DNA from: a virus
Taxonomy: Duplodnaviria > Caudoviricetes
Direction: 5' to 3' (one strand)
Virus record (IMG/VR): IMGVR_UViG_3300047672_000041
Span: 6,008 to 70,007 of that record
DNA length: 64,000 nucleotides
The notes beneath the pieces were generated by a model. It searched no databases, had not been told where the DNA came from, and saw nothing but the letters and a program-made list of their open reading frames with translations. This document shows positions 1 through 64,000 of the stretch, piece after piece (position 1 is the stretch's first letter; each line of letters begins with the position of its first letter). The position numbers and the translations under genes were made by a program.

Positions 1-112
1 ACGGTCCGCTCGGTCGCGTCGAACAGGGTCGGGTCGGCGTCGAGGCAGGAAGCCCGGTCCCGCCAGCGGCCCAGCGGGGCGATCGCCGTCCCGCCGAGGC
101 GCATCCGGCCCC

Positions 113-430
113 TCATGCCGTCGCCCGCGCCCGGCCGCAGGTGGGGCAGACCGACGCGGGCTGGCCCTCGTCCCGGCGCAGCTCCCACGGCCAGGCGTTG
201 TCGAAGAATCGGCCCTCGCCGCCGTGCGCCCACTCGATGTAGATCCAGTGCAGGCTGCTGTGGGAGCTGTGGCGGGCGACGGCGCCGAACACGGGGTACC
301 GGCCGCCGCGCCAGATGACCCGCGTCCCGACCGGGGTCAGCGGCCGGGGCGCGCCTCCCTCGTCGCGGGGCGGCGCGCCGGGCGGGTCCAGCTCGGCGCG
401 CTGGCGCGACGTCAGGGTGGCCGCCGTCAC
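113..430 (-). CDS. hypothetical phage protein (C-terminal CxxC)
   Basis: ORF overlaps neighbour by 4 nt; CPTC near C-terminus. Confidence 0.6.
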   Translation of the reverse strand: MTAATLTSRQRAELDPPGAPPRDEGGAPRPLTPVGTRVIWRGGRYPVFGAVARHSSHSSLHWIYIEWAHGGEGRFFDNAWPWELRRDEGQPASVCPTCGRARATA

Positions 431-648
431 GTCTCCTCCCCGCGATCCCAGAAGGCGCGCTCGTCCCGGTCGGCGGCGCGGTCGGCGGCCTCCTCGTCGG
501 TCACCCCCCCGGGCGGCATCCCGGCCCGGTCCTCGCAGCGCGGGCAGACGTGGTCACGGGTGCAGGTGCAGCGCATGGGAACCTCCGGTCGGGGTAGGGC
601 GGCGAGCAGGGCGGCGGGCAGGGCGGCGGGCAGGGGGAGCGGCGCCAT
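427..648 (-). CDS. hypothetical Zn-binding protein
   Basis: CTC...CPRC motif; stop/start overlap. Confidence 0.5.
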   Translation of the reverse strand: MAPLPLPAALPAALLAALPRPEVPMRCTCTRDHVCPRCEDRAGMPPGGVTDEEAADRAADRDERAFWDRGEET

Positions 649-659
649 CGTCGGTCGGG

Positions 660-908
660 TCAGGTCGGTTCGTCGGGGGTGAGCCAGTCCTTCGCCCGGG
701 CCTCCCGCCAGGTCCCCCAGTTGGCCTGGGCGACCCGCTCGGCTCGGCCGTCCAGCACGCGGAGCCGGGCCTTGGCGTCGTGCAGCTCGGCGGTGAGGCG
801 GCGGTTCTCGGCGAGCGCCGCATCCCGCTCGGCGGTGAGGTCGACCACCGACTCGATGAGAGCCAGCTGGGTCCGGGCGAGCGCGGTCGGCGGATCGAGA
901 ATGCTCAT
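660..908 (-). CDS. hypothetical coiled-coil protein
   Basis: Heptad-like segment; ATGA overlap with upstream gene. Confidence 0.6.
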   Translation of the reverse strand: MSILDPPTALARTQLALIESVVDLTAERDAALAENRRLTAELHDAKARLRVLDGRAERVAQANWGTWREARAKDWLTPDEPT

Positions 909-1066
909 GGCTTCTTCCCCTTCTTGCGGTCGGCGGCGGTGATGGCGTGCTCGGTCTCGGCGATCCGTTTCTTGAGCGGCCCCCAGTGGGCCGAGCGGGT
1001 GCGTTCGAGCTGGCGTTTCATCTCGGCCAGGCGGCGGGCGTTCTGGTCCCGCTCGGACGCGCTCAC
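905..1066 (-). CDS. small hypothetical protein
   Basis: GTG start overlapping upstream TGA; MSASERDQ...KKGKKP. Confidence 0.55.
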   Translation of the reverse strand: MSASERDQNARRLAEMKRQLERTRSAHWGPLKKRIAETEHAITAADRKKGKKP

Positions 1067-1425
1067 GGGTCGATCACCTGCTCGCGGTAGGTCTTGCCGA
1101 GGCGCCGCAGCACGTCGATCACGTCGTCGACGGTGCGCCCGTCCGCGTCGTTCCAGGAGGCCGGGAACAGCGTCGCCCCGACCGCCCGCCCGACCACCGG
1201 GCGCAGGTCGAGCATCAGTAGCCCCGGCCGCAGCTCGGGCAGGGTGGTGTCGGCCGCCACCCGCAGCGCGGCCATCAGGCACAGCGGCAGCCCCGGCCGC
1301 CACGGCACCTCGTCCTTGCCGCCCGGCCACCGGTCGCCCTGGTGCCAGCCGTGGGTCAGGAGGAGGTCGGCGGCGGCGTCGCACACGGCGGCCCGGTCGG
1401 CGGCGGTCACGTCGTCGTAGTCCAT
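1063..1425 (-). CDS. DUF6197-like phage protein
   Basis: AADLLLTHGWHQG...CLMAAL...WND..GRT.DDVI pattern recalled for this family. Confidence 0.6.
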   Translation of the reverse strand: MDYDDVTAADRAAVCDAAADLLLTHGWHQGDRWPGGKDEVPWRPGLPLCLMAALRVAADTTLPELRPGLLMLDLRPVVGRAVGATLFPASWNDADGRTVDDVIDVLRRLGKTYREQVIDP

Positions 1426-1847
1426 CAGAACGGCACCTCTTCCCCGGCGCCGCCGTCGGGGGCGGGCCGGACCCGGCCGGTGCGGTGGTCGATCGCGTTC
1501 GGCGGCAGCAGCCAGCACTCCCGGTGGATCACACAGCCCGAGCACAGGCACAACGGCCAGGTGCCCGGGTACTCGTCGCGCGGGTAGGCCACTTGGTGGC
1601 CCTGCAGGGCCCGCCACGCGGCGTCGCTCTGGTAGCGCAGCTCGTTCGTCATGTCGGCGAGCCGCTCAGCCCACTCGGCCTCGCGGCAGTCACACGCCAC
1701 GTGATGATCGAGACAGGCGGCCCAGCGGGGGTCCATCGTGTCGCGGGGCGGGGCGTAGATCACGAACGGGCGGGCGGTGGTCAGCGGGCTGTACCGATGC
1801 GGGCCGCCGTGGAACGTCGTGATCGGGCCGACCAGATCGGTGCTCAC
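1425..1847 (-). CDS. hypothetical protein, Cys/His clusters
   Basis: HHVACDC and CLCSGC motifs; coupled ORF. Confidence 0.6.
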   Translation of the reverse strand: MSTDLVGPITTFHGGPHRYSPLTTARPFVIYAPPRDTMDPRWAACLDHHVACDCREAEWAERLADMTNELRYQSDAAWRALQGHQVAYPRDEYPGTWPLCLCSGCVIHRECWLLPPNAIDHRTGRVRPAPDGGAGEEVPF

Positions 1848-2149
1848 GACGCGCTCCCGGCGGTGGGCGCGAGCCCGTGACGCACGTCGGACGGGATCGC
1901 CCAGAGATCCGGCGCGTGCAGCGCCCGGCGGACCGCCTCGTGGCAGTCCGCCGCCTCGGCCAGGCGCGTCGCCGCCGCGTCCATGGCCCGCTGCGCCTCC
2001 TCCATCTCGTCGCGGGTGGCCTCCGTCGGTGCCTCCAGGAACGTGAAGGAAGCGGCGTTGCGCGCCTCGATCGACGCGAGGTAGGCGGCGTGCGCGTCGT
2101 GCACCCGAGCCGCGAGGGCGTTGAGCGCGTCGGCGGCGGCGTCACTCAT
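1844..2149 (-). CDS. hypothetical helical protein
   Basis: Coupled ORF, typical codon usage. Confidence 0.6.
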   Translation of the reverse strand: MSDAAADALNALAARVHDAHAAYLASIEARNAASFTFLEAPTEATRDEMEEAQRAMDAAATRLAEAADCHEAVRRALHAPDLWAIPSDVRHGLAPTAGSAS

Positions 2150-2379
2150 GACAGCACCGTCCCGGTCCAGACGGCGCCGGTGATCTCGGCGAGCGCGGCG
2201 GCGGCGAGCCGGTAGTCGATCTCGGCCTGGACGAGGGCGGTGGCGGACCGGTGCCCGCCGTGGACCCGCCAGTCGTCGCGGGCCCGCATCCGCTCGCGGC
2301 GGGCGTCGAGTTCAGCGGTGGCGGCGGCCTGGACGGCGGCCCGGGACGGCGCAGCGGGTGTGTCGGGTGAGGTGGCCAT
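2146..2379 (-). CDS. hypothetical protein, leaderless start
   Basis: ATG 7 nt downstream of CAAAAT -10-like box. Confidence 0.6.
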   Translation of the reverse strand: MATSPDTPAAPSRAAVQAAATAELDARRERMRARDDWRVHGGHRSATALVQAEIDYRLAAAALAEITGAVWTGTVLS

Positions 2380-2416
2380 AGGGACTATTTTGTCCCTTCG
2401 TGGCGGGTCCAGTCAA
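2380..2416 (-). promoter_or_regulatory. leaderless promoter with palindromic operator GGGAC-AAAATA-GTCCC
   Basis: TTGACT-N18-CAAAAT-N7-ATG on minus strand; inverted repeat at 2381-2396. Confidence 0.6.
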
Positions 2417-2523
2417 CCCTCAGCCCACCACGGTGGCCCCTCCCGGCTACCCGCGACCGGTCCATGGCTGGTCACGGCCTCGCGCGCCCGACCCGGCGGC
2501 GCAGCCACCACGGCCGTTCCAGC

Positions 2524-2775
2524 TCAGCCAGCCGCAGCTCGGCCAGATCGTTCCGCCGCCGCTCCCGGGCCAGCTGCATCCGCAGGATCCCGATCCACCG
2601 GCGCGCATCGTCGAGGTTGAGCACCTGCGGCAGCTCCGTCTCCGGCATCGGCCACCTCCCGGGTCAGGGTCTCCCGGCGGCGCCGCAGCCACGGCCCGAG
2701 GACCACAGCGGCGAGCGCGGCCAGGACCAGCCACGCGCCCAGGACCAGCACGACCCAGGCCAGGACGACCACCAC
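2524..2775 (-). CDS. small membrane protein
   Basis: N-terminal hydrophobic helix followed by RRRR. Confidence 0.55.
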   Translation of the reverse strand: MVVVLAWVVLVLGAWLVLAALAAVVLGPWLRRRRETLTREVADAGDGAAAGAQPRRCAPVDRDPADAAGPGAAAERSGRAAAG

Positions 2776-2815
2776 GGGCGCGGACCGTAGCAGACACGAC
2801 GCGCCACGCGGCCGG

Positions 2816-3100
2816 TCATGGCCGGTCGCGGACCCAGGCCTGGTAGGCGGTCACCGCCTCCCGCAGCTCCCCGTCGCCGTCCGCACCGGCCGTGTAGGTC
2901 AGCGCCGCGTTGACCACCAGCGCGGCGGCGGCCATCTCCAGCCGCAGGATCGGCAGCTCGCACCGCGCGCACGGGACCAGCGGGTAGCACCACTCCGAGC
3001 AGTCGAAGCACCAGGCCCGGTGCGGCCCGGCCGTGTGGTGCGCGCCGCACTCCCGCCCCCGGTGCCCGACGAAGTTGAGGACCGGGCCCGGCTCACTCAT
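2816..3100 (-). CDS. hypothetical Zn-finger protein
   Basis: C..H, CFDC, CARC motifs. Confidence 0.55.
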   Translation of the reverse strand: MSEPGPVLNFVGHRGRECGAHHTAGPHRAWCFDCSEWCYPLVPCARCELPILRLEMAAAALVVNAALTYTAGADGDGELREAVTAYQAWVRDRP

Positions 3101-3392
3101 CCCCGCCGTCACCCTCGGCCGGTGCGGTGGCGGCGGTCCCGGCCATCACCGACCAGGCGATCACCCAGCCGTCCAGCCCGCACCGCCACAGCCGCCCCTG
3201 ACAGCCGCAACCCCGGTACGCCCCGACCAGGTCACCGGGTACCACCGCCGACCAGCGGATCGGGCGCCCACAGTCCACACAGCCCGGCCACGACTCGCTC
3301 ACCTGGTGCTGGTACACGGCCCGGCCGACCGTGCGGGCGGCGGCCCGGGCCCGGGTGTTGGACCGGTCGATCTCGGTCCCGAGACGGCTCAC
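3093..3392 (-). CDS. hypothetical Zn-ribbon protein
   Basis: CVDC and CGC motifs; overlap with neighbours. Confidence 0.5.
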   Translation of the reverse strand: MSRLGTEIDRSNTRARAAARTVGRAVYQHQVSESWPGCVDCGRPIRWSAVVPGDLVGAYRGCGCQGRLWRCGLDGWVIAWSVMAGTAATAPAEGDGGDE

Positions 3393-3709
3393 AGGGCGGT
3401 CATCTCGGCGGCGATCGCGTCCCGGCGGACCTCCAGCCCCCACAGCTCGCGCAGCATCCCGGCCAGCGGGGTCCCGCACTCGTTGGCCAGCGCCCACCCG
3501 ATCGGCGCCGCCTCGGCGTCGTACCGGTCCCACACCACGCCCCCGGCGTAGATCGGGTCGGCCTCGATCAGCGCCAGCAGCGCCGCCGGGGACGCCGCCG
3601 CCGCCGCCGACCGCAGGCTCAGCCCGGCCGGGTGGTGGGGGACCGGGCTCGGCCGGTGGCGCACCGCCACCTCGGCCGTCGTCGTGCGATCATGCGCGTG
3701 CGAGTCCAT
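3389..3709 (-). CDS. hypothetical protein
   Basis: ORF with phage-like coupling. Confidence 0.5.
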   Translation of the reverse strand: MDSHAHDRTTTAEVAVRHRPSPVPHHPAGLSLRSAAAAASPAALLALIEADPIYAGGVVWDRYDAEAAPIGWALANECGTPLAGMLRELWGLEVRRDAIAAEMTAL

Positions 3710-3827
3710 GGGGAGGTGGCCCTTCTGGTGGGGTCGTCGGCCGGTGCCCCGGCCGCGCGTGTCGTGCCTACCCGATGGGTGCGGCGGCGGCGCGCGGCGG
3801 GGTGCCGCGTCCGCTGACCGGGAGGGG

Positions 3828-4070
3828 TCAGGCGACGTCGGCCTCGACCCGGTCGGGGCGCGAGATGTCCTCGACCCGGCACCGCAGGGCCCGGGCGATG
3901 TCGCGGGCCATCCGGTCCGACGGCCAGCGGCGGCCCAGCGGCGGCCCGAGTTCGAGCACCTTCAGATACGACTCGGAGATGCCGGAGCGGTCGCGGAACT
4001 GGCGGCGGGTCATCCCCAGCGCCTCGCGCCGTGCCTTCACCTCGGCGCCGTCAAACTGTCGCGTCTTCAC
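3828..4070 (-). CDS. Cro-like XRE-family HTH regulator
   Basis: VKARREALGMTRRQFRDRSGISESYLKVLELG HTH; divergent from repressor; GTG 7 nt after CAAAAT. Confidence 0.85.
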   Translation of the reverse strand: MKTRQFDGAEVKARREALGMTRRQFRDRSGISESYLKVLELGPPLGRRWPSDRMARDIARALRCRVEDISRPDRVEADVA

Positions 4071-4233
4071 GGGGCCTATTTTGTCCTGTCGCCGACCGGG
4101 CCGCAACATCATCCCGCCCCCCCGACCGGACGATCCCGGAGGTCCGACGTCAGACAGGGAGGGTGCGCCCGGACACCCCCAGCCGCCGTCCGGTCGGTGG
4201 CGGGGCGTGACCGGAGGTGTCACGCTAGGCCAC

Positions 4234-4752
4234 GTGACGGGGACAAACGCCAGCAACGGCCACCGCGACCATCGTCGCGACCGCCGCCGCCCACTGCGCC
4301 CGGACGAGATCGCCTACCCGGCGGCCACCGTCCGGACCGCCCGCCAGCGCGCCCACCTCGAACAGGAGGACGTCGTGGCCCGGGTCGGGACGTCCATGCG
4401 GACCGTGACCCGCTGGGAGCGCGTCGGCGTGCCCTACCGCGCCCGCTACCTGGGCCGGGTCGAGGACGTCCTCGGGCTGGGCCCGTTCGCCGAGCGCGGC
4501 CCCGCCCCGGCCCCGGCGCGGCCCGCTCCGCCGGTGGCGCCGCCCGCCCTGCCGCCGCCGCGCCCCGATATCGGCGTGTTCACCATGGGGGAACTGCTCG
4601 GCGAGATCGCCCGCCGCCACGCCGCGCTGGAGGCCGGGCACCTCGCCCCGCCGACCGCGCCCGCCGCCGCCTACTACCGGTGGTCGCTCGCCGACGCCCC
4701 GTCCGCCCAGCTGGCCGACACGCCGGTCACCCATAGTTCCGACCGGGCCTGA
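4234..4752 (+). CDS. immunity repressor, XRE-family HTH
   Basis: VRTARQRAHLEQEDVVARVGTSMRTVTRWERVG; divergent from Cro-like gene; start inferred. Confidence 0.8.
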   Translation: MTGTNASNGHRDHRRDRRRPLRPDEIAYPAATVRTARQRAHLEQEDVVARVGTSMRTVTRWERVGVPYRARYLGRVEDVLGLGPFAERGPAPAPARPAPPVAPPALPPPRPDIGVFTMGELLGEIARRHAALEAGHLAPPTAPAAAYYRWSLADAPSAQLADTPVTHSSDRA

Positions 4753-4856
4753 TGCCGTAACGTCCGGATCCTCCCGCACCCGGCCCAGACCCCGCCGGTA
4801 GCACCTGTACCGCTGCTCGCTGCCCTTGGACAACCGGCACCCCTGGGGGACTGAAA

Positions 4857-5195
4857 GTGACCTCGCCGTCGCGGCATGCCCTACCGTCCCGACTCCCCGC
4901 CCTGACCGCCGCCGCGCGGCGCCTGCAGCTCGACCACGGCATCACCGTCGTCCCGACCGAGAATCTCCCGCCCGGCGTGCTGGGCGAGCTGGACCTGCCC
5001 GGCGGGGTCCTCACCGCCGACACCCGCGCCGCCGAGGGCGATCAGGCGTGGCTGTTGGCCGACGCGCTCGCGTTGCTCGCGGTCGGGGATGCCGCCAGCG
5101 CCGCGCACCCGGTCGCGGACCCGCCGCCGGTGCCGGTGCCGCTGCTCACGCTGGCCCGGCTCCCCGGCGGGCGGCACCCCTCCCGGGGCCGGTAG
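4857..5195 (+). CDS. ImmA/IrrE-like protein lacking HExxH
   Basis: ITVVPTENLPPGVLGELD...LLADALAL at the usual LAHEL.H position; directly after repressor. Confidence 0.5.
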   Translation: MTSPSRHALPSRLPALTAAARRLQLDHGITVVPTENLPPGVLGELDLPGGVLTADTRAAEGDQAWLLADALALLAVGDAASAAHPVADPPPVPVPLLTLARLPGGRHPSRGR

Positions 5196-5201
5196 CCGCG
5201 C

Positions 5202-5342
5202 CTAGGTGCGGGCCGCCACCGGATGGCAGGTCAACGCCGGACCGGCCGGGGCGAGCACCCGCTGCTCCCCGTACCCCGGGGAGCACCCGGCCACCGCCAC
5301 CGCCAGCAGCAGCAGCCCGAACAGGATCGCGGCGATCACCAT
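5202..5342 (-). CDS. small putative lipoprotein
   Basis: Hydrophobic signal plus lipobox VAG-C. Confidence 0.5.
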   Translation of the reverse strand: MVIAAILFGLLLLAVAVAGCSPGYGEQRVLAPAGPALTCHPVAART

Positions 5343-5377
5343 GTAGCCCGACCCCAGCAGCGGGGCGTGTCGTTGCG

Positions 5378-6340
5378 TCACCAGGGCACTATGCGGCGCA
5401 GCACCCCATCCAGGATCCGGGCCGGGTCCACCGTCGGTGGGTGGTACCCGTCGTACAGGTTGGCGGCCTCCAGCCAGCCCGGCTCGTCGGTCCGCAGCGC
5501 CAGGATCTGCCCGGCGATCATGTCCTGCTGCGGTAGCCGCCCCTCGGTCGGGTCGTAGGCCCTCGGGTGGCAGCACAGCCGCCCCCCGTAGTCCCCGTCC
5601 GGGTGATACCAGCGCACGTTCCCGTCGACGTGCCACGGGTCGACCTCGTACCGGGTGCCGTGCGACCCGACGACCGGGATCGGCGCGTTCCGGTCGAGCG
5701 CGCGGAGCTGGGCCGGGGACAGCAGCGACCGCAGCCCCGCGTCCGCCCGCGCGGCGGCCTTCTCCCGCGCCTCCAGCAGCCGCCGGGTCTCGGCCTGCAC
5801 CCGCGCGGCCCGGGCGCTGGCCTGCGCCGGGGTCTCCACCGGCGGCGCCGCCCGGGCGGCGGCGGCGAGCCCGCCCGCGCGCCACGCCGTCGGGGCGATC
5901 CCGGACCAGGCCGGGTCCTCGGGCGGCCGTCGCCGCCGGACGTGGCGCAGCACGTCCCGCCAGAACGGCGCCGCGTCCGGCCGCCAGTCGACCGTGATCC
6001 CGCCCGGCTCGAACACGACCGTCGTCCCCCGGTACGCCTCCGGGTCGGTGGTGCCGGTGGGGACGAGGGTGACCCGGCCCGTCCCGGCCAGGGTCGACAC
6101 CCCGTCGACGGTCCCCTCCCACCCCACGTCGTGGGTCGTCCGCCCGTCCCGCCCGTAGTGGGTCGAGAGGTGCAGCCGGGTCACCGCGAACCCCGGCACC
6201 GGGCGGTCCCCGTCGGCCACCAGCCGGGCCACCGCCTGCTCGACCATCGCGCCGAGCACCTGCTCCAGCGTGTCCGCGTCCAGGGTCGTCCCCGGCGGGT
6301 GAGCCACCATCACCTGCACCGGCGGCGGTGGCGGCGGCAA
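5378..6340 (-). CDS. hypothetical protein with C-terminal Cys-His domain (RLCCHP); partner of the Gly-Gly protein
   Basis: 320-aa ORF starting 3 nt after upstream stop; exact start uncertain. Confidence 0.75.
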   Translation of the reverse strand: MPPPPPPVQVMVAHPPGTTLDADTLEQVLGAMVEQAVARLVADGDRPVPGFAVTRLHLSTHYGRDGRTTHDVGWEGTVDGVSTLAGTGRVTLVPTGTTDPEAYRGTTVVFEPGGITVDWRPDAAPFWRDVLRHVRRRRPPEDPAWSGIAPTAWRAGGLAAAARAAPPVETPAQASARAARVQAETRRLLEAREKAAARADAGLRSLLSPAQLRALDRNAPIPVVGSHGTRYEVDPWHVDGNVRWYHPDGDYGGRLCCHPRAYDPTEGRLPQQDMIAGQILALRTDEPGWLEAANLYDGYHPPTVDPARILDGVLRRIVPW

Positions 6341-6343
6341 CGC

Positions 6344-6574
6344 TCAGCCGCCCTGGTGCTGCGGGGTCATCCACGTCTCCCGGGCCGCCGGGTCGAACGC
6401 GGTGACCTTCTCGAAGTCGTCCGGGCCGTTGACCGTGTACGCCAGGTACTTGGCGTCGGTCATCGCGGCGAACACCGCCTCGGCCTCGGCGATCGCGGCG
6501 GCGTCGTCGGTCCGCCACAGCGTCGTCGTGTCCCCGTGCCGGTCGTGTACGTGCAACGCATGCGTCTCGGCCAC
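6344..6574 (-). CDS. small protein with C-terminal di-glycine, predicted beta-grasp (ubiquitin-like)
   Basis: GAGGAG RBS plus GTG; 76 aa ending QHQGG-stop. Confidence 0.75.
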   Translation of the reverse strand: MAETHALHVHDRHGDTTTLWRTDDAAAIAEAEAVFAAMTDAKYLAYTVNGPDDFEKVTAFDPAARETWMTPQHQGG

Positions 6575-6821
6575 TTGCCGTCTCCTCGTCCCCGGTGATG
6601 TGTCAGGAATCCAGCCCGGCGACCCTAGCCGATCCCCCCGACAGGACGGCCCCACCCCGCCGGGCCCGGCGCCGAACGGGCCGCTACCGTGGATCCCGCC
6701 CGGGGATCACTGCACCTTCGCCCCGGGTCGGGCGCGGAGTGATGACCGCGTCTCGGTGAGGTCGAACTGCTGTGCGGCACGACTCGTGGGACCACTCCCG
6801 GTGGGGGTTCACCCACAGCGG

Positions 6822-6858
6822 CGGCCCCGCCCGGGAAGTGGAAACCCGGGCGGGGCCG
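6822..6858. terminator. GC-rich hairpin, putative terminator
   Basis: 14-bp perfect inverted repeat CGGCCCCGCCCGGG with 9-nt loop, after gene 6880-7206. Confidence 0.65.
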
Positions 6859-6879
6859 TCTGCGTGCGGGGGGGTCGGG

Positions 6880-7206
6880 TCAGCCGATCGTCATGCCGTG
6901 CGCCCCCTCGGCCTGGGCCAGGGCGACCGGGTCCGGCTGCGCCTCGTGGCCGAGGACCCGCTCCCGGGTGCCGGGCCAGAGCACGAACTCGGTGGTCCGT
7001 CCGGTGCTGCCGACCGGCCGGGCGTGGACCACGTAACCGACCGGGCCCCCGGCCATGTCGGTCCGCACCCAGACCGGGGCGACGACGACGAAGTTGGATC
7101 CGGTGGTGCCGAACACGTCGCCGGGGCACAGGTCGCACGGGTGCACCTCGATCGGGTAGCGGCGGCGGTCGTGGCGGGGTCGTAGGGGGCCGGTGGTGGC
7201 GGTCAT
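6880..7206 (-). CDS. hypothetical protein
   Basis: Preceded by the conserved CCCTCACCGAAGGAG leader. Confidence 0.7.
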   Translation of the reverse strand: MTATTGPLRPRHDRRRYPIEVHPCDLCPGDVFGTTGSNFVVVAPVWVRTDMAGGPVGYVVHARPVGSTGRTTEFVLWPGTRERVLGHEAQPDPVALAQAEGAHGMTIG

Positions 7207-7233
7207 GGTGATCTCCTTCGGTGAGGGGTCGAG

Positions 7234-7413
7234 CTAGCGGGCGGCGGTGGGGGCGGCGGTGACCCGCTCGGCGGTCACGTAGTCGTTGACCAGGTCGCGC
7301 GTGCAGGCGACCGCGTAGATCGGGCCCTCGCCGTAGCGGCCCTCGTGGGAGTACTCGGCGACGTGGGTGGCCCCGCAGAACTCGCAGGTGACGGTGAACT
7401 CGGTCGCGGTCAT
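7234..7413 (-). CDS. small Zn-ribbon-like protein (59 aa), leaderless; not in ORF track
   Basis: MTATEFTVTCEFCGATH...; ATG 7 nt after TAGACT. Confidence 0.65.
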   Translation of the reverse strand: MTATEFTVTCEFCGATHVAEYSHEGRYGEGPIYAVACTRDLVNDYVTAERVTAAPTAAR

Positions 7414-7449
7414 AGCGCCGAGTCTACACGTCCAGTAGCCGCGTGTCTA
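7414..7449 (-). promoter_or_regulatory. TAGAC-class promoter 1 (TAGACA-N17-TAGACT)
   Basis: Near-identical to 57351-57386. Confidence 0.75.
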
Positions 7450-8055
7450 TCCGATGGCGAGTTGGAGCCAGTCGTGCACCGGTTCGTACATCCCCCCGAA
7501 GGGCGCGAACGCCGCATCCGCCTCGGCGAGGGACACCCACCGCACAGCGGTCAACTCGTCGGCGTCGCCGACGAACACGGCAGCATCCCCGACCGGCTCC
7601 CCCGCCACATAGATCATCGTGCGCAGCGTGCGCGGATGCACCCGCCGCCCCAGCTCCTGCACCGCCCGGACCCGTAGCCCCGACTCCTCCTTCACCTCGC
7701 GGACCATCGCGTCCAGCGCCGACTCCCCCGGCTCGATCTCGCCGGACAGGAACCCCGCCGGGGGCGACTTGTCCCGCCGCCACGTCACCAGCATTCGACC
7801 CTCGAACGTGACCACCGCCGCCACCACCGGCTGCGGCTCCGGCCGCCCCGCCTCCGCCTCCGCCTGACCCGCCACCCAACCGCTCCCTTTCTTCCGCAGC
7901 TGGCGCCGCAGCTCCGCCAGGTCCCACTTCAACCAGCCGCCCGGCGTCACCACCGCCGGGACCACCACCCCGTCCCGCGCCCACCGGGTCAGCGAGCGCC
8001 GCGACACCCCCAGAGTCCGCGCGGCCACCGCCGAACTCACCAGGTGATCGGTCAT
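7447..8055 (-). CDS. MerR/excisionase-type HTH fused to a NUDIX hydrolase
   Basis: AARTLGVSRRSLTRWARDG HTH; Nudix box GEIEPGESALDAMVREVKEESGL. Confidence 0.85.
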   Translation of the reverse strand: MTDHLVSSAVAARTLGVSRRSLTRWARDGVVVPAVVTPGGWLKWDLAELRRQLRKKGSGWVAGQAEAEAGRPEPQPVVAAVVTFEGRMLVTWRRDKSPPAGFLSGEIEPGESALDAMVREVKEESGLRVRAVQELGRRVHPRTLRTMIYVAGEPVGDAAVFVGDADELTAVRWVSLAEADAAFAPFGGMYEPVHDWLQLAIG

Positions 8056-8176
8056 GGCCGCGAGTGTCGCACCTGGCGCCGTCTGGCCGCACCTCACCCG
8101 TGTAGCCCTTCGCGGCCCGGCGCGGCTAATCTGACCCCTCTCGTCCCGACTGACCCGCCCCCTCACCGGAGGACCC

Positions 8177-8371
8177 GTGCTCACCCTCACCCGCTGCCGC
8201 GACTGCGGCCGACACGAACCCCAACCGCCCGTGACCGTCGTCGACGGCGACGGCGCGACCAGCGTGTCGTGCGCGCTGTGCGCGATGGCCGTGGTCGGCG
8301 ACGCCGCCGAGCCCGTCACCCTGGTCCTGGCCGCCGCCGCGACCGCCCCCCTCATCCGGAAGGACGCCTAG
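8177..8371 (+). CDS. small Zn-finger protein
   Basis: CRDC and CALC; GGAGG RBS. Confidence 0.65.
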   Translation: MLTLTRCRDCGRHEPQPPVTVVDGDGATSVSCALCAMAVVGDAAEPVTLVLAAAATAPLIRKDA

Positions 8372-8377
8372 ATCATC

Positions 8378-8524
8378 ATGGGAGTATTCAAGGTCACCCG
8401 GTGCCCGTGCGGGTCCGGCAACGACGTCCGGTACTGCCACTGCAAGCGCCTCGGCAAGGCCGGGATCACCCACAACGGCCGTCGCGTCCCCGCGCCCAAG
8501 GTCCCCCGGAAGAAGATCCGGTGA
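8378..8524 (+). CDS. 48-aa SEC-C-like Zn-binding basic peptide; not in ORF track
   Basis: CPCGSG...YCHC motif; stop overlaps next GTG. Confidence 0.55.
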   Translation: MGVFKVTRCPCGSGNDVRYCHCKRLGKAGITHNGRRVPAPKVPRKKIR

Positions 8525-8760
8525 CCGGCCGCAACGGCGCCAGCCGCACCACACCCGTCTACCTCGTCGTCCCGGAACTGGCCGAGATGGTCGCCGCGTC
8601 CCTGCGCCGCGACGCCGACGCCCAGGCCGCCGCCGCCGCCGACACCGACCGCACCGCCCTCACCGCCCCGCTGATCGCACTGATCCGCCGGTGCGCCGCC
8701 CAGACCGACCCCTACGCCGACCCCGGCCGGGCCGTCACACCCGACGAGGCCAAGCCATGA
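8521..8760 (+). CDS. hypothetical protein
   Basis: GTGA and ATGA coupling on both sides. Confidence 0.6.
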   Translation: MTGRNGASRTTPVYLVVPELAEMVAASLRRDADAQAAAAADTDRTALTAPLIALIRRCAAQTDPYADPGRAVTPDEAKP

Positions 8761-8957
8761 GCCCCGACGACATCCGCCCCGGCCTCCAGGTGATCGCCAC
8801 CGACGCGTTCGGGCAGGATCACCCCGGCGTCGTCACACGCGGCCCCGTCGCCCCGCGCGGCAAGGGCAGCTTCTGGAAGGCCTTCGTACGGATCAACGAC
8901 GACGAGATCCCGTGGCCGGTCGAGTCGCTCCGCACCGGACAGGAGATCACGCCATGA
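8757..8957 (+). CDS. hypothetical protein (SH3-like pattern)
   Basis: ATGA coupling. Confidence 0.6.
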   Translation: MSPDDIRPGLQVIATDAFGQDHPGVVTRGPVAPRGKGSFWKAFVRINDDEIPWPVESLRTGQEITP

Positions 8958-9157
8958 CCGAAGCGCACGAGCTGCCCTACCACCCCCGCGACTCCGTCCT
9001 CGTCCGCCGCATGATCGAACTCGCCGTCGACGAGACCCACGTTGCCGAGCGCCACCGCAAGGGCACCTGCTGGTGCCTGGTCCAGGGCGGCGGCGGCATG
9101 AAATCCGCCCGCCACACCCGCCAGTACCCCGTCCCCCGGTTCGGGGCGACACCATGA
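8954..9157 (+). CDS. hypothetical protein
   Basis: AGGAG RBS; coupling; H..CWC motif. Confidence 0.6.
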   Translation: MTEAHELPYHPRDSVLVRRMIELAVDETHVAERHRKGTCWCLVQGGGGMKSARHTRQYPVPRFGATP

Positions 9158-9378
9158 GGCGCTACCGCAGCAGCGCCCACCGCCAACTGGAGGAAGCCGT
9201 GCGCGCCGCCCGGGGCACCTGCGAACCCGCCGGGTCGGGCAAGATCCGCATCACCGGGCCCACCGGCTCCATCACCATCTACGCCCCCGGCGGCGACACC
9301 CGCCGCGACCTCCGCCGCTCCAACGCCGCCCGGAAGATCGCCGAGAAGACGGGCCTCGTCCTGGGGGACAAGCGATGA
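9154..9378 (+). CDS. small basic hypothetical protein
   Basis: ATGA coupling on both sides. Confidence 0.6.
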   Translation: MRRYRSSAHRQLEEAVRAARGTCEPAGSGKIRITGPTGSITIYAPGGDTRRDLRRSNAARKIAEKTGLVLGDKR

Positions 9379-9653
9379 CCCGGCCGCGCCTCAACCTCGA
9401 CGAGGAGGGCTGGCTGCGGGTCATCACCACCGGCGTCACCGTCGCCGCCCTCGCCGTCTGCGCCGGATTCCTCGGCGCCCCCCCGGCCCTCATCGCGGCC
9501 GGGCTCGCCGTCCTCGCCGGAGCCCCGGCCGTCTGGCTGTGGCACCGCCACCTCGACGACCTCACCAACCGCCGCACCCTCGCCAACGCACCCGTCTACG
9601 ACCAGCCCCACCCGGCCGCCGACATCCGGCCCGCCGTCGACCGCGCCGTCTAA
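9375..9653 (+). CDS. membrane protein (2 TM)
   Basis: Two hydrophobic segments. Confidence 0.65.
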   Translation: MTRPRLNLDEEGWLRVITTGVTVAALAVCAGFLGAPPALIAAGLAVLAGAPAVWLWHRHLDDLTNRRTLANAPVYDQPHPAADIRPAVDRAV

Positions 9654-9662
9654 GGAGACCTC

Positions 9663-9839
9663 ATGGCCCGCACCCCGAAAGCCGCCCGCCAGTACAACAA
9701 GGCCGACCAGGCCGAGGCCCGCGCCAAGGCCAAGGACCACGGCAGCCCCGCCCACGGCCGCGCCATCGACAACGTCAACGCCAAGGTCAAGGCCTACGAC
9801 AAGGCCTACCGGCGCGCCACCAAGCGCGGCCACGAATAG
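9663..9839 (+). CDS. 58-aa basic protein; not in ORF track
   Basis: AAGGAG RBS; MARTPKAARQYNKADQAEARAK... Confidence 0.65.
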   Translation: MARTPKAARQYNKADQAEARAKAKDHGSPAHGRAIDNVNAKVKAYDKAYRRATKRGHE

Positions 9840-9849
9840 GAGACCGGCC

Positions 9850-9996
9850 ATGCAGAAGATCACCGTCACCGCCAACGCCCCCGACGACGCCGCCGACCCC
9901 GACCACGACACCGGCCTCAACAGCGACGCCTACAACGACCTGCTCGACGCCCTCATGGAACTCGGCTACGACGACGTCGACATCACCCGGTCATGA
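9850..9996 (+). CDS. 48-aa acidic protein; not in ORF track
   Basis: AGGAG RBS; MQKITVTANAPDD...; stop overlaps next ATG. Confidence 0.6.
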   Translation: MQKITVTANAPDDAADPDHDTGLNSDAYNDLLDALMELGYDDVDITRS

Positions 9997-10286
9997 GCGA
10001 CTGGGTCCTCGGCGGACTCCCCGCCCTGTCCATCACCGGGCTCACCCTGATGACCCTCATGGTCATCGGCGTCCCCGGCGCCGCAGCGGGGGGCGTCGCC
10101 TGCGCCGGGCTCGCCGCCGGGTTGGGCGCCGCCGGGGGGCTCCACGTCGTGCGCACCCGCCGCCCCCTCTGGCAGGCCGCCGCCGCCGCCCGCGCCCGCA
10201 TCCCGTTCGGGGCGTGGTGCTACCACTGCAAGGCCTGGACCGAGCACGAGCTGGCCACCGGCTGCACCGAATGCGGGCGACGATGA
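9993..10286 (+). CDS. membrane protein with C-terminal Zn ribbon
   Basis: 2 TM segments plus CYHC and CTEC. Confidence 0.65.
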   Translation: MSDWVLGGLPALSITGLTLMTLMVIGVPGAAAGGVACAGLAAGLGAAGGLHVVRTRRPLWQAAAAARARIPFGAWCYHCKAWTEHELATGCTECGRR

Positions 10287-10501
10287 TGCGCCGGGTCCGC
10301 CTCGTCGAGCCGTACTGGCACGACGTCGCCGAGGTCGGCGTCGTGGTCGAGCCCGCGCCCGGCGACGACCCGGAGCCTCGCTGCCTGGGCAAGGTCACGC
10401 CCGGCCGCTGGGTGCTGGTCGAGTGGCCCGCCCACCCGGACCGGGGGATCTCCGGCGCCCGGTTCTGGGAGCGCGCCGACGCGGTGCGGGAGCGACGATG
10501 A
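10283..10501 (+). CDS. hypothetical protein
   Basis: Coupled ORF MMRRVRLVEPYW... Confidence 0.55.
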   Translation: MMRRVRLVEPYWHDVAEVGVVVEPAPGDDPEPRCLGKVTPGRWVLVEWPAHPDRGISGARFWERADAVRERR

Positions 10502-10653
10502 CCGGCCCGGTCCTCGCCCTACTCGCGTTCGCGGGCGCCATGGTGTGGCTGTCGACCATCGCCCCCGGCGCAGCCAACGCAGCCATCGGCGCACTGCTGC
10601 TCGCGGGCTTCCTGGCGATCCTCGAAGCCGTGGACTGGGTGAGGGACCGATGA
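10498..10653 (+). CDS. small membrane protein (2 TM)
   Basis: Hydrophobic; coupled. Confidence 0.6.
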   Translation: MTGPVLALLAFAGAMVWLSTIAPGAANAAIGALLLAGFLAILEAVDWVRDR

Positions 10654-11072
10654 TCGCCGACAGCGTGATCCTGACCGTCTACCTCGCCGTCGCCGCCCTC
10701 GGCCTCCTCGCCGCCATCGGCGTCGTCGCCTACAGCCAGGCCCGGGAACGCGAAGGCGAACGCGGCCTACCCGACCCGCTGTTCGGCGACACCCTGGACG
10801 GGTCCGACATCATATCGGGCGCCCTCGCGGCGGCCATGTGGCCGGTCGCCCTCGTCGTCGGCGCGGTGTGGGCCGCCTACCGGGGGCTGGTCCGGCTCCT
10901 GCGGATCCGGGTCCGCGCCGGGCTGGCCGCGCGCCGCCAGGCAGCCGACCGGCAGCGCGAACGCGAGGCGGCCGAGGCGCAGAGCCGGGAGCTGCTCGAT
11001 CAGATCATCGCGGCCACCGGCGACCCGCACGAGCGCCACCAGCTCCGGATCGTCCGCGACGGCCTCCGGTGA
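10650..11072 (+). CDS. membrane protein (2 TM plus coiled coil)
   Basis: Hydrophobic segments; coupled. Confidence 0.65.
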   Translation: MIADSVILTVYLAVAALGLLAAIGVVAYSQAREREGERGLPDPLFGDTLDGSDIISGALAAAMWPVALVVGAVWAAYRGLVRLLRIRVRAGLAARRQAADRQREREAAEAQSRELLDQIIAATGDPHERHQLRIVRDGLR

Positions 11073-11135
11073 TCATTGTGACTGGCAGTCAGAAACCCGT
11101 TCAAGATCGCCACCCTGTGTGAAAGGTGCTGATCA

Positions 11136-11696
11136 GTGCCGCCGCCGCCCCCGCCGCCGGACGCGTGCCGTCGGGCTGCCGAGCTGTGGGCGGCACACCA
11201 CCCCTACGCCGAGGTCGCGGAGATCCTGCGCTCTGAGGGCTACGACGGGCGGCACCCGCCGCTGCCCCGCTGCGGGTCCCCGACGACCGCGCTCAACTGG
11301 GCGCAGCGGCACCGCAACGAGGCCGTCGCGGGCGAGAACTACGCCGCTGCGCTGGACCGCGACGACGGCCGCCTCGTGCTGGCCGACGCCATCCTGCGGG
11401 ACTGGACCCGGATCGACCGGGGGTATGAGACCGACGAACTCACCCTGGAGAAGATGCTCGACCTCAAGCTGCGATTGCTCTACCCGGCGTTCGCCCGGCT
11501 GATCGGGGCGAACGCGGCGACCCAGATCGCGGTGTCCGGGAGTCTCACCCCGCCCGCGCCGGACCCGGCCGGGTTGGCGTCGTTGGATGCGACGGTGGAG
11601 CAGGCCCGCCGCGATGATGAGACGGCGGCGTTCGAGCGTGGGGTGGCGGAGCGCGCGGCGCGGCGGCGGCGGGCGCGGGAGGACGAGGGCGCATGA
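11136..11696 (+). CDS. putative terminase small subunit (orphan pair)
   Basis: N-terminal HTH-like RAAELWAAHHPYAEVAEIL; GAAAGG RBS; ATGA overlap with TerL. Confidence 0.55.
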   Translation: MPPPPPPPDACRRAAELWAAHHPYAEVAEILRSEGYDGRHPPLPRCGSPTTALNWAQRHRNEAVAGENYAAALDRDDGRLVLADAILRDWTRIDRGYETDELTLEKMLDLKLRLLYPAFARLIGANAATQIAVSGSLTPPAPDPAGLASLDATVEQARRDDETAAFERGVAERAARRRRAREDEGA

Positions 11697-13180
11697 CGTT
11701 GGCGTTGGCGGCGGGGATCCGGGAGGCGGCCGAGGCGACCCAGTTCCCGCCGGGGACCGACGCGCGGCGGCTGCTGATGCCGTTGCGGACGCCGTCGGTG
11801 GAGCTGGCCGAGCCGGGGTGGCGCCGTCGGATCACCCGCGCCTCCCCGTTGATCTTCGCGATGACGTATCTGCCGCACTACCTGCGGCAGTCCGACACCG
11901 GGCGACCGTCGGTGTCGCGGCTGCATCTGGATCTGTGTGTGGCCGGGGAGGATCTGCTGGTGCCGGGGCCGTCGCGGGATGTGTGGGTGGCGCCCCGCGA
12001 GTCGGGCAAGTCGGTGTGGCTGATGGTGATCCTCCCGTTGTGGGCGTTGGCGCACGGGCACACCCGGTTCGCGGTGCTGTTCTCCTACACGGCCGGGCAG
12101 GCGCGCGGGCATCTGGCGAACCTGTTGGGGGAGTTGCGGACCAACCAGCTTCTGTTGTGGGACTTCCCGGAGCTGCGGATCGCGGGCGGGTCGATGACCA
12201 CCCGGTTCGAGCTGGGCGGCGGGGGGGCGGTCGCGGCCCGGGGGATGGGCGAGACGTCGCAGGGGATCCGGGCGCACGCGGACCGGCCGACGTTGATGAT
12301 CGGGGACGATCTGGAGCCGGGGGAGGCGCGGAACACCCTGGCCGAGGTCGGGCAGCAGCAGTCGCGGCTGTTGCACAACATCCTGCCGATGAACTCCCGC
12401 GCCGTGGTGTGGATCAACGGCACGGTCACGATGTACGACAGCCTGATCCACCAGTTCGTGCACGCCATCAAGGGCCGGGCCGGGGTGGAGTGGGTGCGGG
12501 CCAACCGGTTCCGGGTGCACCACTATCCGGCGCTGGACGACCTGGGGCGGTCGTTGTGGGAGCAGCGGTGGACGACGGAGTGGCTGCGCCGGGAACGCGA
12601 GGCCGACCCCCACGGCTACGGCCTGAACTACGACTGTGACCCGGAGAAGCCGGTGCACCAACGGTTCTGGGAGCCGGACACGTTCCGGTACAACTCCCGG
12701 TTCCACGTCGCGGAGCGGGTGCTGTACATCGATCCGGCGGTGTCGTCGCGGGCGTCGTCGGACTTCACGGTGCTGGCGATGGCGGCGGCCGACCCCGGTC
12801 GGCGGCGGGCGCTGGTGGAGCGGTGCGAGTGGGGGCAGTGGAACCCGCCGCAGGTCCGGGAGCTGATCCACGACTTCTGCGCCCCGTGCGTGATCAAACC
12901 GGTGGTGCTGGTCGAGGGCAACAACGGCGGGGAGGCGCTGCTCGACGCCTACAGCCCGTGGCCGGTCGACGTCGAGTACCGCCTAGTCCACTCGTCGGTG
13001 TCGAAGCGGATGCGGATCGAGTGGGGGTTCAGCCACTACCGGCGTCGCGCGGTGGATCATCCGTGGGAGTTGCCGGAGCTGGAGCGGATCCTGTGCGAGT
13101 GGCCGCGCGGCGCGCACGATGACGTCCCGGACGCGGTCGCGGGGGCGCTGCTGCACCTGTGGCCCCGCGTGGAGGGCTAG
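11693..13180 (+). CDS. terL: terminase large subunit no. 1 (orphan; Terminase_6/6C type)
   Basis: Walker A APRESGKS, Walker B LMIGDDLE, nuclease YIDPA...SDFT...HDDVPDA. Confidence 0.9.
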   Translation: MTLALAAGIREAAEATQFPPGTDARRLLMPLRTPSVELAEPGWRRRITRASPLIFAMTYLPHYLRQSDTGRPSVSRLHLDLCVAGEDLLVPGPSRDVWVAPRESGKSVWLMVILPLWALAHGHTRFAVLFSYTAGQARGHLANLLGELRTNQLLLWDFPELRIAGGSMTTRFELGGGGAVAARGMGETSQGIRAHADRPTLMIGDDLEPGEARNTLAEVGQQQSRLLHNILPMNSRAVVWINGTVTMYDSLIHQFVHAIKGRAGVEWVRANRFRVHHYPALDDLGRSLWEQRWTTEWLRREREADPHGYGLNYDCDPEKPVHQRFWEPDTFRYNSRFHVAERVLYIDPAVSSRASSDFTVLAMAAADPGRRRALVERCEWGQWNPPQVRELIHDFCAPCVIKPVVLVEGNNGGEALLDAYSPWPVDVEYRLVHSSVSKRMRIEWGFSHYRRRAVDHPWELPELERILCEWPRGAHDDVPDAVAGALLHLWPRVEG

Positions 13181-13533
13181 CGGAACAGCTCGCCCTGCTG
13201 CCCGACCGGCACCTCGGCCGGGACGATCAGGCCCTCGCCCTTGCGGTACACCTGGGCGCTGCGACCGGTGCGGGTGGCGCGACGGTCGCCCTTGATCCAG
13301 CCGATCTGCTCGTCCCGTTTCAGTTCGGTGATCCGCGCGGAGCAGGTCTGGTGGCTGATGCCCAGCCGTAGCTCGACCTCGTCGCAGGTGGCGCCGTCGG
13401 CGCAGCGTTCGATGTGGTCCTGGACGCGGCGGCGTTCCGTCGCGCGGATCTCGGCCGGAGTGTGCTCGTGCGCGGCCCGGCTGTACTCGTTACCGCCGTG
13501 GTAGTGGCGGGTGATGTCGTCGTCGCGGCTCAC
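13177..13533 (-). CDS. winged-HTH DNA-binding protein
   Basis: GATCDEVELRLGISHQTCSARITEL...TRTGRSAQVY. Confidence 0.7.
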   Translation of the reverse strand: MSRDDDITRHYHGGNEYSRAAHEHTPAEIRATERRRVQDHIERCADGATCDEVELRLGISHQTCSARITELKRDEQIGWIKGDRRATRTGRSAQVYRKGEGLIVPAEVPVGQQGELFR

Positions 13534-13567
13534 GGGCTGACAGCCTCCTCCGTCAGGTCACACGGCG

Positions 13568-13594
13568 CGGCCCCCGGTCGGTGACCGGGGGCCG
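13568..13594. terminator. hairpin, putative terminator
   Basis: 12-bp perfect inverted repeat CGGCCCCCGGTC with 3-nt loop. Confidence 0.6.
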
Positions 13595-13617
13595 TGGGTC
13601 GTGCGGGCGGAGGGGGC

Positions 13618-14106
13618 CTAGCGGCGCGGCGCCAGCATCTCCTCGATCTGGTCGCGGTCCATCCCCAGCGACGAGCCGATGGCGGTCATGAACCCCTTCA
13701 CCGCCTCCTGGGCGCGCACGGTGCCCATGGTGGCGCTGGTCGCGAGCGGCCGGAGGTGACCCATCCCGACCCGTTCCAGCATCCGCTCCCACTCCTCGGT
13801 GACGGTCTCCTCGGTGTAGAGCCGGGTCAAGATGTGCTTGGCGTTCTGCAGGACGTCAAGCTGCGCCGTCTGATGGTCGTCGACCAGCGAGTACCCGGAG
13901 TAGCGGCCCCGCTCGATCAGGATGGCCATGCGGTCGTTGCGGCGCTGGGTGCGCAGCACCTGCCACCCGTTGCGGACCTGGTAACGGGTCAGCCCGGTCC
14001 GGTCGGCTAGCTGACTGATGTGCAGCTCGGCGCCGCCGATCCGGTATAGCGCGTCGTAGATCAGGTCGGCGGCCATGTCGGGGCTGACGCGGGGTCGGGG
14101 GCTCAT
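13618..14106 (-). CDS. HTH-containing hypothetical protein
   Basis: LHISQLADRTGLTRYQVRNGW. Confidence 0.7.
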   Translation of the reverse strand: MSPRPRVSPDMAADLIYDALYRIGGAELHISQLADRTGLTRYQVRNGWQVLRTQRRNDRMAILIERGRYSGYSLVDDHQTAQLDVLQNAKHILTRLYTEETVTEEWERMLERVGMGHLRPLATSATMGTVRAQEAVKGFMTAIGSSLGMDRDQIEEMLAPRR

Positions 14107-14966
14107 GCTTCGGCCTCCAGCAGCGCGCGCAGCTCGTCGTCGAGGTCGCCGCCGTCGATGCACCGGCGGAGCGCGTCGAGCCACATGCCGAGCTGGTCGG
14201 CCTCGGGGGTGAAGCGGCGCCGCTCGTCTTCGGTGAGGTCGACGCCGACGAGGGAGTCGACGGCGATCCGGGCGCTGACCGTGGCGCGCAGGAGGTGGTC
14301 CAGCGCGACGACGAGCCGGGCGTGGCGTTCCCGGTCCGGGTTGGGCCCGATCGGCTCCGAGCCGATCAGACCCTCGGCGCGGGCCCGCCGGGCGCGCTCC
14401 ACGATCTCGTCCTGGTGGGCCCGCTCGGTCTCGCGGACATGGTGGACGACGGCCGGGGCGGCGGCCACCTCGCGGGCCACGGTCGGGTCGTCCTCGACCA
14501 TGCGCCGGACCTGCTTGGCCCGATGGACCGGGGGCAGCTCGTCGAGGAGGGTCTGGGCGACCTCCGCCTTCCGCTCGGGCGAGTCATTCTTGTAGGCGCG
14601 CCGGAACTCGTCGTGCGAGGTACCGGGCCACTCGAACTCGGCCGGGGGCAGTTCTACGTCGGTGTCCCCGGGCGCGACGCTGGTCACGTGCCCGGCGTCG
14701 ATGGCGGACTGCCAGGCCTGCCGGTACTTGCGGACGGTGTCCTGGCTCACCAGACCTTTGAACCCCTGCCGGGCGAACTCTCGGACCGGCATCGGGAAAG
14801 AATGCACCACTTCTAGTGCATTCTTTGGCGGCTGACCCGGTCCATCGTTCGTGGTGAACGCCCACACGATGGCGGCGCGCTCCCATTTGCGGGCGGTCAG
14901 GAGTTTGTCCAGCCCGGCGAGCCGGGTGGTCAACTTCTCCGGAGTCGGGATGTTGAACGTGGTCAT
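14103..14966 (-). CDS. hypothetical protein (probable DNA-binding)
   Basis: 287-aa coupled ORF; VREFARQGFKGLVSQDTVRKYR resembles an HTH. Confidence 0.75.
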   Translation of the reverse strand: MTTFNIPTPEKLTTRLAGLDKLLTARKWERAAIVWAFTTNDGPGQPPKNALEVVHSFPMPVREFARQGFKGLVSQDTVRKYRQAWQSAIDAGHVTSVAPGDTDVELPPAEFEWPGTSHDEFRRAYKNDSPERKAEVAQTLLDELPPVHRAKQVRRMVEDDPTVAREVAAAPAVVHHVRETERAHQDEIVERARRARAEGLIGSEPIGPNPDRERHARLVVALDHLLRATVSARIAVDSLVGVDLTEDERRRFTPEADQLGMWLDALRRCIDGGDLDDELRALLEAEA

Positions 14967-15253
14967 TCGGTGGTCTCCTCGGTGATGTTCGTCAGTGCGT
15001 CCCGGACTCCCGCCACGGCGGTGTCGTGTTCCAGCGCGAGGCTTTCCTTGGTCGCGATGCGTTCCAGTTCGGTCTGGATGTGTAGCTCGCGGTCGATAGT
15101 GGATTGCCGCTGGGTCTCGACTCGGAGCCCCACCTCGATGAGGTAGGTGACGGCCCCGGTCACGGTGCGGTGAGTGCGGATCGCGTAGTCGGTGACCGCC
15201 TGGTGGAGGTCGGCGGGCACCCGTGGGTGCAGGGATTTCGTTGGTGTCCCCAT
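14963..15253 (-). CDS. ribbon-helix-helix (Arc-like) regulator
   Basis: KSLHPRVPADLHQAVTDYAIRTHRTVTGAVTYLIEVGL. Confidence 0.7.
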   Translation of the reverse strand: MGTPTKSLHPRVPADLHQAVTDYAIRTHRTVTGAVTYLIEVGLRVETQRQSTIDRELHIQTELERIATKESLALEHDTAVAGVRDALTNITEETTE

Positions 15254-15292
15254 GCGCCCAGACTATAGCGGTGCGCTCCCGGCCGGGAGCGC
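15254..15292 (-). promoter_or_regulatory. leaderless promoter (TATAGT) with adjacent 20-bp palindrome
   Basis: TATAGT 8 nt before ATG; GCGCTCCCGGCCGGGAGCGC at 15273-15292. Confidence 0.6.
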
Positions 15293-15299
15293 GGTGGTA

Positions 15300-15557
15300 T
15301 CACCCGGGGGGCCGCCGGAGGCCCGCGCGGAGGGCGCCGAGGCGGGGCAGCATCCAGCACGTCCAGCTCGCCGACGCGAGCAGCGAGGCGCAGCCCCACC
15401 CGACCATGACCCAGTACCAGACAGCGCCGTAGAAGTCGGGCCCACCGGCGGCGGCGGCGCTGACGAAGACGGTGAGGGCGCCGATGACGGTGACGAAGTG
15501 CCCGATGACGGTCCGGCGCAGGGCCCGGTCGAGCGGGGTCGGCAGTGGGCGGGTCAT
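15300..15557 (-). CDS. membrane protein (2 TM)
   Basis: Hydrophobic segments; coupled. Confidence 0.6.
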   Translation of the reverse strand: MTRPLPTPLDRALRRTVIGHFVTVIGALTVFVSAAAAGGPDFYGAVWYWVMVGWGCASLLASASWTCWMLPRLGALRAGLRRPPG

Positions 15558-15832
15558 GGCAGCGTCGGCCAGGGCAGCGGCGGGGACTCCAGCTGCAGCA
15601 CCCGGAGGATGCACGTCGGCCAGCCGACCCGGTTGCCGCAGACGTCGACGCCGTGGGCGGCGGCGCCCTCCTGGCTGAGCCAGACCAGTTGGCGGGCGGC
15701 CTCGCGGCGTTCGATCCAGCCGGGGACGGCGACGTCGCACGGGTCGACGCCGTGGGCGCGGAGCCACTCGCACCAGATGCGGCGCTCGGGTTCGGGTGGG
15801 AGCCGGTCGAACTCGACGGCGTCGGGGGTCAT
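15554..15832 (-). CDS. hypothetical protein
   Basis: MTPDAVEF...; ATGA coupling. Confidence 0.6.
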   Translation of the reverse strand: MTPDAVEFDRLPPEPERRIWCEWLRAHGVDPCDVAVPGWIERREAARQLVWLSQEGAAAHGVDVCGNRVGWPTCILRVLQLESPPLPWPTLP

Positions 15833-15981
15833 GGGCCGGTGGGGATGGTGAGCAGCCCGACGACGGCGAACAGGATCACCAGGACGAAGGCGCTGAGGAA
15901 GATCCACCCGATCAGGGAGGCGAGGGCGCGGAGGGGCCGGTGGGGGCGCAGGCCCGGCCGCCGGTCGGGCGGCCGGGTCAT
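15829..15981 (-). CDS. small membrane protein (1 TM)
   Basis: Basic N-terminus plus hydrophobic helix. Confidence 0.55.
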   Translation of the reverse strand: MTRPPDRRPGLRPHRPLRALASLIGWIFLSAFVLVILFAVVGLLTIPTGP

Positions 15982-16478
15982 CAGCCCGCGTCGCCCTGCT
16001 TGGCGTCTTCGGCCTGTCGGCGGATGATCTGCGCGCGCAGCGCGGCGGGGCTGGTGCCGGTGAGTTCGGCCGACGCGATGGACTCGCGGACCAGCTTGGC
16101 CGAGAGGCGCCCGCGTCCGGCCGGGGCGACGTACTGCCCCCGGCCGGGGTACCAGACGCGACTCGCGACGGGCCGGTAGCGGGTGCGGCGCCCGATCCGG
16201 TAGCTCTCCCACGTCTCGACCCGCTCGGCGCATTCGCAGGTCGGGCAGCGCAGGCGGCGCAGGAACAGCCCGTCGTCGGTGTAGTCGGTGAAGTGGATTC
16301 CGTCGCGGACCGAGGGCCAGTCGTGGCGGCCCCGTTCGCGGCAGGTGAGGATGCCGGGGGTGGCGGCGTCGACGTAGGCGTCGACGTCGCCGGTGTCCAT
16401 GGGCCCGACGATGTCGACCCAGTCACCTCGGGCGGCCTCGCCTTGGATGGAGCGCAGGGACATCGCGGGCTCACTCAT
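15981..16478 (-). CDS. hypothetical Zn-binding phage protein
   Basis: CRERGRH and CPTC motifs. Confidence 0.7.
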   Translation of the reverse strand: MSEPAMSLRSIQGEAARGDWVDIVGPMDTGDVDAYVDAATPGILTCRERGRHDWPSVRDGIHFTDYTDDGLFLRRLRCPTCECAERVETWESYRIGRRTRYRPVASRVWYPGRGQYVAPAGRGRLSAKLVRESIASAELTGTSPAALRAQIIRRQAEDAKQGDAG

Positions 16479-16544
16479 CGGGGGCCGTCGCGAGGGGAGT
16501 GTGCGGCATGGCGCGGACTATATCGGCCCCTGGCGGCACGCGAA

Positions 16545-16588
16545 ACGGCCCCCCGACCGGCACCGGCGGGGTGCGGTCGGGGGGCCGT
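16545..16588 (-). terminator. terminator closing the lysis cassette
   Basis: 15-bp arms ACGGCCCCCCGACCG plus inner stem; followed by TTT on minus strand. Confidence 0.7.
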
Positions 16589-16649
16589 GGGGCGTGCCCT
16601 CGGGGGGCTTAGGGCACGAGAGCCGGGGAGCGGCGGACGGACCGAACCG

Positions 16650-17006
16650 TCACGCCGCCGTGGGTCCCGCCGCAGCGGGGGGGACGACGTGCTGGTTCGG
16701 CACCGAGAACACCGCAATCGCGCCGACGAGGGCAGTGATGATCTGGATCCATTCGCCAGGCGAGATGTTGGAGTCGCTGAGCGCGCTCACCGCGACCACC
16801 CCACCGGCGGTGATGACGGCGGCGACGGTCTTGGCGATGGGCCAGCCGGGCAGGTTGGCCGCGTTGTAGGTCTGGATCGCGCCGAGCGCCAGCAGCACCA
16901 CGTTGATCCAGCCGACGAGCCCGAGCGGCCCCCCGGCGATGAGCCCGGGGAGCACCCCGGCCAGGACGGCGGCCAGCACGGCGCACAGGGCCTTGGCGAC
17001 GGTCAT
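16650..17006 (-). CDS. holin-like membrane protein
   Basis: About 4 hydrophobic segments; downstream of endolysins. Confidence 0.7.
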   Translation of the reverse strand: MTVAKALCAVLAAVLAGVLPGLIAGGPLGLVGWINVVLLALGAIQTYNAANLPGWPIAKTVAAVITAGGVVAVSALSDSNISPGEWIQIITALVGAIAVFSVPNQHVVPPAAAGPTAA

Positions 17007-17103
17007 GGGGGCTCCTCGTGATCGGTGCGGTGTGCTGGACGCAACTCCCGCTGAGCAGACCGGGGTTCGCTTTCGGCTGGTGGGCGCGGCTACCGTGACA
17101 GCA

Positions 17104-17385
17104 ATGACCACCACCGAGCGCCCGACCACCGACCGCACCGCCGACCGCAGTAAGGACCACGCCGAACAGGGGAACCGGCGGGTGGGGAACGGGCAGCGGG
17201 ACGCGCTGGCCGCGCTGGTCGATCAGTGGTTCGACGCGTGGACGCAGGCCGTCGAGACGCAGCGGGCGTGGTTCCAGTCGAGCCTGGACCTGATGGGGCC
17301 GGTGTACTCGGTGCTGGAGGAGGCGACCGCAGTGGCGCAGTCGGCGACCTCCAGCACCCTCCCCCGGGTGACGCGCCGGGACTGA
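17104..17385 (+). CDS. hypothetical amphipathic protein, antisense to lysis cassette
   Basis: 93-aa ORF filling the gap; coding-like composition. Confidence 0.55.
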   Translation: MTTTERPTTDRTADRSKDHAEQGNRRVGNGQRDALAALVDQWFDAWTQAVETQRAWFQSSLDLMGPVYSVLEEATAVAQSATSSTLPRVTRRD

Positions 17386-17536
17386 TCCGCCCCCCAGCAC
17401 CGAGAGCGCGGCCGGGGAGTGGCGAGGGGACTACTCCCCGGCCGGTCGCATCAGGTGCCCGAGCACGCGGCGGACCCAGCCGAGCCGGGCGCGGGGCCAC
17501 GGGGACCGGTAGTGCGGGCCGGGCCCGTGCCAGGAC

Positions 17537-17812
17537 TTATTCACCCGCTGAGTATGTCCGACGACTGTCCGTGAGCGCGGGCAGGGTGAGGATCTCGCGG
17601 GCGGCCTGGAGCTGGGTGGCGGTCGAGGGGAGCGCCACCCCCAGCTCGGCGCCGTAGAGCAGCTCCCGAGCGACCAGGCTGGCCAGCCCCGGCGGCAGCA
17701 CCCGGGCGGCGCGCCGGGCCGCCTCGCGCAGAGTGATCTCCTCACCCCGGGCGAGGGTGCCGGGGGGCCGACCGGGGTCGGGCTGGTCGAACAGGCCGGG
17801 GCCGCCGTTCAC
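17537..17812 (-). CDS. hypothetical protein
   Basis: GTGA overlap with GH25 stop. Confidence 0.55.
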   Translation of the reverse strand: MNGGPGLFDQPDPGRPPGTLARGEEITLREAARRAARVLPPGLASLVARELLYGAELGVALPSTATQLQAAREILTLPALTDSRRTYSAGE

Positions 17813-18726
17813 AGCTTGGCGACGGTCTCGATGCACACGACCCCGCCGTCGGGCAGGTCGTAGCTCATCTGGACCTGGGTGGTGCCGTCGGGGAGCTGCT
17901 CCCAGAACCGCCCGGACCGGCCGTCGTCGTAGGGGATGTCGGCGTCGGAGTCGGCCAGCGCAGCGGTGTCGGTGGTGAACCGGTAGCGGACGTGGCCGGG
18001 GGCCGGACCGTTGACGGCGGTGGAGATCCAGGCCCGGGCGGTCGCGGCGGACGCCGACCCGACCGGCACGACCAGGGTCAGGCTGCCCGCGCCGGGGGCG
18101 AGGGGCTGGTTGCGGACCTCGTTGTCGGCGACGGCGACGGCGGTGTCGAGCCCGACGATCCGGGCCAGCGGCCACCGCAGCCGGTTGAGGTCGACGTTGC
18201 CGTTCACCCCGGGGACCCGCCCGGTCTGGCTGAACTGGTGGAGGCCCACGCGCGGAGACACGTAGCGGGGGGTGCCGGGCGGGGCGCTGTAGTCGGCGAT
18301 CCACAGCATCACGTCGTCGTCGGCCCACCGCTCGCCGAGCTGGTTGGCGAAAAAGTAGGCGCCGGAGTAGAGCGCGACCCGGCGGTGCCCGATGCGGGTG
18401 CGCAGCTCACCGAGGAACCGCTGCGCGCGGGCGGACTGGTCGCCTGGGCCGTCCTCCAGGTCCAGGGCGGGGGGTAACGCGCCCGGGCCGTAGGCGCGCA
18501 GGGAGGCGACGTGCAGGGCGAACGCGCGGGCGGCGGTGACCGGGTCGGCGGTGGCCGGGAGCCGGTAGTACAGCCCGGTCGCGAGCCCGGCGGCGCGGGC
18601 CCCGCGCAGGTGCTCGGCCGGGTCCTGGTTGGAGGCGTTGATGTAGGCGAACTCGTACCCGGCGGCGGCGACCCGGCGCCAGTCGATCGCCCCCTGCCAG
18701 CGGGACACGTCGAGTCCGTCGGGCAT
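17809..18726 (-). CDS. endolysin 2, GH25 muramidase
   Basis: GLDVSRWQGAIDW, ALDLED, LHQFS motifs. Confidence 0.92.
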   Translation of the reverse strand: MPDGLDVSRWQGAIDWRRVAAAGYEFAYINASNQDPAEHLRGARAAGLATGLYYRLPATADPVTAARAFALHVASLRAYGPGALPPALDLEDGPGDQSARAQRFLGELRTRIGHRRVALYSGAYFFANQLGERWADDDVMLWIADYSAPPGTPRYVSPRVGLHQFSQTGRVPGVNGNVDLNRLRWPLARIVGLDTAVAVADNEVRNQPLAPGAGSLTLVVPVGSASAATARAWISTAVNGPAPGHVRYRFTTDTAALADSDADIPYDDGRSGRFWEQLPDGTTQVQMSYDLPDGGVVCIETVAKL

Positions 18727-18860
18727 CAGGTGCTCCTCCCGGTGATGAGCAGCCAGCAGCGGCGCCACCAGGGGGCGCGCGCGCGGGGGTGGTGCCAGCA
18801 GCCGCAGCTCAGGCAGAACGAATCATGGCAGTGGCAGGAGCAACGGGCGGTGTCGAGCAC
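18726..18860 (-). CDS. 44-aa Cys/His/Trp-rich peptide; not in ORF track
   Basis: GGAGAG RBS, GTG start, TGATG overlap with GH25 start. Confidence 0.55.
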   Translation of the reverse strand: MLDTARCSCHCHDSFCLSCGCWHHPRARAPWWRRCWLLITGRST

Positions 18861-18875
18861 GTACGGATCTCTCTC

Positions 18876-19802
18876 CTACTTGGACACGGTCTCGACGCAC
18901 ACGACCCCGCCCTCGGGGAAGTCGTACTGGACGTTGACCTGGGTGCAGCCGGACGGCGCCTCGTGCCAGAACCGGGTGGACATGCCGTCGTGGAACCCGA
19001 TCTCCCGGGCGAGGTCGGAGATCCCGGTGTCGTCGCCCTGGAACCAGTAGTGCACCGACCCCTTGGTTGGGCCGTTGACCACGGCGCTGACCCAGGCGCG
19101 GGCGACCCCGGAACCGGCCGCGTTGACGGGGACGATCAGGCGCAGGGCTCCGGCGCCCGGGGCGATCTGGAAGTTCTGCACGGGATCGGGCTCCTTCATC
19201 GGTGGCGGGGTCGAGGGCGACAGGGCGCCGCCCCCGGCGAGCTGGCGGGCCATCTCGATCACGCGGGGGATCTGGGCGATGCGCCGCGCGCCCGGGCAGA
19301 CCTTCCCCCGGGCCGACGACCACAGCTCCCCGCCGGACACCCGGACCGGGTCGCAGCCCTGCCGGTGGTAGCCGACGCCGCGCCGGTTCGGGCGGGAGTC
19401 GGGGATCAGCTCGATCGGGATGTTGTAGGCCTGGCAGCAGCGGGCGGTGATCTCGGCGATGGCCCGCATCTGGGCGTCGGTCCACGGCGGGACGTTGTCC
19501 CCGCTGGTGTTCCACTTCCCGAACATCGGCTCGCCGTAGTCGGCCGTCTCGATCGAGATCAGCCGATAGTTGCCGTTGAGGTTGGCCTCGGCCACGAAAT
19601 CGGTGTCCTGCCACTGCCGGACGGTGCCGTCCCCGCCGACCCCGAAGTGGGACTCGGTGCCCCCGTACCCGTTCTGGTGGAACATGGCCGACGTCCCGGC
19701 CAGCGACCCGACCATGGTGTGGTAACAGACGATGTCGTGGCGGGCCATGCGCCCCTGGGTCTGCGGGCCCAACGGGTCCCAGATGCCGTACCGGACTCCC
19801 AT
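18876..19802 (-). CDS. endolysin 1, N-acetylmuramoyl-L-alanine amidase (Amidase_2)
   Basis: CYHT, SHFGV, ISIET, GYH...KVCPG motifs. Confidence 0.92.
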   Translation of the reverse strand: MGVRYGIWDPLGPQTQGRMARHDIVCYHTMVGSLAGTSAMFHQNGYGGTESHFGVGGDGTVRQWQDTDFVAEANLNGNYRLISIETADYGEPMFGKWNTSGDNVPPWTDAQMRAIAEITARCCQAYNIPIELIPDSRPNRRGVGYHRQGCDPVRVSGGELWSSARGKVCPGARRIAQIPRVIEMARQLAGGGALSPSTPPPMKEPDPVQNFQIAPGAGALRLIVPVNAAGSGVARAWVSAVVNGPTKGSVHYWFQGDDTGISDLAREIGFHDGMSTRFWHEAPSGCTQVNVQYDFPEGGVVCVETVSK

Positions 19803-19807
19803 GCGGG

Positions 19808-20179
19808 CTACTCCCCCTCGTCGTGGTGCTCGGCGGACAGCTCGGCGATCCGGGCGTGCGCGGTGACCAGCTCGGCCTCCAGCGCGACGATCCGGCGTTG
19901 CAGCGGAGCGACCAGGGCCGCCGCCGACGCGGAGATCGTGGCGGCGGTCGCGGCGTCGGCCTGGTCCGCCTGGGCGGTGAGCTGGCGGCGCTCCGGCCCG
20001 ACCCGGAACAGCGCGACCGCAGCGGTGAGCACGGCCCCCAACGCGCCCGCGCCCACCACCAGCCCGGCCGGGGTGATCGGCCCGACCAGCACCACGATCA
20101 GGTTGAACACCAGACCCAGGGCGACCGCAGCCAGCAGCGCGAGGTCGAACCAGCGGCGGCGACGCTGCTCGGGGCTCAT
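19808..20179 (-). CDS. lysis-associated membrane protein (2 TM plus coiled coil)
   Basis: Position before endolysin; hydrophobicity. Confidence 0.7.
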   Translation of the reverse strand: MSPEQRRRRWFDLALLAAVALGLVFNLIVVLVGPITPAGLVVGAGALGAVLTAAVALFRVGPERRQLTAQADQADAATAATISASAAALVAPLQRRIVALEAELVTAHARIAELSAEHHDEGE

Positions 20180-20526
20180 CCCGGCGGCGGGGCCACGGTG
20201 TACCCGGCAGCGAGGAGCTGGTTGTAGCGGACCCGGGCCACCGGCCCGCCGCCCAGCAGCTCGATCACCGCGTTGTCCACCTCGGTCTGCGCGTCGGCCT
20301 GACCCAGCGGGGCCACCCGCTCGACCGGGACGTGCACCTGGGAGCCGTCGGCGAGGCGCACCGACACCGACTCGGGGTGGTAGGCGGCGACCCGGCCCCG
20401 GGCCTGCACGGTGGTCAGGTCGGGGCCGAGGACGGACACCCGCTGCTGGTCGTCGGCCCACTGCTGCGCGGCCGACCCGAGGGTGGTGCCGGAGGTGGCG
20501 GTGCCGGTCTTAACGAACTGGGCCAC
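20176..20526 (-). CDS. hypothetical protein
   Basis: Coupled ORF at end of tail module. Confidence 0.6.
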   Translation of the reverse strand: MAQFVKTGTATSGTTLGSAAQQWADDQQRVSVLGPDLTTVQARGRVAAYHPESVSVRLADGSQVHVPVERVAPLGQADAQTEVDNAVIELLGGGPVARVRYNQLLAAGYTVAPPPG

Positions 20527-20541
20527 ACCGCCCCCCTGTCC

Positions 20542-21078
20542 TCAGTAGATGGTGCCGACAGCAGTGACGGAGGAGGATGGGCCGGTGTCGGTGATCGAGA
20601 ACCACAGCGGGTAGTCGCCCGCGCAGTAGGCGCCGTAGGTCAACCCGGCGGTCGGTTCCACCGCCAGGACGACGTCGACGTCGACGGCCGACGCGACCGG
20701 GATCAGCACCTTCTCGATCGTCCCGACCTCGACCACGCCGAACGGCTCCAGCACCTGCGACGCCTTCCCGATGATCGTCCCGTCGACCACGATCCGCAGG
20801 ATCGCCGTCCCGCGCGCGCTGCCGTCGACGTAGAGCCCGACCTGCGAGGCGATCCGGTAGCTGCGGCCCGCCGTCAGCGACACCCGCAACCCCAGCAGGT
20901 TGGTGACGGCCGTGAGCGACGCCTTGGTGGTGGTCGAGGAGACGTAGCCGATCAGCCCGCGCGGCCACGACGTGTCCTGCCCGAGGACGGTCGTCACCCG
21001 GCGGTCCAGCTCGCGCAGCCGGGCCTCGGTGCGCTGCCCGACCGAGACGTCGTCGGTGGTGCGGGCGATCCGTCCCAT
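20542..21078 (-). CDS. minor tail protein
   Basis: Position; beta-rich. Confidence 0.7.
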   Translation of the reverse strand: MGRIARTTDDVSVGQRTEARLRELDRRVTTVLGQDTSWPRGLIGYVSSTTTKASLTAVTNLLGLRVSLTAGRSYRIASQVGLYVDGSARGTAILRIVVDGTIIGKASQVLEPFGVVEVGTIEKVLIPVASAVDVDVVLAVEPTAGLTYGAYCAGDYPLWFSITDTGPSSSVTAVGTIY

Positions 21079-21081
21079 CGG

Positions 21082-22212
21082 CTAGTCCCCTTGGACGATC
21101 AGCGTGGTGGCGGCGGCGTTCTGGGTGACCCCGACCAGGCGCCGGGTCAGCACCCCGTCGTCGAGCCACGGGTGCCCGACGACGTTGATCTGCCCGGTGT
21201 CGCCCAGCGTCCAGGCGTCGCGGTAGCGGGCCCCGTCGGCGGTGGTGGTGGCCAGAGTCAGCCGCTCGGCGGCGGTCCGGTAGGTGGCCAGGTGCGACCG
21301 CACCGACGCGTCGAGCAGGGTCGGGTTGGTCTCGGACACGGTGGTCCGGTCGGCGCGCTCCAGGACCAGCCCGGGCGCGGCCGGGGCGTAGGTGGCGACC
21401 GACAGGATCCGCTGCGGGTTCTCGTCCCCGGCGTACCCGCGCGGGGTGTCGCCGACGGCGTAGGCGGTGGTGACGGTCTCGGACTCGTCGCGGTCCCCGG
21501 ACACCAGCACCGCCGGGTAGTCCCACACCGCGCGCGGGTTGGCCTCGCCCAGCGTCGGCTCCCCGACCGCGACCCCCCAGGACAGCGTGGCGAGGTCGTT
21601 GGTCAGGCCCGGGTCGAACCGGACGTCGGGCCCGGCCTCGCCCTCCACGGTCTCCTTGACCGCCTCGTACGCGGTCCGCAGGTCCAGCCCCTTGTAGACG
21701 ATCGGCTCGTCGGCGGTGAACCCGGACAGGGCGGGCAGGGTCAGCGGCAGGGTGCGGCCGGTCCCGGTGGATCCCCGGGTGAGCAGCGCGATGGCCCGGT
21801 CCCGCTGGGACAGGGCGACCGCGTAGTCGGCCGCCGGGGCGCCCGGGTTGGCCTCGTACCCGGCGGCGCAGATGATCCGCCGGTCGAAGATCCAGGACGG
21901 TCCGGCCGCGCCGATCCGCACCCCGGCCGCGTCCCAGCCGAGCGAGACGACCGGCCCGGCCCACAGCGCGGTCCGCTCGCGCACGATGACCAGGCTGTAG
22001 GTCGACATGCCCAGCCCGATCGAGCGCAGCGAGGTCCGGACCAGCTGCCCGGCCCGGTCCCGCCCGGGCAGCGGCACGGTCACGTCGCAGGTGTCGGCCT
22101 CGGCCCAGGCCAGGTGCGCAGTGAAGCTCCAGTCGGCGACGTCGAGGGCGTCGACCACGGCCCCGGTCGCGGTGACCGCCACCAGCACCTGATAGGTGGG
22201 GTCGGCGGGCAT
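21082..22212 (-). CDS. minor tail / baseplate hub-like protein
   Basis: Second gene after Dit; LWAGPV and DAWTLGD patterns. Confidence 0.75.
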   Translation of the reverse strand: MPADPTYQVLVAVTATGAVVDALDVADWSFTAHLAWAEADTCDVTVPLPGRDRAGQLVRTSLRSIGLGMSTYSLVIVRERTALWAGPVVSLGWDAAGVRIGAAGPSWIFDRRIICAAGYEANPGAPAADYAVALSQRDRAIALLTRGSTGTGRTLPLTLPALSGFTADEPIVYKGLDLRTAYEAVKETVEGEAGPDVRFDPGLTNDLATLSWGVAVGEPTLGEANPRAVWDYPAVLVSGDRDESETVTTAYAVGDTPRGYAGDENPQRILSVATYAPAAPGLVLERADRTTVSETNPTLLDASVRSHLATYRTAAERLTLATTTADGARYRDAWTLGDTGQINVVGHPWLDDGVLTRRLVGVTQNAAATTLIVQGD

Positions 22213-23313
22213 CTACGTGATCTCGATCGTGCCCTGGATGACCAGGATGGCCGGGCGGGGGAAGTCACCCGGGATGGTCGGGAACCCGGACCCGGCGGCG
22301 CCGCCGTTGGACACCATGTAGGTGTGCAGCCCGCAGTTGGCGGAGGACACCGGCATATACAGGTTCATCATCGTCGAGCTGGCCGGGATGTAGCACTTCC
22401 CCAGGAAGATCCCCTGCAGGCCGCCGTTGGCCAAGTGCGCGTTCAGCTTGGCCAGGATCTGGGTCTCCTCGGCCGGGGCGGAGGTGAACCCGGACGGGAG
22501 CCGGGTGCTGACGTCGCCGTTGCCGCCGTTGAACCCGTTGGCCTGGGTGTCGGCCCGGAAGATGTAGCGCAGGTGCATCACCTTGCCCTGCACGATGTAC
22601 CGGCCGATCGCGGTGCCGCCCGTCCCGAGCGGGATCGCCCCGGTCACGGCGGCGAACAGCTGCGGGGTGAACTGGGTCCACGCCGACGGCGCGGCCACCG
22701 GGTCCCAGGCCGGGGTGCCGGTGGTGCGCCAGACGTCGATCTGCCCGTTGCGGAAGCGGCGCATCTCCCCGGAGTAGGTCCCGGCGGTGACGTCGCCGAC
22801 CTCGGCCAGCCGGATCCCGCCGGGCGGGCGGGTGAACCGGTAGCGCTGGGTCGGGGTCTGCGGCGCGGTGTTGGTCACCGTGAGCTGGAACAGGACGGTC
22901 GTGTTGGCCGGGACCGACGGCACCGACGGGGACCCGGCGGCGGTGCCGGTGACCGAGGCGAGCTGGTAGGTGGCGGAGTCGGCCGAGTCGACGATCTGCC
23001 CGACGATCAGGTCGATGCGGGACTGCCCGGCGGTCGGGAGCGGCGTCTGCAGCGGCACGGCCAGCGTGCCGGTGGTGGTGCCGACGTAGGTCCCGCCGGT
23101 GGCCTCGACGATGGCCTGGTGCGCGGTCACGTTGATGTTGGTGCCGGACACCGTCCCGGTCGGCGGGGTCGACGACTCGATCACGCCGCCCTCGGCCAGG
23201 ATCCCCGACCCGGACGCCTTGGCCCACGACGCGCCCAACGCCAGGCGGCCCTCGGCCGAGGTGACGGTCTGGTTGGACAGCCACGGCGAGGTCGTGGAGT
23301 TGACGGTGCCCAT
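22213..23313 (-). CDS. minor tail / receptor-binding protein
   Basis: Position; C-terminal GRYIVQGKVMHLRY fibre-like domain. Confidence 0.75.
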   Translation of the reverse strand: MGTVNSTTSPWLSNQTVTSAEGRLALGASWAKASGSGILAEGGVIESSTPPTGTVSGTNINVTAHQAIVEATGGTYVGTTTGTLAVPLQTPLPTAGQSRIDLIVGQIVDSADSATYQLASVTGTAAGSPSVPSVPANTTVLFQLTVTNTAPQTPTQRYRFTRPPGGIRLAEVGDVTAGTYSGEMRRFRNGQIDVWRTTGTPAWDPVAAPSAWTQFTPQLFAAVTGAIPLGTGGTAIGRYIVQGKVMHLRYIFRADTQANGFNGGNGDVSTRLPSGFTSAPAEETQILAKLNAHLANGGLQGIFLGKCYIPASSTMMNLYMPVSSANCGLHTYMVSNGGAAGSGFPTIPGDFPRPAILVIQGTIEIT

Positions 23314-23323
23314 GGCTACCCTC

Positions 23324-24253
23324 TCAGGCCCAGATGCCGCGCGTGTGCACGGACAGCGCCGCACCCGCGCTCATCGCGCCGGTCATCAGGAACAGGTGGG
23401 ACGCGCCGGACGGCAACGTCGGCCAGCCGCCGGTCACGGCGACCGCGCTGCGGGCCGACCCGGAACCGAGGACGGCCCCGTACGGGGGGATCGGGATCAG
23501 CGCGCCGGGCACGTCGTAGGCCACCCCCGCCGAGCAGTTGATGAAGATGGAGTCGTCGTCGGCCAGCACCCCGGCCACGGTGAGGACCGAGGTCGAGGAG
23601 GTGTCGGCGATCTGCACGCCGCTGGTCGGGCCGGTGATCTCCAGGACGATCGCCGAGCCGAGGCTGCCCAGCCCGGCGGCGGTCACGGCGGCCGGGTCGG
23701 CGGCGGTGCCGGTGGCGATCCCGGACCCGGAGCTGGTGATGCCGCCCGAGGTGACGGTGTCGATACCGCCGGTGCCGACCGCCCCGGCCGCCTGGGTGAC
23801 CGACACCCAGGCCTCGGAGTAGCGGTACGGATCGGACGCGACCAGCGGCACCGACCAGTCCCACAGCAGCGCCCCGCCGTGCCGCTCGCACAGGATCGGC
23901 CCGGTCTGCTCGACGTAGGCCACCAGCGTCCGGTGCGGCGCCCCGACCGCGAGGGGGTACCGCTCCCCCGGCTCGGGGCAGATCGCCACCAGCCGGTCGG
24001 CCGCCTCATAGCCGGTCATCTCGTCCGGCGGCAGCAGCATCCCGGCCAGCTCGATCACGCGGGTGTCGCGGTAGGCGGCCGAGCGCAGCGCCCCGTCGGC
24101 GGTGGCCCGTTCGGTGTGCGCGGTGCGCCGCCCGGCCGCCCCGAACCAGCCGGTGATCTCGGTCAGGATCACCTGGGAGCCGTCGGCGGCGACGTAGCGG
24201 GGCAACCCGTAGGAGGCGGTGAGGGTGTCGAGGGTGACCAGCTGTGCCGCCAT
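23324..24253 (-). CDS. distal tail protein (Dit)
   Basis: Directly after TMP; LVASDPYRYS motif. Confidence 0.8.
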   Translation of the reverse strand: MAAQLVTLDTLTASYGLPRYVAADGSQVILTEITGWFGAAGRRTAHTERATADGALRSAAYRDTRVIELAGMLLPPDEMTGYEAADRLVAICPEPGERYPLAVGAPHRTLVAYVEQTGPILCERHGGALLWDWSVPLVASDPYRYSEAWVSVTQAAGAVGTGGIDTVTSGGITSSGSGIATGTAADPAAVTAAGLGSLGSAIVLEITGPTSGVQIADTSSTSVLTVAGVLADDDSIFINCSAGVAYDVPGALIPIPPYGAVLGSGSARSAVAVTGGWPTLPSGASHLFLMTGAMSAGAALSVHTRGIWA

Positions 24254-24256
24254 CCC

Positions 24257-27200
24257 TCACCCGCTCCGTCGCCGTTGCCAGGACTGCAACCGGTTGGTCT
24301 CGGCCGCCACGAAGGACAGGTCGGCGTGCCCGAGCGGCTCGCGGGCCTGCCACTGCACGACCGTCTGCGGGTGCGCGTCGGCGTCGGCCCGGGCCTGGAT
24401 CAGGGCGGCCCGGACGGCGGCGTTGGCGATGATCGTGACCGTCCCGGCGTCCATGCCCAGCCCGGACGGGGAGGTCGCGGCGGCGACGAGCCGGTTGAAC
24501 GCGGTGGTCTGCCCGGGGGAGAGGACCCGCTCCGGGGAGAGCACCGACTTGCGCATGATCCCGGCGCCGTCGGCCTCCCCGCCGAGGTCGTAGCCGCCGG
24601 GCCGGTTGTAGGCGGCGGCCAGGGATCCGTAGCGGGCCAGGGCGTAGCGCATCGATGCGGTGACGTTGGCCAGCGGGTCCCAGATGTTGTTGACCAGCCC
24701 CGGGTCGCGGTAGGCGGCGAAGGTCGGGTCGATGACCTGCATGAGGCCCTTGGACGGGGTGCCGCGCCGGGCGTTGGCGTCCCAGTTGTTGATCGCGCTC
24801 GGGTTGCCGCCGGACTCCTGTTGCATGCGCCGCAACGTGATCCCGACCAGGGCCTGGGACTGCCCGAGCCGGGACAGGGCCTGGGCGACGACCCCGGACC
24901 AGCGGGTGATCGACCCGCCGGGGCCCTCCATCGCGCCGGACCCGGCGCCCCCGGCGGTGCCGCCGGGCATGAAGTAGTGCTCGTTGAACAGCCCGGAGTT
25001 GGCGCCGAGCGCACCCGCGCCCATGTGCACGCCGACCCCGCCGGAGGACTCGATATTGATCCCGTTCACAGTGGCGGCCATGTGCCCGGGCCCCCCGGCG
25101 ACGCTGCGGACCGACCCGACGGAGATCCCGCCGCCCGACGGGGCCGCGCCGGGGCGCATCCCGGCCCACGGCATCGACCCGGTCGACCCGAGCCGGGAGT
25201 GCGGGTTGCGGCCCTGCATGACGTTGATCGCTGCCGAAACGAGGCCGCTGCAGTCGTATCCTCCGGGGCCGACGGCGCCCCACTGGTAGGGCTTCCCGAC
25301 CTGGGTCCGCACCCACTCCAGGACGGCGCCGCCGCCGCTCTGGATGGCCTGGAGGATGGCCGGGCCCATCGTCTTGGCCAGCCCGTCCTTCATGGTCACG
25401 TGCAGGTTGCTGGCGATGTCGGCGAACGGCTGGACGCCGTCCCGGACCACGCCGCCCTCGCGGAAGGATCCGCTCATGAACCGGGCCGCGCCCCACGTCC
25501 CGCCCTGCCGGGCGGCCCGGTTGATCTCCCGCAGGCCGCGCTCGCCGCCGAGGGCGCGGGTCGCCTCCGGCCGCAGGATCCCCTCCCCCCCGGACAGCGA
25601 CAGCTGCCCGCCGGACGGGGAGTAGAACTGGTGCACGTCGTGGCCGGGGGTGTAGCCCGGCAGCACCGACGACGGCACCGTGCCGCCCCGGGCGCGGCTG
25701 GCGCCGGACCCGCCCCGCGCGAAGTCGGGGTTGATCGTCCAGTTGGTCCCGGCGCCGTCGGTCCAGGTCGCCACGCCGATGCCGGTGACCTTGAAGGTGC
25801 CGTCGGGCAGCGTCGTCACCCGCCGGGACAGCTCGTCCAGCTCCGGGCGCAGCGTCCCGCCGGACTTCTCGGCCAGCCGCTGCATCTCCTCTTTGAACAG
25901 GCGAGTCTTCTCGTCGGCGGTCTTATTCGACCCGGAGATGACGTCGAGCTTCCCGGCGGTCTCGATGTAGGCGTCGCGCAGCGGCCCGGTCTGGTACTCG
26001 GCGTTGCGCAGCAGCTCGGTCCGGAAGGTGCCGGTGACGGTGCCGGTGTTGGAGGTCTTGGTGGCGGCGACGTCGAGCTGGGTCTGCATCTCCTTGAGCG
26101 CACCGGCCGCCGAGGTGTCCCCGTTGAGGGCGGCGACCCCGGCCACCTTGGCCAGCTCGTCCTTGTAGAGCCGGGCCTTCTCCTCGCTCGTCATCGAGGA
26201 GCCCGCGACCTCGTTGATGCGGTCGCGGGCGGTGGCGAGCGCGGTCTGGGTCGGGCCGGACGCGTTCTTGGCCAGCGCGTCCAGGGCGCCGGTGAACAGC
26301 CCGGCGTTGCTGGCGCCGAGGACCGCCGCCGTGTTGGCGCCCCCGGCCGTGGTGGCGTACCCGCGCAACGCCCCGGCGGTCGACGCGTCGCCCTTCCCGG
26401 CCGCCTGGTCGGCCAGGGTGTACAGCGTGTCCCGATAGGCGGTGGCGCCGATCGCGGCGGTGTCGGTGATCCCGGCCGCCTTGGCGTCCGCCTCGGCCTT
26501 GGTCTTGGCCGCCTGCGCCGCCGACACGTTGGCCTGCACCACGTCCAGATGCGCGGACTTCGCCTCGGTCGACGCCTTGCCGTGGTCGCGGACGGCGGCG
26601 GCGGCGGCCTTCTCGGCGTCGGCGATGCGGATGATCGACTGCTGGTAGCCGAGGTCGGCGTTGGCGAACCCGGCGGCGCGCTCGGCCTGCTCGACCATCT
26701 TGTCGGTGTGGGTCTTGGTGGCGGCGGCGGCGTCGCCCTGCGCGGTCTCGACCTCGTCGGTGGCCTTGGCCCAGTCCTTGGCCGCCTGGATGGCCTGCGG
26801 GGACTGGTCGCCGAAGTCGCGGCAGGCGTCGTTGTAGCGGCCCTGGGCCAGCGCGGCGAGCGACTGGGCCCGCTCCAGGGGACCCATCCCGGCGAGCTGC
26901 TCCGTCATCTTCTCGGTGACGTTGCGGCGGGCGTCGGCGTCGGCCCGGGCGACCTTCTCGGCCTCCTTGGACGCCGACAGCCAGGGCGCGTGCGCGAGGG
27001 TCAGCTTCTCCAGCTGGTTCCGCTCGTCGTTGACCGCCTCCTGGAAGGTCTTGGAGCCGTCGAGGACCTGCCCGGCGAACTCGTCGGCCTTGGACCGGAT
27101 CTGGTCGTAGCCGATCCCGATGCCGATCAGGGCGGCGCCGACGATCGGGAGCGCGCCGCCGACCTTGGACAGCGCCCCGGACACCTTCGCCCCGGCCCCG

Positions 27201-29017
27201 GCCATCCGCTCACCGGCGGCGGCGGACCCGGTGAGCTTCTCCGTCATCACCCCGGCGTTGAGGGCGACCCCGGAGATCTTCCCGCCGAGGGTGGCGATCC
27301 CGGCCTGGGCCGCGCCGATCCCGGCCATGGCGGTCTTCCACACCACGAACGCGGCGGCGACGGCGCCGATGACCGGGGCCAGCACCTTGAGCACCGGGGC
27401 CAGCCCGATCACGATCTCGGCGACGATCTGCAGGGCCGGGGTGACCGCCTTGATGGCGGCGGCGAGGGTCGCGCCGAACGCCGCCGCGAACGGCACCGCC
27501 GCCTCGATGAGCACGGTGATCGCTTCGGCGACCGTGGCCAGGACCGGGCCCATGTCGGCGAGCGCGTCGAGCAGCGGGTGCCCGACCTGGGCGAGGCTGG
27601 CGAACGCGGCGCCGAGCCGATCCATCATCGGCATCACGGCGGCGCCGATGACCTTCGCCACCTCGACCAGCGCGGAGATCACCCCGCCGGTGACGGTGCT
27701 GATCCCCTCAAACAGCTTCGTGATCGACTGCTGGCCCTCGGCCGACTTGAGGAAGGCGGCCATCTTGCCGGTCGCCTCGGACAGCGTCGTCAGGAACGTC
27801 TGCCCGTCCGTGTCGGCCGCCCGGAAGACCGACAGGAGGGCGGACCCGACATCGCGGACGATCTTGTAGAGCAGGCCGAAGGTGGAGACGGCGGTCCGGA
27901 TCCAGCCTTCCAGCTGCCCGGTCTGGCGGGCGGTGTGGATGAACTCGGCGAACCGCTCGGCGGCGTCCCCGATGCCCTTGGTGAGGTCGCCGACGACCCC
28001 GGCGCCGACCGCGAGGACGTCGACGAACACCCGGCCCAGCGGCTCGATCGACCGGGACACGACGTCGGACACGGCCCGCTGGAGCTGCCCGAAGGCGACC
28101 TGGAGCGTGGAGACGGTCTCGGCCTGGAGCAGGAACCGGGACAGCCGCCCGCCCGCCTCGGCGAACGAGTCGGCGACCCCGCCCAGGGCGGACCGCAGCA
28201 TCGGCAGGTAGGTGTCGCCCAGGGCGGAGATCCGCCCGGCCAGCCCGGCGAACAGCCGCTCCTGGACGTCGAGGCGGAGCGTCTTGAAGCCGTTGTCGTT
28301 GAGGTCCCGCAGGGCCACGGCCGCCGCGCGGGCCGACGGGGACAGCTTGGCCAGAGCCTCGTTGAACTTCTCGGCGTCGCCCTTGCCGATGGCCTTGAGG
28401 GCGTCCCCGAACCCCATCGTGCCGATCTTGAGCGCGCCGATGGCCAGCCCGGCGGCACCGGCGGCGGCCGGGAGCAGCCACACCCCGCCGGACGCCTGGA
28501 CGGCGGCCTGCCCGATCGACGCCAGCATCGGGGTGATCGCGACGGCGGCGGCGGGCAGCGAGAGGATCGACAGGCCCCGGGTCAGGCCGCCGACCTTCAC
28601 GATGGCGTCGGTGAGCCCGGACCCGACCTTGACGTCGACCTTCGCGGTGCGGCCGTCGACCAGGTCGGCCGCCTTGTCGACCGCGCCGAGCGCCGTCAGC
28701 GCCGCCGCCGCGTCGACGTCGACCTGCATGTCGACCCCGCCGGACAGCGCGGTCAGGCGGGCGCGGAGCGAGTCCAGGCGGGCCTCGGCGGCGGGGGCGT
28801 CGATGTCGATGCCGACCCGCTGCCGTCCGAGCGCGACCAGGTCGGCGCGGATCTTCGCGATCTCGCGCTGCGCGGCGGACGCGTCGGCGGGCAGCTCGAT
28901 GTCGGGCAGCGACTTGATCGCCTTGGTGATGCGCGACCGCATGTCGAGCGCGAACGCGCCGATCCGCCGCTCGGCGCGGGCGGTGTCGACGTCGACGTCG
29001 TAGCGCAGGGTCGCCAC
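24257..29017 (-). CDS. tape measure protein with NlpC/P60-like and lytic transglycosylase domains
   Basis: About 1586 aa; GKPYQWGA...YDCSGL...GHMA; QQESGGNP...KGLMQVIDPTF; GGAGG RBS before GTG. Confidence 0.95.
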   Translation of the reverse strand: MATLRYDVDVDTARAERRIGAFALDMRSRITKAIKSLPDIELPADASAAQREIAKIRADLVALGRQRVGIDIDAPAAEARLDSLRARLTALSGGVDMQVDVDAAAALTALGAVDKAADLVDGRTAKVDVKVGSGLTDAIVKVGGLTRGLSILSLPAAAVAITPMLASIGQAAVQASGGVWLLPAAAGAAGLAIGALKIGTMGFGDALKAIGKGDAEKFNEALAKLSPSARAAAVALRDLNDNGFKTLRLDVQERLFAGLAGRISALGDTYLPMLRSALGGVADSFAEAGGRLSRFLLQAETVSTLQVAFGQLQRAVSDVVSRSIEPLGRVFVDVLAVGAGVVGDLTKGIGDAAERFAEFIHTARQTGQLEGWIRTAVSTFGLLYKIVRDVGSALLSVFRAADTDGQTFLTTLSEATGKMAAFLKSAEGQQSITKLFEGISTVTGGVISALVEVAKVIGAAVMPMMDRLGAAFASLAQVGHPLLDALADMGPVLATVAEAITVLIEAAVPFAAAFGATLAAAIKAVTPALQIVAEIVIGLAPVLKVLAPVIGAVAAAFVVWKTAMAGIGAAQAGIATLGGKISGVALNAGVMTEKLTGSAAAGERMAGAGAKVSGALSKVGGALPIVGAALIGIGIGYDQIRSKADEFAGQVLDGSKTFQEAVNDERNQLEKLTLAHAPWLSASKEAEKVARADADARRNVTEKMTEQLAGMGPLERAQSLAALAQGRYNDACRDFGDQSPQAIQAAKDWAKATDEVETAQGDAAAATKTHTDKMVEQAERAAGFANADLGYQQSIIRIADAEKAAAAAVRDHGKASTEAKSAHLDVVQANVSAAQAAKTKAEADAKAAGITDTAAIGATAYRDTLYTLADQAAGKGDASTAGALRGYATTAGGANTAAVLGASNAGLFTGALDALAKNASGPTQTALATARDRINEVAGSSMTSEEKARLYKDELAKVAGVAALNGDTSAAGALKEMQTQLDVAATKTSNTGTVTGTFRTELLRNAEYQTGPLRDAYIETAGKLDVISGSNKTADEKTRLFKEEMQRLAEKSGGTLRPELDELSRRVTTLPDGTFKVTGIGVATWTDGAGTNWTINPDFARGGSGASRARGGTVPSSVLPGYTPGHDVHQFYSPSGGQLSLSGGEGILRPEATRALGGERGLREINRAARQGGTWGAARFMSGSFREGGVVRDGVQPFADIASNLHVTMKDGLAKTMGPAILQAIQSGGGAVLEWVRTQVGKPYQWGAVGPGGYDCSGLVSAAINVMQGRNPHSRLGSTGSMPWAGMRPGAAPSGGGISVGSVRSVAGGPGHMAATVNGINIESSGGVGVHMGAGALGANSGLFNEHYFMPGGTAGGAGSGAMEGPGGSITRWSGVVAQALSRLGQSQALVGITLRRMQQESGGNPSAINNWDANARRGTPSKGLMQVIDPTFAAYRDPGLVNNIWDPLANVTASMRYALARYGSLAAAYNRPGGYDLGGEADGAGIMRKSVLSPERVLSPGQTTAFNRLVAAATSPSGLGMDAGTVTIIANAAVRAALIQARADADAHPQTVVQWQAREPLGHADLSFVAAETNRLQSWQRRRSG

Positions 29018-29101
29018 CGGCCCCCCCTCTCCTCCGGACGGGTGGGGGGGCGGCGCGCGAGCCAACTCCAAAATCTGGTCGATCTTGGAGTTGGCTTGGA
29101 G

Positions 29102-29557
29102 TTACACGGGCGGCGCCGAGGTGAGCTTGGTCTTACGCTTCGTCTCGGCCGTCCCGGACTTGCGCCGGGCCGCCCGGTTCGGGGCCGGGGACGGCGCGGC
29201 GGACACGGTCGGGGAGGCCGCAGGCGACGCCGGGTCGTCCCCGGACCCGGCAGCGACCACGTCGGCCGGGGTGACCGGGCCGCCGTCGACCGAGGCCAGC
29301 AGGTCGGCCAGGTGCACCCGCTCCTCGAACTCGTCCCAGCGGACGAAGTCCCCGGACCGGCGGACGGCGATCCAGGCCAGCGCGGTCCACGCCATCGACG
29401 ACACGCTCGGGTCGACCAACTTCGCCGCCCACTCCCGCACGGTCATCCCGGCGTGCCGCTCGACCGCGTTCAGCTCGGCGGTGGTGAAGGAGTACGGGTC
29501 GGTGCTGATCTGGTAGGTCGTGCCGTTGATGCTCATGTGGATGATGTCGTCGGCCAC
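29102..29557 (-). CDS. tail assembly chaperone-like protein
   Basis: Position before TMP; AELNAVERHAGMTVREW...ALAWIAVRR. Confidence 0.55.
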   Translation of the reverse strand: MADDIIHMSINGTTYQISTDPYSFTTAELNAVERHAGMTVREWAAKLVDPSVSSMAWTALAWIAVRRSGDFVRWDEFEERVHLADLLASVDGGPVTPADVVAAGSGDDPASPAASPTVSAAPSPAPNRAARRKSGTAETKRKTKLTSAPPV

Positions 29558-29580
29558 GGGGGTTCCTCTCGGGGAGCGAG

Positions 29581-30051
29581 TCAGAACTTCCGGGCGGTCG
29601 ACTCCATCGCGGCGGCGATCGCGGCCCGGAAGGCGGGCTGGCGGGCGCGGACGGTGGAAAAAAATACCTCCCGGCCGCGCTGCTCAACCCAAGTGTCGCG
29701 GCGCCCGAACACCGGGTGCCGCCAGGGTCGCCCGGACGCGTTGAGGTACCAGGCCAGCGCGGTCCCGTACACCGGGTCGATCATCCGCCCGGACACGGTG
29801 ACCCGGACCCCGGTCTTGGTGGCCGACACCCCGGTCGCCGCCGCCACCCGCCGTCGGAGCCCGGTCGAGACGTCGGGGGCGACGGTGCCGCCCCGGCTGG
29901 ACGTAACCTCGATCGACAGCCAGGCGGCGCGGACCGCGCGCACCGTCGGGTCGCCCTCCTGGCGGACCGCGCGGGACAGCTCCCGTTGCAGGTCGACCCG
30001 GCCACCGGCGACGAGCTGCTCGGACAGCAGCCGCCACGGCGAGGCGGGCAT
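29581..30051 (-). CDS. HK97 gp10-like tail completion protein
   Basis: WRHPVFGRRDTWVEQRGREVF motif typical of actinophage gp10-like genes. Confidence 0.7.
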   Translation of the reverse strand: MPASPWRLLSEQLVAGGRVDLQRELSRAVRQEGDPTVRAVRAAWLSIEVTSSRGGTVAPDVSTGLRRRVAAATGVSATKTGVRVTVSGRMIDPVYGTALAWYLNASGRPWRHPVFGRRDTWVEQRGREVFFSTVRARQPAFRAAIAAAMESTARKF

Positions 30052-30428
30052 CAGTCGTCCTCGCCGTCGGCGGCGGCCCGTTCGCGGGCGGCCAGGTCGC
30101 GGGCCTCGGCGACCGCGCGCGGCACCATCCGCATGGACGTGCCGCGCCGGTATTGCTTGCGGTGCCGCTCGAAGATCTCGTCACCCTGGGCCTTCACCTC
30201 GCACCCCCGGCACGTCGTCGGCATCGGCACGTAGGCGTCGCGGTCGCCGGTCCACTCCTCGGGGCGGGTCCCGCACGACGGGCACCGCTCCCGTTCGTGG
30301 ATGAGCCACCACAGGGCCTTGTCGCGGTCGGACGCCGACCACTCCAGGAACGTCGAGTGCGGGATGCCGCGCGGACCGCAGTAGTCCATCTCCAACCGCA
30401 CCTGCGGGTCGCGGCTCAACCTTTTCCC
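30051..30428 (-). CDS. tail assembly chaperone GT extension (-1 frameshift product)
   Basis: Open -1 frame after slippery G GGA AAA; CPSC and CRGC motifs. Confidence 0.75.
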   Translation of the reverse strand, partial: GKRLSRDPQVRLEMDYCGPRGIPHSTFLEWSASDRDKALWWLIHERERCPSCGTRPEEWTGDRDAYVPMPTTCRGCEVKAQGDEIFERHRKQYRRGTSMRMVPRAVAEARDLAARERAAADGEDD

Positions 30429-30919
30429 ACGCGGGTGTCCGGGCTGCGCAGGTTGAGCCCGACGGCCACCGTGAACAGGGCGTTGATCTCGCCCGCCCCC
30501 AGCGACCCGTCCTTGGCCATGCCCTCCCATTCGGCCTCGGTGGTCGGGGTGTCCCCGTCATCGGGCACGACCGATACCGCGAGCAGCGCCAGCCGGAACC
30601 CGGGCCCCCACGAGGCGCCCTTCTCCCGGTCGGCGTCGGCCGCCGGGTGCAGCTCCAGCAGCGCCTCCCAGTCGGCGGCCGGGAGCGCGCGCAGCGTCAC
30701 CGTGACCGTGGCCAGCTCGGCGAGCGCGGCCTGGGCGGCGGCGACGTCGGCCCGCAGCGCGGCGAGGTCCCCGGATGCCCGGTCCCGCGCCGCCTCCAGC
30801 TCCCACTCGGCCGCGACGCACTGCCGCTGCCGCACGGCATGCGCGGGCGGGTCCAGCGGCAGGACGACGGTCTCGGTGGGCAGCGGCCGGTCGCGGAGCC
30901 GGTCCCGCAGCGACACCAC
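30416..30919 (-). CDS. tail assembly chaperone G
   Basis: Directly after major tail gene; ends at slippery site. Confidence 0.8.
   Translation of the reverse strand: MVSLRDRLRDRPLPTETVVLPLDPPAHAVRQRQCVAAEWELEAARDRASGDLAALRADVAAAQAALAELATVTVTLRALPAADWEALLELHPAADADREKGASWGPGFRLALLAVSVVPDDGDTPTTEAEWEGMAKDGSLGAGEINALFTVAVGLNLRSPDTRVGKG
30422..30428 (-). other. programmed -1 ribosomal frameshift heptamer G GGA AAA
   Basis: X XXY YYZ in the correct frame two codons before the stop. Confidence 0.8.
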
Positions 30920-31407
30920 TAGGCGGGCACCGTCACGTTCTCGGACGGCTGCGCGGTGATCGCGTAGGAAAACACGATCGTATCCGGGTCCTCACCGGAG
31001 ACGGAGCGCTGCTTGGAGACGGAGGAAACGGTGACCGGGTAGACGTCGGCCTTGTAGGTGGCGACGTCGCCGCCGTCCATCCAGACGATGTGCCCGACCG
31101 CGTCGCGGGCCATCAGGGTCCGGCCGTCGACGCCGTCCTTGGACATGTAGAGGGTGATCGAGGAGTCCTCGGCGGTGATCCCGCCGGGGATGGTGGCGGT
31201 GTAGCGGGTGGCCAGGTCCGGGGTCGGGATCTGCTCGGAGGACACCGACCAGCCCGACGCGTCGGCCAGCTGGGACGACAGGTCGGTCCCGGCGTTGATC
31301 TCGATGCGGGTCGGGGCGGCCTTGTTGGCGATAGTCGCGATCCACAGGCAGCGGGTCAGGCCGCGAGCGGTGAACCGCACGGACGCGGCAATGGCGGTGG
31401 CGGGCAT
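30919..31407 (-). CDS. major tail protein
   Basis: GTDLSSQLADASGW...TPDLATRYT...GGDVAT..ADVYPV. Confidence 0.85.
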   Translation of the reverse strand: MPATAIAASVRFTARGLTRCLWIATIANKAAPTRIEINAGTDLSSQLADASGWSVSSEQIPTPDLATRYTATIPGGITAEDSSITLYMSKDGVDGRTLMARDAVGHIVWMDGGDVATYKADVYPVTVSSVSKQRSVSGEDPDTIVFSYAITAQPSENVTVPA

Positions 31408-31847
31408 TACTGCTCCTCGGAGGTCGTCGAACGGCGGGACTTGCGCGGCCCCGGCGCGGCCGGTTCCGGGTCAGAGGGGGCGGCGGGTTCGGGCTCGGGC
31501 TCGGCGGGCTGGGCGGCGGCGTCGAGCTGGGCGGCGGCGGCGGCCCGCTCCTCGGCCAGGGCCTCCTCCTGGGCGGCGGCGTGGTCGGCGGCGGCGGCCC
31601 GCATCTGCTCGTCGAGGGCGAGCCGCTCGGCGGCCTGGGCGTCGGCGTCGGCGGCGTCGGCGGCGGCGGCCTGGCGCATCGCCTCGTCGGCGGCGGCCCG
31701 CTCGTCGAGGTAGGCCTGCTCGCGGGCGGTGACCTCGTCGTCGGTCAGCGGCTCCCAGCCGCCTTGGCGGTACTGGGCCAGCCCGGCGGCCGGGATCTCG
31801 ACGACCGTGTCGAGGCCGGGGTGGCGGACCAGGATCGTGTCGCTCAC
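31407..31847 (-). CDS. hypothetical structural-region protein, Ala/Glu low complexity
   Basis: Coupled ORF. Confidence 0.7.
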   Translation of the reverse strand: MSDTILVRHPGLDTVVEIPAAGLAQYRQGGWEPLTDDEVTAREQAYLDERAAADEAMRQAAAADAADADAQAAERLALDEQMRAAAADHAAAQEEALAEERAAAAAQLDAAAQPAEPEPEPAAPSDPEPAAPGPRKSRRSTTSEEQ

Positions 31848-32182
31848 GCGCTCACCGAGGCCTGGACCAGGGCGACGGTCAGCGACGTCTGCGACGACGT
31901 CGTGATCGTGGCCAGCCCGGTCGTGCCGTCGTTGTAGCGGCGCGGCAGGGGGATGTGGCGGTCGGTGCCGTTGGTGACCGACACGGTCCGCTCGGCCACG
32001 GCCAGGTCCCCCTCGACCAGCTCCGGGGTGGCGATGGTGACGGTGATCGGGGCGCCGGAGGCGTTGCGGTAGGCCAGGAACCGGCCCTGCCCGCCGACGG
32101 CGGTGTCGCTCGCCCCGGCGGCGGAGTAGGCGATCGTCGCCCCGGTGGGTCCGGAGGCGTCCTGCAGTGCTAGCAGCGCCAT
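31844..32182 (-). CDS. hypothetical virion protein
   Basis: AAGGGAG RBS; beta-rich. Confidence 0.7.
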   Translation of the reverse strand: MALLALQDASGPTGATIAYSAAGASDTAVGGQGRFLAYRNASGAPITVTIATPELVEGDLAVAERTVSVTNGTDRHIPLPRRYNDGTTGLATITTSSQTSLTVALVQASVSA

Positions 32183-32265
32183 CGCGCAGCTCCCTTCGGT
32201 ACGTGCTGCGGGCAGGGCGAAGCGCCGCACCGGCCGACGGCCGGAACGGGGGTTCGGAGGGGGGG

Positions 32266-32724
32266 TTAGAACCGCTGGCAGGTCACGCGGAACTCACACG
32301 TCACGAGCGCGCCCGCGCCGGTCTGCTCCTGCGTCCAGGTCCCGGAAGTGATCCAGGCGGCGGACACCGCCCCGGCCAGGGACCGGTCGGCGGCCAGCTC
32401 CGCCTCGATCGCGTTGAGGACGGCGACCACGGTCGCCCGGTGCGGCGCGAACGGCGTGGAGCCCGACCCGGACCAGGCCAGGCAGGTGATCGGCATGGTC
32501 AGCCGGGAGCCCCCGGCCAGGTCCCCGGGCGCGTTGGACCACTCGGCGGCGATGTCCTCGCGGGTGGCGCCGATGGCGACCCCGGCGGTGCCGACGTAGT
32601 CCACGGCCGGGCCGTCCAGGACGGTGATCGGGCCGGTGGTGCGAGTGGGGTTGAGCGGTGCGACGGCCCGGCGGGTCGCGGCGACCAGGGCGTCGGTCAT
32701 CGGGCCGAACGCGGACGCGGTCAT
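32266..32724 (-). CDS. tail terminator / head-tail joining protein
   Basis: Position; NAIEAELAADRSLAGAV pattern. Confidence 0.7.
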   Translation of the reverse strand: MTASAFGPMTDALVAATRRAVAPLNPTRTTGPITVLDGPAVDYVGTAGVAIGATREDIAAEWSNAPGDLAGGSRLTMPITCLAWSGSGSTPFAPHRATVVAVLNAIEAELAADRSLAGAVSAAWITSGTWTQEQTGAGALVTCEFRVTCQRF

Positions 32725-33539
32725 GCGACCAGCGGCGGGCGCGGCCCGAGCAGCTCGACCGCCCGGTTGGGGATGGCGAACCCGAACGCAGCCAGGCCCA
32801 GCGCCTCCTCGCCGCCCTGGCCGTAGCCGCCGCCGAACGGGCGCGGCCCCAGCGAGGACAGCCGCTGGGTCTGCCACAGGTGCGCGATGATCTCCAGGGC
32901 GGCGCCGGAGTAGTTGGCCGGGACGATCGCCGACCCGGCGGTGTAGGTGACCGTGAGCGGCCCGTACAGACCCATCCCGGTCGCGGTCCACAGCACCGCG
33001 TCGGTCACCCGCAGCGCGGCCGGGGACCAGGTGGTGAGCCCGTCCAGGCTGACCGCCGAGGTCACCGCGACCACGGGGGTGAAGGACAGGACGGCGACCC
33101 CGCCGGACGGGACGACGGTCTCGGCGACGGTACGGCGGATCACGACCTGCCGCAGGTGCCGCTCGACGACCAAAGTGGCCGCCTCGATCACCCCGCGCAG
33201 CTCCTCGTCGTTGCTGTAGTCGGTCGCGTCGATGTTGAGGCGGGCCTTCACGTCGGCCACCGACACCAGATACCCGGGGAACGCCGGGCGGACGTCGAAC
33301 TGGTCGACGATCGCCACCCCGGGCGCGGTGGCGGTCACCCGGACGACGTGCCGCCCGGACTGGGTCGGGACGTAACTCAGCTCGTAGACGCCGACCGTCG
33401 AGGAGGCCAGCGACTGGGCGGTGTTCAGGGTGCCGTCGGGCAGCGCGATCGTCACCGCCGTGGCGGCCGGGGTGGTGAGCGCGCCGGTGGCGTCGCGGAC
33501 CTCGTACCGCAGCACGACGGTGTCACCGAGATCGTGCAC
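32721..33539 (-). CDS. head-tail adaptor with extra N-terminal Ig-like domain
   Basis: LVSVADVKARLNI...DEELRGVIEAAT...ALEIIAHLWQTQR. Confidence 0.8.
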   Translation of the reverse strand: MHDLGDTVVLRYEVRDATGALTTPAATAVTIALPDGTLNTAQSLASSTVGVYELSYVPTQSGRHVVRVTATAPGVAIVDQFDVRPAFPGYLVSVADVKARLNIDATDYSNDEELRGVIEAATLVVERHLRQVVIRRTVAETVVPSGGVAVLSFTPVVAVTSAVSLDGLTTWSPAALRVTDAVLWTATGMGLYGPLTVTYTAGSAIVPANYSGAALEIIAHLWQTQRLSSLGPRPFGGGYGQGGEEALGLAAFGFAIPNRAVELLGPRPPLVA

Positions 33540-33542
33540 GGC

Positions 33543-35735
33543 TCAGCTCCTCACGGTGGAGATCGTGGCGGCCCCGGTACGAACAGCGCGGGCCGACGCC
33601 CCGACGGCGCCCAGCCGACCGCTCAGAGCCGGGGCGGGGGCGTCGGCGCGGCGCAGCGTCACACCGGGCACGGGGGCGGGGCGGCCGGTGAGGGTCGGGC
33701 CGCCGATGGTGACCTGGCGGATGGACCCGGCCAGCAGGAACAGCAGTTGCCCGCCGCCCGCGCCGACCAGCACCCCGCGCCCGGTCTTGGTGATGACGAC
33801 GGCGGCGCTGACGGTCTTGGATCCGGCGGCGGCGCCCCGGATCGTGGCGGTGCCGGTGGCCTGCCGGACGACCCGGATCTTGACCCCGGACCCGGCCAGC
33901 CCGGCCGCGCCGGTGCCCGCCTTGGACCGGTGCACGGCCTTGGCCCCGGCCCCCGCCCCGGCGGTGGTGGCGGTGGCGAAGCGGGGGGCGGTGACGGTGC
34001 GCACCCCGGCCGGGGCGCCGACGAGCGCGGCGGTCCCGGTGCGGGCGGAGTTGCGGCCCTGCCGACCGGTGGCGGCCAGCCCGGCCGCGCCGAGGCCCGC
34101 TTTGACGATGGCCCCGGCGGCGACGTGGACCTTGGCCCCGGAGGGCGCACCGGCGAGAGCGGCCCCGCCGGTGCGGCTGGTGGTGACCGTCCTGGACCCG
34201 GCCACAGTCAGGGTGGTGGCGGCGGTCCCGGTCTTGGTGATCGCCCCGGCGCTGTCGACCGTGCGCGGGCCGGAGCCGACCCCCGACGCGGCACCGACTC
34301 CGGCCTTCGCCACGACCGTGGGAGTCGTGACGCTCTGGGCGCCCGCCGCCGCACCGCGCAGCGCCCCTACGCCAGTCTTGGTGCGGACGGCGGGCGGGAC
34401 CAGAGTAGAGGCGCCGGTGCCGACCCCCCCGACGACACCGACGCCGATCTTGACGATCGCACCGCCGCCGGTGACCAGCTGCGCGCCCGACCCGGCGAGC
34501 CCGGCGGCGGCGAGCCCGGTGCGGCGGCGCTCGATCGTCCGGGCGCCCGCCCCGGCGAGCCCAGTCGCGGCCGTCCCGGTCTTGGTGACGATCGTGGCCG
34601 GAGTGACGGTCTTGGTCCCGGCGGCGGCCAGCCCGGTCGCGGCGGTGCCGGTCTTGGTGTAGGTGGCGGCGGTGGTGATCGCCTTAGCGCCCGCACCGGC
34701 GAGCCCGGCGGCGGCGCCGCCGTCCTTGGTCTTCTGACCGGGGCTGGTGAGCGTCTTGGTGCCCGCCCCGGCGAGCCCGGCGACGCCGGTCCCGGTCTTG
34801 GTGACGACGGCGGGCGGGGTGACGGTCTTGGCCCCGGCGCCCGCCAGGCCGACGGCGCCGAGCCCGGCCTTGACCCGGTGCACGGCCTTGGCGCCCGCGC
34901 CCGCGAGCCCGGCCGCTCCGAGCCCGGTCCGCCCGGCCAGGTCCCGGCTCCGGGCCCCGGCGCCGACCCCGGACAGGGCGGCGAGCCCGGTGCGGCGGCT
35001 CTCCCGGGTGCGGCTGCCCGCCCCGGCCAGCCCGACCGCGCCCAGTCCGGTGCGGCGGCTCTCCCGGGTCCGCGCGCCCGCGCCCGCGAGCCCGGCCGCG
35101 CCCAGCCCGGCCTTGGTGTAGGTGGTGGCGCCGTTGGTGACGACCTGGACACCGCCGGGGGCGCCCCGGACGGCACCGGTGCCCGCCTTGGTGACGATCA
35201 GCGCGGCGGTGACCGTCTTGGATCCGGCGCCCGCGAGCCCGGCCGCGCCGAGCCCGGCCTTGGTGTAGGTCGCGGCGGTGGTGCGGGCCTGCACCCCGCC
35301 CGGGGCGCCTCGGACCGCGCCGGTCCCGGCCTTGGTGTAGATCGTGGCCGGGGCGAACACCTTGGCCCCGGCCCCGGCCACGCCGACCGCGCCCGTCCCG
35401 GCCTTGGTGTAGGTCGTGGCCGTGGTGCGGACCTTGGCCCCGGCCCCGGCGAGCCCGGCCGCGCCGAGCCCGGCCTTGGTGTACGTGGCGGCCGAGGTAC
35501 GGGCCTGGACCCCGGCGCCCGCGCCGCGCGCCGCGCCGGTCCCGGCCTTGACGATGGCCGGGGCGGTGACCGTGACCAGAACCTCGTCGGTGGCGGCGCC
35601 GTGCGCGGTGGAGACGTCGACCCGGACGATGTAGGTCCCGACCGAGAGCGGCACCCAGGACAGCGACGCGGCGGTGCCGACGATCGCGGCGTTGTCGCCG
35701 TAGCCGAGCCGCGACGACCCGAGCCGCAGGGTCAT
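33543..35735 (-). CDS. Gly/Ala/Thr tandem-repeat fibre-like protein
   Basis: Roughly 25-30 units of about 21 aa, TK(A/T)G(L/T)GAAGLAGAG(A/S)K. Confidence 0.85.
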   Translation of the reverse strand: MTLRLGSSRLGYGDNAAIVGTAASLSWVPLSVGTYIVRVDVSTAHGAATDEVLVTVTAPAIVKAGTGAARGAGAGVQARTSAATYTKAGLGAAGLAGAGAKVRTTATTYTKAGTGAVGVAGAGAKVFAPATIYTKAGTGAVRGAPGGVQARTTAATYTKAGLGAAGLAGAGSKTVTAALIVTKAGTGAVRGAPGGVQVVTNGATTYTKAGLGAAGLAGAGARTRESRRTGLGAVGLAGAGSRTRESRRTGLAALSGVGAGARSRDLAGRTGLGAAGLAGAGAKAVHRVKAGLGAVGLAGAGAKTVTPPAVVTKTGTGVAGLAGAGTKTLTSPGQKTKDGGAAAGLAGAGAKAITTAATYTKTGTAATGLAAAGTKTVTPATIVTKTGTAATGLAGAGARTIERRRTGLAAAGLAGSGAQLVTGGGAIVKIGVGVVGGVGTGASTLVPPAVRTKTGVGALRGAAAGAQSVTTPTVVAKAGVGAASGVGSGPRTVDSAGAITKTGTAATTLTVAGSRTVTTSRTGGAALAGAPSGAKVHVAAGAIVKAGLGAAGLAATGRQGRNSARTGTAALVGAPAGVRTVTAPRFATATTAGAGAGAKAVHRSKAGTGAAGLAGSGVKIRVVRQATGTATIRGAAAGSKTVSAAVVITKTGRGVLVGAGGGQLLFLLAGSIRQVTIGGPTLTGRPAPVPGVTLRRADAPAPALSGRLGAVGASARAVRTGAATISTVRS
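33900..35560 (-). repeat. coding tandem repeats (about 60-66 nt)
   Basis: Recurrent gagcccggccgcgccgagcccggccttggtgta-like units. Confidence 0.8.
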
Positions 35736-37363
35736 GGCAGCGCGGTCCCCCCGGACCCGTGCAGCGGCGCGACGTAGGTGTTGTTACCGCCCTTGGTGTG
35801 CCCGGACGACTTGTAGGACACGTCGGTCATCCGGGTTCCGGCCCGCATCGAGTTGGTGCCGGTGAAGTCGACGAAATCCGAGGAGGTGCCCGACCCGGCC
35901 AGGACCAGGCACAGCCCCCACGGGGCGGACGGGTCACCGACGGGCAGCCCGCAGTCGATGAAGTTGTTTCCGTCGATCTTGATGTAGGTGCCGTTGGACA
36001 GCGCGATGGCGCCGGGCGCGATGGCCCCGGACTCGCTGCCGCACTGGTAGAACTCGTTGCGGTCGATCGTCACGTCGACCGAGGCGTAGCCGGACCCGAT
36101 CTGCACGGCGGCGAAGGGCGACCCGGCGACGTCGTTCCCGGCGACCCGGACGCCGCGCGCCCCGTCGATCGAGATCAGCCGCCGTGCCCCGAACGTCTGA
36201 TTGTTGATCACCTGGATGTTCTGGCGGGCGCTGGACGTGGTCGCGGCGGCCTGGAACAGCAGGTTGACCGGCAGGCAGGTGGCGTCGAGGTTGCGGAAGG
36301 TGTTCTCGGCGATCAGCCAGCCCGAGGGGAGGGTGGTGAAGGTCCCGATCCCGGCCATCAGGGTGCCGATCGCGGCCGACCCGCCGATGCCGTCGAACCG
36401 GTTGTTGACGATCTTGAGGTCGCGCAGGATGCCGAAGGTGTTCCCGATGTTGGGCTCGATGTCGATGGCGCCGGGCATGTCGGAGCGGGTGCACCGGCGG
36501 AACGTGTTCCCCGACACCAGCAGGTCGTCGCAGTCGATCACCGAGATGGCGTTGCGGTTGTCCTTGTTGACCCCGTCGAACACGCTGTTGACGATCTTCA
36601 CGCGTTGGTTGTGGCGCTCCGTGCTGCCGGTGTTGGAGCTGCCCAGGTAGATCGCGTCGGAGCGGAAGCCGAGGAAGGTGCAGCCGTCGACGAGCACGTC
36701 GGAGCAGGCGTTGAGGTTCAGCTGGGCGTCGCCCTGCCGGAACGTGTTCACCGCGACGTTGTCGTCGAACACCACGCCCAGGATCGAGACGCGGGCGATG
36801 TTCGTGGTCGGGTCCGACGACCCCCCGGACCCCGAGTTGATCGACATGGTGTAGGTGGACGCGGCCTTGCGCAGCAGCTTCCCGCCCCGCCCGCCGTAGA
36901 CCGTCGTCCCGGACGCCAGGGTCAGCCCGCCGACCAGGTACGGGCGCTCGATCAGCACCGCCCGGCCCGAGTCCAGTGCGGCCTGGACCGCCGTGGAGTC
37001 GTCGGTGGTGCCGTCCCCGGCGGCGCCGTAGGTCATCGGCGAGGCCAGCGTCGACCCGACACCGAGGACGTCCAGCGACCCCTTGGTCAGGACCACCGAC
37101 GCCGCACACCCGACCGGGTGCGCCACCGCCAGGGTGCTCTCCCCGCCCCGGGTGACCGTCATGGTGTCGGCGGCGGCGGTGTGCGCGGTGACGATCATAA
37201 TCTCGTTCTGCACCTGGATGCGCATGGTCGACCCGGCGGGCACCGCCGGGAACCGGGAGCCCTGACCCGAGGCGAGGGTGAGCGTCGTCCCGCCCGAGCC
37301 GGGGTCGGCGCCGGTGGTGCCGATCCCGATCGTGCCGACCGCGTTGCTCAGTACCTCCGGCAT
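35732..37363 (-). CDS. right-handed beta-helix (pectate lyase 3-like) depolymerase / fibre
   Basis: YGAAGDGTTDDSTAVQAALD followed by PbH-type repeats. Confidence 0.88.
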   Translation of the reverse strand: MPEVLSNAVGTIGIGTTGADPGSGGTTLTLASGQGSRFPAVPAGSTMRIQVQNEIMIVTAHTAAADTMTVTRGGESTLAVAHPVGCAASVVLTKGSLDVLGVGSTLASPMTYGAAGDGTTDDSTAVQAALDSGRAVLIERPYLVGGLTLASGTTVYGGRGGKLLRKAASTYTMSINSGSGGSSDPTTNIARVSILGVVFDDNVAVNTFRQGDAQLNLNACSDVLVDGCTFLGFRSDAIYLGSSNTGSTERHNQRVKIVNSVFDGVNKDNRNAISVIDCDDLLVSGNTFRRCTRSDMPGAIDIEPNIGNTFGILRDLKIVNNRFDGIGGSAAIGTLMAGIGTFTTLPSGWLIAENTFRNLDATCLPVNLLFQAAATTSSARQNIQVINNQTFGARRLISIDGARGVRVAGNDVAGSPFAAVQIGSGYASVDVTIDRNEFYQCGSESGAIAPGAIALSNGTYIKIDGNNFIDCGLPVGDPSAPWGLCLVLAGSGTSSDFVDFTGTNSMRAGTRMTDVSYKSSGHTKGGNNTYVAPLHGSGGTALP

Positions 37364-37379
37364 GCCCGCCCCGTCCCGT

Positions 37380-37646
37380 TCATGGTCCGGTCACCACGCG
37401 CCAGACCCGGTCGGTGATCGCGGCGGTGCCCGCGACCTCGGTCGGGGTGATCGCCACCGTGCCGCCCAGGCTCACCGATTGATCCACTCCGGCGGCCACC
37501 GTCGGGTACTGGACGATCGAGTCGAACCCGGCTCCGGCGCCCCGTACCGCGCCGGTCCCGGCGTCGACGTACTCGATCGGGGCGGCGGCCAGGGCCAGCG
37601 CCACCGGGGGGCGGCGGATCGGGCGAGCGCGACCGAGACGAGCCAC
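37380..37646 (-). CDS. short protein; N-terminal half of a PKD-like domain
   Basis: AGVDQSVSLGGTV...ITDRVWRVVTGP; shares GTGAVRGAGAG with the repeat protein. Confidence 0.6.
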   Translation of the reverse strand: MARLGRARPIRRPPVALALAAAPIEYVDAGTGAVRGAGAGFDSIVQYPTVAAGVDQSVSLGGTVAITPTEVAGTAAITDRVWRVVTGP

Positions 37647-37671
37647 CGATCAGCTCCCGCCCGCTAGTGGA

Positions 37672-38169
37672 TCACTCGTTCCAGAGCATGAAACACATGG
37701 CGTTGACGGCGGCGGTGGCGGTGACCCGGATCCGGACGATGTTCCCCGGCGGGATCCAGAACTCGCGGCCCAGCGACCATTCGTTGCGGTCGCCGTTGCC
37801 GGGCAGGACCGAGTTGAGCGAGCCGTAGCGGGTGGTGGTGATCGTGCCCTCGGCCGTCGCGGTGTAGCCCGAGTTGGTGGTCGACCCGATCTGCACCGCC
37901 GACGCGATCGGCAGGTGCGAGCTGATGCACTGCAACCCGGCCGCGACGTGCGCGGTGACCGTCGCCGCGACCGTGCCGGTGTCGATCAGCTCGCATTTGA
38001 TCGGGGTGGTGCCGGTGCCGTCGAAGTCGACGTGCCACTTCCAGATGGTGATCCCGGTGGCGGCCGGGGCCTTGATCTGGAGCAGGGTTTTGATCGCGGT
38101 GCCGGTGGTCACCGGCACGTAGGCGGCGGTGGTGACCATGGGGCCGTTGTAGGCGATGAAATCGGGCAC
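37672..38169 (-). CDS. hypothetical virion protein
   Basis: Thr-rich beta protein in fibre block. Confidence 0.75.
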   Translation of the reverse strand: MPDFIAYNGPMVTTAAYVPVTTGTAIKTLLQIKAPAATGITIWKWHVDFDGTGTTPIKCELIDTGTVAATVTAHVAAGLQCISSHLPIASAVQIGSTTNSGYTATAEGTITTTRYGSLNSVLPGNGDRNEWSLGREFWIPPGNIVRIRVTATAAVNAMCFMLWNE

Positions 38170-38179
38170 GCGGTCTCCC

Positions 38180-40249
38180 TCACCAGCAGGCGGCGCGGTG
38201 GCGCGCCCGGTTGATCACGTGGGTCTCTTGCAGGGTCACCGTCGGCGCGGCGCCGCCGGTGGGGTTCATCGCGAAGCTGACCGCCAGGTACTTGTCGGTC
38301 GCGGTCGCGGCGTAGGTGGCGGTCTTCGTCCCCGGCGTGGTCGTCGGGGCCAGCAGCGTCGCCGCCGACCCGGCCAGGAATCCCGAGTCCGCGTCCTGCG
38401 CCTCGATCATGCCGCCGGGCGGGGTGTAGGACCGGGTGCCGACCGTGGACTGGGTCGCCCACGCGCACACCAGGGCGCCGGTGGCGGCGGCGGTCGCGCC
38501 CGGGGTGATGGCCGGGGCGACCTGCGACGCGGCGGCGGTGACCTCGGACCAGGACGGCAGCACGTCGAACGGGGTGGTGGTGTCCACGCCGGTGAACGTC
38601 AGGGCGATGACCACGCTGGACGCGCCGGTGTCCTGCGGCACGGTCCAGGTCGACCCCTCCGAGCCGCCGGTCGCTTTCCACCACACCTTCCCGCGCGGGG
38701 TGCTGGCCCCGCCGGGGCTCGACGACCCGGCCTGGGCGAACCCGGACGGGGTGGTGAGGTTGGCCAGCGCCCCGTCCATGTCGCAGAAGCCGATCAGCAC
38801 GGCCACGTCGCCGGTGGTGGTCCCGGCCGGGACCGGGGCGGCGGTCGAGGAGACCGAGCCGATCGCGGTGACCTTGGACGACGCGCGGACCTGAACCCCG
38901 GTCGGGACCGGCGGAGCCAGGGCCAGGTTGATCACGGCGCCGGGGCGGGTCGCGCCGACGATGGTGATGGTGCGGGTGCCCGACGGCCCGGACGCGGCCA
39001 GGAACTCGTAGCCGGTCCGCATGGTGCAGAACCCGGAGTCGCGTTCGGTGAGTGCGGTCATGCTGCCGGGGAAGGTGTAGCCGCTGTCGGCGTCGCCGCC
39101 GTTCAGCCCGGCCAGCACGTAGACGCTGGCCGAGGAGGTGGGCGACACCCCGGAGGCGACCCACGTCGCCGCGTCGGCCTTGGTCTCGGGCAGCGCGTAC
39201 TCGATCACCATCGACCCGGCGAACACGATGATCTGCTGGTAGACCTCGTCACCGAAGCTCGGGCCGGAGTTGGCGATCACCGTCTGCGCCCCGGCGGCGG
39301 TGGCGGTGCCCAGCCAGACCTTGATGTGCTCGCCGTTGGTCCCGCCGTCGCGGCGGGCGGCGAGGTGCTCGGCCCACGTCGTCACGGCGGTCCCGGTCGG
39401 GGTGCCCAGGTTGCCGATCGTGAAGAAGTCGCTCATGTGGATCAGCAGGATGGTGTCGCCGATCTGCGTCCCGGCCGGGGTGGTGGTCGACAACGTCCCG
39501 GCGCCCGAGCCGGACATGGCGTTGGACGCCTCGCCCCGGATCGTGAACGGCGGGATCAGCGTCTGGCGGACCCGGACGAACACGGTGCCGCCGGTGGACG
39601 CGGCGGACAGCGTCAGGGCGTGCACCGGGGCGGCGCTCGACGTGCCCGCCGTCACCAACGCCTCGTGGATCTTGACGCTGGAGTCGGCGCCGTTCGCGGA
39701 CCCGGCGTCGGCCCGCTCGGTGACCGTGCCCAGCGTCGCGCTGGTCGCGGTCAGGGTGGGGGTGGTGGCGGTGATGACCCCGTCGGCGGTGGTGGGCGAG
39801 ACGCCGGTCAGGGCCAGCAGCCCGTCCCCGGCGGTGATCGACAGGTTGGCCGCGCCGGTGGCCGAGAAGCCGGTGCCCGAGGTGGTGTCGGTGCCGGTGG
39901 TGACCGACTCGCCGGTGATCTCGTAGCCCGAGTCGGGCCGGTAGGTCGCCGCCGACGCGCCGATCGCGCCGGTGGTGGTGGTGCCGACCACGGCCAGCGT
40001 CGGCATCGTCCACACGCCGTCGTAGGTGCGGGCCAGGACGGTCACCCGGATCGTGCCGCCCAGCACCGACGCGGACAGGCTGGTCCAGCCGGTGGTGCCG
40101 GTGATCGCGGTCCCGGACGGCTTGGACGCGCACACGATGTAGACCCGGTCCCCGCTGGCGGTGCCCGCTGGGAGGGTCGGCGTGGCGGTGGGGTTGGCGA
40201 CCGTCGTCCCGAACACGGGGGTGCTCGCGGCGACGAACGCCAGAGCCAC
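38180..40249 (-). CDS. multi-domain fibre/adhesin-like protein (three tandem beta modules)
   Basis: 689 aa; repeated P.GT..GD....I modules. Confidence 0.8.
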   Translation of the reverse strand: MALAFVAASTPVFGTTVANPTATPTLPAGTASGDRVYIVCASKPSGTAITGTTGWTSLSASVLGGTIRVTVLARTYDGVWTMPTLAVVGTTTTGAIGASAATYRPDSGYEITGESVTTGTDTTSGTGFSATGAANLSITAGDGLLALTGVSPTTADGVITATTPTLTATSATLGTVTERADAGSANGADSSVKIHEALVTAGTSSAAPVHALTLSAASTGGTVFVRVRQTLIPPFTIRGEASNAMSGSGAGTLSTTTPAGTQIGDTILLIHMSDFFTIGNLGTPTGTAVTTWAEHLAARRDGGTNGEHIKVWLGTATAAGAQTVIANSGPSFGDEVYQQIIVFAGSMVIEYALPETKADAATWVASGVSPTSSASVYVLAGLNGGDADSGYTFPGSMTALTERDSGFCTMRTGYEFLAASGPSGTRTITIVGATRPGAVINLALAPPVPTGVQVRASSKVTAIGSVSSTAAPVPAGTTTGDVAVLIGFCDMDGALANLTTPSGFAQAGSSSPGGASTPRGKVWWKATGGSEGSTWTVPQDTGASSVVIALTFTGVDTTTPFDVLPSWSEVTAAASQVAPAITPGATAAATGALVCAWATQSTVGTRSYTPPGGMIEAQDADSGFLAGSAATLLAPTTTPGTKTATYAATATDKYLAVSFAMNPTGGAAPTVTLQETHVINRARHRAACW

Positions 40250-40252
40250 GGT

Positions 40253-40564
40253 CTAGGCCTCGGACGGCAGGATGATCCGCGACCGGACCGGCGACGGGAT
40301 CTCGTCGCGCACCTGGTCCGGGTCGGCGTCGGGGTAGGCGTCCTCCGGGGTCTCCCACTCGGGGAGGTTGGCCTGGCGCAGCAGCAGGTTAAGCCGCCGC
40401 CAACACGCGCGGCACGCGGGCGAGCGCTCGACCGCGTCACCCGGGTACTGCGGCACGGTGAACGCGTTACCGACGAACCGGGACCGGCAGCCGCCGCAGC
40501 GCAGCGCCACCCAGAGTGGCTTGCGGCGGTGGTGCACCCCGGGCGGCGTCAGCAGATGCGCCAT
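40253..40564 (-). CDS. Zn-finger protein
   Basis: CGGC and CRAC; GGAGG RBS. Confidence 0.65.
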   Translation of the reverse strand: MAHLLTPPGVHHRRKPLWVALRCGGCRSRFVGNAFTVPQYPGDAVERSPACRACWRRLNLLLRQANLPEWETPEDAYPDADPDQVRDEIPSPVRSRIILPSEA

Positions 40565-40666
40565 CGGCTCCACCTCCAGGGGGGTCGGACTAGGCTCGCC
40601 TGGACGTAGAGCGCCCCCGCAGAGGTGCAACTCCCGGGGGCTGGCCGACTACCAAGGAGAGTCGAC

Positions 40667-41305
40667 GTGAACCAGCCTAAACCCGCCGCCGAACAGTGGC
40701 GGCCCGTCCTCGGATTCGAGGGCTACTACGAGGTCTCAGACCACGGCCGGGTCCGATCGCTTGCCCGGGAGGTGCGCGCCGGTTACGGGCGGACTCGATG
40801 GATGCCGGGCCAGATGCTGCACCCCTGCGTCCACAACCCGTACGGGCACGTCCTGGTGATCCTGTCGGCGGCCGGGCAGCGCAAGACCAGGACGGTTCAC
40901 CGGCTGGTCCTGGAGGCGTTCGTCGGACCCCGCCCGGACGGTCTGGAGGCCTGCCACGGCCCCGGCGGCGGCGGCGACAACCACCTGACCAACCTCCGCT
41001 GGGACACCCACAGCGCGAACGTGCGTGACTCGGTGGCGGACCGGACTCACGTCATGGTCAGCCGACCCGACTGCCCGCGCGGTCACGCGCTGACCGCGCC
41101 GAACCTCACGCCGAACATCGCCCGGGACGGGAACCGGAGCTGCTACGCCTGCTCCCTCACCCACGCCTGGGCGTCGCGGCGGCGGCTGCGCTCGTCCGAT
41201 CCCGAGTGGATCGCCGAGGCCAACCGGCGACACGCCGAGATCCTGCACTTCGGCGAGCCGATCCGGTACAGCAACAGCGGCCGGGTGGAGCGATGGGTGC
41301 CGTAG
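40667..41305 (+). CDS. NUMOD4-HNH homing endonuclease
   Basis: WRPVLGFEGYYEVSDHGRVRS; VHRLVLEAF...ACH...DNHLTNLRW. Confidence 0.92.
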   Translation: MNQPKPAAEQWRPVLGFEGYYEVSDHGRVRSLAREVRAGYGRTRWMPGQMLHPCVHNPYGHVLVILSAAGQRKTRTVHRLVLEAFVGPRPDGLEACHGPGGGGDNHLTNLRWDTHSANVRDSVADRTHVMVSRPDCPRGHALTAPNLTPNIARDGNRSCYACSLTHAWASRRRLRSSDPEWIAEANRRHAEILHFGEPIRYSNSGRVERWVP

Positions 41306-41310
41306 TGGAT

Positions 41311-41772
41311 CTACGGCAACATACCGTATGTGGGTGTGACTTTGACAACGTCGCCGAGGCTCAATGAGGCGATGGCGGTGGTGTCATCGAAGTTGCAAAT
41401 CATGATCGACTTTTCGGAGCCGTGGGCCAGCAGGTCGCACAGGAAGAACCCGTTGATCGCGGTCGCGTAGGCGGCCCCGGCGGCCGGGAACGACACCTGC
41501 CCGGCGGCGGTCTGGCGGCCACCGGATGCGGCGCCGGACCCGGCGCCGGTCGCACCCCAGGACCCGGACGCGACGGGCTGGCGGGCGTAGCTGGTCGGCG
41601 CGGCCTCGCCGATCGTGGTGTACGTCGAGAGCACCGTCGCGAACGCGGGCGTCGTGGACGCGCTCCCGCCGGTGGTCCACAGCCCCACGTGGGTCGTGGT
41701 GAGGTTGGTGCCGCCCTTCGGGAAGATCGCCAGGATGAGGTCGATGCCCTCGCTAGTGAACGTCTCGGCCAT
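41311..41772 (-). CDS. virion fibre/collar-type protein
   Basis: SYARQPV...VSFPAA motif common in head-adjacent fibre genes. Confidence 0.7.
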   Translation of the reverse strand: MAETFTSEGIDLILAIFPKGGTNLTTTHVGLWTTGGSASTTPAFATVLSTYTTIGEAAPTSYARQPVASGSWGATGAGSGAASGGRQTAAGQVSFPAAGAAYATAINGFFLCDLLAHGSEKSIMICNFDDTTAIASLSLGDVVKVTPTYGMLP

Positions 41773-41906
41773 GAGGGATTCCTTCTGGGTGTGAGCGAGG
41801 AGGTGCGGTGGAGGCGCCGCCCCCCAGCCGGGGACGCGACAGAAGGTGGAGCCCCCACCGCGAGGGCCCGGCCACGGGCAGGTGCGGCCGGGCGGTACTG
41901 CGGGGG

Positions 41907-42245
41907 TCAGGCCTTGGGCGGCGCGGGCGGCGAGGACGCCGGGGCCTTCTTGGCGACGGGCTTCTCGGCCTCCGCCTCCGCCGGGGGTGCCGGGTGGGCC
42001 GCCTTGAGGTTCTCGACGTGCTGCGCGGCCAGGACTTCCTTCTGGTCGGCGTACTCCTTCGCGGCCTCGGAGGCGGGCGTGCCTCCGGCGATGTTCTGGC
42101 CGCGCTCGTCGACGTCGTCGGCGACGACCCCGGCGCCGGGCTGGGCCACCGCGAACGCGGACGCGGCCGGGTGCTTCGGGTCGAAGGTGTTCGCGTCGTC
42201 GGCGAGGTGGGCCGGGGTGTGCTGGATCGGGGCGTCGTCAGACAT
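41907..42245 (-). CDS. acidic/Pro-rich hypothetical protein
   Basis: GGAGG RBS; coupled. Confidence 0.65.
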   Translation of the reverse strand: MSDDAPIQHTPAHLADDANTFDPKHPAASAFAVAQPGAGVVADDVDERGQNIAGGTPASEAAKEYADQKEVLAAQHVENLKAAHPAPPAEAEAEKPVAKKAPASSPPAPPKA

Positions 42246-42513
42246 GGGGGACCTCCACAGGGGTCGTCGTCGGTGTCGTCATCGCGGCGGGCCGGATCTC
42301 CCCGGGGGCCGCCGTGGCCTGCTCGACCGCCGACCGCCGCGCGAACTGCGCGGTGGCGGGCTCGAAGTAGGAGCGGTGGGTGGTCAGGATCGGGTCGTCG
42401 TCGAGCACCTCCTGGCCCTCGCCGTAGACGGTCGGCACCCCGCCGTGGAACACGGCGAAACTGGAGGTGCACCGCCACAGCACGTGCGAGTCACGGGGCG
42501 GTCGGGGCATCAC
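42238..42513 (-). CDS. hypothetical head-module protein
   Basis: EQATAAPGE motif common after capsid genes. Confidence 0.65.
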   Translation of the reverse strand: MMPRPPRDSHVLWRCTSSFAVFHGGVPTVYGEGQEVLDDDPILTTHRSYFEPATAQFARRSAVEQATAAPGEIRPAAMTTPTTTPVEVPHV

Positions 42514-43027
42514 GGGTCCTCTCGATCAGTGGTTCCAGCTCCGCCGGGACGGGCTCCCGGACGAACGGGCCCAGCGGCCGGTCGACGGCGTGGCGGCGGT
42601 CGATGACCAGCGACACCCGCCACCGGGCGGTGTCGTTGATCAGCCAGTGCGGCTCCCAGTGGGCCGCCGGGAACGGCCGCCCCGGGGTCGGGACGAACGT
42701 CACCCCGCCGAACGTGACCCGTCCGGCGACCTCGATCGGCACGTGCCAGCGCTGCCACCACGGCCCGGCGTCGCGGTGCGGGGTGATGAACCCGCCCGGG
42801 TCGAGCGCCGACAGCCACGCCCCGACGACCGGCTCGAACGCCTCCAGGACGACGGCGAAGTGTTCGGCGTGCCGGTGCCGGTACCCGTCGGAGATCAGCG
42901 GGACCCGGCGGTAGCCGTGATGCACGCGGGTGTCGCGGTAGTGCGAGGGCAGCGACCACGCGGCGGGCGGGATCAGCCCCAGCGCGGCCCGCAGCAGCAG
43001 CGGATCGATCAGGTCAGGAACGGGCAA
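42491..43027 (-). CDS. aspartyl/asparaginyl beta-hydroxylase-like 2OG-Fe(II) dioxygenase
   Basis: SALDPGGFITPHRD (HxD), RWHVPI, HWLIN (distal His), RVSLVID (Arg). Confidence 0.8.
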   Translation of the reverse strand: MPVPDLIDPLLLRAALGLIPPAAWSLPSHYRDTRVHHGYRRVPLISDGYRHRHAEHFAVVLEAFEPVVGAWLSALDPGGFITPHRDAGPWWQRWHVPIEVAGRVTFGGVTFVPTPGRPFPAAHWEPHWLINDTARWRVSLVIDRRHAVDRPLGPFVREPVPAELEPLIERTRDAPTAP

Positions 43028-43427
43028 CGGGCTCGGACGACGCGTCCGACATGACCGCGACCGCGCCGAACACCCCGCCCGTGGTGGCGCCGGAGGTCGT
43101 CACGACCAGCCGCAGGTACTGCCGGGCGACGGAGTGCCCGAACTGCAGGATGACGTCGTCGTCGGTGGCGGTGATCGTCGGCAGGGTGCCCTGGATCGAG
43201 CCGGAGTCGACGGCGGTCCAGCCGGTCGACCCGTCGGCCGAGTCCTGCAGCGTGACCGCGTGCGACCCGTCGGTGATCGTGCCGGTGGAGATCACGAACA
43301 GCACGGTCCGGAAGTCGTTGCCGAAGATCCCGGTGTCGACGGTGGTCCCGTTGGCGGCGCCGTTGGTGCGGGCGACCGAGGGGAGGGCGACCCGTGCGAG
43401 GGCCTGGTTGTAAAGGGAATCCCGCAC
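43014..43427 (-). CDS. capsid decoration/cement-like protein
   Basis: Directly after capsid gene; GTTVDT...VTLQDSADGS. Confidence 0.7.
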   Translation of the reverse strand: MRDSLYNQALARVALPSVARTNGAANGTTVDTGIFGNDFRTVLFVISTGTITDGSHAVTLQDSADGSTGWTAVDSGSIQGTLPTITATDDDVILQFGHSVARQYLRLVVTTSGATTGGVFGAVAVMSDASSEPVARS

Positions 43428-43466
43428 GGGATCGCCCCCTTTCCTCTGAATAGCGCGGAATAGCGG

Positions 43467-44921
43467 TCAGACGTTCAGCATCTTGAATGCGGCATCGTTC
43501 ACGGAATCGGCGCCGACCCGGAAGTATGCGTACCATCCGCGCTGGCCGGTCGGTCGCCGAGTCGCCCCAAAGAGGTGGGGAATATATTCGACCGTCGTGC
43601 CGATCCGGTCCGCGATCACGTAGCTGGAGAAGTCACCGAAAATGGCGAGGTAGTTCGACGCCAATGCGGTGATCGTGGACGCCATCGCCTCGTTGTAGTA
43701 GGCCGGGCGACCCAGCAGCTGGGACGGCACGTTGTTGCCCAGCGTCTCCCACAGGTTGGCCCCGCCCTGGGTGTCGAACCGGCGGACCAGGTTGGCCACG
43801 CCCCGGTGCATCAGCCACGACGCGTTCTCCGCGTACCGGGTCGGCAGGCCGGAGTCGAGCGCGTACACGTCGGCCACGGCGAACGCGTCACCGGTGGCCG
43901 CCGACACGACCGAACCGGTGCCGGTCAGGGCGGCGACGATCCCGGTCGGCTCGTTGGTGCCGGTGCCGGTGGTGAACGCCACCGACTCCATCCGGTCCTT
44001 CTCGAACGCGATCATCCGGCCGAGTTCGCCCGCCACGTTCGTCTCGTCCTGCTGCGCCTCGATCGAGATCGGCACGAACACCGCGCCCTTGTAGACCGGC
44101 ACGGTGGGCTGCACGAACACCGGGGCGTCGTCCGAGACTTCGGTGGCTTCCTGGTCCCAGGACCCGGTCACCCCGGCGGAGCTGATGCCGGACCACACGT
44201 CGCCGGTGGCGGTGACGGTGCGGGCGATCGTGCGGATCGGGTTCCGGGACCCGGCCGCTGTCAAGATCACCGTCGCGTCGAGCTGGAACGGGATCAGGAA
44301 TCCACCGGCCGCGTCGGTCAGGGACATGGCGCGGGCGTAGGCGGCCGACTCGTGCGCGTCGAGGACGGCGGCGTTGCCGCCCGCCCGGATCAGCTTGCCG
44401 AACGCCCGGAGGTAGTCCGGCGAGGACGAGGCGAGGAGCTGCAGGGCGAGGCGGGAGTCGGCCGTGTCGACGTAGTCGACCAGCTCGGTGCACACCTGGC
44501 GGACCTTGTCGTTGGCGCCCTGCATCCGCTCGATCGCGTCCCGGGCGCGGCCCCGCAGCTCCGCCGAGCGGGCCTGCGGGCCCTGCCCCATCCGCATCTG
44601 GGAGATGTCCCAGGGGTCGCGGAAGGTCGGGGCGTCGCGGATCGAGCGGGGCTGCCCGACCGGGTCGTCGTCGGGTTCGGCGGCGGCGTAGGGGGCGGTG
44701 GTCTCGGTGCGGCCCTCCTCCAGCGCGCCCCGGATCTCGGCCACGGCGGCGTCGTGCTCCAGGTTCAGCCGGTAGCCGTGGACCTCGCCGAACTCGGTGT
44801 AGAGGGCCGCGCTGCGGCGGTAGTCCTCGTCGGTCTTGGTGTCCTTCCCGGAGATGCGTTCGAGTTCCTCCTGGATGGACAGCTCGCGGTTGACGGCCTG
44901 CTTATGGGTGAGTGGATCCAT
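43467..44921 (-). CDS. major capsid protein (HK97 fold)
   Basis: GGFLIP, TGTGTNEPTGI, LLGRP, IFGDFSSYVIADR motifs. Confidence 0.95.
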   Translation of the reverse strand: MDPLTHKQAVNRELSIQEELERISGKDTKTDEDYRRSAALYTEFGEVHGYRLNLEHDAAVAEIRGALEEGRTETTAPYAAAEPDDDPVGQPRSIRDAPTFRDPWDISQMRMGQGPQARSAELRGRARDAIERMQGANDKVRQVCTELVDYVDTADSRLALQLLASSSPDYLRAFGKLIRAGGNAAVLDAHESAAYARAMSLTDAAGGFLIPFQLDATVILTAAGSRNPIRTIARTVTATGDVWSGISSAGVTGSWDQEATEVSDDAPVFVQPTVPVYKGAVFVPISIEAQQDETNVAGELGRMIAFEKDRMESVAFTTGTGTNEPTGIVAALTGTGSVVSAATGDAFAVADVYALDSGLPTRYAENASWLMHRGVANLVRRFDTQGGANLWETLGNNVPSQLLGRPAYYNEAMASTITALASNYLAIFGDFSSYVIADRIGTTVEYIPHLFGATRRPTGQRGWYAYFRVGADSVNDAAFKMLNV

Positions 44922-44930
44922 GTCGGTTCC

Positions 44931-45866
44931 TCAGAGGATCGAGACGGCCATGGCCTCGCGGACGGCGACCAGCTGGGCCTGCATCTGCAGGTCGCGGGCG
45001 GCCGGGGCGGGGTCGGGGCTGTCGTCGGAAGGGACCGATGGGGGCTCGCTCTCCACGGGCGACGCATCGGGGGCGGACGGGGCCGGGGGCTCGTTCTCCA
45101 CGAGCGGCGCGGCCGGGGCGTCGGGCTCGGCGGGTGCCGGGTCCGGCGGGTCTTCGGGGGTGTCGGTCTCGTCGGGGTCGGGGGCGCGGTGCCGGTCGCG
45201 GGGCGGGTCCAGCAGCAGCGCGCGGGCGACCTCGGCCCGCACGACCGGGTCGTCGAGGGCGGCCATGACGGCGTCGGTGGCGGCGCTGCGGACGCCGACG
45301 GACGTCTCGGTGTAGGCGGGCCAGGCCACCGGGCCCAGCTCCAGCAGCCGGACCTCGATCAGGGTCCGCTCCAGGGGGCCCCGGTCGCCCGGGTCGGACA
45401 GCAGCCGGGACAGTTCGGCCTGGTCCTTGATGACCTTGCCGGTGCCGTCGCGCCATTCGTCGCGCAGCGGCTCGAACCGGAAGGACATGCCGGTGACGCC
45501 GCCGTCGCGGATCGCGTCGCGGATCGGCTGGATCAACCAGTTGTCGGTGAGCCGGGCCCGGACGAACAGGCCCTGGTCGTCCTCGTACAGGTCGCGGATC
45601 GCGCCGATGGGGATGGACCCGATGAGGGGGTGGCGGCCGTGGTCGTACTGCAGCATGGGTCGCTTCCCGCCGCGCAGCGAGTTGCGGAACACGCCCCGGC
45701 GGAGCCGTTCGGTGAACGTCCCCTCCCAGGAGTCGATCTGGGTGTCGGTGTCGTAGACGGCGGCGTAGCCCTCCATGGTCAGCCCGTCCCCGGCCGCGTC
45801 GGGTTCGGTGGCGGTGACCCGGAAGGGGACCTCGCGGACGGGCAGGCGCGCGGTGTCGACCGGCAT
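44931..45866 (-). CDS. HK97-type prohead protease
   Basis: EGYAAVYD, YDHG, GMSFRF, LLELGPVAWPAY. Confidence 0.92.
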   Translation of the reverse strand: MPVDTARLPVREVPFRVTATEPDAAGDGLTMEGYAAVYDTDTQIDSWEGTFTERLRRGVFRNSLRGGKRPMLQYDHGRHPLIGSIPIGAIRDLYEDDQGLFVRARLTDNWLIQPIRDAIRDGGVTGMSFRFEPLRDEWRDGTGKVIKDQAELSRLLSDPGDRGPLERTLIEVRLLELGPVAWPAYTETSVGVRSAATDAVMAALDDPVVRAEVARALLLDPPRDRHRAPDPDETDTPEDPPDPAPAEPDAPAAPLVENEPPAPSAPDASPVESEPPSVPSDDSPDPAPAARDLQMQAQLVAVREAMAVSIL

Positions 45867-45933
45867 GCGGACTCCTCCGGATGGGGGTGGGGCTTGCGCG
45901 AGAGGGGGTGCGCGGCCGGTTGGGCCGGACGGG

Positions 45934-47292
45934 CTAGGCGGGCGTCGCCTCGGGCTCGGGTGCGGGCTCGGGCGCGGCCACGGTCCCGGCCGGTTGGAGC
46001 TGCACGGAGAACAGCCCGGAGTGCTCCAGCAGGTCCTCGTCCCCGGCGATCAGCGCGGCCCGCGCGGACTCGGGGGTGTGCCCGGAGTCGATGTAGGTCC
46101 GCAGGGTCGACGCGCGCTGGGCCTGGATGGCGGTGGCGTCGGTCTCGTCCTCGCGCAGGAACGGCACGCCCCGGGCGTCGTAGTGCAGCCGGGACCCGGC
46201 GGGCGGGGGGACGAGCCGGGAGAAGGATCCGGCGCAGTTCTGCCACAGGGGGTGCATGGTGCCGTCGGCGAACCGGCGCCTGGCCTGCGCATAGTTACTG
46301 TACGTAGCCGACTCTAAACCCTCTGACAGCCCGACGATGATCGGGGGGACTCCGGCGGCGGCGGCGATCCGCGTCTCCCCGTGCCCCTGAACCGTCTTGA
46401 AATCCATTTGCTTGAAATCGGCGCCGATCACCCGGACATCCGCCCCGCCGCCGAGATAGAGCGTCTTATACGCATTCTCGACGCCGCGATGCGACAAATC
46501 CATCTTGTCCTTGAATGCCTTGAAAGCCTCCAGGGAAATGTCTTTGTCGAGGCTCACCGACAGATTCGGGGTGGCGGCATTCGCGAAAAAGCGTGACTTG
46601 TGCGATCCCATCATCCGATCCGACAGCACTTCGGACACGACCGACGACAGCCACGACTGGCCCCGGTACCAGGCCAGCGGGTCGGGGTCCGGCGCGAAGT
46701 GGGCGACCTCGTCGACGGTGAACACCGCCGGGCTCGCCCCGGCGTACCGGCCGCCCTCCCAGTACACGTAGCCGATCCGCCGGGACCCGACCTGCGCGCC
46801 CCGGTGCATCCGGGGGGCCAGCGCGATCTCCACCCAGTCCGGGCGCAGCCGCACCAGGTCGCCGCCGATGCGCGCCCAGTAGGAGTTCCCGGTCAGGTCG
46901 ACGTCCTGGATGGTGCGGGCGAGGAGATCCTGGGTGGTCGACCCCGGCCCCCACGGCGACTCCAGCTGGGCCAGGGTGGCGTTGCCCCACAGCTCGGACG
47001 GGCGGCCCTTGCGGAACATCTGGTACTGGAACCGGACGGCGCTGAACACCAGCTGGCGCACGGCGGTGCAGGCGTACACGACGCCGTTGGTGGCGCGGAG
47101 CTGGGTGGCGTAGGCCTTGAGGTCGTTGCCGATCGGCTCGACGCTCGTCTCCCCCGGCATCGTCGTCGTCAGCCCGGTGGTGCCGTAGGGGACGCCGCCG
47201 AAGCTGAAACTGGTCATCATCTGCGACCAGGACTCCAGCGACAGCGCCGCCCCGGGTGCCTGCCGGGTCAGCGCCCGCAGCAGAGAGGCCAT
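45934..47292 (-). CDS. portal protein (HK97 family)
   Basis: NGVVYAC, DLTGNSYW, RIAAAAGVPP...GL, position. Confidence 0.92.
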   Translation of the reverse strand: MASLLRALTRQAPGAALSLESWSQMMTSFSFGGVPYGTTGLTTTMPGETSVEPIGNDLKAYATQLRATNGVVYACTAVRQLVFSAVRFQYQMFRKGRPSELWGNATLAQLESPWGPGSTTQDLLARTIQDVDLTGNSYWARIGGDLVRLRPDWVEIALAPRMHRGAQVGSRRIGYVYWEGGRYAGASPAVFTVDEVAHFAPDPDPLAWYRGQSWLSSVVSEVLSDRMMGSHKSRFFANAATPNLSVSLDKDISLEAFKAFKDKMDLSHRGVENAYKTLYLGGGADVRVIGADFKQMDFKTVQGHGETRIAAAAGVPPIIVGLSEGLESATYSNYAQARRRFADGTMHPLWQNCAGSFSRLVPPPAGSRLHYDARGVPFLREDETDATAIQAQRASTLRTYIDSGHTPESARAALIAGDEDLLEHSGLFSVQLQPAGTVAAPEPAPEPEATPA

Positions 47293-47296
47293 CGTG

Positions 47297-47461
47297 CTAC
47301 CCCCCGCCCTCGTCGTCGGTCAGCTCGGACAGGCCCAGCGCGAGCGCGAGCACCCCGGCGCACAGCAGCGCGGCGGCGAGCCCGAGCCAGAGCGCGAACC
47401 CGGCGATCAGCAGCGCGGCGCCGAGCAGCGTGGCGGCGGCGGCGAACTGCGCCCGGGTCAC
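47297..47461 (-). CDS. small membrane protein between TerL and portal
   Basis: 54-aa hydrophobic ORF; GTGA overlap. Confidence 0.65.
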   Translation of the reverse strand: MTRAQFAAAATLLGAALLIAGFALWLGLAAALLCAGVLALALGLSELTDDEGGG

Positions 47462-48972
47462 GCCCAGTCCGCCCACGGCTCGACCGTGGTCGCCTCGTGC
47501 TCCAGCAGGCAGTGATGGGCCAGCGTCGCGGCGACGACGGCCCGGATGTCGGTCGTCGAGCGGCGCCGCGCCCAGGCCCAGGCGCCGTCGCCGATGTCGC
47601 GGCGCTGCGCCCCCTCGGCGGCCCGGTTGAGCGCGGGCTGATCCCGGTGCCGGATCTTGCCCTGGACCACGGCGTCGTAGAACTCGCCGCACGCGGCGAC
47701 ATAAGCCCGGCCGGTCACCTCGACCACCCGTAACCCGCGCCCGCGCAGCCCGATCGTCAGCGCCCCGGCCGGGGACGTCGGGTCGAGCGCGAACGCGACC
47801 GGCCCGGCCTTGGCGTCCAGCTCGACGCAGCGCTCCACGACCCATTGCAGGCCGCGCCGGTCGTCGTACAGCTCGACGTGGACGAGCCCGTCGCCCCGCC
47901 GCGCGGCGAGGACGATCGCCGCCCCGGACCGGTCGTCCGGGACGTCGAGGGCGAACGTGGGGCGCCCGGTGAACTCGGAGCCCTCGTCGGCGGCGTCGCG
48001 CCAGGCGTCGCCCGGGATCTCCCCCCCGGCCTCGGACGCCGGGACCGGCCACACCCCGAGGCACTCCCGGGCGAAGTCGACCTCACCCAGGGTGACCCGG
48101 TTCCGCTGCAGCGACTCCTCGGTGACCCGGCCCAGCCCGAGCGCCGGGTTGGTCGCGGCCCACGCGGTCCGGTCGTCGAGCAGCCCGGCCCGTTCGTCCG
48201 GGGTCATCGCGGCCAGCTCGTCGAGATCCCCGGCCAGGCCCCAGTCGCGGTAGCCCAGCCCGACCCGTTCCCCGGCCTGGGCCCGGGTCCGCAGCGCGAA
48301 CATCGGTTCCCCGGTCCAGGAGTCCAGCGGCGGCGAGGAGGCGTAGCAGATCTGCGGGTTCGGGCGGGCCATCAGGGTCGGCATGAGCGCCGACTGCTGC
48401 GCCCTCGTGAACGCGAAGGCCTCGTCGATGAGCATGCAATCGGTGGAGAACCCCCGCCCGGAGCCCTTCGTCCGCGCCACCATTTTGATCATCGCGCCGG
48501 TGTCGAGGCGTTCCAGCGACTCCTCGCCGTTCGCGTTGGTGACCTTGATGTGGACGTCGCCGACGGCGATGACGTTCTCCCGGATCCGCTCACCCAGGTT
48601 CAGCACCAGGCGGCGCAGGTCGACGAACGCCCGCATCGAGGTTTTGAACTCGTGCGACGACCAGATGATCAGGTGCTCGGCCCAGGGTGGGGGGGCGAGC
48701 AGCCCGAACAGGGCCCGGGCCTGGAACATCGCCGTCTTGCCGTTCTGCCGGGAGCAGATCTCGGCGTACTCGAAACACGCCCAGTGCTCGTCGCCCGGCC
48801 GGACCGACAGCATCAGGTCGAGCCCGTCGACCTGCCAGGGCTCCAGGACGAGCCCGGCGAGGGCGGCCAGCTCGGCGGCGTCGGCCCCGAGGCTGTACGC
48901 CACCTCCGCCGGGCGGGTCTCAACCCGGGGTTGAACGGCGCCGCGCAGCGATACGGGAGGACAGGTCGGCAA
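47458..48972 (-). CDS. terL: terminase large subunit no. 2 (canonical, linked to portal)
   Basis: Walker A SRQNGKT, Walker B MLIDEA, nuclease FALDV; start may be GTG near 48939. Confidence 0.93.
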   Translation of the reverse strand: MPTCPPVSLRGAVQPRVETRPAEVAYSLGADAAELAALAGLVLEPWQVDGLDLMLSVRPGDEHWACFEYAEICSRQNGKTAMFQARALFGLLAPPPWAEHLIIWSSHEFKTSMRAFVDLRRLVLNLGERIRENVIAVGDVHIKVTNANGEESLERLDTGAMIKMVARTKGSGRGFSTDCMLIDEAFAFTRAQQSALMPTLMARPNPQICYASSPPLDSWTGEPMFALRTRAQAGERVGLGYRDWGLAGDLDELAAMTPDERAGLLDDRTAWAATNPALGLGRVTEESLQRNRVTLGEVDFARECLGVWPVPASEAGGEIPGDAWRDAADEGSEFTGRPTFALDVPDDRSGAAIVLAARRGDGLVHVELYDDRRGLQWVVERCVELDAKAGPVAFALDPTSPAGALTIGLRGRGLRVVEVTGRAYVAACGEFYDAVVQGKIRHRDQPALNRAAEGAQRRDIGDGAWAWARRRSTTDIRAVVAATLAHHCLLEHEATTVEPWADWA

Positions 48973-49528
48973 CGGCTGCCCCCTTCCCTCGTACCGGTGG
49001 CTCGACGGCGGGGGCGAGCGGGGCGAGCAGCTCGGCCAGGACGGCGCGCAGCTCCCGGGCGCAGGCCGAGGGGGTGTTGCCCTGGTCGACGTTCCGGGCC
49101 AGGGCGCGGGCGGTCGCGGCCAGGGCCCCGTCGCGCTGCTCGGCCGGGAGCCGGGCCAGGTCGCTCTCGACGGAACGCTGCACCGGGCCGTCCGGGGCGT
49201 CGGCCGGGTCGGGCCGGGCCCGCAGCTCCATGATCCGCAGGATCCGGTCGACGGCCCAGCCGTCGCCGTTCATCGCTTTGCGCCAGAGGGCGAGGAGCAT
49301 CGAATCGAGGCGCCGGTCGTCGAGGTCGTGCACGTCGGGCGGGTCGTCGAGCTTGCGGCGCCCCAGCTCGGTCTTCACCGCGCGGTAGGCGGACCCCCGG
49401 TTGGTGTAGCCCACCTCGGCGGCGATCTGGTCGTAGGTGGCGCCGGATGTGCGCATCGTGAGCGCGCGCGCGGCGCGGGACTGCGCCCCGGGGGCGTCCG
49501 GGGTGTCGTCGTCGGGATCGTCAGACAC
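48920..49528 (-). CDS. terS: terminase small subunit (apparent two-part fusion)
   Basis: HTH GATYDQIAAEVGY; C-terminal ARELRAVLAEL...ADLSSRIAARR; directly upstream of TerL. Confidence 0.75.
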   Translation of the reverse strand: MSDDPDDDTPDAPGAQSRAARALTMRTSGATYDQIAAEVGYTNRGSAYRAVKTELGRRKLDDPPDVHDLDDRRLDSMLLALWRKAMNGDGWAVDRILRIMELRARPDPADAPDGPVQRSVESDLARLPAEQRDGALAATARALARNVDQGNTPSACARELRAVLAELLAPLAPAVEPPVRGKGAAVADLSSRIAARRRSTPG

Positions 49529-50405
49529 GGCGGGCCTCCTCGGGGTGGGGCTCGACGCGGAGGCGGTAGACGGCGTCTCGGGACGGCACGTAGTCGGGGC
49601 GGCGCACGAGCCGCAGCGACCGGAACGCGCCGTAGTCGACGTAGTGGTGGACCCGGCCGAAGCGCCAGGTCAGGCGGGCGACGTCGGGGTGTAGCCGGAC
49701 GAGCATCTCGGACTTGGGTCCGGTGCCCTCACGGGCGTAGAACTCCTCGGTATTGCCCCCGGCCATGGCCTGGGTGGTGATCTTGTTGGCGACGAAGGCG
49801 TTGAACTGGACGGTGGCCCACCCGGATTTCAGCATCCGCAGCGACAGGTCGGTGTCCTCGTTGTAGCGGCCCCGCCAGCGCAGGCGTAGATCGTTCCGGA
49901 TCAGGTTGCAGGAGTAGATCCGGGTGTTGCGGATGAACGGCGGTAGCTTCTGCCGGGCCTTGGTGAACATCAGATAGGCGGGTCCGGCCATCCCCAGGTT
50001 CAGGTACCGCAGCGCGAACTCCTCCATGGCGTGGAAGCCGGTGCCGTCGCCGAGGCGGATCTGCTGGTTGCGGTGGGTCCGGGCGAAATACTTGATGTTG
50101 TCGTCCATCACCCAGTGCCAGGCGTGACCCTCGGCGAGGGAGTGCTCCCAGATGAAGTTCCGGGCCGGGCCGGGGCCCTTGGACTTGGAGTCGCCCAGGT
50201 CGTCGCACGTGTCGTAGGCAGCCTGATACGCCGGGTCGAGGACGAGGAGGCGGTCGGGCGGGAAATGCGCGGCGTACTCGGCGAACTGCGGGGCCTCGAC
50301 GACGAGCCGGTACGGCACATCCAGCTCGTCGAGCGCGCGCGGGGTGAGCGCGGTCGCCGCCCGCGACTTGGACGGGATGTAGACCGGGAACCGGGGGCGG
50401 GGCAC
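49521..50405 (-). CDS. GREB1-like / TET-associated (TAGT-type) glycosyltransferase
   Basis: VYIPSKSR, GPGPARN, WVMDDNI, NEDTDLSLR, GGNT motifs. Confidence 0.8.
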   Translation of the reverse strand: MPRPRFPVYIPSKSRAATALTPRALDELDVPYRLVVEAPQFAEYAAHFPPDRLLVLDPAYQAAYDTCDDLGDSKSKGPGPARNFIWEHSLAEGHAWHWVMDDNIKYFARTHRNQQIRLGDGTGFHAMEEFALRYLNLGMAGPAYLMFTKARQKLPPFIRNTRIYSCNLIRNDLRLRWRGRYNEDTDLSLRMLKSGWATVQFNAFVANKITTQAMAGGNTEEFYAREGTGPKSEMLVRLHPDVARLTWRFGRVHHYVDYGAFRSLRLVRRPDYVPSRDAVYRLRVEPHPEEARRV

Positions 50406-50407
50406 GG

Positions 50408-51061
50408 TCAGGTGTCGCTGACGACGCGGCCGTGCGGGGAGCCGATGTGCCCGTCGTCGGCGGGCCACCACATGGACGTCCGACGCGGCCGGTTGATCGA
50501 CTCGAAGAAGGCGTCGGCGTCCTCGTGGGTCTGGAAGCGGATCACGACCCGGGCCACGCCCATGAGGTCGCCCTGCTCGAAGTCGGGCATGCCGTCCCAC
50601 TCGGCGAGCGCATCCTGCATCTCGGCGGCGGACGCGGCTTCGGCCGCCAGCCGGGCCTCGATCTGGTCGAGATCGCCGGGGTCGTAGCCGGTGCCGTCGA
50701 GATCCGGCAGGTCGGCGAGCAGCTCGGCCAGCAACCGATCGTCGTAGTCGGCCAGGTCGGCGGTGCGGTTGTCGGCCGCGACGATCCGCGCCGCCTGATC
50801 GTCGTCCACGTCCACGGTGACGACCGCGATCGACTCCCAGCCCAGGTCCCGGGCCGCCATCAGGGTGTGATTCCCGGCCAGGACCTCGTTGACCCGGCCG
50901 GTGTGCGTCCCGGTGTTGACCACCAGGGGGCGGTACTGCCCGTTGACCGTCAACGAGCGGGCGATCACCGCTGTGTTGCCCCGGCGCGGGTTCCGGTGGT
51001 ACGTCCGGAGGTCGGCCACCGGCACCTCGGCCGTCGTCAGATCATGGGTCGACCCCGGCAT
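50408..51061 (-). CDS. ParB/Srx-like N-terminal domain protein with C-terminal extension
   Basis: RNPRRGN...SLTVNGQYRP...LAGNHTLMAA...ADNRTADLA. Confidence 0.85.
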   Translation of the reverse strand: MPGSTHDLTTAEVPVADLRTYHRNPRRGNTAVIARSLTVNGQYRPLVVNTGTHTGRVNEVLAGNHTLMAARDLGWESIAVVTVDVDDDQAARIVAADNRTADLADYDDRLLAELLADLPDLDGTGYDPGDLDQIEARLAAEAASAAEMQDALAEWDGMPDFEQGDLMGVARVVIRFQTHEDADAFFESINRPRRTSMWWPADDGHIGSPHGRVVSDT

Positions 51062-51214
51062 GGCGAACTCCCCTCTCGGTACGGTGACGCCTACGGCCGG
51101 GGACAGACCGCAGGACCCGGCTGGGCGCGCGGCGTAGCTCAGAGCGAGCGCGGAGCGGACCGAGGTACGGAGGGGTGGCGTCCTCCCGCCGCGCGCCGCC
51201 GCTAGCGTCACGGC

Positions 51215-51568
51215 GTGCACACCGAGCAGCTCCCCGCCCTCGCCGGACACCACCCCGGCTCCCAGATCGCCCCCGGCCGCAGCTACTGCACCGGCTGCTG
51301 GGACGCCACCGCCGTGCTCGACCCCGACGCCGAACGCACCGACGGGCCGGTCGCCGACCTCCCCGGACGACTCCACGAGTTGGCCGCGCAGGCTCAGCAC
51401 GACCGGCTCACCGCCACCACCGACGCCGACCGCCGCCACGCCGCCGGGCGAGTCATGGGCCTAGACGCCGCCAGGAGCGCATGGGATGCGTTCCGCGTCT
51501 ATCACGACGCGGTCGCGGCCACGCTGGCTCAGCAAGCGCTACGGGCTCAGGACGGGGGCGTCCGATAG
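51215..51568 (+). CDS. hypothetical protein (CxxC)
   Basis: C-rich coding-like ORF, antisense to packaging module. Confidence 0.5.
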   Translation: MHTEQLPALAGHHPGSQIAPGRSYCTGCWDATAVLDPDAERTDGPVADLPGRLHELAAQAQHDRLTATTDADRRHAAGRVMGLDAARSAWDAFRVYHDAVAATLAQQALRAQDGGVR

Positions 51569-51571
51569 CGC

Positions 51572-51838
51572 TCAGCCCGACAGCGTCACGGTGGAATCGT
51601 GCGGCTGCCACGTGGTGTGCGTGACCGGCGCGTGGGGGACGTTGGACCAGAAAACCAGGTAGCCGCCGCACGGCAACTCACAGGACACCGCACCCGGCCG
51701 AGCCTGCAACGCGGCCAACGCCGCCGCGTTACGGAGATACGCCGACACGGTCATCCCCGCCGCCGCCGCCGCCTCATCGATCAGAGCCAGCTCGTCGACA
51801 GTGAACCGGACCGAAACGATCTCCGAACGCGTGTGCAT
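51572..51838 (-). CDS. RHH (MobC/CopG-like) DNA-binding protein
   Basis: VSVRFTVDELALIDEAAAAAGMTVSAYLR. Confidence 0.75.
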   Translation of the reverse strand: MHTRSEIVSVRFTVDELALIDEAAAAAGMTVSAYLRNAAALAALQARPGAVSCELPCGGYLVFWSNVPHAPVTHTTWQPHDSTVTLSG

Positions 51839-51899
51839 CGTGACGAGCAGCCTTCCGTGATCCGGTCCATCCAGCGACAGCCGACGCAGGGCGAAACGC

Positions 51900-52010
51900 C
51901 GGAACGAAAATGCAGGCGACCCCAGGAGAGAGAAACGCCTCTGTAGCGAGATCACGCCGTGGTGATCCACTGCGCCCGACCCCTACCCCCCTACCCCTGT
52001 GACCTGCGGG
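51900..52010 (-). other. candidate packaging (cos) region
   Basis: Non-coding, between HNH and TerS; minus strand GGGGTAGGGGGGTAGGGG...TTTCTCTCTCC; position-based inference. Confidence 0.4.
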
Positions 52011-52164
52011 TTCGCGCGCGTGCGCGCGAGGTGGGCGGTTGACGTGGGGTGTTGGGCTGATCGCGTGTGGCGTGCGGTCGGCATCTCGCGGGCGGTGGAT
52101 TAGCCGCTGCCGCATCTCGTCGTGTGTCGTGTGCGGCGCTCGCGGCGGTGGCGGTGCGAGCGCG

Positions 52165-52285
52165 CGATGCGTGGTGCGTTGCGTGTGTGCGGTGCGTTGC
52201 GTGTGCGATGCGTTGCGTGTGGTGCGTTGCGTGGTGCGTGGTGCGTGGTGTGTGTGCGTGGTGTGTGTGCGCGTGGTGTGTGTGC
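52165..52285. repeat. low-complexity (TGCGT/TGGTG/GT)n tract
   Basis: Almost A-free, G/T-rich on the plus strand. Confidence 0.85.
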
Positions 52286-52332
52286 TGCTGTCCACAGGGT
52301 TGTGCACACGTGGGGATGAGCGGGGGCTGGGG

Positions 52333-52677
52333 TCACCAGGGGCGGGAGGTGGCGGGCGGGAGGTGGGGCTGTCGGCGTACCCGGCGGGGGCGGTGCGGGG
52401 GTAGCCCGAGCTGAGCCCTGCGTACAGCAGCGAACTGGTTCCGTAGGCGTGCGCCGTGGGCCCTGTTGTGGTGAGCGCAGGACAGCGCGTCGGGTAGGCC
52501 TTCACCGAAGGCCAGGGGTCGCACGATGTGATCGGCTTCCAGGCTGAGTGGGTGGTGGGGTGGGAGGGTGAGCTGCCAGCGGTAGATGGGTTCGCCTCCT
52601 CGGGCGCAGGGTTGGCCGTCTCGCAGGGCGGCGCGCAGGTGGGCGGCTACTCGGCGGTGGTCGCTGCTGTAGGGCAT
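52333..52677 (-). CDS. packaging-associated HNH endonuclease
   Basis: PCARGGEPI...EADHIV...CAHHNRAHG; position upstream of terminase. Confidence 0.75.
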   Translation of the reverse strand: MPYSSDHRRVAAHLRAALRDGQPCARGGEPIYRWQLTLPPHHPLSLEADHIVRPLAFGEGLPDALSCAHHNRAHGARLRNQFAAVRRAQLGLPPHRPRRVRRQPHLPPATSRPW

Positions 52678-52753
52678 GGTTGCCTCCCCCTGCTGTGCTA
52701 TGCCCCTAGCGGGCTGTTCCCCCTGGGTGAGCGACTGTCCCCCTGCTGGGGTT

Positions 52754-52861
52754 CTACTTCGGTCCGGGCTTTTTCCCGCCGTTGCCGGTGAGGCGCTTGT
52801 CCTTCTTGGTGCCGGTGCTCGGGGTGTTCTTACTGGGCTTTTTCCCTTGGCTGCCGGGCAT
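52754..52861 (-). CDS. 35-aa Lys-rich peptide; not in ORF track
   Basis: AAGGAGG RBS; MPGSQGKKPSKNTPSTGTKKDKRLTGNGGKKPGPK. Confidence 0.6.
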   Translation of the reverse strand: MPGSQGKKPSKNTPSTGTKKDKRLTGNGGKKPGPK

Positions 52862-52921
52862 GGTCGTCCTCCTTGGAGTTAGTAAGGATCTTCACAAGCA
52901 GCCGCCGGGCCCGCGCTGCAC

Positions 52922-52950
52922 TAGACACGTGTCCCTATCGCACGTAGAGT
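52922..52950 (+). promoter_or_regulatory. TAGAC-class promoter 2 (TAGACA-N17-TAGAGT)
   Basis: Exact 17-nt spacer; precedes accessory operon. Confidence 0.7.
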
Positions 52951-53000
52951 GGTATCTATATCGGGATTCCCCCGATGACGTTGGCCCTGGAGGAACTCCC

Positions 53001-53300
53001 GTGACCACCATCTCCACCACACCGCTCGAAGCGATCGCCCACTCGCTGGGCTACCGCGACGACCCCAGCCTCGACGGGCTCGCGGTCTGGGGCGATGACG
53101 ACCTGATCGCGCTCCTCGGCTACAACAACGACATCGAGCGCGTCGTCCTCGTCCTGGACTTCCAGGACTACAACGACGAGCCGGACGTCCTGTCCGCCGT
53201 GACTCTCGTCGAGGGCGAGTGGGTGGCCGCGCGCCTCGCGCTCACCGACGCCCTGACCCGCATCGGGGCCACCGTCCCGACGACCGTCCCGGTCCACTGA
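53001..53300 (+). CDS. acidic hypothetical protein
   Basis: GGAGG RBS; GTG start. Confidence 0.7.
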   Translation: MTTISTTPLEAIAHSLGYRDDPSLDGLAVWGDDDLIALLGYNNDIERVVLVLDFQDYNDEPDVLSAVTLVEGEWVAARLALTDALTRIGATVPTTVPVH

Positions 53301-53344
53301 TCCCCGCACGATCCCGCACGATCCCTCACCGGAAGGCACATCTG

Positions 53345-54571
53345 ATGATCGAGACCAGTACCCGCAACGCGACCCTCCAGGACCTCGCCGACCTGCTCCA
53401 GGCGCAGCGCGGCCAGGCCCACGACCTGATCGTCCCGGCGTCCTCGCTGGAGTCCTACAACGGGGTGATCCACGTCCCCGGCGCCGAGCAGCGGTTGACC
53501 GTCGACGGGGTCGACACCGTCGACGGCGTGTACCGGCCGACGGCCGTGGCCGATGAGCACCTCGCCGACCGGACCGGGATCCCGGTGCGGTACCTGCGCC
53601 GGATGCGGGAGCAGCGCCCCGACCTGTACGACGCGAACGTCAACGGCTGGCTGCACGGCTGCGTCGTCGTCGAGGGCGACGCGTTCGCCGACCGGGCCGC
53701 GCCGGACGCGCGCCGGTTCCTGCTCCGCACGTTCTCCGCCCAGGACGGCAGCGAGGGGATCCTGCGGGCGGTCCTGTCCGACAGCTACAAGGTGATCGAC
53801 AACCTGGATGTGCTGCTGTCGGTGCTGTCCGCGCTCCGCGAGTCGGGGCACCCGGTCGACATCCGCAGCGCGGACCTGTCGGAGCGCCGCATGGTCGTGA
53901 AGATCAACGCGCCGGGGATCACGGCGCTGGCGCCGGTCCTGCTGGCGGGGTACCGCTCCCCGTTCGGCAACGCCGACGTCGAGGCGGCCCGGCGGTTCGG
54001 CAACGTCGCCCCGGACACCGAGGAGATCGGGCGGGTCGGGAACGCGCCGATCGTGTCGGCCGGGATCCGCATCTCCAACAGCGAGGTCGGGGCGGGCGCG
54101 TTCACGGTCACCCCGGAGATCCTCGTGCTGGCCTGCACGAACGGGATCGTCCGGACGGTCGACGTGATGCGGAACATCCACTCGGGCGCCAAGCTCGACG
54201 AAGGGATCATCCAGTGGTCCGACGCGACGCGCCGGGCGAATCTGGAACTGGTCAAGCGGCAGACCGTCGACGCGGTCGGCACGTTCCTCAACCCCGACTA
54301 CCTGGCCAAGGTCATCGCCGAGGTCGAGGCGAAAGCCGGGGTGCCGCTGACCGGGACGCCGTCGAAGGCGATCGAGGTCGTCGGGAAGGCGCTGGCCTGG
54401 TCGGAGGCGGAGCAGGAGGGGATCCTGGCGCACTTCGCGATGGGTGGCGGGCAGCTGACGCGGGGCGGCGTCCTGAACGCGGTCACGTCGTTCTCGCAGA
54501 CGGTGCCGTCGTCGGACCGGGCGGATGAGCTGGACTCGGCGGCGTTGAAGGTTCTGGATCTGGCGGTCTGA
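53345..54571 (+). CDS. DUF932-like protein
   Basis: RAVLSDSYKVIDNLD, GIRISNSEVGAGA, VLACTNG pattern. Confidence 0.7.
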   Translation: MIETSTRNATLQDLADLLQAQRGQAHDLIVPASSLESYNGVIHVPGAEQRLTVDGVDTVDGVYRPTAVADEHLADRTGIPVRYLRRMREQRPDLYDANVNGWLHGCVVVEGDAFADRAAPDARRFLLRTFSAQDGSEGILRAVLSDSYKVIDNLDVLLSVLSALRESGHPVDIRSADLSERRMVVKINAPGITALAPVLLAGYRSPFGNADVEAARRFGNVAPDTEEIGRVGNAPIVSAGIRISNSEVGAGAFTVTPEILVLACTNGIVRTVDVMRNIHSGAKLDEGIIQWSDATRRANLELVKRQTVDAVGTFLNPDYLAKVIAEVEAKAGVPLTGTPSKAIEVVGKALAWSEAEQEGILAHFAMGGGQLTRGGVLNAVTSFSQTVPSSDRADELDSAALKVLDLAV

Positions 54572-54612
54572 GCACGACGGGCGGGCGTCGGATCCCGGCG
54601 CCCGCCTTCCCT

Positions 54613-54644
54613 CGCACGACCCTCACCGAAGGAGATCATCATGA
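54613..54644 (+). repeat. conserved start-associated leader (perfect 32-bp copy at 57866-57897)
   Basis: CGCACGACCCTCACCGAAGGAGATCATCATGA. Confidence 0.9.
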
Positions 54645-55225
54645 GCACACGCGGAGCACTGGTCTTCGTCCTCAAGGACGAGGAGAAGGTGATCTACAGC
54701 CACAGCGACAGCTACCCCGAAGGGCTCGGCGCCGACGTCCTGCGCTGGCTGCACGAGGCGCTCGCCGACGAGGACGCCCTGTACGCACAGGTGGCCGCGC
54801 TGGCGCCGGTCCCGGACCGGGAGCCGACCGAGGCGGAGCGCGAGCAGCACCGCGCCACTACCGACCGGAACGTGTCGACCGGGCGGGACTGGTACGCGCT
54901 GCTGCGCGACACCCAGGGCGACCCGGCGGCGATCCTGGCGTGCGGGCTCTACGAGGACGCCGGGGACTTCCCGACCGACTCCCTGTTCTGCGAATGGGCC
55001 TACGTCGTCGATCTCGATGCGCGCCGGTTCGAGGTCTACAAGGGGTTCCAGGACCAGCCGCACAAGGCCGGGCGGTGGGGCAGTCGGCGCCCGGGCCGAG
55101 ACAGCGCCGTGACGGCAAGGTCGGCGACGGCGACGGGGAACGGCTATTACCCGGTCCGGCGGATCGCCGACTACCCGTTCGACACGCTGCCCGACCCGGA
55201 CACGCTGCCCGCGCTGCTGGCCTGA
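54641..55225 (+). CDS. hypothetical phage protein
   Basis: MSTRG...YSHSDSYPEGLG...CEWAYVVDLD conserved-looking pattern. Confidence 0.8.
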   Translation: MSTRGALVFVLKDEEKVIYSHSDSYPEGLGADVLRWLHEALADEDALYAQVAALAPVPDREPTEAEREQHRATTDRNVSTGRDWYALLRDTQGDPAAILACGLYEDAGDFPTDSLFCEWAYVVDLDARRFEVYKGFQDQPHKAGRWGSRRPGRDSAVTARSATATGNGYYPVRRIADYPFDTLPDPDTLPALLA

Positions 55226-55320
55226 CCGCTGCTCGACCGGCCGGGGGCGAGGGGTCCCGGCCGGTCTGTGAAGTGGTCAGCCGTCAGGCTGGCGACGTCC
55301 CTCACCGAAGGAGAAGGATC

Positions 55321-55665
55321 ATGTATCAGACGATCGGCGAGCGGTCCGACGCGGCCGAGCTGGCCGCAGCGATGGAGTGGGCCGAGGAGGAGCGGCGGGA
55401 GCGGATCGGCCGGGGTGTCGCCCTGCTCGACGCGAAGGTGCCGGGCTGGGTGGTCGACCGGGCCCGGCTGAGCGTGGGCAGTCTCGACCGGTGCGTGCTC
55501 GGGCAGGTGTTCGGGAACTTTGACCGGGGGCTGCAGGTCCTGGGGCTCACCTGGAGTCAGGGCGACCGCTACGGGTTCGTCAGCGACGGGTGGGAGGACT
55601 ACGCGGACCTGACCGAGTCGTGGCGGGCCGTGCTGGATCCCGACGCCGACGAGGCCGGGCTGTGA
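55321..55665 (+). CDS. hypothetical protein
   Basis: GVALLD...CVLGQVFG; leader motif upstream. Confidence 0.7.
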   Translation: MYQTIGERSDAAELAAAMEWAEEERRERIGRGVALLDAKVPGWVVDRARLSVGSLDRCVLGQVFGNFDRGLQVLGLTWSQGDRYGFVSDGWEDYADLTESWRAVLDPDADEAGL

Positions 55666-56006
55666 GCGCCGCCAGGGTGGTCGACCTGCGGCTCACCGCA
55701 GCCGAGGCCGCCGTGATGATCGCTGCGCTGGACGAGCACGACATGAAGCTAGAGGAGCAGCACGAGGGCGACCGCGCGGTGGACTCCGAGGCGCGGGCGG
55801 CGGCGGGACGGCGGCGGGCTGCGCTGCAGCGGGCGGCGGAGAAGCTGGCCGACGCGCGGGCGGCGAGGGCGGAGCCGCCGCCGGTGACCGCCTCGGAGGT
55901 GGAGCGGCTGCGCAGCATCGAGCAGCGGCTGCTCGCCCGGGAGGCGCGCGCCGAGGACGACGAGGAGGAGACGCTGCGGTGGATCAGGACGGGGCGGGTC
56001 CGGTGA
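55662..56006 (+). CDS. hypothetical helical protein
   Basis: GTGA coupling. Confidence 0.6.
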   Translation: MSAARVVDLRLTAAEAAVMIAALDEHDMKLEEQHEGDRAVDSEARAAAGRRRAALQRAAEKLADARAARAEPPPVTASEVERLRSIEQRLLAREARAEDDEEETLRWIRTGRVR

Positions 56007-56428
56007 GCGGGGCGACGGCGCGGCGGCGGCCGTGCGCGACGTGTCCGTACCGCCGCGATGTGCCGTCGGGGGTGTGGGCGCCCGAGGAGTACGCGAAGCT
56101 GCCCGCCTACGACGGCGAGATCGTCGAGCAGGTCACGGCGGGCGGCACGGCGGCGTTCTACTGCCACCAGCAGGACGGGTCGCTGTGCGCCGGGTGGTTG
56201 GGTCACCGGGATCCGTACGACCTGTTCGCGGTCCGGCTGGGCGTCGGGAACGGGGCGCTGGATGAGTCGGTGACCGTCTACTCGACCGACGTCGACCTGT
56301 TCGGGTCGGGGGCGGAGGCGGCGGCGCACGGCCGGGCCGACATCGCCGACCCGGCGGCGCGCGCGGTCGAGGCCATGCGCAAGATCCTGACCACGCGCCG
56401 GTCCCGGCGCGCGGCCGGGGAGGGCTGA
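56003..56428 (+). CDS. DUF6283-like protein
   Basis: PCATCPYRRDVPSGVW...FYCHQ...LCAGW. Confidence 0.7.
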   Translation: MSGATARRRPCATCPYRRDVPSGVWAPEEYAKLPAYDGEIVEQVTAGGTAAFYCHQQDGSLCAGWLGHRDPYDLFAVRLGVGNGALDESVTVYSTDVDLFGSGAEAAAHGRADIADPAARAVEAMRKILTTRRSRRAAGEG

Positions 56429-56431
56429 CCG

Positions 56432-56713
56432 GTGGGACACATCTGCCCGGCGTGCGGGTGCCGCTGCCTGGCCAGTGACGAGCCGCCGGTGCCGCCGGAG
56501 CCGCCCCGTGGGACGTGGGTGAAGGACCGGCACGGGGGCACGCATCAGCGCCGCGTGGACGACGACGGCCGGGACGGGTGGGGCTCCGGGCCGGGGTTCT
56601 ACTCGTTCGGGCTGTGGTCGGCGATGTGGCGGGCGCGCGGCCCCCTTGTGGTGTGCGGGCCATACGGCGCGCCGCTGGCCGGGGGTGGTGACAGTGCCTC
56701 CCCCGGACCGTAA
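56432..56713 (+). CDS. hypothetical protein
   Basis: CPACGC at N-terminus. Confidence 0.55.
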   Translation: MGHICPACGCRCLASDEPPVPPEPPRGTWVKDRHGGTHQRRVDDDGRDGWGSGPGFYSFGLWSAMWRARGPLVVCGPYGAPLAGGGDSASPGP

Positions 56714-56723
56714 CGTCGTCGGG
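56688..56723 (+). promoter_or_regulatory. leaderless promoter GTGACA-N17-TAACGT
   Basis: ATG 7 nt after the -10 box. Confidence 0.5.
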
Positions 56724-56993
56724 ATGGACCCGACGACGTTGGACCCGACGGCGGCGCTGCTCGACGTGACCGGGGTAGCCGCCCGGGTCGGGGTGCGACC
56801 GGACACGATCCGCGACTACCTCGGCGTGGCGCGGCTGCGGCGGCAGGCGGGCGAGGAGCGCCCGGGGGATCTGCCGGACCCGGATGCCCGGTTCGGGGGG
56901 TCGCCGGTGTGGCGGGTCGAGACGATCGAGCGGTGGGTGCGGTCCCGGCCGGGGCGGGGGGTCGGCGGGGGCCGCCGCCGGGGGTCGTCGTGA
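56724..56993 (+). CDS. AlpA/excisionase-like HTH protein
   Basis: LLDVTGVAARVGVRPDTIRDY...LPDPD...SPVWRVETIERW. Confidence 0.8.
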   Translation: MDPTTLDPTAALLDVTGVAARVGVRPDTIRDYLGVARLRRQAGEERPGDLPDPDARFGGSPVWRVETIERWVRSRPGRGVGGGRRRGSS

Positions 56994-57244
56994 CGCGGCG
57001 GGTGCGGTGGTTCCGGTTGTGCTCGGGGCGGGGGGTGACGGCGCGCCCGGCGGTGAGTGCGGCGCGTGGCCCGCTGGTGCGGGTGCGGTGGGTCGCGGCG
57101 GACGGGGCGGGGTTGCCGTCGCTGTCGGACTCGCTGCCAGCGGATGAGGCGTGGGCGTTGGGGCGGCAGTTGAAGCGGGCGGCGAAGGTGGCGCGGCGGC
57201 AGTCCCGGAAGGCGGCGCCGTTCCCGCCGCCGCGCTTCCCCTAG
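56990..57244 (+). CDS. basic hypothetical protein
   Basis: GTGA coupling. Confidence 0.5.
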   Translation: MTRRVRWFRLCSGRGVTARPAVSAARGPLVRVRWVAADGAGLPSLSDSLPADEAWALGRQLKRAAKVARRQSRKAAPFPPPRFP

Positions 57245-57350
57245 ACGGGTGGGGCGTGGACAGCCACGTAAGAACCGGGACGAGCGCGCCGGGCTGGTCG
57301 GGCGCGCATCGCGGCCGATCGTCCCGGTCGCCCCACTTCCCCTAGTGAAG

Positions 57351-57386
57351 TAGACACGCGGCTAGTTCGCGTGTAGACTCGCGTCT
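57351..57386 (+). promoter_or_regulatory. TAGAC-class promoter 3 (TAGACA-N17-TAGACT), leaderless
   Basis: ATG 7 nt after -10; palindrome TAGACTCGCGTCTA. Confidence 0.8.
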
Positions 57387-57815
57387 ATGACCTCATCAAC
57401 CAGCACCCGCCGCCGCAGCCCCGCCGCCCGCAAAGCCGCCGCCGAGAAGGCCGCCGCCGAGCGCACCGCCCTCATGGACCAGCTGGAGGCGTTCGCCGAC
57501 GACCTCGACGACGACGACATCGCCGCCGCCCGGGTCGCGATCTTCGCCACCCGGTACAGCGAGCGCAACGCCACCTTGATCGTCATGCAGTGCCCGGCCG
57601 CCCGCGAAGTCCACGGCTACGGGGACTGGCAGAAGCTGGGCCGCCAGGTCCGCAAGGGCGAGCACGGCATCCGGATCCTCGCCCCCGCCGGGCACTCCGA
57701 GACCGAGCGCGACGAGACCGGCAAGGAGACCAAGAAGGGCCGCCAGTTCTTCAAGCTGGTCTCGGTGTTCGACATCGCCCAGACCGACGCGATCGTCCCG
57801 GCCCCGGCCGAGTGA
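57387..57815 (+). CDS. ArdC-like N-terminal ssDNA-binding domain protein (stand-alone)
   Basis: YSERNATLIVMQCP...GYGDWQKLGRQVRKGEHGIRILAP. Confidence 0.85.
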   Translation: MTSSTSTRRRSPAARKAAAEKAAAERTALMDQLEAFADDLDDDDIAAARVAIFATRYSERNATLIVMQCPAAREVHGYGDWQKLGRQVRKGEHGIRILAPAGHSETERDETGKETKKGRQFFKLVSVFDIAQTDAIVPAPAE

Positions 57816-57937
57816 TCTTCCCCCGGCCCGTCCTCCCGTGGCGGGCCGGGGGTCCCTCCCCATCGCGCACGACCCTCACCGAAGGAGATCATCATGACCG
57901 CCGACACCGTCACCACGTACGCGCTGTCGGTGTCCCG

Positions 57938-58276
57938 ATGAGCGACCGCGACGAAGCTGTCCGGGTTGCTCGGGCTCGCGCCCAGCGTCAGCATCGGGGC
58001 ACCGGCCATTACCCGGTGACCGTCGGCGGCTACGTCGTCGGCCACGTCGAGCGGGTCGAGTCCCGCGTCACCGGCAACGTGAGCTGGAAGGCGTTCACCG
58101 ACGACGGGACGCCGGTCGTGAACCCCGGCATCGGCGACAACAGCAGCCTGTTTTTCGGGATCCGGCGCAGCGCTGTCCGGGCGGTCGCGGCCACCGACGG
58201 GGCGGTCGAGGCTTACCGGCAGGCTGCGCGCGAAGGGACCTTCGGCTACCGCGAGCAGGCCCGGGTGTCCCGATGA
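57938..58276 (+). CDS. hypothetical protein flanked by 16-bp direct repeats
   Basis: GGTGTCCCGATGAGCG at 57929-57944 and 58264-58279. Confidence 0.65.
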   Translation: MSDRDEAVRVARARAQRQHRGTGHYPVTVGGYVVGHVERVESRVTGNVSWKAFTDDGTPVVNPGIGDNSSLFFGIRRSAVRAVAATDGAVEAYRQAAREGTFGYREQARVSR

Positions 58277-58461
58277 GCGCTGTGACCGCCTACCAGTGCC
58301 GCCGGTGCGGGCACCCGTTCTACGAGCACCGCGAGTCGCGGGAGTGGCAGTTGATGAACCCGCGCCGGAAGCGGGACCTGCACGGCTGCACCCGCCACGG
58401 GTGCGGCTGTGCTACCGCCGATGACTCCCACGTGGTGAAGCCCGAGCGGGGCTCGCGATGA
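58273..58461 (+). CDS. small Zn-finger protein
   Basis: CRRCGH...CTRHGCGC. Confidence 0.65.
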   Translation: MSAVTAYQCRRCGHPFYEHRESREWQLMNPRRKRDLHGCTRHGCGCATADDSHVVKPERGSR

Positions 58462-58693
58462 GCACGGACGTGCTGGCCGTCGCGCTCGCGTCGGCGGTCG
58501 ACGGGGTGATCGTGCGGGGTCCGGCCGCGAAGCCGTCGCCAGCGCGATCTACGTCGAGTACAGCGACGCGCTCCGCGAGACCAGCGTCGACGCCCCCAGC
58601 TACGCCGAGCTGTACCGCCTGCGCAACGACGCCGCGAGCCGGTACAGCGCCACGCACGACGCGCTCGCCGCCGTCCGCCGCCTCGCCTACTGA
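58458..58693 (+). pseudogene. probable frameshifted gene
   Basis: MSTDVLAVAL... in one frame; coding-like EAVASAIYVEYSDALRE...AY-stop in another frame; switch near 58515. Confidence 0.45.
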
Positions 58694-58755
58694 CCCCCCT
58701 AGATCAACCCGAGTGGCACTGCCTGCACCGACCCCCCCCTCACCAGGAGATCATC

Positions 58756-59067
58756 ATGGACACCACCCAGCCCGCGAGCACGCCGAAGCAGGCCCGCCAG
58801 ACCGACTACGTCGTGACGTTCGACGACGGCCGGATCGGCCGTGAGCGCGACGTCGCGCCGCTGCTCGTGCCCGTCGTCGAGGATGACGAGCGGGCCCAGG
58901 CCCTCGCCCGGCACGTGTACTTCTACGCCCGCCCGAAGCTGATCAGCGGCGAGCTGAACGTGGCTATCGAGATGGACGACAAGATCCCCGGCACCGGCAA
59001 GGGCTGGATCACCGCCGGGTTCAACACGGCCGCGCGGTTCACCATCGCTCCGGCAACGGAGGAATGA
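58756..59067 (+). CDS. hypothetical protein
   Basis: Leader motif upstream; VTFDDGRIGR. Confidence 0.75.
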   Translation: MDTTQPASTPKQARQTDYVVTFDDGRIGRERDVAPLLVPVVEDDERAQALARHVYFYARPKLISGELNVAIEMDDKIPGTGKGWITAGFNTAARFTIAPATEE

Positions 59068-59426
59068 CCGACATGCTGAAGTACCAGCAGACGTCCAGCG
59101 TCAACGACGAGAGCCAGGAGGTCCGGTTCACGATCGCGTTGATCGACGTCGAGCCGCGTCCCCTCTACCACAACAGCAACACCGTGTGGCGGCCGGAGCG
59201 GATCGCGGGCCACTGGTCCCGGTCCCGGGTCAACGGCCACGCCTGGTCGGAGTGGCAGTGGTCGGCCCGGGTGATCGGACCGAAACTCAAACGCGACGGC
59301 TCGCCGTACGCGGGCAGGGAGTACCGCGACTACATCGGCTTCCGCAGCGAGTGGATCGAAGCGGTGGAGTCGACCCGGCCGGGCGTCGAGCTGCCGGTGC
59401 CGTTCGCCGAACCCACAACCCCCTGA
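59064..59426 (+). CDS. hypothetical protein
   Basis: ATGA coupling; VIGPKLKRDGS. Confidence 0.7.
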   Translation: MTDMLKYQQTSSVNDESQEVRFTIALIDVEPRPLYHNSNTVWRPERIAGHWSRSRVNGHAWSEWQWSARVIGPKLKRDGSPYAGREYRDYIGFRSEWIEAVESTRPGVELPVPFAEPTTP

Positions 59427-59483
59427 TCGTCCCGGCGGCGCTCGCCGCCGGGCCTGCACGACCCTCACCAAGGAGATCATCAC

Positions 59484-59939
59484 ATGAACGCACGCATCAC
59501 CGTCGCCGCTGCACTGGCCGTGGCCGGGCTGTCCCTCGGGATCGGGGCCTGCGCCCCGGCGGCGGCGGCCGGGCCCCCAGCACCCGCACCGGCCCCGGTG
59601 CCCGCCCCCGTGGCCGGGCCGCCCGGGGACGTCAAGCTGTGGACCGCGCCGCCGGAGCCGCCCGCCCCGGTCGAGCTGCCGACGCACACCGACACGCTGA
59701 TCGTCCGGCCGGGGATGTACGAGGCCGGGACGGACATCAAGGCGGGCAAGTGGAAGACGACCGGCCCGCTGCTGGGCTACTCGTACTGGACGGCCGGGGT
59801 GACCGACGCCAACGGGAAGCTGGTCGAGTACGAGCACGTCGACGGTCCGGCGTACATCACGGTGAAGAAGGGGCAGATCTTGAAGCTGGGCGGGGGGGAC
59901 GCGACCGCGATCGCGTGGTCGTGGGTGTCGCCCGCGTAG
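59484..59939 (+). CDS. lipoprotein
   Basis: Signal peptide with IGA-C lipobox; PGMYEAGTDIKAGKWKTTG domain. Confidence 0.75.
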   Translation: MNARITVAAALAVAGLSLGIGACAPAAAAGPPAPAPAPVPAPVAGPPGDVKLWTAPPEPPAPVELPTHTDTLIVRPGMYEAGTDIKAGKWKTTGPLLGYSYWTAGVTDANGKLVEYEHVDGPAYITVKKGQILKLGGGDATAIAWSWVSPA

Positions 59940-59965
59940 ACGCGCGTCTATCGTCCCTGTAGTCT
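59937..59965 (+). promoter_or_regulatory. TAGAC-class promoter 4 (TAGACG-N17-TAGTCT)
   Basis: Perfect palindrome TAGACGCGCGTCTA at 59937-59950. Confidence 0.75.
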
Positions 59966-60026
59966 GATCTCTACCCCGGTCCCGCCATCCCGGCGGGCCG
60001 GGGGATCCCTCACCAAGGAGCACACC

Positions 60027-60260
60027 ATGAGCAACACCGACACGCACGGCGGGTTCGACGTCGACGCGGGCTGGGCCCGGCTGCTCGACTGGATGACCGC
60101 GCAGCTGAGCCACACACTGCAGGTCCCGCACGACGGCCCCGACGACGTCGCCGACCTCGACGACCTCGACCTCGCCGGGCCCAGCTACTGGTGCACCTGC
60201 TCGTGCAAGCGCTGCTACGACGGGTTCCACTGCGGCTCGACCAAGTGCCGGGGCGGCTGA
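60027..60260 (+). CDS. hypothetical Cys-rich protein
   Basis: CTCSCKRC...HCGSTKC; leader motif upstream. Confidence 0.7.
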   Translation: MSNTDTHGGFDVDAGWARLLDWMTAQLSHTLQVPHDGPDDVADLDDLDLAGPSYWCTCSCKRCYDGFHCGSTKCRGG

Positions 60261-60511
60261 TGGCGTCCCGGACCATCCCGCGCAACGCCTCCCGGCAGAT
60301 CGCGGCGATCCGGGAGCGCGAGCTGACCTGCCAGGTCTACTGCCTGCGGAACGACTTCCACGCCCGCGACTGCGACCCGCAGTACGCGTGGGACGACCTC
60401 GCCCAGTACCGGTTCGCCCGGCTGTCCGAGCACACCGACCGGGACCACCACTGGGTGATCCAGGTGCACGACAACCTCTGGTACGAGCTGCGGGCGGAGC
60501 CGCCCGCATGA
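60260..60511 (+). CDS. hypothetical protein
   Basis: TGATG coupling; VHDNLWYEL. Confidence 0.7.
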   Translation: MASRTIPRNASRQIAAIRERELTCQVYCLRNDFHARDCDPQYAWDDLAQYRFARLSEHTDRDHHWVIQVHDNLWYELRAEPPA

Positions 60512-60532
60512 GCAGCGAAGGGAGGCGATCCC

Positions 60533-60802
60533 ATGATCCGCAACCGTTGGCAGGGGTTCGCCTCCTGCCGCGACGTCGACCCGGAGGTGTTCTTCCCGGT
60601 CGGGGACGACTGGGCGGTGGCCCCGGGTCCGGTGCCGGTGCCGTGGCGGTCCCGCGCGGACCGGGCCAAGGCGGTGTGCGACCGGTGCCCGGTGCGGGCC
60701 CAGTGCCTGGCCGACGCGATGGACCGCACCGACATCTGGGCGATCTTGGGTGGGCTCGACCCGGTCGAGCGCGCCGCTCTCACCCGCCGTCCGGCGGCGT
60801 GA
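60533..60802 (+). CDS. WhiB-family (Wbl) regulator
   Basis: C...DPEVFFP...AKAVCDRCPVRAQC...ILGG. Confidence 0.88.
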   Translation: MIRNRWQGFASCRDVDPEVFFPVGDDWAVAPGPVPVPWRSRADRAKAVCDRCPVRAQCLADAMDRTDIWAILGGLDPVERAALTRRPAA

Positions 60803-60872
60803 TGGTCGGAGGGGGGTCGGGTTGCTCGGGCACGCGGGCCCGGCCCCCCTCCCGAACGTGGAGGCATCAGCG

Positions 60873-61148
60873 ATGACGAGCACGCGGAAGTACCAGCCGA
60901 CCCAGACCGAACTGGCCGACTTGATCCCGGAGGATCGGGAGCTGCTGGTGACGGTGACGGCGACGACGGAGCGGGCGAAGGAGACCGAACAGGTGGCCCG
61001 GGAGGCGGCGTTGGCGCGGCGGTCCGCGATCGCGGCGGCGTACGACGCGCGCATCCCCCGGCCGTTGATCGCGGAGGCGGCGGGCTACCAGGGCGTGGAC
61101 GCGGTGCAGAAAGCGAACAAGCGCGCCAAGGCGGCGGCGGCGGAGTGA
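60873..61148 (+). CDS. small HTH-like protein
   Basis: GGAGG RBS; RPLIAEAAGYQGVDAVQK. Confidence 0.6.
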   Translation: MTSTRKYQPTQTELADLIPEDRELLVTVTATTERAKETEQVAREAALARRSAIAAAYDARIPRPLIAEAAGYQGVDAVQKANKRAKAAAAE

Positions 61149-61182
61149 TGTTCGCGCGCTGCAACAGGTGCGGCGTCCGGCG

Positions 61183-61518
61183 TCACTCGGCGGTGGGCGC
61201 CTCGCCGTCGTCGGGCTGATCGTCCTCGTCGTCGTCGCCCCCGACGAGCGACCGCAGCGTGACCGCCTTCCCGTCGGTGGTGTTCCCGACGTGGACCGGG
61301 TCGGGGTAGGCGCCCCGGATGTCGTCCACTGTGGGCAGTGAGTCGCCGTCCTCGGGCATGTCCCAGCCGACCAGGGAGTCGACCAGGCGCAGGGCCTTCC
61401 CCGGCGCCATGGCGATCTCGTCGTCGCCGACGGCGAGCATCAGCCAGCCCCCCGGGGTGTGCTCGGGGCGGGCGGGCTTGGCGGGCTTGCCCTTGGCGGG
61501 CTTGTCGGGCTTGGGCAC
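61183..61518 (-). CDS. hypothetical protein with acidic C-terminus
   Basis: GGAGG RBS; coding-like composition. Confidence 0.6.
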   Translation of the reverse strand: MPKPDKPAKGKPAKPARPEHTPGGWLMLAVGDDEIAMAPGKALRLVDSLVGWDMPEDGDSLPTVDDIRGAYPDPVHVGNTTDGKAVTLRSLVGGDDDEDDQPDDGEAPTAE

Positions 61519-61718
61519 GGCTCCTCCGGGCGGTCGGCGCGGGCGAGGCGGCGGTCGAGGAGCATGTCGACGTCGCGGGTGATCTTCCGGCGGTGCGGGG
61601 ACCCGGCCGGGCAGTCCCGCAGGTGCAGCCCGAGCGCGGCCAGGCAGCGGTCGATCTCGTCGACGGTGGGGCAGCGGTACACGGCGGCCAGCCCGTGCAG
61701 GTACGGATCACCGGCCAT
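61440..61718 (-). CDS. hypothetical protein
   Basis: Coupled ORF. Confidence 0.5.
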   Translation of the reverse strand: MAGDPYLHGLAAVYRCPTVDEIDRCLAALGLHLRDCPAGSPHRRKITRDVDMLLDRRLARADRPEEPCPSPTSPPRASPPSPPAPSTPRGAG

Positions 61719-62031
61719 CGCGGCCCTCCCGGCGCCCCGGCGAGGCGCCGCAGCGAGCGCAGTAGTCGTGGTCGGGGATGCCGCACTGGTCGGGGATGAG
61801 CTGGTGGCCGCGCCACCGGCACCACGCGCGCATGGCGGGCTGCTCGACCCACCGCCACTGTCGGTCGGTGATCGCGTCGACGGTGCGCCCGTGGAGGCGG
61901 CGGGTGATCGGCCAGTCGATCCAGCCGTACTGGCGCTCGACCAGCCACCAGTGGAGGTTCACCGGCCCTCCCCCCCAGGACAACCGGCCGACCACACGTG
62001 TCCCCGGAGGTTTGTGGGCCGGTAGGGACAC
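61708..62031 (-). CDS. Trp-rich hypothetical Zn-binding protein
   Basis: C...H...C..CARC; start uncertain. Confidence 0.5.
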   Translation of the reverse strand: MSLPAHKPPGTRVVGRLSWGGGPVNLHWWLVERQYGWIDWPITRRLHGRTVDAITDRQWRWVEQPAMRAWCRWRGHQLIPDQCGIPDHDYCARCGASPGRREGRDGR

Positions 62032-62078
62032 GTGTGGCCGTGGCTGGAGAGTGTGACACGACCGGCCACCCGGCCGCA

Positions 62079-62291
62079 TCACCCCGGCCCGGCCAGCCCC
62101 CGGGCGGTGGCGTGGGCGACGACCTCCAGCAGGTTGTAACGCGCACGGCCCTGGCGACGACGGGTGATGTGACCCCGTCGGCCCCACTGGCGGATCGTGG
62201 CCGGTTGGATCCGCACCCCGTACGCGAGCTGCAGGTGCAGCGCGGCGACGGTGGCGTCGACCCAGACCGGTGCGGGCTCGGGCTCGGGCAC
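62079..62291 (-). CDS. HTH DNA-binding protein
   Basis: IQPATIRQWGRRGHI...ARYNLLEV. Confidence 0.75.
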   Translation of the reverse strand: MPEPEPAPVWVDATVAALHLQLAYGVRIQPATIRQWGRRGHITRRRQGRARYNLLEVVAHATARGLAGPG

Positions 62292-62298
62292 CGGCCGG

Positions 62299-63027
62299 TC
62301 ACGCGGACTGGAGCACCTGGCCGAGGCGCAGCCACTTGTCCCGGGGCCAGGCCTCCCCGCACGCGGCGCAGGCGATGCGGTCCCCCCGTAGTGGCGCGTA
62401 GAGGCGGGCGCCGCACTCGCGGGTGTGCTCGCCGTCGTCGATGGTGACCGGGCAGTGCCCGATGAGGCGGCGGCCGGGGTCGCCGGTGACCGGGCGGAGT
62501 TGCCCGGCGAGGTCGCGCAGCGCGGCGTGCAGGTCGGTCGCGGCCTCGGCCTGGCGGGTGATCCAGTCGAGGTGCCGGTCGAGCCAGCGGGTGAGGTCGG
62601 GGACGGTGGCGGTGGGGTCGGGGCCCTCGACCGGGCGGGCCTCGGCGACCTGCCAGGCCAGCGTGTCGAGCACCGACCAGACCGACAGCGGGGGGTGTTC
62701 GGCCTCGGCGTGGACGCGGCCGTCGTGGGCCAGCCAGACGTGCGCGGTGGCGGAGGATCGCTTGTCCCGCATGGCGATGATGTGGTCGGCGGCCGGGCTA
62801 CGGGAGCCGAATCCGGGGGTGCCGCGCCCGGGTTCGCCGCCGCCGCCGGGGCGCGGGTTGAGCAGCAGCCAGCGCCGCGCGGTGTCGGCGAGCAGGGTGC
62901 GACACCGGTCGTAGCAGTCGGAGCAGGTGACGTACCCGCCGTCGGCCAGGCGCCAGGGGCGTCCGGGGCGGGGAGGCGGGCAGAGCAGGCACGCGGAGGC
63001 GGGGCGGGCGGGGAGCTGGTCGGTCAT
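62299..63027 (-). CDS. Zn-ribbon phage protein (possible late regulator)
   Basis: CLLC, CSDC, CP...CG, CAAC motifs; followed by HTH gene. Confidence 0.75.
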   Translation of the reverse strand: MTDQLPARPASACLLCPPPRPGRPWRLADGGYVTCSDCYDRCRTLLADTARRWLLLNPRPGGGGEPGRGTPGFGSRSPAADHIIAMRDKRSSATAHVWLAHDGRVHAEAEHPPLSVWSVLDTLAWQVAEARPVEGPDPTATVPDLTRWLDRHLDWITRQAEAATDLHAALRDLAGQLRPVTGDPGRRLIGHCPVTIDDGEHTRECGARLYAPLRGDRIACAACGEAWPRDKWLRLGQVLQSA

Positions 63028-63175
63028 GGGGGCGGGCCTCTCCCGGGGTAGGATTCCGACTTGCGTCTCCACGGTGAGGGGCCGCTGCTGGGCTCACTGT
63101 CCGTCGCTGGCTTAGCCACCGGCAGTGTGCGCGGCGGGTGCCGTCCGCCGCTACGGCGACGGGCGGCACCCACTA

Positions 63176-63619
63176 CTAGCCAGGACGCGCCACGACCGGC
63201 CGGGTTGCCTCGGGCGGCGAGATGGGCAGCCGGTAGAGCCAGGCGTGCGCCGGGCCGACGTTGATGCGGGTGCGGTCGACGACCCCCTCGGCGTGCAGGT
63301 TGCTCAGGAGCCGGGTGGTGTTGGGTCGCGAGCCGGGGGCGAGCCCGGTGAGGGCGTGGAGCTGCGCGGCGGTGGCCGGGGCGAGGGCGAGCGCGGCGAG
63401 GAACAGGGCGCGGCGGGCGCCGCCGACGGTGCTGGTGTCGGGGGCGTGCAGGGCGTCGCCGAAGCGGGCGACGGCGAGCGCGGCGCGGGGGCCGGTCCCG
63501 GCCGGGCGGGCGACGCCCTGAGAGGCCCTGTAAGCATTCTCCCGGCCGTCGGCGATAGAGGATACCGGCGCGCCCCCCTGAGGCCGGGAGCGGACGAATG
63601 GGGCGGCATTACGGGGCAT
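63176..63619 (-). CDS. winged-HTH protein
   Basis: ATAAQLHALTGL...TTRLLSNLHAEGVVDR...WLYRL. Confidence 0.6.
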   Translation of the reverse strand: MPRNAAPFVRSRPQGGAPVSSIADGRENAYRASQGVARPAGTGPRAALAVARFGDALHAPDTSTVGGARRALFLAALALAPATAAQLHALTGLAPGSRPNTTRLLSNLHAEGVVDRTRINVGPAHAWLYRLPISPPEATRPVVARPG

Positions 63620-63655
63620 CGGAACCTCCGGGCTCAACGCCGATCCGGGAGTGGA

Positions 63656-63961
63656 TCACGGGAGGAGCTTCGTCAGGAGCCAGTCCTGATCGCTGGGCCG
63701 GACCAGGTGCGCCTCGACGCCGTGGCAGCCGCCCAGCTCGTGGAGCACGGCCCGCTGCTCCGGGGTGGCGGCCCGGGTCATGTTCTTGACCTCCAGGAAC
63801 AGCACCCGGGGCGGGCGGATCAGGATCAGGTCGGGCAGCCCGACGAGGCGCTTGCCCCGGGAGTCCCGGCAGTGGAACACCCGCCACTTGCGCCACCCGG
63901 CGCACTCGATGATCCACGCCTGGAACTGGGCCTCGGTCATCCGCTCGGCCAGGGGGCTCAC
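63656..63961 (-). CDS. VRR-NUC endonuclease / resolvase
   Basis: TEAQFQ...GLPDLILI...LFLEVK...TPEQ. Confidence 0.88.
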   Translation of the reverse strand: MSPLAERMTEAQFQAWIIECAGWRKWRVFHCRDSRGKRLVGLPDLILIRPPRVLFLEVKNMTRAATPEQRAVLHELGGCHGVEAHLVRPSDQDWLLTKLLP

Positions 63962-64000
63962 GACGCGTCCCGGTCGATGTCGCCTGTCGGCTCGGCCGGG

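Follow-up and report, generated by a model that had tools for sequence, protein, structure and literature searches.

A small Gly-Gly protein and its Cys-His partner look like a minimal ubiquitin-style module carried by phages

To our knowledge, descriptions of tagging with ubiquitin-like (Ubl) proteins in prokaryotes have until now come from cells; most concern anti-phage defense, and all but E2-only CBASS involve an E1 enzyme. A gene pair near one end of a phage genome raises the question of whether phages themselves possess such machinery. In the stretch of DNA analyzed here (64,000 nucleotides; referred to as the window), an open reading frame (ORF) for a 76-residue protein ending in Gly-Gly is followed by a gene for a Cys-His protein, and the initial annotation of the window had read the two as a conjugation or deconjugation module, or as a decoy directed against host Ubl defense. 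Our analysis indicates that the pair looks like an apparently undescribed, minimal ubiquitin-style module for which no activating enzyme was found in these phages.

Phage setting and pairing of the two genes

The window represents bases 6008-70007 of a linear IMG/VR virus record of 70,007 bp (CheckV, 83%; 73% G+C), and its DNA was found again in several soil metagenome runs; no RNA run is listed among those that carry it. Genes for a terminase, a portal, an HK97-type capsid, a 1,614-aa tape measure and a GH25 lysin (minus strand) back its phage origin. At the left end of the window, divergent XRE-type HTH genes and a MerR-HTH/NUDIX fusion belong to a lysogeny and early region, and it is here, on the minus strand, that the two-gene module is located (Table 1). 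A gene for a MerR-type HTH domain fused to a NUDIX hydrolase is present upstream of the module both in the window (7447-8355, minus) and in the syntenic phage contig L002 (2241-2837). Judged by its match to the consensus, a promoter-like site facing the module could drive a leftward unit consisting of a 59-aa gene, a 108-aa gene, the Ubl gene and the partner gene. Since it combines a hydrophobic N-terminus with a lipobox-like A-V-A-G-C motif, a 46-aa ORF 35 nt downstream of the partner gene (5202-5342, minus) may encode a small prophage lipoprotein; this ORF is not conserved at the other loci.

Table 1. Coordinates of the module and of its associated features in the window
Feature	Position	Strand	Basis or remark
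Gene for the 76-aa predicted beta-grasp protein (P0001); GTG start, stop TGA at 6346-6344	6344..6574	-	Translation, family alignment, AF2 model
Ribosome-binding site GAGGAG, 7 nt upstream of GTG	6582..6587	-	Read from sequence
Gly75-Gly76 codons (GGC GGC), stop directly after	6347..6352	-	Sequence; terminal GG invariant in 27/27 relatives
Promoter-like site (TAGACA, 17 nt, TAGACT)	7421..7449	-	Consensus match only; 1 found vs 0.0 expected in shuffles
Partner gene (P0002), 320 aa from TTG 6340; database calls ATG 6310, 310 aa	5378..6340	-	Starts 3 nt after Ubl stop, same frame
Partner N-terminal domain, about residues 11-150, variable in family, common to P0006 and P0007 only	5891..6310	-	Homologue comparison
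Ala/Arg/Glu-rich linker, probably helical, about residues 151-197	5750..5890	-	Charged Arg/Glu-rich stretch in all homologues
Conserved C-terminal Cys-His domain, residues 198-305	5426..5749	-	Common to 620 cluster representatives; predicted Ubl interface
Cys256-Cys257-His258 codons	5567..5575	-	Cys256 invariant, 257 usually Ala, His258 135/140; 256-260 in predicted interface

Conserved gene adjacency had been named as a point on which the initial proposal would depend, and it is borne out by all 18 loci that we compared (six reached through the partner, eleven through the small protein, and the window itself): the small gene is positioned directly upstream of the partner gene, whichever of the two served as the query. 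The gap between them was read in eight loci and ranges from -4 nt (an overlap) to +10 nt. At locus L004, an HNH_3 homing-endonuclease gene (10266-10943) is inserted exactly between the Ubl and the partner gene. The two reading frames coincide in the window, where they are parted by a TGA codon and one further codon (6338-6349, minus), and in locus L006, where TGA and two codons separate them (5458-5472); read-through of the stop codon would therefore yield a Ubl-partner fusion protein at these two loci. This same-frame layout is not conserved, and other loci possess ATGA overlaps.

The phages that carry the module (40-190 kb; 46-75% GC) are otherwise unrelated; it lies in their early or accessory regions, where genes for WhiB, ERF, RecA, HNH, integrase and HTH proteins are among its neighbors. 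Within 4 kb of the module, no third gene is shared between loci, except between two closely related phages. In the 106-kb phage that carries L006, the gene immediately upstream of the Ubl gene encodes an AAA-family ATPase (485 aa; 3711-5168); no other ATP-using neighbor was seen, and this one is not conserved at the other loci.

The small protein: family and predicted fold

Translation confirmed the 76-aa ORF reported by the initial annotation, with its strong ribosome-binding site and its QHQGG end, and the GTG start agrees with the N-terminus of the family in an alignment of relatives. Word-index searches with each single protein, small or partner, returned the query only. The family was reached through the partner homologue P0006, whose syntenic contig L002 carries an upstream gene that is clearly related to the small gene and whose product ends in Q-G-G; locus L003 provided the third case. 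A profile built from these three sequences retrieved 27 proteins, mostly of 71-77 aa (range 50-147). At about 30-40% identity, G75 and G76 are invariant in all 27 of these database relatives and are always the last two residues. In the 27-row alignment, the first hairpin carries a conserved D-x-x-G-D motif, and W20, L44, Y46, E55 and F60-D61 are conserved as well. Counted by locus, 16 of the 18 distinct loci end exactly in GG, so that the conservation of the terminal GG, a second point on which the earlier proposal hinged, holds. With the terminal GG found in 27/27 relatives and the adjacency in 18/18 loci, chance does not account for the observation on the small protein. The two remaining loci belong to low-GC phages whose proteins run past the conserved GG, one ending in AGGRTGG and one in AGGC (loci L021, about 4190-4225, and L022, about 4170-4204); by their sequence, these may be precursor forms that need trimming.

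Profile searches with the 27 members gave no match to Pfam ubiquitin, ThiS, MoaD, Prok_Ub or similar families at E <= 1, and the small protein has no family in PHROGs, NCBIfam or PADLOC and no meaningful match among PDB sequence profiles. Searches of cultured phages by tblastn and megablast with four queries yielded no match. A lead to phage Atu_ph07 from BFVD, a weak 18-bit hit within a 250-aa ORF that had no partner family, was dropped.

Predicted from the 27-row alignment by AlphaFold2 (pLDDT 89.1; pTM 0.77), the small protein consists of strands at residues 4-11 and 14-21, a helix at 25-40, and strands at 43-50, 53-57 and 66-71, followed by a tail (72-76) with the lowest confidence in the model. 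The strand and helix pattern that the initial annotation had read by hand agrees with this model almost element for element. A model made from the single sequence had a pLDDT of 64, resembled AcrIF9 and RbcS and showed no beta-grasp; it was superseded by the alignment-based one. Foldseek found no PDB match for the alignment-based model at E <= 0.001, and the top 50 are almost all beta-grasp domains. Among these is the RA domain of RalGDS (E 1.1e-2, probability 0.98, TM 0.43), and FAT10, ISG15, PB1, UBX, DIX, Hub1 and GB1 are represented as well. The predicted structure thus has the beta(2)-alpha-beta(2-3) core with a helix across a mixed sheet that defines the beta-grasp superfold, and it possesses the flexible C-terminal tail with Gly-Gly at the mature end that characterizes Ubl modifiers and sulfur carriers. 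The beta-grasp fold with a terminal GG had been postulated from the letters of the sequence; AlphaFold2 and Foldseek both point to this fold, and in the model the tail is free and flexible. We conclude that, as modeled, the small protein is a divergent beta-grasp protein that is no nearer to true modifiers than to other beta-grasp domains, and that its ubiquitin-like character stems from the Gly-Gly tail.

The Cys-His partner and its predicted complex with the small protein

For the partner we prefer the TTG codon at 6340 as the start (M-P-P...), because 88 of 140 homologues begin with Met/Val/Leu-Pro. The conserved proline, exposed once Met is removed, might matter functionally, or might only mirror the coupling sequence. 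An exhaustive phmmer search (E <= 1e-3) collected 620 cluster representatives, nearly all of which align only over partner residues ~175-305. A typical relative comprises about 220 aa and possesses a variable, often Thr/Ser-rich N-terminus, then a charged Arg/Glu-rich helix and then the conserved domain. In this domain, G225, G228, N241, C256, P270 and Q278 are present in 140 of 140 homologues, and S226, H258 (135/140), P259, D273 (137/140), L280, D285, E286 and A293 are nearly invariant. The partner Cys, whose conservation the initial annotation had asked about, is found in all of these homologues and at all 18 loci, phages of 46-51% GC included; at one of these loci (L015), Leu replaces His258. 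A fold other than beta-grasp, a terminal GG or a partner Cys that varied, or genes that did not co-occur would have spoken against the initial proposal; the GG, the Cys and the adjacency are all conserved, and the fold is predicted to be beta-grasp. The partner has no family in PHROGs or NCBIfam, nothing meaningful among PDB sequence profiles, and only unnamed clusters in the ESM Atlas.

The initial annotation had seen in the partner the spacing of an E2 active site, H-P-D-x7-C followed by C-x-H. The motif itself is present in the window protein (W-Y-H-P-D-G-D-Y-G-G-R-L-C-C-H-P; H246-P247-D248, seven residues, C256), but the E2 reading fails on the homologues: His occupies position 246 in few of them, Asp being the commonest residue (61/139), and P247 and D248 are each found in less than half (53/138 and 56/134). 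What is conserved in place of H-P-D is N241, a 15-residue spacing from it to C256, and H258-P259. Since H-P-D is not conserved, we judge the E2-like spacing to be due to chance, a caveat that had been voiced from the outset. A canonical E2 enzyme of the UBC type, recognizable from this spacing, would account for a spacing that exists in this single sequence and for an invariant Cys, but the partner has no HPN motif and no UQ_con or prokaryotic E2 profile match: among the 140 homologues no Pfam family was found (UQ_con included, E <= 0.1) and no PADLOC family, and UQ_con has no match anywhere in the 70-kb record. The canonical-E2 reading is thus contradicted at the motif level, and we reject it as hardly credible. 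Such E2-likeness as the partner may have comes from the order of its conserved blocks and from the modeled complex interface, both of which are compatible with a UBC fold.

A complex was predicted from partner residues 185-320, aligned in 140 rows, and the small protein, aligned in 27. It scored 0.85 in three runs versus 0.55 for the best of three controls; of 80 solved complexes 58 attain that mark, as do 2 of 110 mismatched pairs, counts that hold only roughly because our own alignments were used. Contacts agreed by at least 97% among the three runs, and the pLDDT of the partner chain was at least 91. The predicted interface is made up of partner residues 194-208, 239-240, 256-260 and 263-294 and of residues 8, 10-15, 41-56, 68 and the whole tail (70-76) of the small protein; therefore, most of the conserved residues of both families fall inside it. 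The face of the sheet used by the small protein matches the usual binding face of ubiquitin. In the closed E2~Ub conformation, the Ile44 face of ubiquitin packs against the helix that follows the catalytic Cys, and in RBR ligases the catalytic pair is a Cys-x-His. The complex model supports binding of the Ubl to the partner and is silent on a covalent bond.

Binding might be all that the pair does, the beta-grasp protein being a subunit dedicated to the Cys-His protein that regulates, inhibits or chaperones it; in one variant the subunit would be an antitoxin-like inhibitor that plugs the active site of a thiol hydrolase, its Gly-Gly kept to fit a narrow pocket. The obligate adjacency and tight coupling of the genes, the high-confidence predicted complex with the tail in a conserved pocket, the lack of a third conserved gene, and complete phage genomes with neither an E1 nor another energy source would all be expected of such a non-covalent pair. 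However, about 40 sequences that share 30-40% identity end exactly at GG, which is a signature of chemistry at the C-terminal carboxylate; a plug would be expected to accept other short tails, or extensions; and the variability of the partner's N-terminal domain speaks for a target outside the pair. We regard a purely non-covalent pair as rather unlikely.

The position of the tail at the Cys site in the complex model is also what a deubiquitinase-like Cys-His peptidase that cuts after Gly-Gly would show. Such an enzyme might mature or recycle the Ubl or, together with its own Ubl, hamper host Ubl immunity (Bil, Bub, type II CBASS). In the partner, a His lies close to the invariant Cys, an invariant Gln and an invariant Asn could form an oxyanion hole, and the two relatives with residues past GG (AGGC, AGGRTGG) would need trimming; moreover, the E2 of E2-only CBASS is a Cys-His protease that removes a residue after Gly (10.1101/2022.05.25.493364). 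Set against this, the proteins of 16/18 loci and 27/27 relatives are already at GG and thus leave nothing to cleave, the partner has no similarity to any Pfam peptidase family, and a Cys and a His two residues apart are unusual in papain-like enzymes. For a co-encoded Ubl as a decoy in counter-defense, we found no precedent in the literature. Both the deconjugation and the decoy role strike us as improbable.

Activation, mechanism and comparison with known systems

The remark of the initial annotation that no E1, JAB or ThiF gene is present in the window can be extended to the whole 70-kb record, in which neither ThiF (PF00899) nor Prok-JAB has a match. ThiF was likewise absent from 10 other module-bearing viral records (seven at least 90% complete, two with terminal repeats), and all control genomes matched; Prok-JAB had no match in five complete related records. 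No cognate E1 of the ThiF/MoeB type was thus found in the phage records searched. For the module itself, strict patterns derived from the alignments of its own families found no related loci in viral contigs (one pattern) or in species-representative genomes (two patterns), a result that leaves absence unproven.

We consider the best explanation, at a probability of roughly 40%, to be that a Ubl docks at a Cys-x-His thiol enzyme whose N-terminal domain picks the target and that a host enzyme provides activation. The two genes would form a self-contained, translationally coupled phage module, and the small protein would be a divergent beta-grasp protein that is made in its mature form, with the C-terminal Gly-Gly free and flexible. 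In the modeled complex, the beta-sheet face of the Ubl (residues 8, 44, 46, 48, 68, 70) would rest against partner helix 272-286 and its conserved D-x-x-G-D loop against D273, placing the tail (70-76) in the region of the invariant Cys256-x-His258-Pro. As a thiol enzyme, the partner might then form a thioester with the Ubl at Cys256 and hand the Ubl on in an E2/E3-like role, with N241 and D273 as putative catalytic helpers and His258 as a possible general base, and the variable N-terminal domain, carried on a charged helix, would select the target. Since a free carboxylate needs energy to form a thioester and these phages encode no E1, activation would come from an adenylating enzyme of the host of the MoeB/MoeZ/ThiF type. 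All covalent steps are what we infer, as are the target and the role that the module plays in biology (defense, counter-defense or host takeover).

Activation and transfer of the Ubl by the Cys-His partner alone, with no E1 at all, would be a new way to energize Ubl conjugation if true, and phages would use it to label proteins of the host or of rival phages that the variable N-terminal domain selects; we hold it to be highly improbable.

Dependence on a host E1 would also fit a sulfur-carrier pair, in which a ThiS/MoaD/CysO-like protein is converted to a thiocarboxylate by a host E1 and the partner thiolates either a nucleic acid or some metabolite through Cys256. It is common for several sulfur carriers to depend on a single host E1, as established for TtuC, MoeZ and UbaA, and in the MoaD-MoaE and CysO-CysM pairs the tail enters the active site of the partner. 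The beta-grasp fold, the free GG and the lack of a dedicated E1 are in line with such a pair, but the 27 members match no ThiS/MoaD profile at E <= 1, the partner falls into none of the MoaE, ThiG, PP-loop and rhodanese families, and a hypervariable N-terminal domain and the early/lysogeny gene position fit conflict better than metabolism. A role in sulfur transfer is quite improbable in our view.

If the module is indeed active, phages may use ubiquitin-style chemistry themselves, they may borrow a sulfur-carrier E1 of their host, or an unknown activation route may exist. The phages are uncultured, but the module is only about 1.2 kb long and has clear mutational targets (GG, C256, H258), so that it can be synthesized and tested directly. 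In the literature we came across no paper on a module of this kind in phages.

Among known systems, Bil consists of the Ubl BilA, the E2 BilB, the JAB peptidase BilC and the E1 BilD, and is, like the Bub operons, bacterial (10.1101/2023.09.26.559546; PMC11601596). Bil and Bub systems always include an E1 and a peptidase, whereas the phage module is made up of two genes, with neither an E1 nor a JAB found in those phage genomes that were searched; no sequence-profile similarity links them. Of the four-gene set that defines Bil (Ubl, E2, JAB, E1), the phage loci present only two conserved genes, and PADLOC gave no match.

Sulfur carriers such as ThiS, MoaD, CysO and TtuB resemble the small protein as beta-grasp proteins of about 70 aa with a free Gly-Gly; their tail inserts into a partner enzyme, and their E1 can be encoded elsewhere and shared. 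Unlike them, the small protein has no match to a PF02597-type profile, its partner is unrelated to MoaE, ThiG, CysM and TtuA, and the module is set in accessory regions of phages. In predicted shape, three unnamed ESM Atlas clusters (73-74 aa; 63, 79 and 285 members; Pseudomonadota, Uroviricota) are near-identical to the small protein (TM 0.87-0.92, rmsd 1.1 A over 73 residues), a comparison of shape only.

In E2-only (type II-short) CBASS, a Serratia cGAS operates with a stand-alone E2 (10.1101/2022.05.25.493364; PMC12948482), and energy for the thioester comes from cleaving the residue after Gly; the substrate is the CD-NTase and the enzyme has a UBC fold (10.1101/2022.05.25.493364). Like the phage module, this is an E1-less pair in which a Gly-bearing C-terminal tail is inserted at the Cys of a small enzyme for which a nearby His is needed too. 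The phage module differs in that its substrate is a 76-aa predicted beta-grasp protein that already ends in GG, and for this reason the CBASS-type energy route is closed to it, except in the one relative that ends in GGC; no CD-NTase was found among the neighbors of the module, which sets it apart from E2-only CBASS. Compared with all these systems, the novelty of the pair would lie in a ubiquitin-like machinery that is phage-borne, made of two genes and E1-less.

Follow-up and report, generated by a model that had tools for sequence, protein, structure and literature searches.

An orphan TerS–TerL pair lying apart from the head module in an uncultured actinophage

Using a combination of homologue searches, phylogenetics and structure prediction, our work here characterizes an intact terminase pair, TerS2–TerL2, that is placed among the early genes of an uncultured high-GC actinophage, read through a 64 kb window (the whole stretch of DNA analysed; 73% GC), and that lies far from a head module with a large terminase subunit of its own. 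Tailed phages normally have one terminase, adjoining the portal, and terminases serve, as presumed single-copy hallmarks, in phage taxonomy, in the prediction of packaging strategy and as bait for finding prophages. A portal-unlinked clade of complete TerS–TerL pairs, co-resident with a second terminase, breaks this assumption, and predictions of DNA ends made from terminase genes would be led astray by such orphans. On balance we favour the reading that TerS2–TerL2 is a portal-independent, TerS-guided, ATP-dependent DNA-cutting enzyme, an accessory paralogue whose task would be other than head filling. The clade also suggests that the two activities of the packaging enzyme, recognition of a specific site and cutting driven by ATP, serve a purpose not recognised so far.

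The pair and its surroundings

An earlier note on this DNA had proposed an intact second TerS–TerL of another family without portal or capsid partners, and reading frames, motifs and neighbours all confirm it (Table 1). The frames of TerS2 and TerL2 overlap via ATGA, the gap upstream of TerS2 is richer in AT than the window, and the stop of TerL2 overlaps that of a convergent gene within CTAG, in keeping with the coupling, the AT-richer region and the convergent neighbour that the note had described. Searches with Pfam and PHROG together with inspection of the neighbourhood found no portal, capsid or protease gene flanking the pair. The canonical module of the same phage lies on the opposite strand, and the TerL beside its portal (TerL1), 34.3 kb from TerL2, is indeed of a different family, as the note had it. 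TerL1 is intact, its Walker A residues G78/K79 and Walker B residues D183/E184 being invariant in 25 homologues, and the idea that TerL2 compensates for a defective TerL1 was rejected on this ground. The head module is 75-84% identical to its counterpart in an ENA relative (L040), and no PDB sequence relative of TerL1 was found.

Table 1. Positions in the window of the orphan pair, its neighbours and the canonical module
Feature	Position	Strand	Remarks
NUDIX-MerR gene	7447-8355	-	divergent
Small co-directional genes 5' of the pair	9375-9653, 9663-9839, 9993-10286, 10423-10653, 10545-11072	+	GC3-based gene calls; several with transmembrane segments
Gap upstream of TerS2	11073-11135	+	51% GC vs 73% for the window
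Palindrome in the gap	11079-11091		perfect; TGACTG-G-CAGTCA
Conserved motif	11107-11123		TCGCCACCCTGTGTGAA; immediately 5' of the TerS2 RBS
TerS2, small terminase subunit	11136-11696	+	186 aa; GC3 0.92
TerL2, orphan large terminase subunit	11693-13180	+	495 aa; GC3 0.95; ATPase and RNase H-like nuclease complete
TerS2–TerL2 pair	11136-13180	+
Winged-HTH-like gene	13177-13533	-	convergent; weak HTH_20 and phrog_1123 matches
Canonical module, whole	43467-49528	-
Major capsid	43467-44921	-	head module
Protease	44931-45866	-	head module
Portal	45934-47292	-	PF04860
TerL1	47458-48972	-	phrog_9/Terminase_6N; SRQNGKT at residue 74
TerS1-like	48920-49528	-	canonical packaging module

The palindrome and the conserved motif, which occurs once in the window, both fall in the AT-richer gap, and a gap of 45-80 bp with a TCGYCAC..GTGTGA-like motif stands in the equivalent position in four relatives (L002, L003, L004 and L007). 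We regard this gap as a candidate for a promoter, an operator or a site that TerS2 recognises; the motif itself may be simply a promoter or operator. A repeat search near the pair revealed nothing resembling a DTR or a pac site. The small genes 5' of the pair point away from the NUDIX-MerR gene and have homologues in the closest relative (L002) only, and they appear to be context outside the conserved module. We found no positive evidence for a motor coupled to these upstream membrane proteins and gave the idea up, as the genes are not conserved with the pair. The convergent winged-HTH-like gene has no homologue in the related loci compared. PADLOC returned no meaningful defence match for TerS2, TerL2 or eight neighbours, and a search alongside the TAGT gene found neither TET/JBP nor a C5-methylase.

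TerL2 matches the large terminase subunit family phrog_38 (E 1e-54). A Pfam search of TerL2 returned nothing, and one member of its clade gave a weak match, under the Pfam cut-off, to the T7 terminase RNase H-like domain. Its AlphaFold2 model (pLDDT 91.9) has the two-domain fold of solved TerL structures, with the T7-like PhiV-1 terminase as the best match (E 6e-16). The motifs APRESGKS (residue 100), IGDDLE (203), YIDPA (345), SDF (356) and HDDVPDA (475) supply the Walker A lysine (K106) and Walker B acidic pair (D205/D206) of an ASCE ATPase and the aspartate set of the nuclease (D347, D357, D476, D477 and D480). Across 33 family members the ATPase residues K106 and D205/D206 do not vary, and a wider sample keeps them too. 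With R102 the catalytic residues number nine; all are invariant in the TerL2 family alignment, complete in 212 of 225 sampled family sequences (orphan and portal-linked pooled) and kept in every orphan-clade member checked.

TerS2 has no match in Pfam or PHROG, and its identity emerges from profile, position and fold. In hhalign its family profile matches proteins annotated as TerS in MiniFlayer, Mulchroom and Wyvern, together with the HTH protein from Zuko (probability 95.9%, E 6e-9). Its HMM cross-matches the Wyvern TerS and others, and by HMM a homologue lies 5' of the orphan TerL in 11/11 loci and in 8 further ones. The AF2 model (pLDDT 82.8) comprises an HTH, a long helical hairpin and a C-terminal helix; Foldseek ranked the TerS of G20c and P74-26 first with scores that were not significant, and the TerS2 profile, run against PDB sequences, gave coiled-coil noise only. 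The HTH that the earlier note had ascribed to the upstream gene is thus borne out by fold model and profile match and has no counterpart in Pfam. TerS2 combines homology to known TerS, an N-terminal HTH with a helical core and a gene just 5' of TerL, and the pair looks like a working terminase holoenzyme, a prediction made from sequence and modelled structure.

A clade of terminases away from the portal

TerL2 belongs to a single well-supported clade of 88 sequences, with at least 38 further clusters at 50% identity. All context-verified orphans formed one clade in a quick IQ-TREE analysis (SH-aLRT 97-98), without a portal-linked member, and FastTree with 84 sequences gave the same split between orphan and portal-linked sequences. 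In a 231-sequence tree the core clade, delimited by the MRCA of the core members, comprised 88 sequences (support 0.94), zero of them portal-linked; two basal portal-less sequences (L075 and L095) fell outside it in one tree, and the backbone between it and about 28 other short-tailed sequences was poorly resolved. All 22 portal-adjacent relatives, including those of phages Zuko and PHTowN and of the satellite MiniFlayer, lie outside the clade. These trees show that the orphan clade branched off the canonical DTR-type actinophage terminases (the Zuko/PHTowN/Wyvern/MiniFlayer group). The IMG/VR relatives came from an alignment-based search, a single-protein search of IMG/VR having given none. 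The literature that we searched for two, second, orphan or paralogous terminases holds no description of this clade, and the lineage is apparently undescribed.

The portal neighbours of the homologues, which the earlier note had proposed to record, give a uniform picture: in 18/18 readable contexts the orphan gene stands outside head modules, at the far end of an early/replication operon (called early from gene content and orientation only), with the portal not nearby. The note's own condition for refutation, close homologues always in complete head modules, therefore speaks for the finding. These operons converge on lysis and tail genes, a linkage repeated in independent Logan, ENA and IMG/VR assemblies, and the pair occupies an equal relative genome position in phages otherwise without common genes. 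TerL2 is the sole gene common to all related loci; the flanking genes vary, and in several loci small genes lie 3' of TerL2.

Is the pair, then, a remnant now decaying after its head module was replaced, or a chimera of assembly? The relative protein-level rate of TerL2 is raised about 2-2.7x over TerL1, portal and capsid (one phage pair), and its NG86 omega is 0.65-0.72 vs 0.23-0.28 for those genes, with TerS2 at an omega of ~1; dS is compressed at 95% GC3, so these omega values are inflated. The earlier note had named relaxed selection as a mark of a remnant; the rate of protein change is raised, but every catalytic residue is kept. An open frame, catalytic residues retained over a deep tree and a TerS partner in all loci speak against a remnant, and a layout that recurs across independent assemblies is not a chimera. 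We consider this reading largely refuted and hardly credible.

The orphan pair and a separate portal-linked TerL occur together in four full records, plus one inferred, and every available whole genome with an orphan also has a separate TerL–portal–capsid module, whose type varies. The co-resident TerLs represent two PHROG families and their portals three types: a phrog_9 TerL with a phrog_12/PF04860 portal (G000), a TerL1-like TerL with a PF04860 portal (G001, classed as a provirus by IMG/VR), a phrog_9 TerL with a phrog_104 portal (G002) and, in a complete genome, a phrog_2 TerL with a phrog_2662 portal (G003). The orphans of G002 and G003 are close to one another and paired with different portals, which makes co-adaptation to a portal unlikely. 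The pair is absent from 30/30 records of phages with a TerL1-type terminase and head module (12 of them at least 90% complete; positive control 5/5), which marks it as accessory.

The clade is set apart by its C terminus. Past D480, TerL2 has a tail of 15 residues vs 23-37 in portal-linked relatives, and the medians are 15 residues for the orphan clade vs 28 for portal-linked sequences, a contrast that amounts to essentially one evolutionary event, so that its statistical comparison is not independent evidence. A basic tail with a terminal aromatic motif is present in 22/22 portal-linked relatives and missing from the orphan clade; outgroup TerLs carry long tails. TerL2 thus lacks both marks of a head-module terminase, portal adjacency (0/18) and the tail. 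Portal binding by TerL C-terminal tails has been described (Hilbert et al. 2017, PMC5389665), and it is established for lambda, T3 and others, with an N-terminal contact proposed for T4. In the TerL2 family a portal-binding role of the tail would follow by analogy, and loss of the tail could signal changed regulation and not lost docking.

These observations bear directly on whether the pair is a second true packaging motor that docks on the phage's own procapsids and uses another recognition site, in a DTR or headful mode or for generalised or lateral transduction. Such a motor would need the full ATPase and nuclease, complete catalytic residues and TerS partner that we see, and strict retention of the ATPase motifs fits it; moreover, the closest relatives are bona fide DTR-type packaging enzymes, and some clade members have an intein in the P-loop, at the Walker A site, as working terminases do. 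We nevertheless judge it unlikely: the clade has shed a tail that every portal-linked relative keeps, it keeps company with portals from three unrelated families and TerLs from two, the pair is missing from phages whose head module is of the same type, and head-gene adjacency is nil in the 18 contexts. Clade-wide tail loss and the three co-resident portal types likewise make the alternative headful mode listed in the earlier note less likely.

What the pair may do

Since the orphan TerL is never portal-adjacent and its presumed docking tail is lost, it probably cuts or moves DNA for a purpose other than filling heads. We hypothesize that the lost basic, aromatic-ended tail was the portal-docking element and that TerL2 would no longer dock on the procapsid. 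In this scheme TerS2 would recognise a particular site, which may be the conserved motif that precedes the TerS2 gene, and bring in TerL2; using ATP, TerL2 would then cut the DNA and might also translocate it, at the time when the early and replication genes are active. The enzyme may act on the phage's own replicating DNA, yielding recombinogenic ends for RecE/RecT; host DNA is another candidate, as is that of DTR-type phages or satellites in competition with the phage. An accessory role in conflict seems likelier than an essential one, given that the pair is patchily distributed, is not tied to particular types of head or replication module and evolves faster than the head genes. More tentatively, actinophages may have repurposed a whole holoenzyme lineage as a portal-independent, TerS-guided, ATP-driven endonuclease/translocase, a portable two-gene cassette that would either attack the DNA of rival DTR-type phages or satellites or make the ends from which recombination-dependent replication starts. 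If true, a complete phage terminase would for the first time be described in a task other than packaging.

A selfish variant of this idea has the TerS-guided nuclease cutting cassette-free phage genomes where the early operon meets the late one, and spreading by recombinational repair in co-infection. The combination of a site-specific DNA-binding subunit with a nuclease would suit such homing, as would a patchy pair whose TerL is the only gene common to otherwise unrelated phages, at the same relative position. However, homing has no need of the strictly conserved ATPase motifs, the differing flanks and the extra small genes after TerL2 in several loci leave no common target site evident, and divergence is deep and tree-like, with no near-identical copies in unrelated phages in our sample; we therefore find it improbable.

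Even less probable is the lead idea of the earlier note, an embedded satellite or pirate module that redirects packaging. TerL2 is distantly related (27-30% identity) to the terminases that the Streptomyces satellites MiniFlayer and Mulchroom encode. Yet both satellites have long DTRs and genes for portal, scaffold and capsid, and their TerL keeps its tail and lies outside the clade. Around the pair we found neither an integrase nor att sites, repeats or replication genes that would bound an element, and no capsid genes either; the position of the pair is syntenic across divergent, otherwise unrelated phages.

Immune sensors such as Avs target terminases, and the earlier note had offered the pair as a decoy for them. 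We found no positive evidence for this and rejected it, as early expression of a TerL would trigger such sensors, not blunt them.

Comparison with known systems

The canonical DTR-type TerS–TerL pairs of actinophages are those of the Streptomyces phages Zuko/KimJongPhill and PHTowN/Dryad/Gibson, the Microbacterium phages Wyvern/OscarSo, the plasmid-prophage phiM2 and the satellites MiniFlayer and Mulchroom. TerL2 is 27-33% identical to their TerL over 90% of its length and has the same catalytic residues, and in both groups a homologous TerS stands directly or closely upstream. In contrast, each canonical TerL is the only terminase in its genome, adjoins the portal and ends in a basic linker and an aromatic motif, and the canonical group is sister to the orphan clade, not inside it. 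The best structural match of the TerL2 model, the T7-type (gp19) PhiV-1 terminase (PDB 8DGC chain E), shares ~14% sequence identity. Work cited in PMC5389665 describes docking of T7/T3 gp19 on the prohead via its C-terminal region, which is where the orphan clade is truncated.

Satellites of the SaPI/PICI and cf-PICI kinds, which bring a TerS or a TerS and TerL, resemble the pair in adding a terminase component where one already exists, with redirected DNA recognition as the common idea. They are separate integrating elements with replication and excision genes, to which cf-PICIs add capsid and portal (PMC10690885), whereas TerS2–TerL2 is integral to, and syntenic in, phage genomes and is devoid of such genes. 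Similarly, the terminase-like protein Pham3880 of cluster C1 mycobacteriophages is extra to the packaging TerL and hosts inteins (Kelley et al. 2016, PMC5050341), and it is degenerate, with neither a P-loop nor the greater part of the ATPase domain (PMC5050341). In contrast, TerL2 is complete in both domains and partnered by a TerS.

Identity of the second terminase pair

At the end of a rightward small-gene operon lies a terminase pair, TerS2–TerL2, and the earlier note's account of it holds throughout: the two genes overlap by ATGA, the five motif strings that it had read as ATPase and nuclease signatures stand at TerL2 residues 100, 203, 345, 356 and 475, the upstream gap is AT-richer (63 bp, 51% GC), TerL2 ends against a convergent gene with the two stops overlapping, and a second TerL, TerL1, sits beside the portal 34.3 kb away. 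Among PHROG families, TerL2 hits the large-subunit family phrog_38 (E 1e-54); its AF2 model (pLDDT 91.9) resembles large-terminase structures already solved, the T7-like PhiV-1 enzyme ranking first (E 6e-16). TerL1 is itself intact, Walker A and B being invariant in 25 homologues, which rules out TerL2 as a stand-in for a defective enzyme.

The upstream partner is a small terminase. While TerS2 (186 aa) has no Pfam or PHROG match, a profile of TerS2 and five relatives aligns (hhalign probability 95.9%, E 6e-9) with one built from the annotated TerS of MiniFlayer, Mulchroom and Wyvern together with the HTH protein of Zuko and four metagenomic neighbours of TerL, and a plain TerS2 HMM also matches canonical TerS. 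In the fold model, an HTH at the N-terminus is followed by a long helical hairpin and, at the C-terminus, a further helix; the model's best structural matches, with non-significant scores, are the G20c and P74-26 small terminases. A TerS2 homologue lies 0–2.6 kb upstream of the portal-unlinked (orphan) TerL, on the same strand, in 11/11 loci first examined and in eight more.

Genome organisation

GC3-guided gene calling and family scans gave the map tabulated here for the window (73% GC), bases 6008–70007 of a 70,007-bp IMG/VR record. The RecE-like, RecT-like and replication initiator genes equip the phage to process double-strand ends through recombination.

Features of the phage genome and of related loci (window coordinates unless stated)
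Feature	Coordinates	Strand or direction	Remarks
RecE-like, RecT-like, replication initiator genes	record bases 1689-5266		locus L006, left of window; far end of leftward arm
Replication/recombination arm	up to NUDIX-MerR gene, 7447-8355	leftward	small genes after replication genes
42-nt repeat	7186-7227; 57873-57914
Promoter-like element	7421-7449; 57351-57379	-; +
Small-gene operon	~8.2 kb onward	rightward	some membrane-spanning
TerS2	11136-11696	+
TerL2	11693-13180	+
HTH and unknown genes	13177-16478	leftward	start of long leftward block
DUF6192-like gene	14103-14966	-	287 aa
RHH-like gene	14963-15253		96 aa
Candidate holin-like membrane protein		leftward	between preceding genes and endolysins
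Two endolysins	17809-19802	leftward
Tail genes, then head-tail adaptor		leftward	1604-aa tape measure
Repeat ORF	33543-35735	-	730 aa
Tail-fibre or tail-spike-like gene	35732-37363
NUMOD4/HNH_3 homing endonuclease	40625-41305	+
Capsid	43467-44921	leftward
Protease	44931-45866	leftward
Portal	45934-47292	leftward
TerL1	47458-48972	-
TerS1-like	48920-49528	-
TAGT glycosyltransferase, ParB-like gene	49521-51439	-	directly upstream of TerS1
No confident gene call	51440-53218		~1.8 kb
Right arm	from 53.2 kb	rightward
Zinc-ribbon-like protein gene	62299-63072	-	257 aa
Intein-bearing TerLs	L087 8159-11272; G001 29789-32356		related loci
IS605 OrfB/TnpB-type gene	L075 5113-6333		related locus

The promoter-like element, TAGACACGCGGCTA-N6-GTGTAGACT (TAGACA-17-TAGACT), occurs in two identical copies against zero expected by chance; a start codon follows each copy within a few bases, and the transcripts may thus be leaderless. 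Two other genes share a 42-nt repeat across their RBS and start, and together the two repeat pairs look like an early promoter and leader reused on both arms. The stretch from which the head-module arm and the right arm diverge is a candidate place for a cos site, origin or regulatory region. Beside it, the TET-associated glycosyltransferase (PF20691, E 1e-38) and ParB-like gene are replaced in the related locus L040 by a ParB-methylase fusion; the 70-kb record yielded neither a TET/JBP dioxygenase nor a C5-methyltransferase. The NUMOD4/HNH_3 gene runs against the head-tail block that surrounds it and has homologues at different positions in L002 and G004, which fits a mobile free-standing endonuclease. 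The repeat ORF, mostly degenerate 72-nt (24-aa) Gly/Ala-rich tandem units (families D1–D9), adjoins the tail-fibre or tail-spike-like gene. TerL2 and the lysis genes are separated by a variable block; of its products, the DUF6192-like one (next to the RHH-like one) resembles its actinobacterial namesake by language-model features only (score 0.96).

The orphan clade and its C-terminus

A word-indexed search of 5.8 billion proteins returned only 43 homologues; an exhaustive profile search of the wider family, cut at E 1e-30, gave 881 cluster representatives. In a quick IQ-TREE tree of 60 sequences, a single clade (SH-aLRT 97–98) takes in every context-verified orphan and leaves out all 13 portal-linked TerLs. 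This split stayed clean after a metagenome scan (22 portal-linked versus 18 portal-less sequences), and once another 147 cluster representatives were added, the core clade, taken as the MRCA of TerL2 and its counterparts in four related virus records (G001–G004), had 88 members, none portal-linked (support 0.94). About 28 other short-tailed sequences lie in a poorly resolved backbone, including the basal portal-less loci L075 and L095; in the former, a gene with a Cas12f-like TNB domain (IS605-type, table) lies 2.2 kb downstream of the TerL. Sister to the clade are genuine packaging enzymes, those of phages and satellites whose genomes end in direct terminal repeats (PMC10690885).

The orphan clade keeps all ATPase and nuclease catalytic residues, and its sole systematic difference from portal-linked relatives is the C-terminus. 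In every portal-linked relative, 23–37 residues follow the final catalytic Asp, a basic linker and then, at the very end, an aromatic motif (...SYV, SYL, FSYR, AYA, SQKY, GSWM), whereas orphan-clade proteins end after 11–19 residues (median 15) without that motif. Outgroup TerLs have long basic tails, and the loss is thus derived. Because the literature assigns portal binding to the TerL tail in lambda, T3 and others, though for T4 a contact through the N-terminus has been argued (PMC5389665), it is reasonable, if unproven, that the orphan clade no longer docks on a portal.

Some orphan-clade TerLs, in forms of 850–1080 aa, carry a LAGLIDADG intein; the TerL match picks up again at residue 106, which places the insertion at Walker A or close to it. 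Inteins occur in both terminase kinds (loci in the table; representatives P0171, P0182 and P0198), a Hom_end intein sitting in the portal-linked TerL1-like gene of G001.

Distribution and possible role

In 18/18 readable neighbourhoods a TerL2-clade gene closes, or nearly closes, a long operon of small co-directional genes, with a portal adjoining it in 0/18; these operons, which may hold helicase, methylase, endonuclease VII, excisionase-like HTH or WhiB genes, converge on lysin and tail genes. Two terminases were seen directly in four full records, where the other TerL and the portal are phrog_9 and PF04860 (window phage), TerL1-like with intein and PF04860 (provirus G001), phrog_9 and phrog_104 (G002), and phrog_2 and phrog_2662 (G003, whose 127-bp terminal overlap marks the genome as complete). 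Synteny is kept in the closest relative (identity: portal 83%, TerL1 77%, TerL2 59%, TerS2 39%), whose two terminases are each recorded on a contig of 68,884 bp from the same source. Independent assemblies rule out an assembly chimera, and there is little support for reading the pair as a chimera, a satellite, a homing cassette or a remnant.

Of all the window phage's genes, TerL2 alone has homologues in each of the nine related loci, and G002–G004 have almost nothing else in common with this phage. A TerL2-family gene occurs in 0/30 IMG/VR records (at least 30 kb) with a TerL1-type terminase, 12 of them at least 90% complete (positive control 5/5). The pair is found with an integrase or in a proviral state (G004, G001) and also without an integrase (G003). 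By crude NG86 estimates for the same phage pair, meaningful only in relative terms as dS is compressed at 95% GC3, TerL2 evolves at the protein level 2–2.7 times as fast as TerL1, portal and capsid, and TerS2 faster still. The only other gene common to G001–G003, and weakly to G004, encodes the zinc-ribbon-like protein (two CxxC pairs; phrog_908/1467, weak DUF7340); in these records the gene sits upstream of the head module, at a distance of a few kb, and may therefore encode a late-gene regulator.

We conclude with high confidence that the pair is an intact, conserved, portal-unlinked TerS–TerL paralogue of single origin, accessory to phages with their own packaging module. The main rival, that it provides a genuine second packaging mode, loses ground because the C-terminal tail is gone, the co-resident portals vary and the pair is dispensable for the window phage's head type. 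We favour instead a portal-independent activity in which TerS2 would guide TerL2 in ATP-dependent DNA cutting or translocation. Both would be made alongside early and replication genes. A candidate site for binding or control is the conserved motif in the unusual gap ahead of TerS2, and the DNA acted on could be that of the host, of a competitor or of the replicating phage itself. Because the pair is patchily distributed, independent of other modules and faster-evolving, we lean towards an accessory, conflict-type role.

Full-text literature searches found no description of such a portal-unlinked terminase clade, and an INPHARED copy of deposited phage genomes holds no member, its best matches being 33% identical canonical enzymes. 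The nearest published item, Pham3880 of the C1 mycobacteriophages, is fragment-like and P-loop-less, unlike the complete TerL2.
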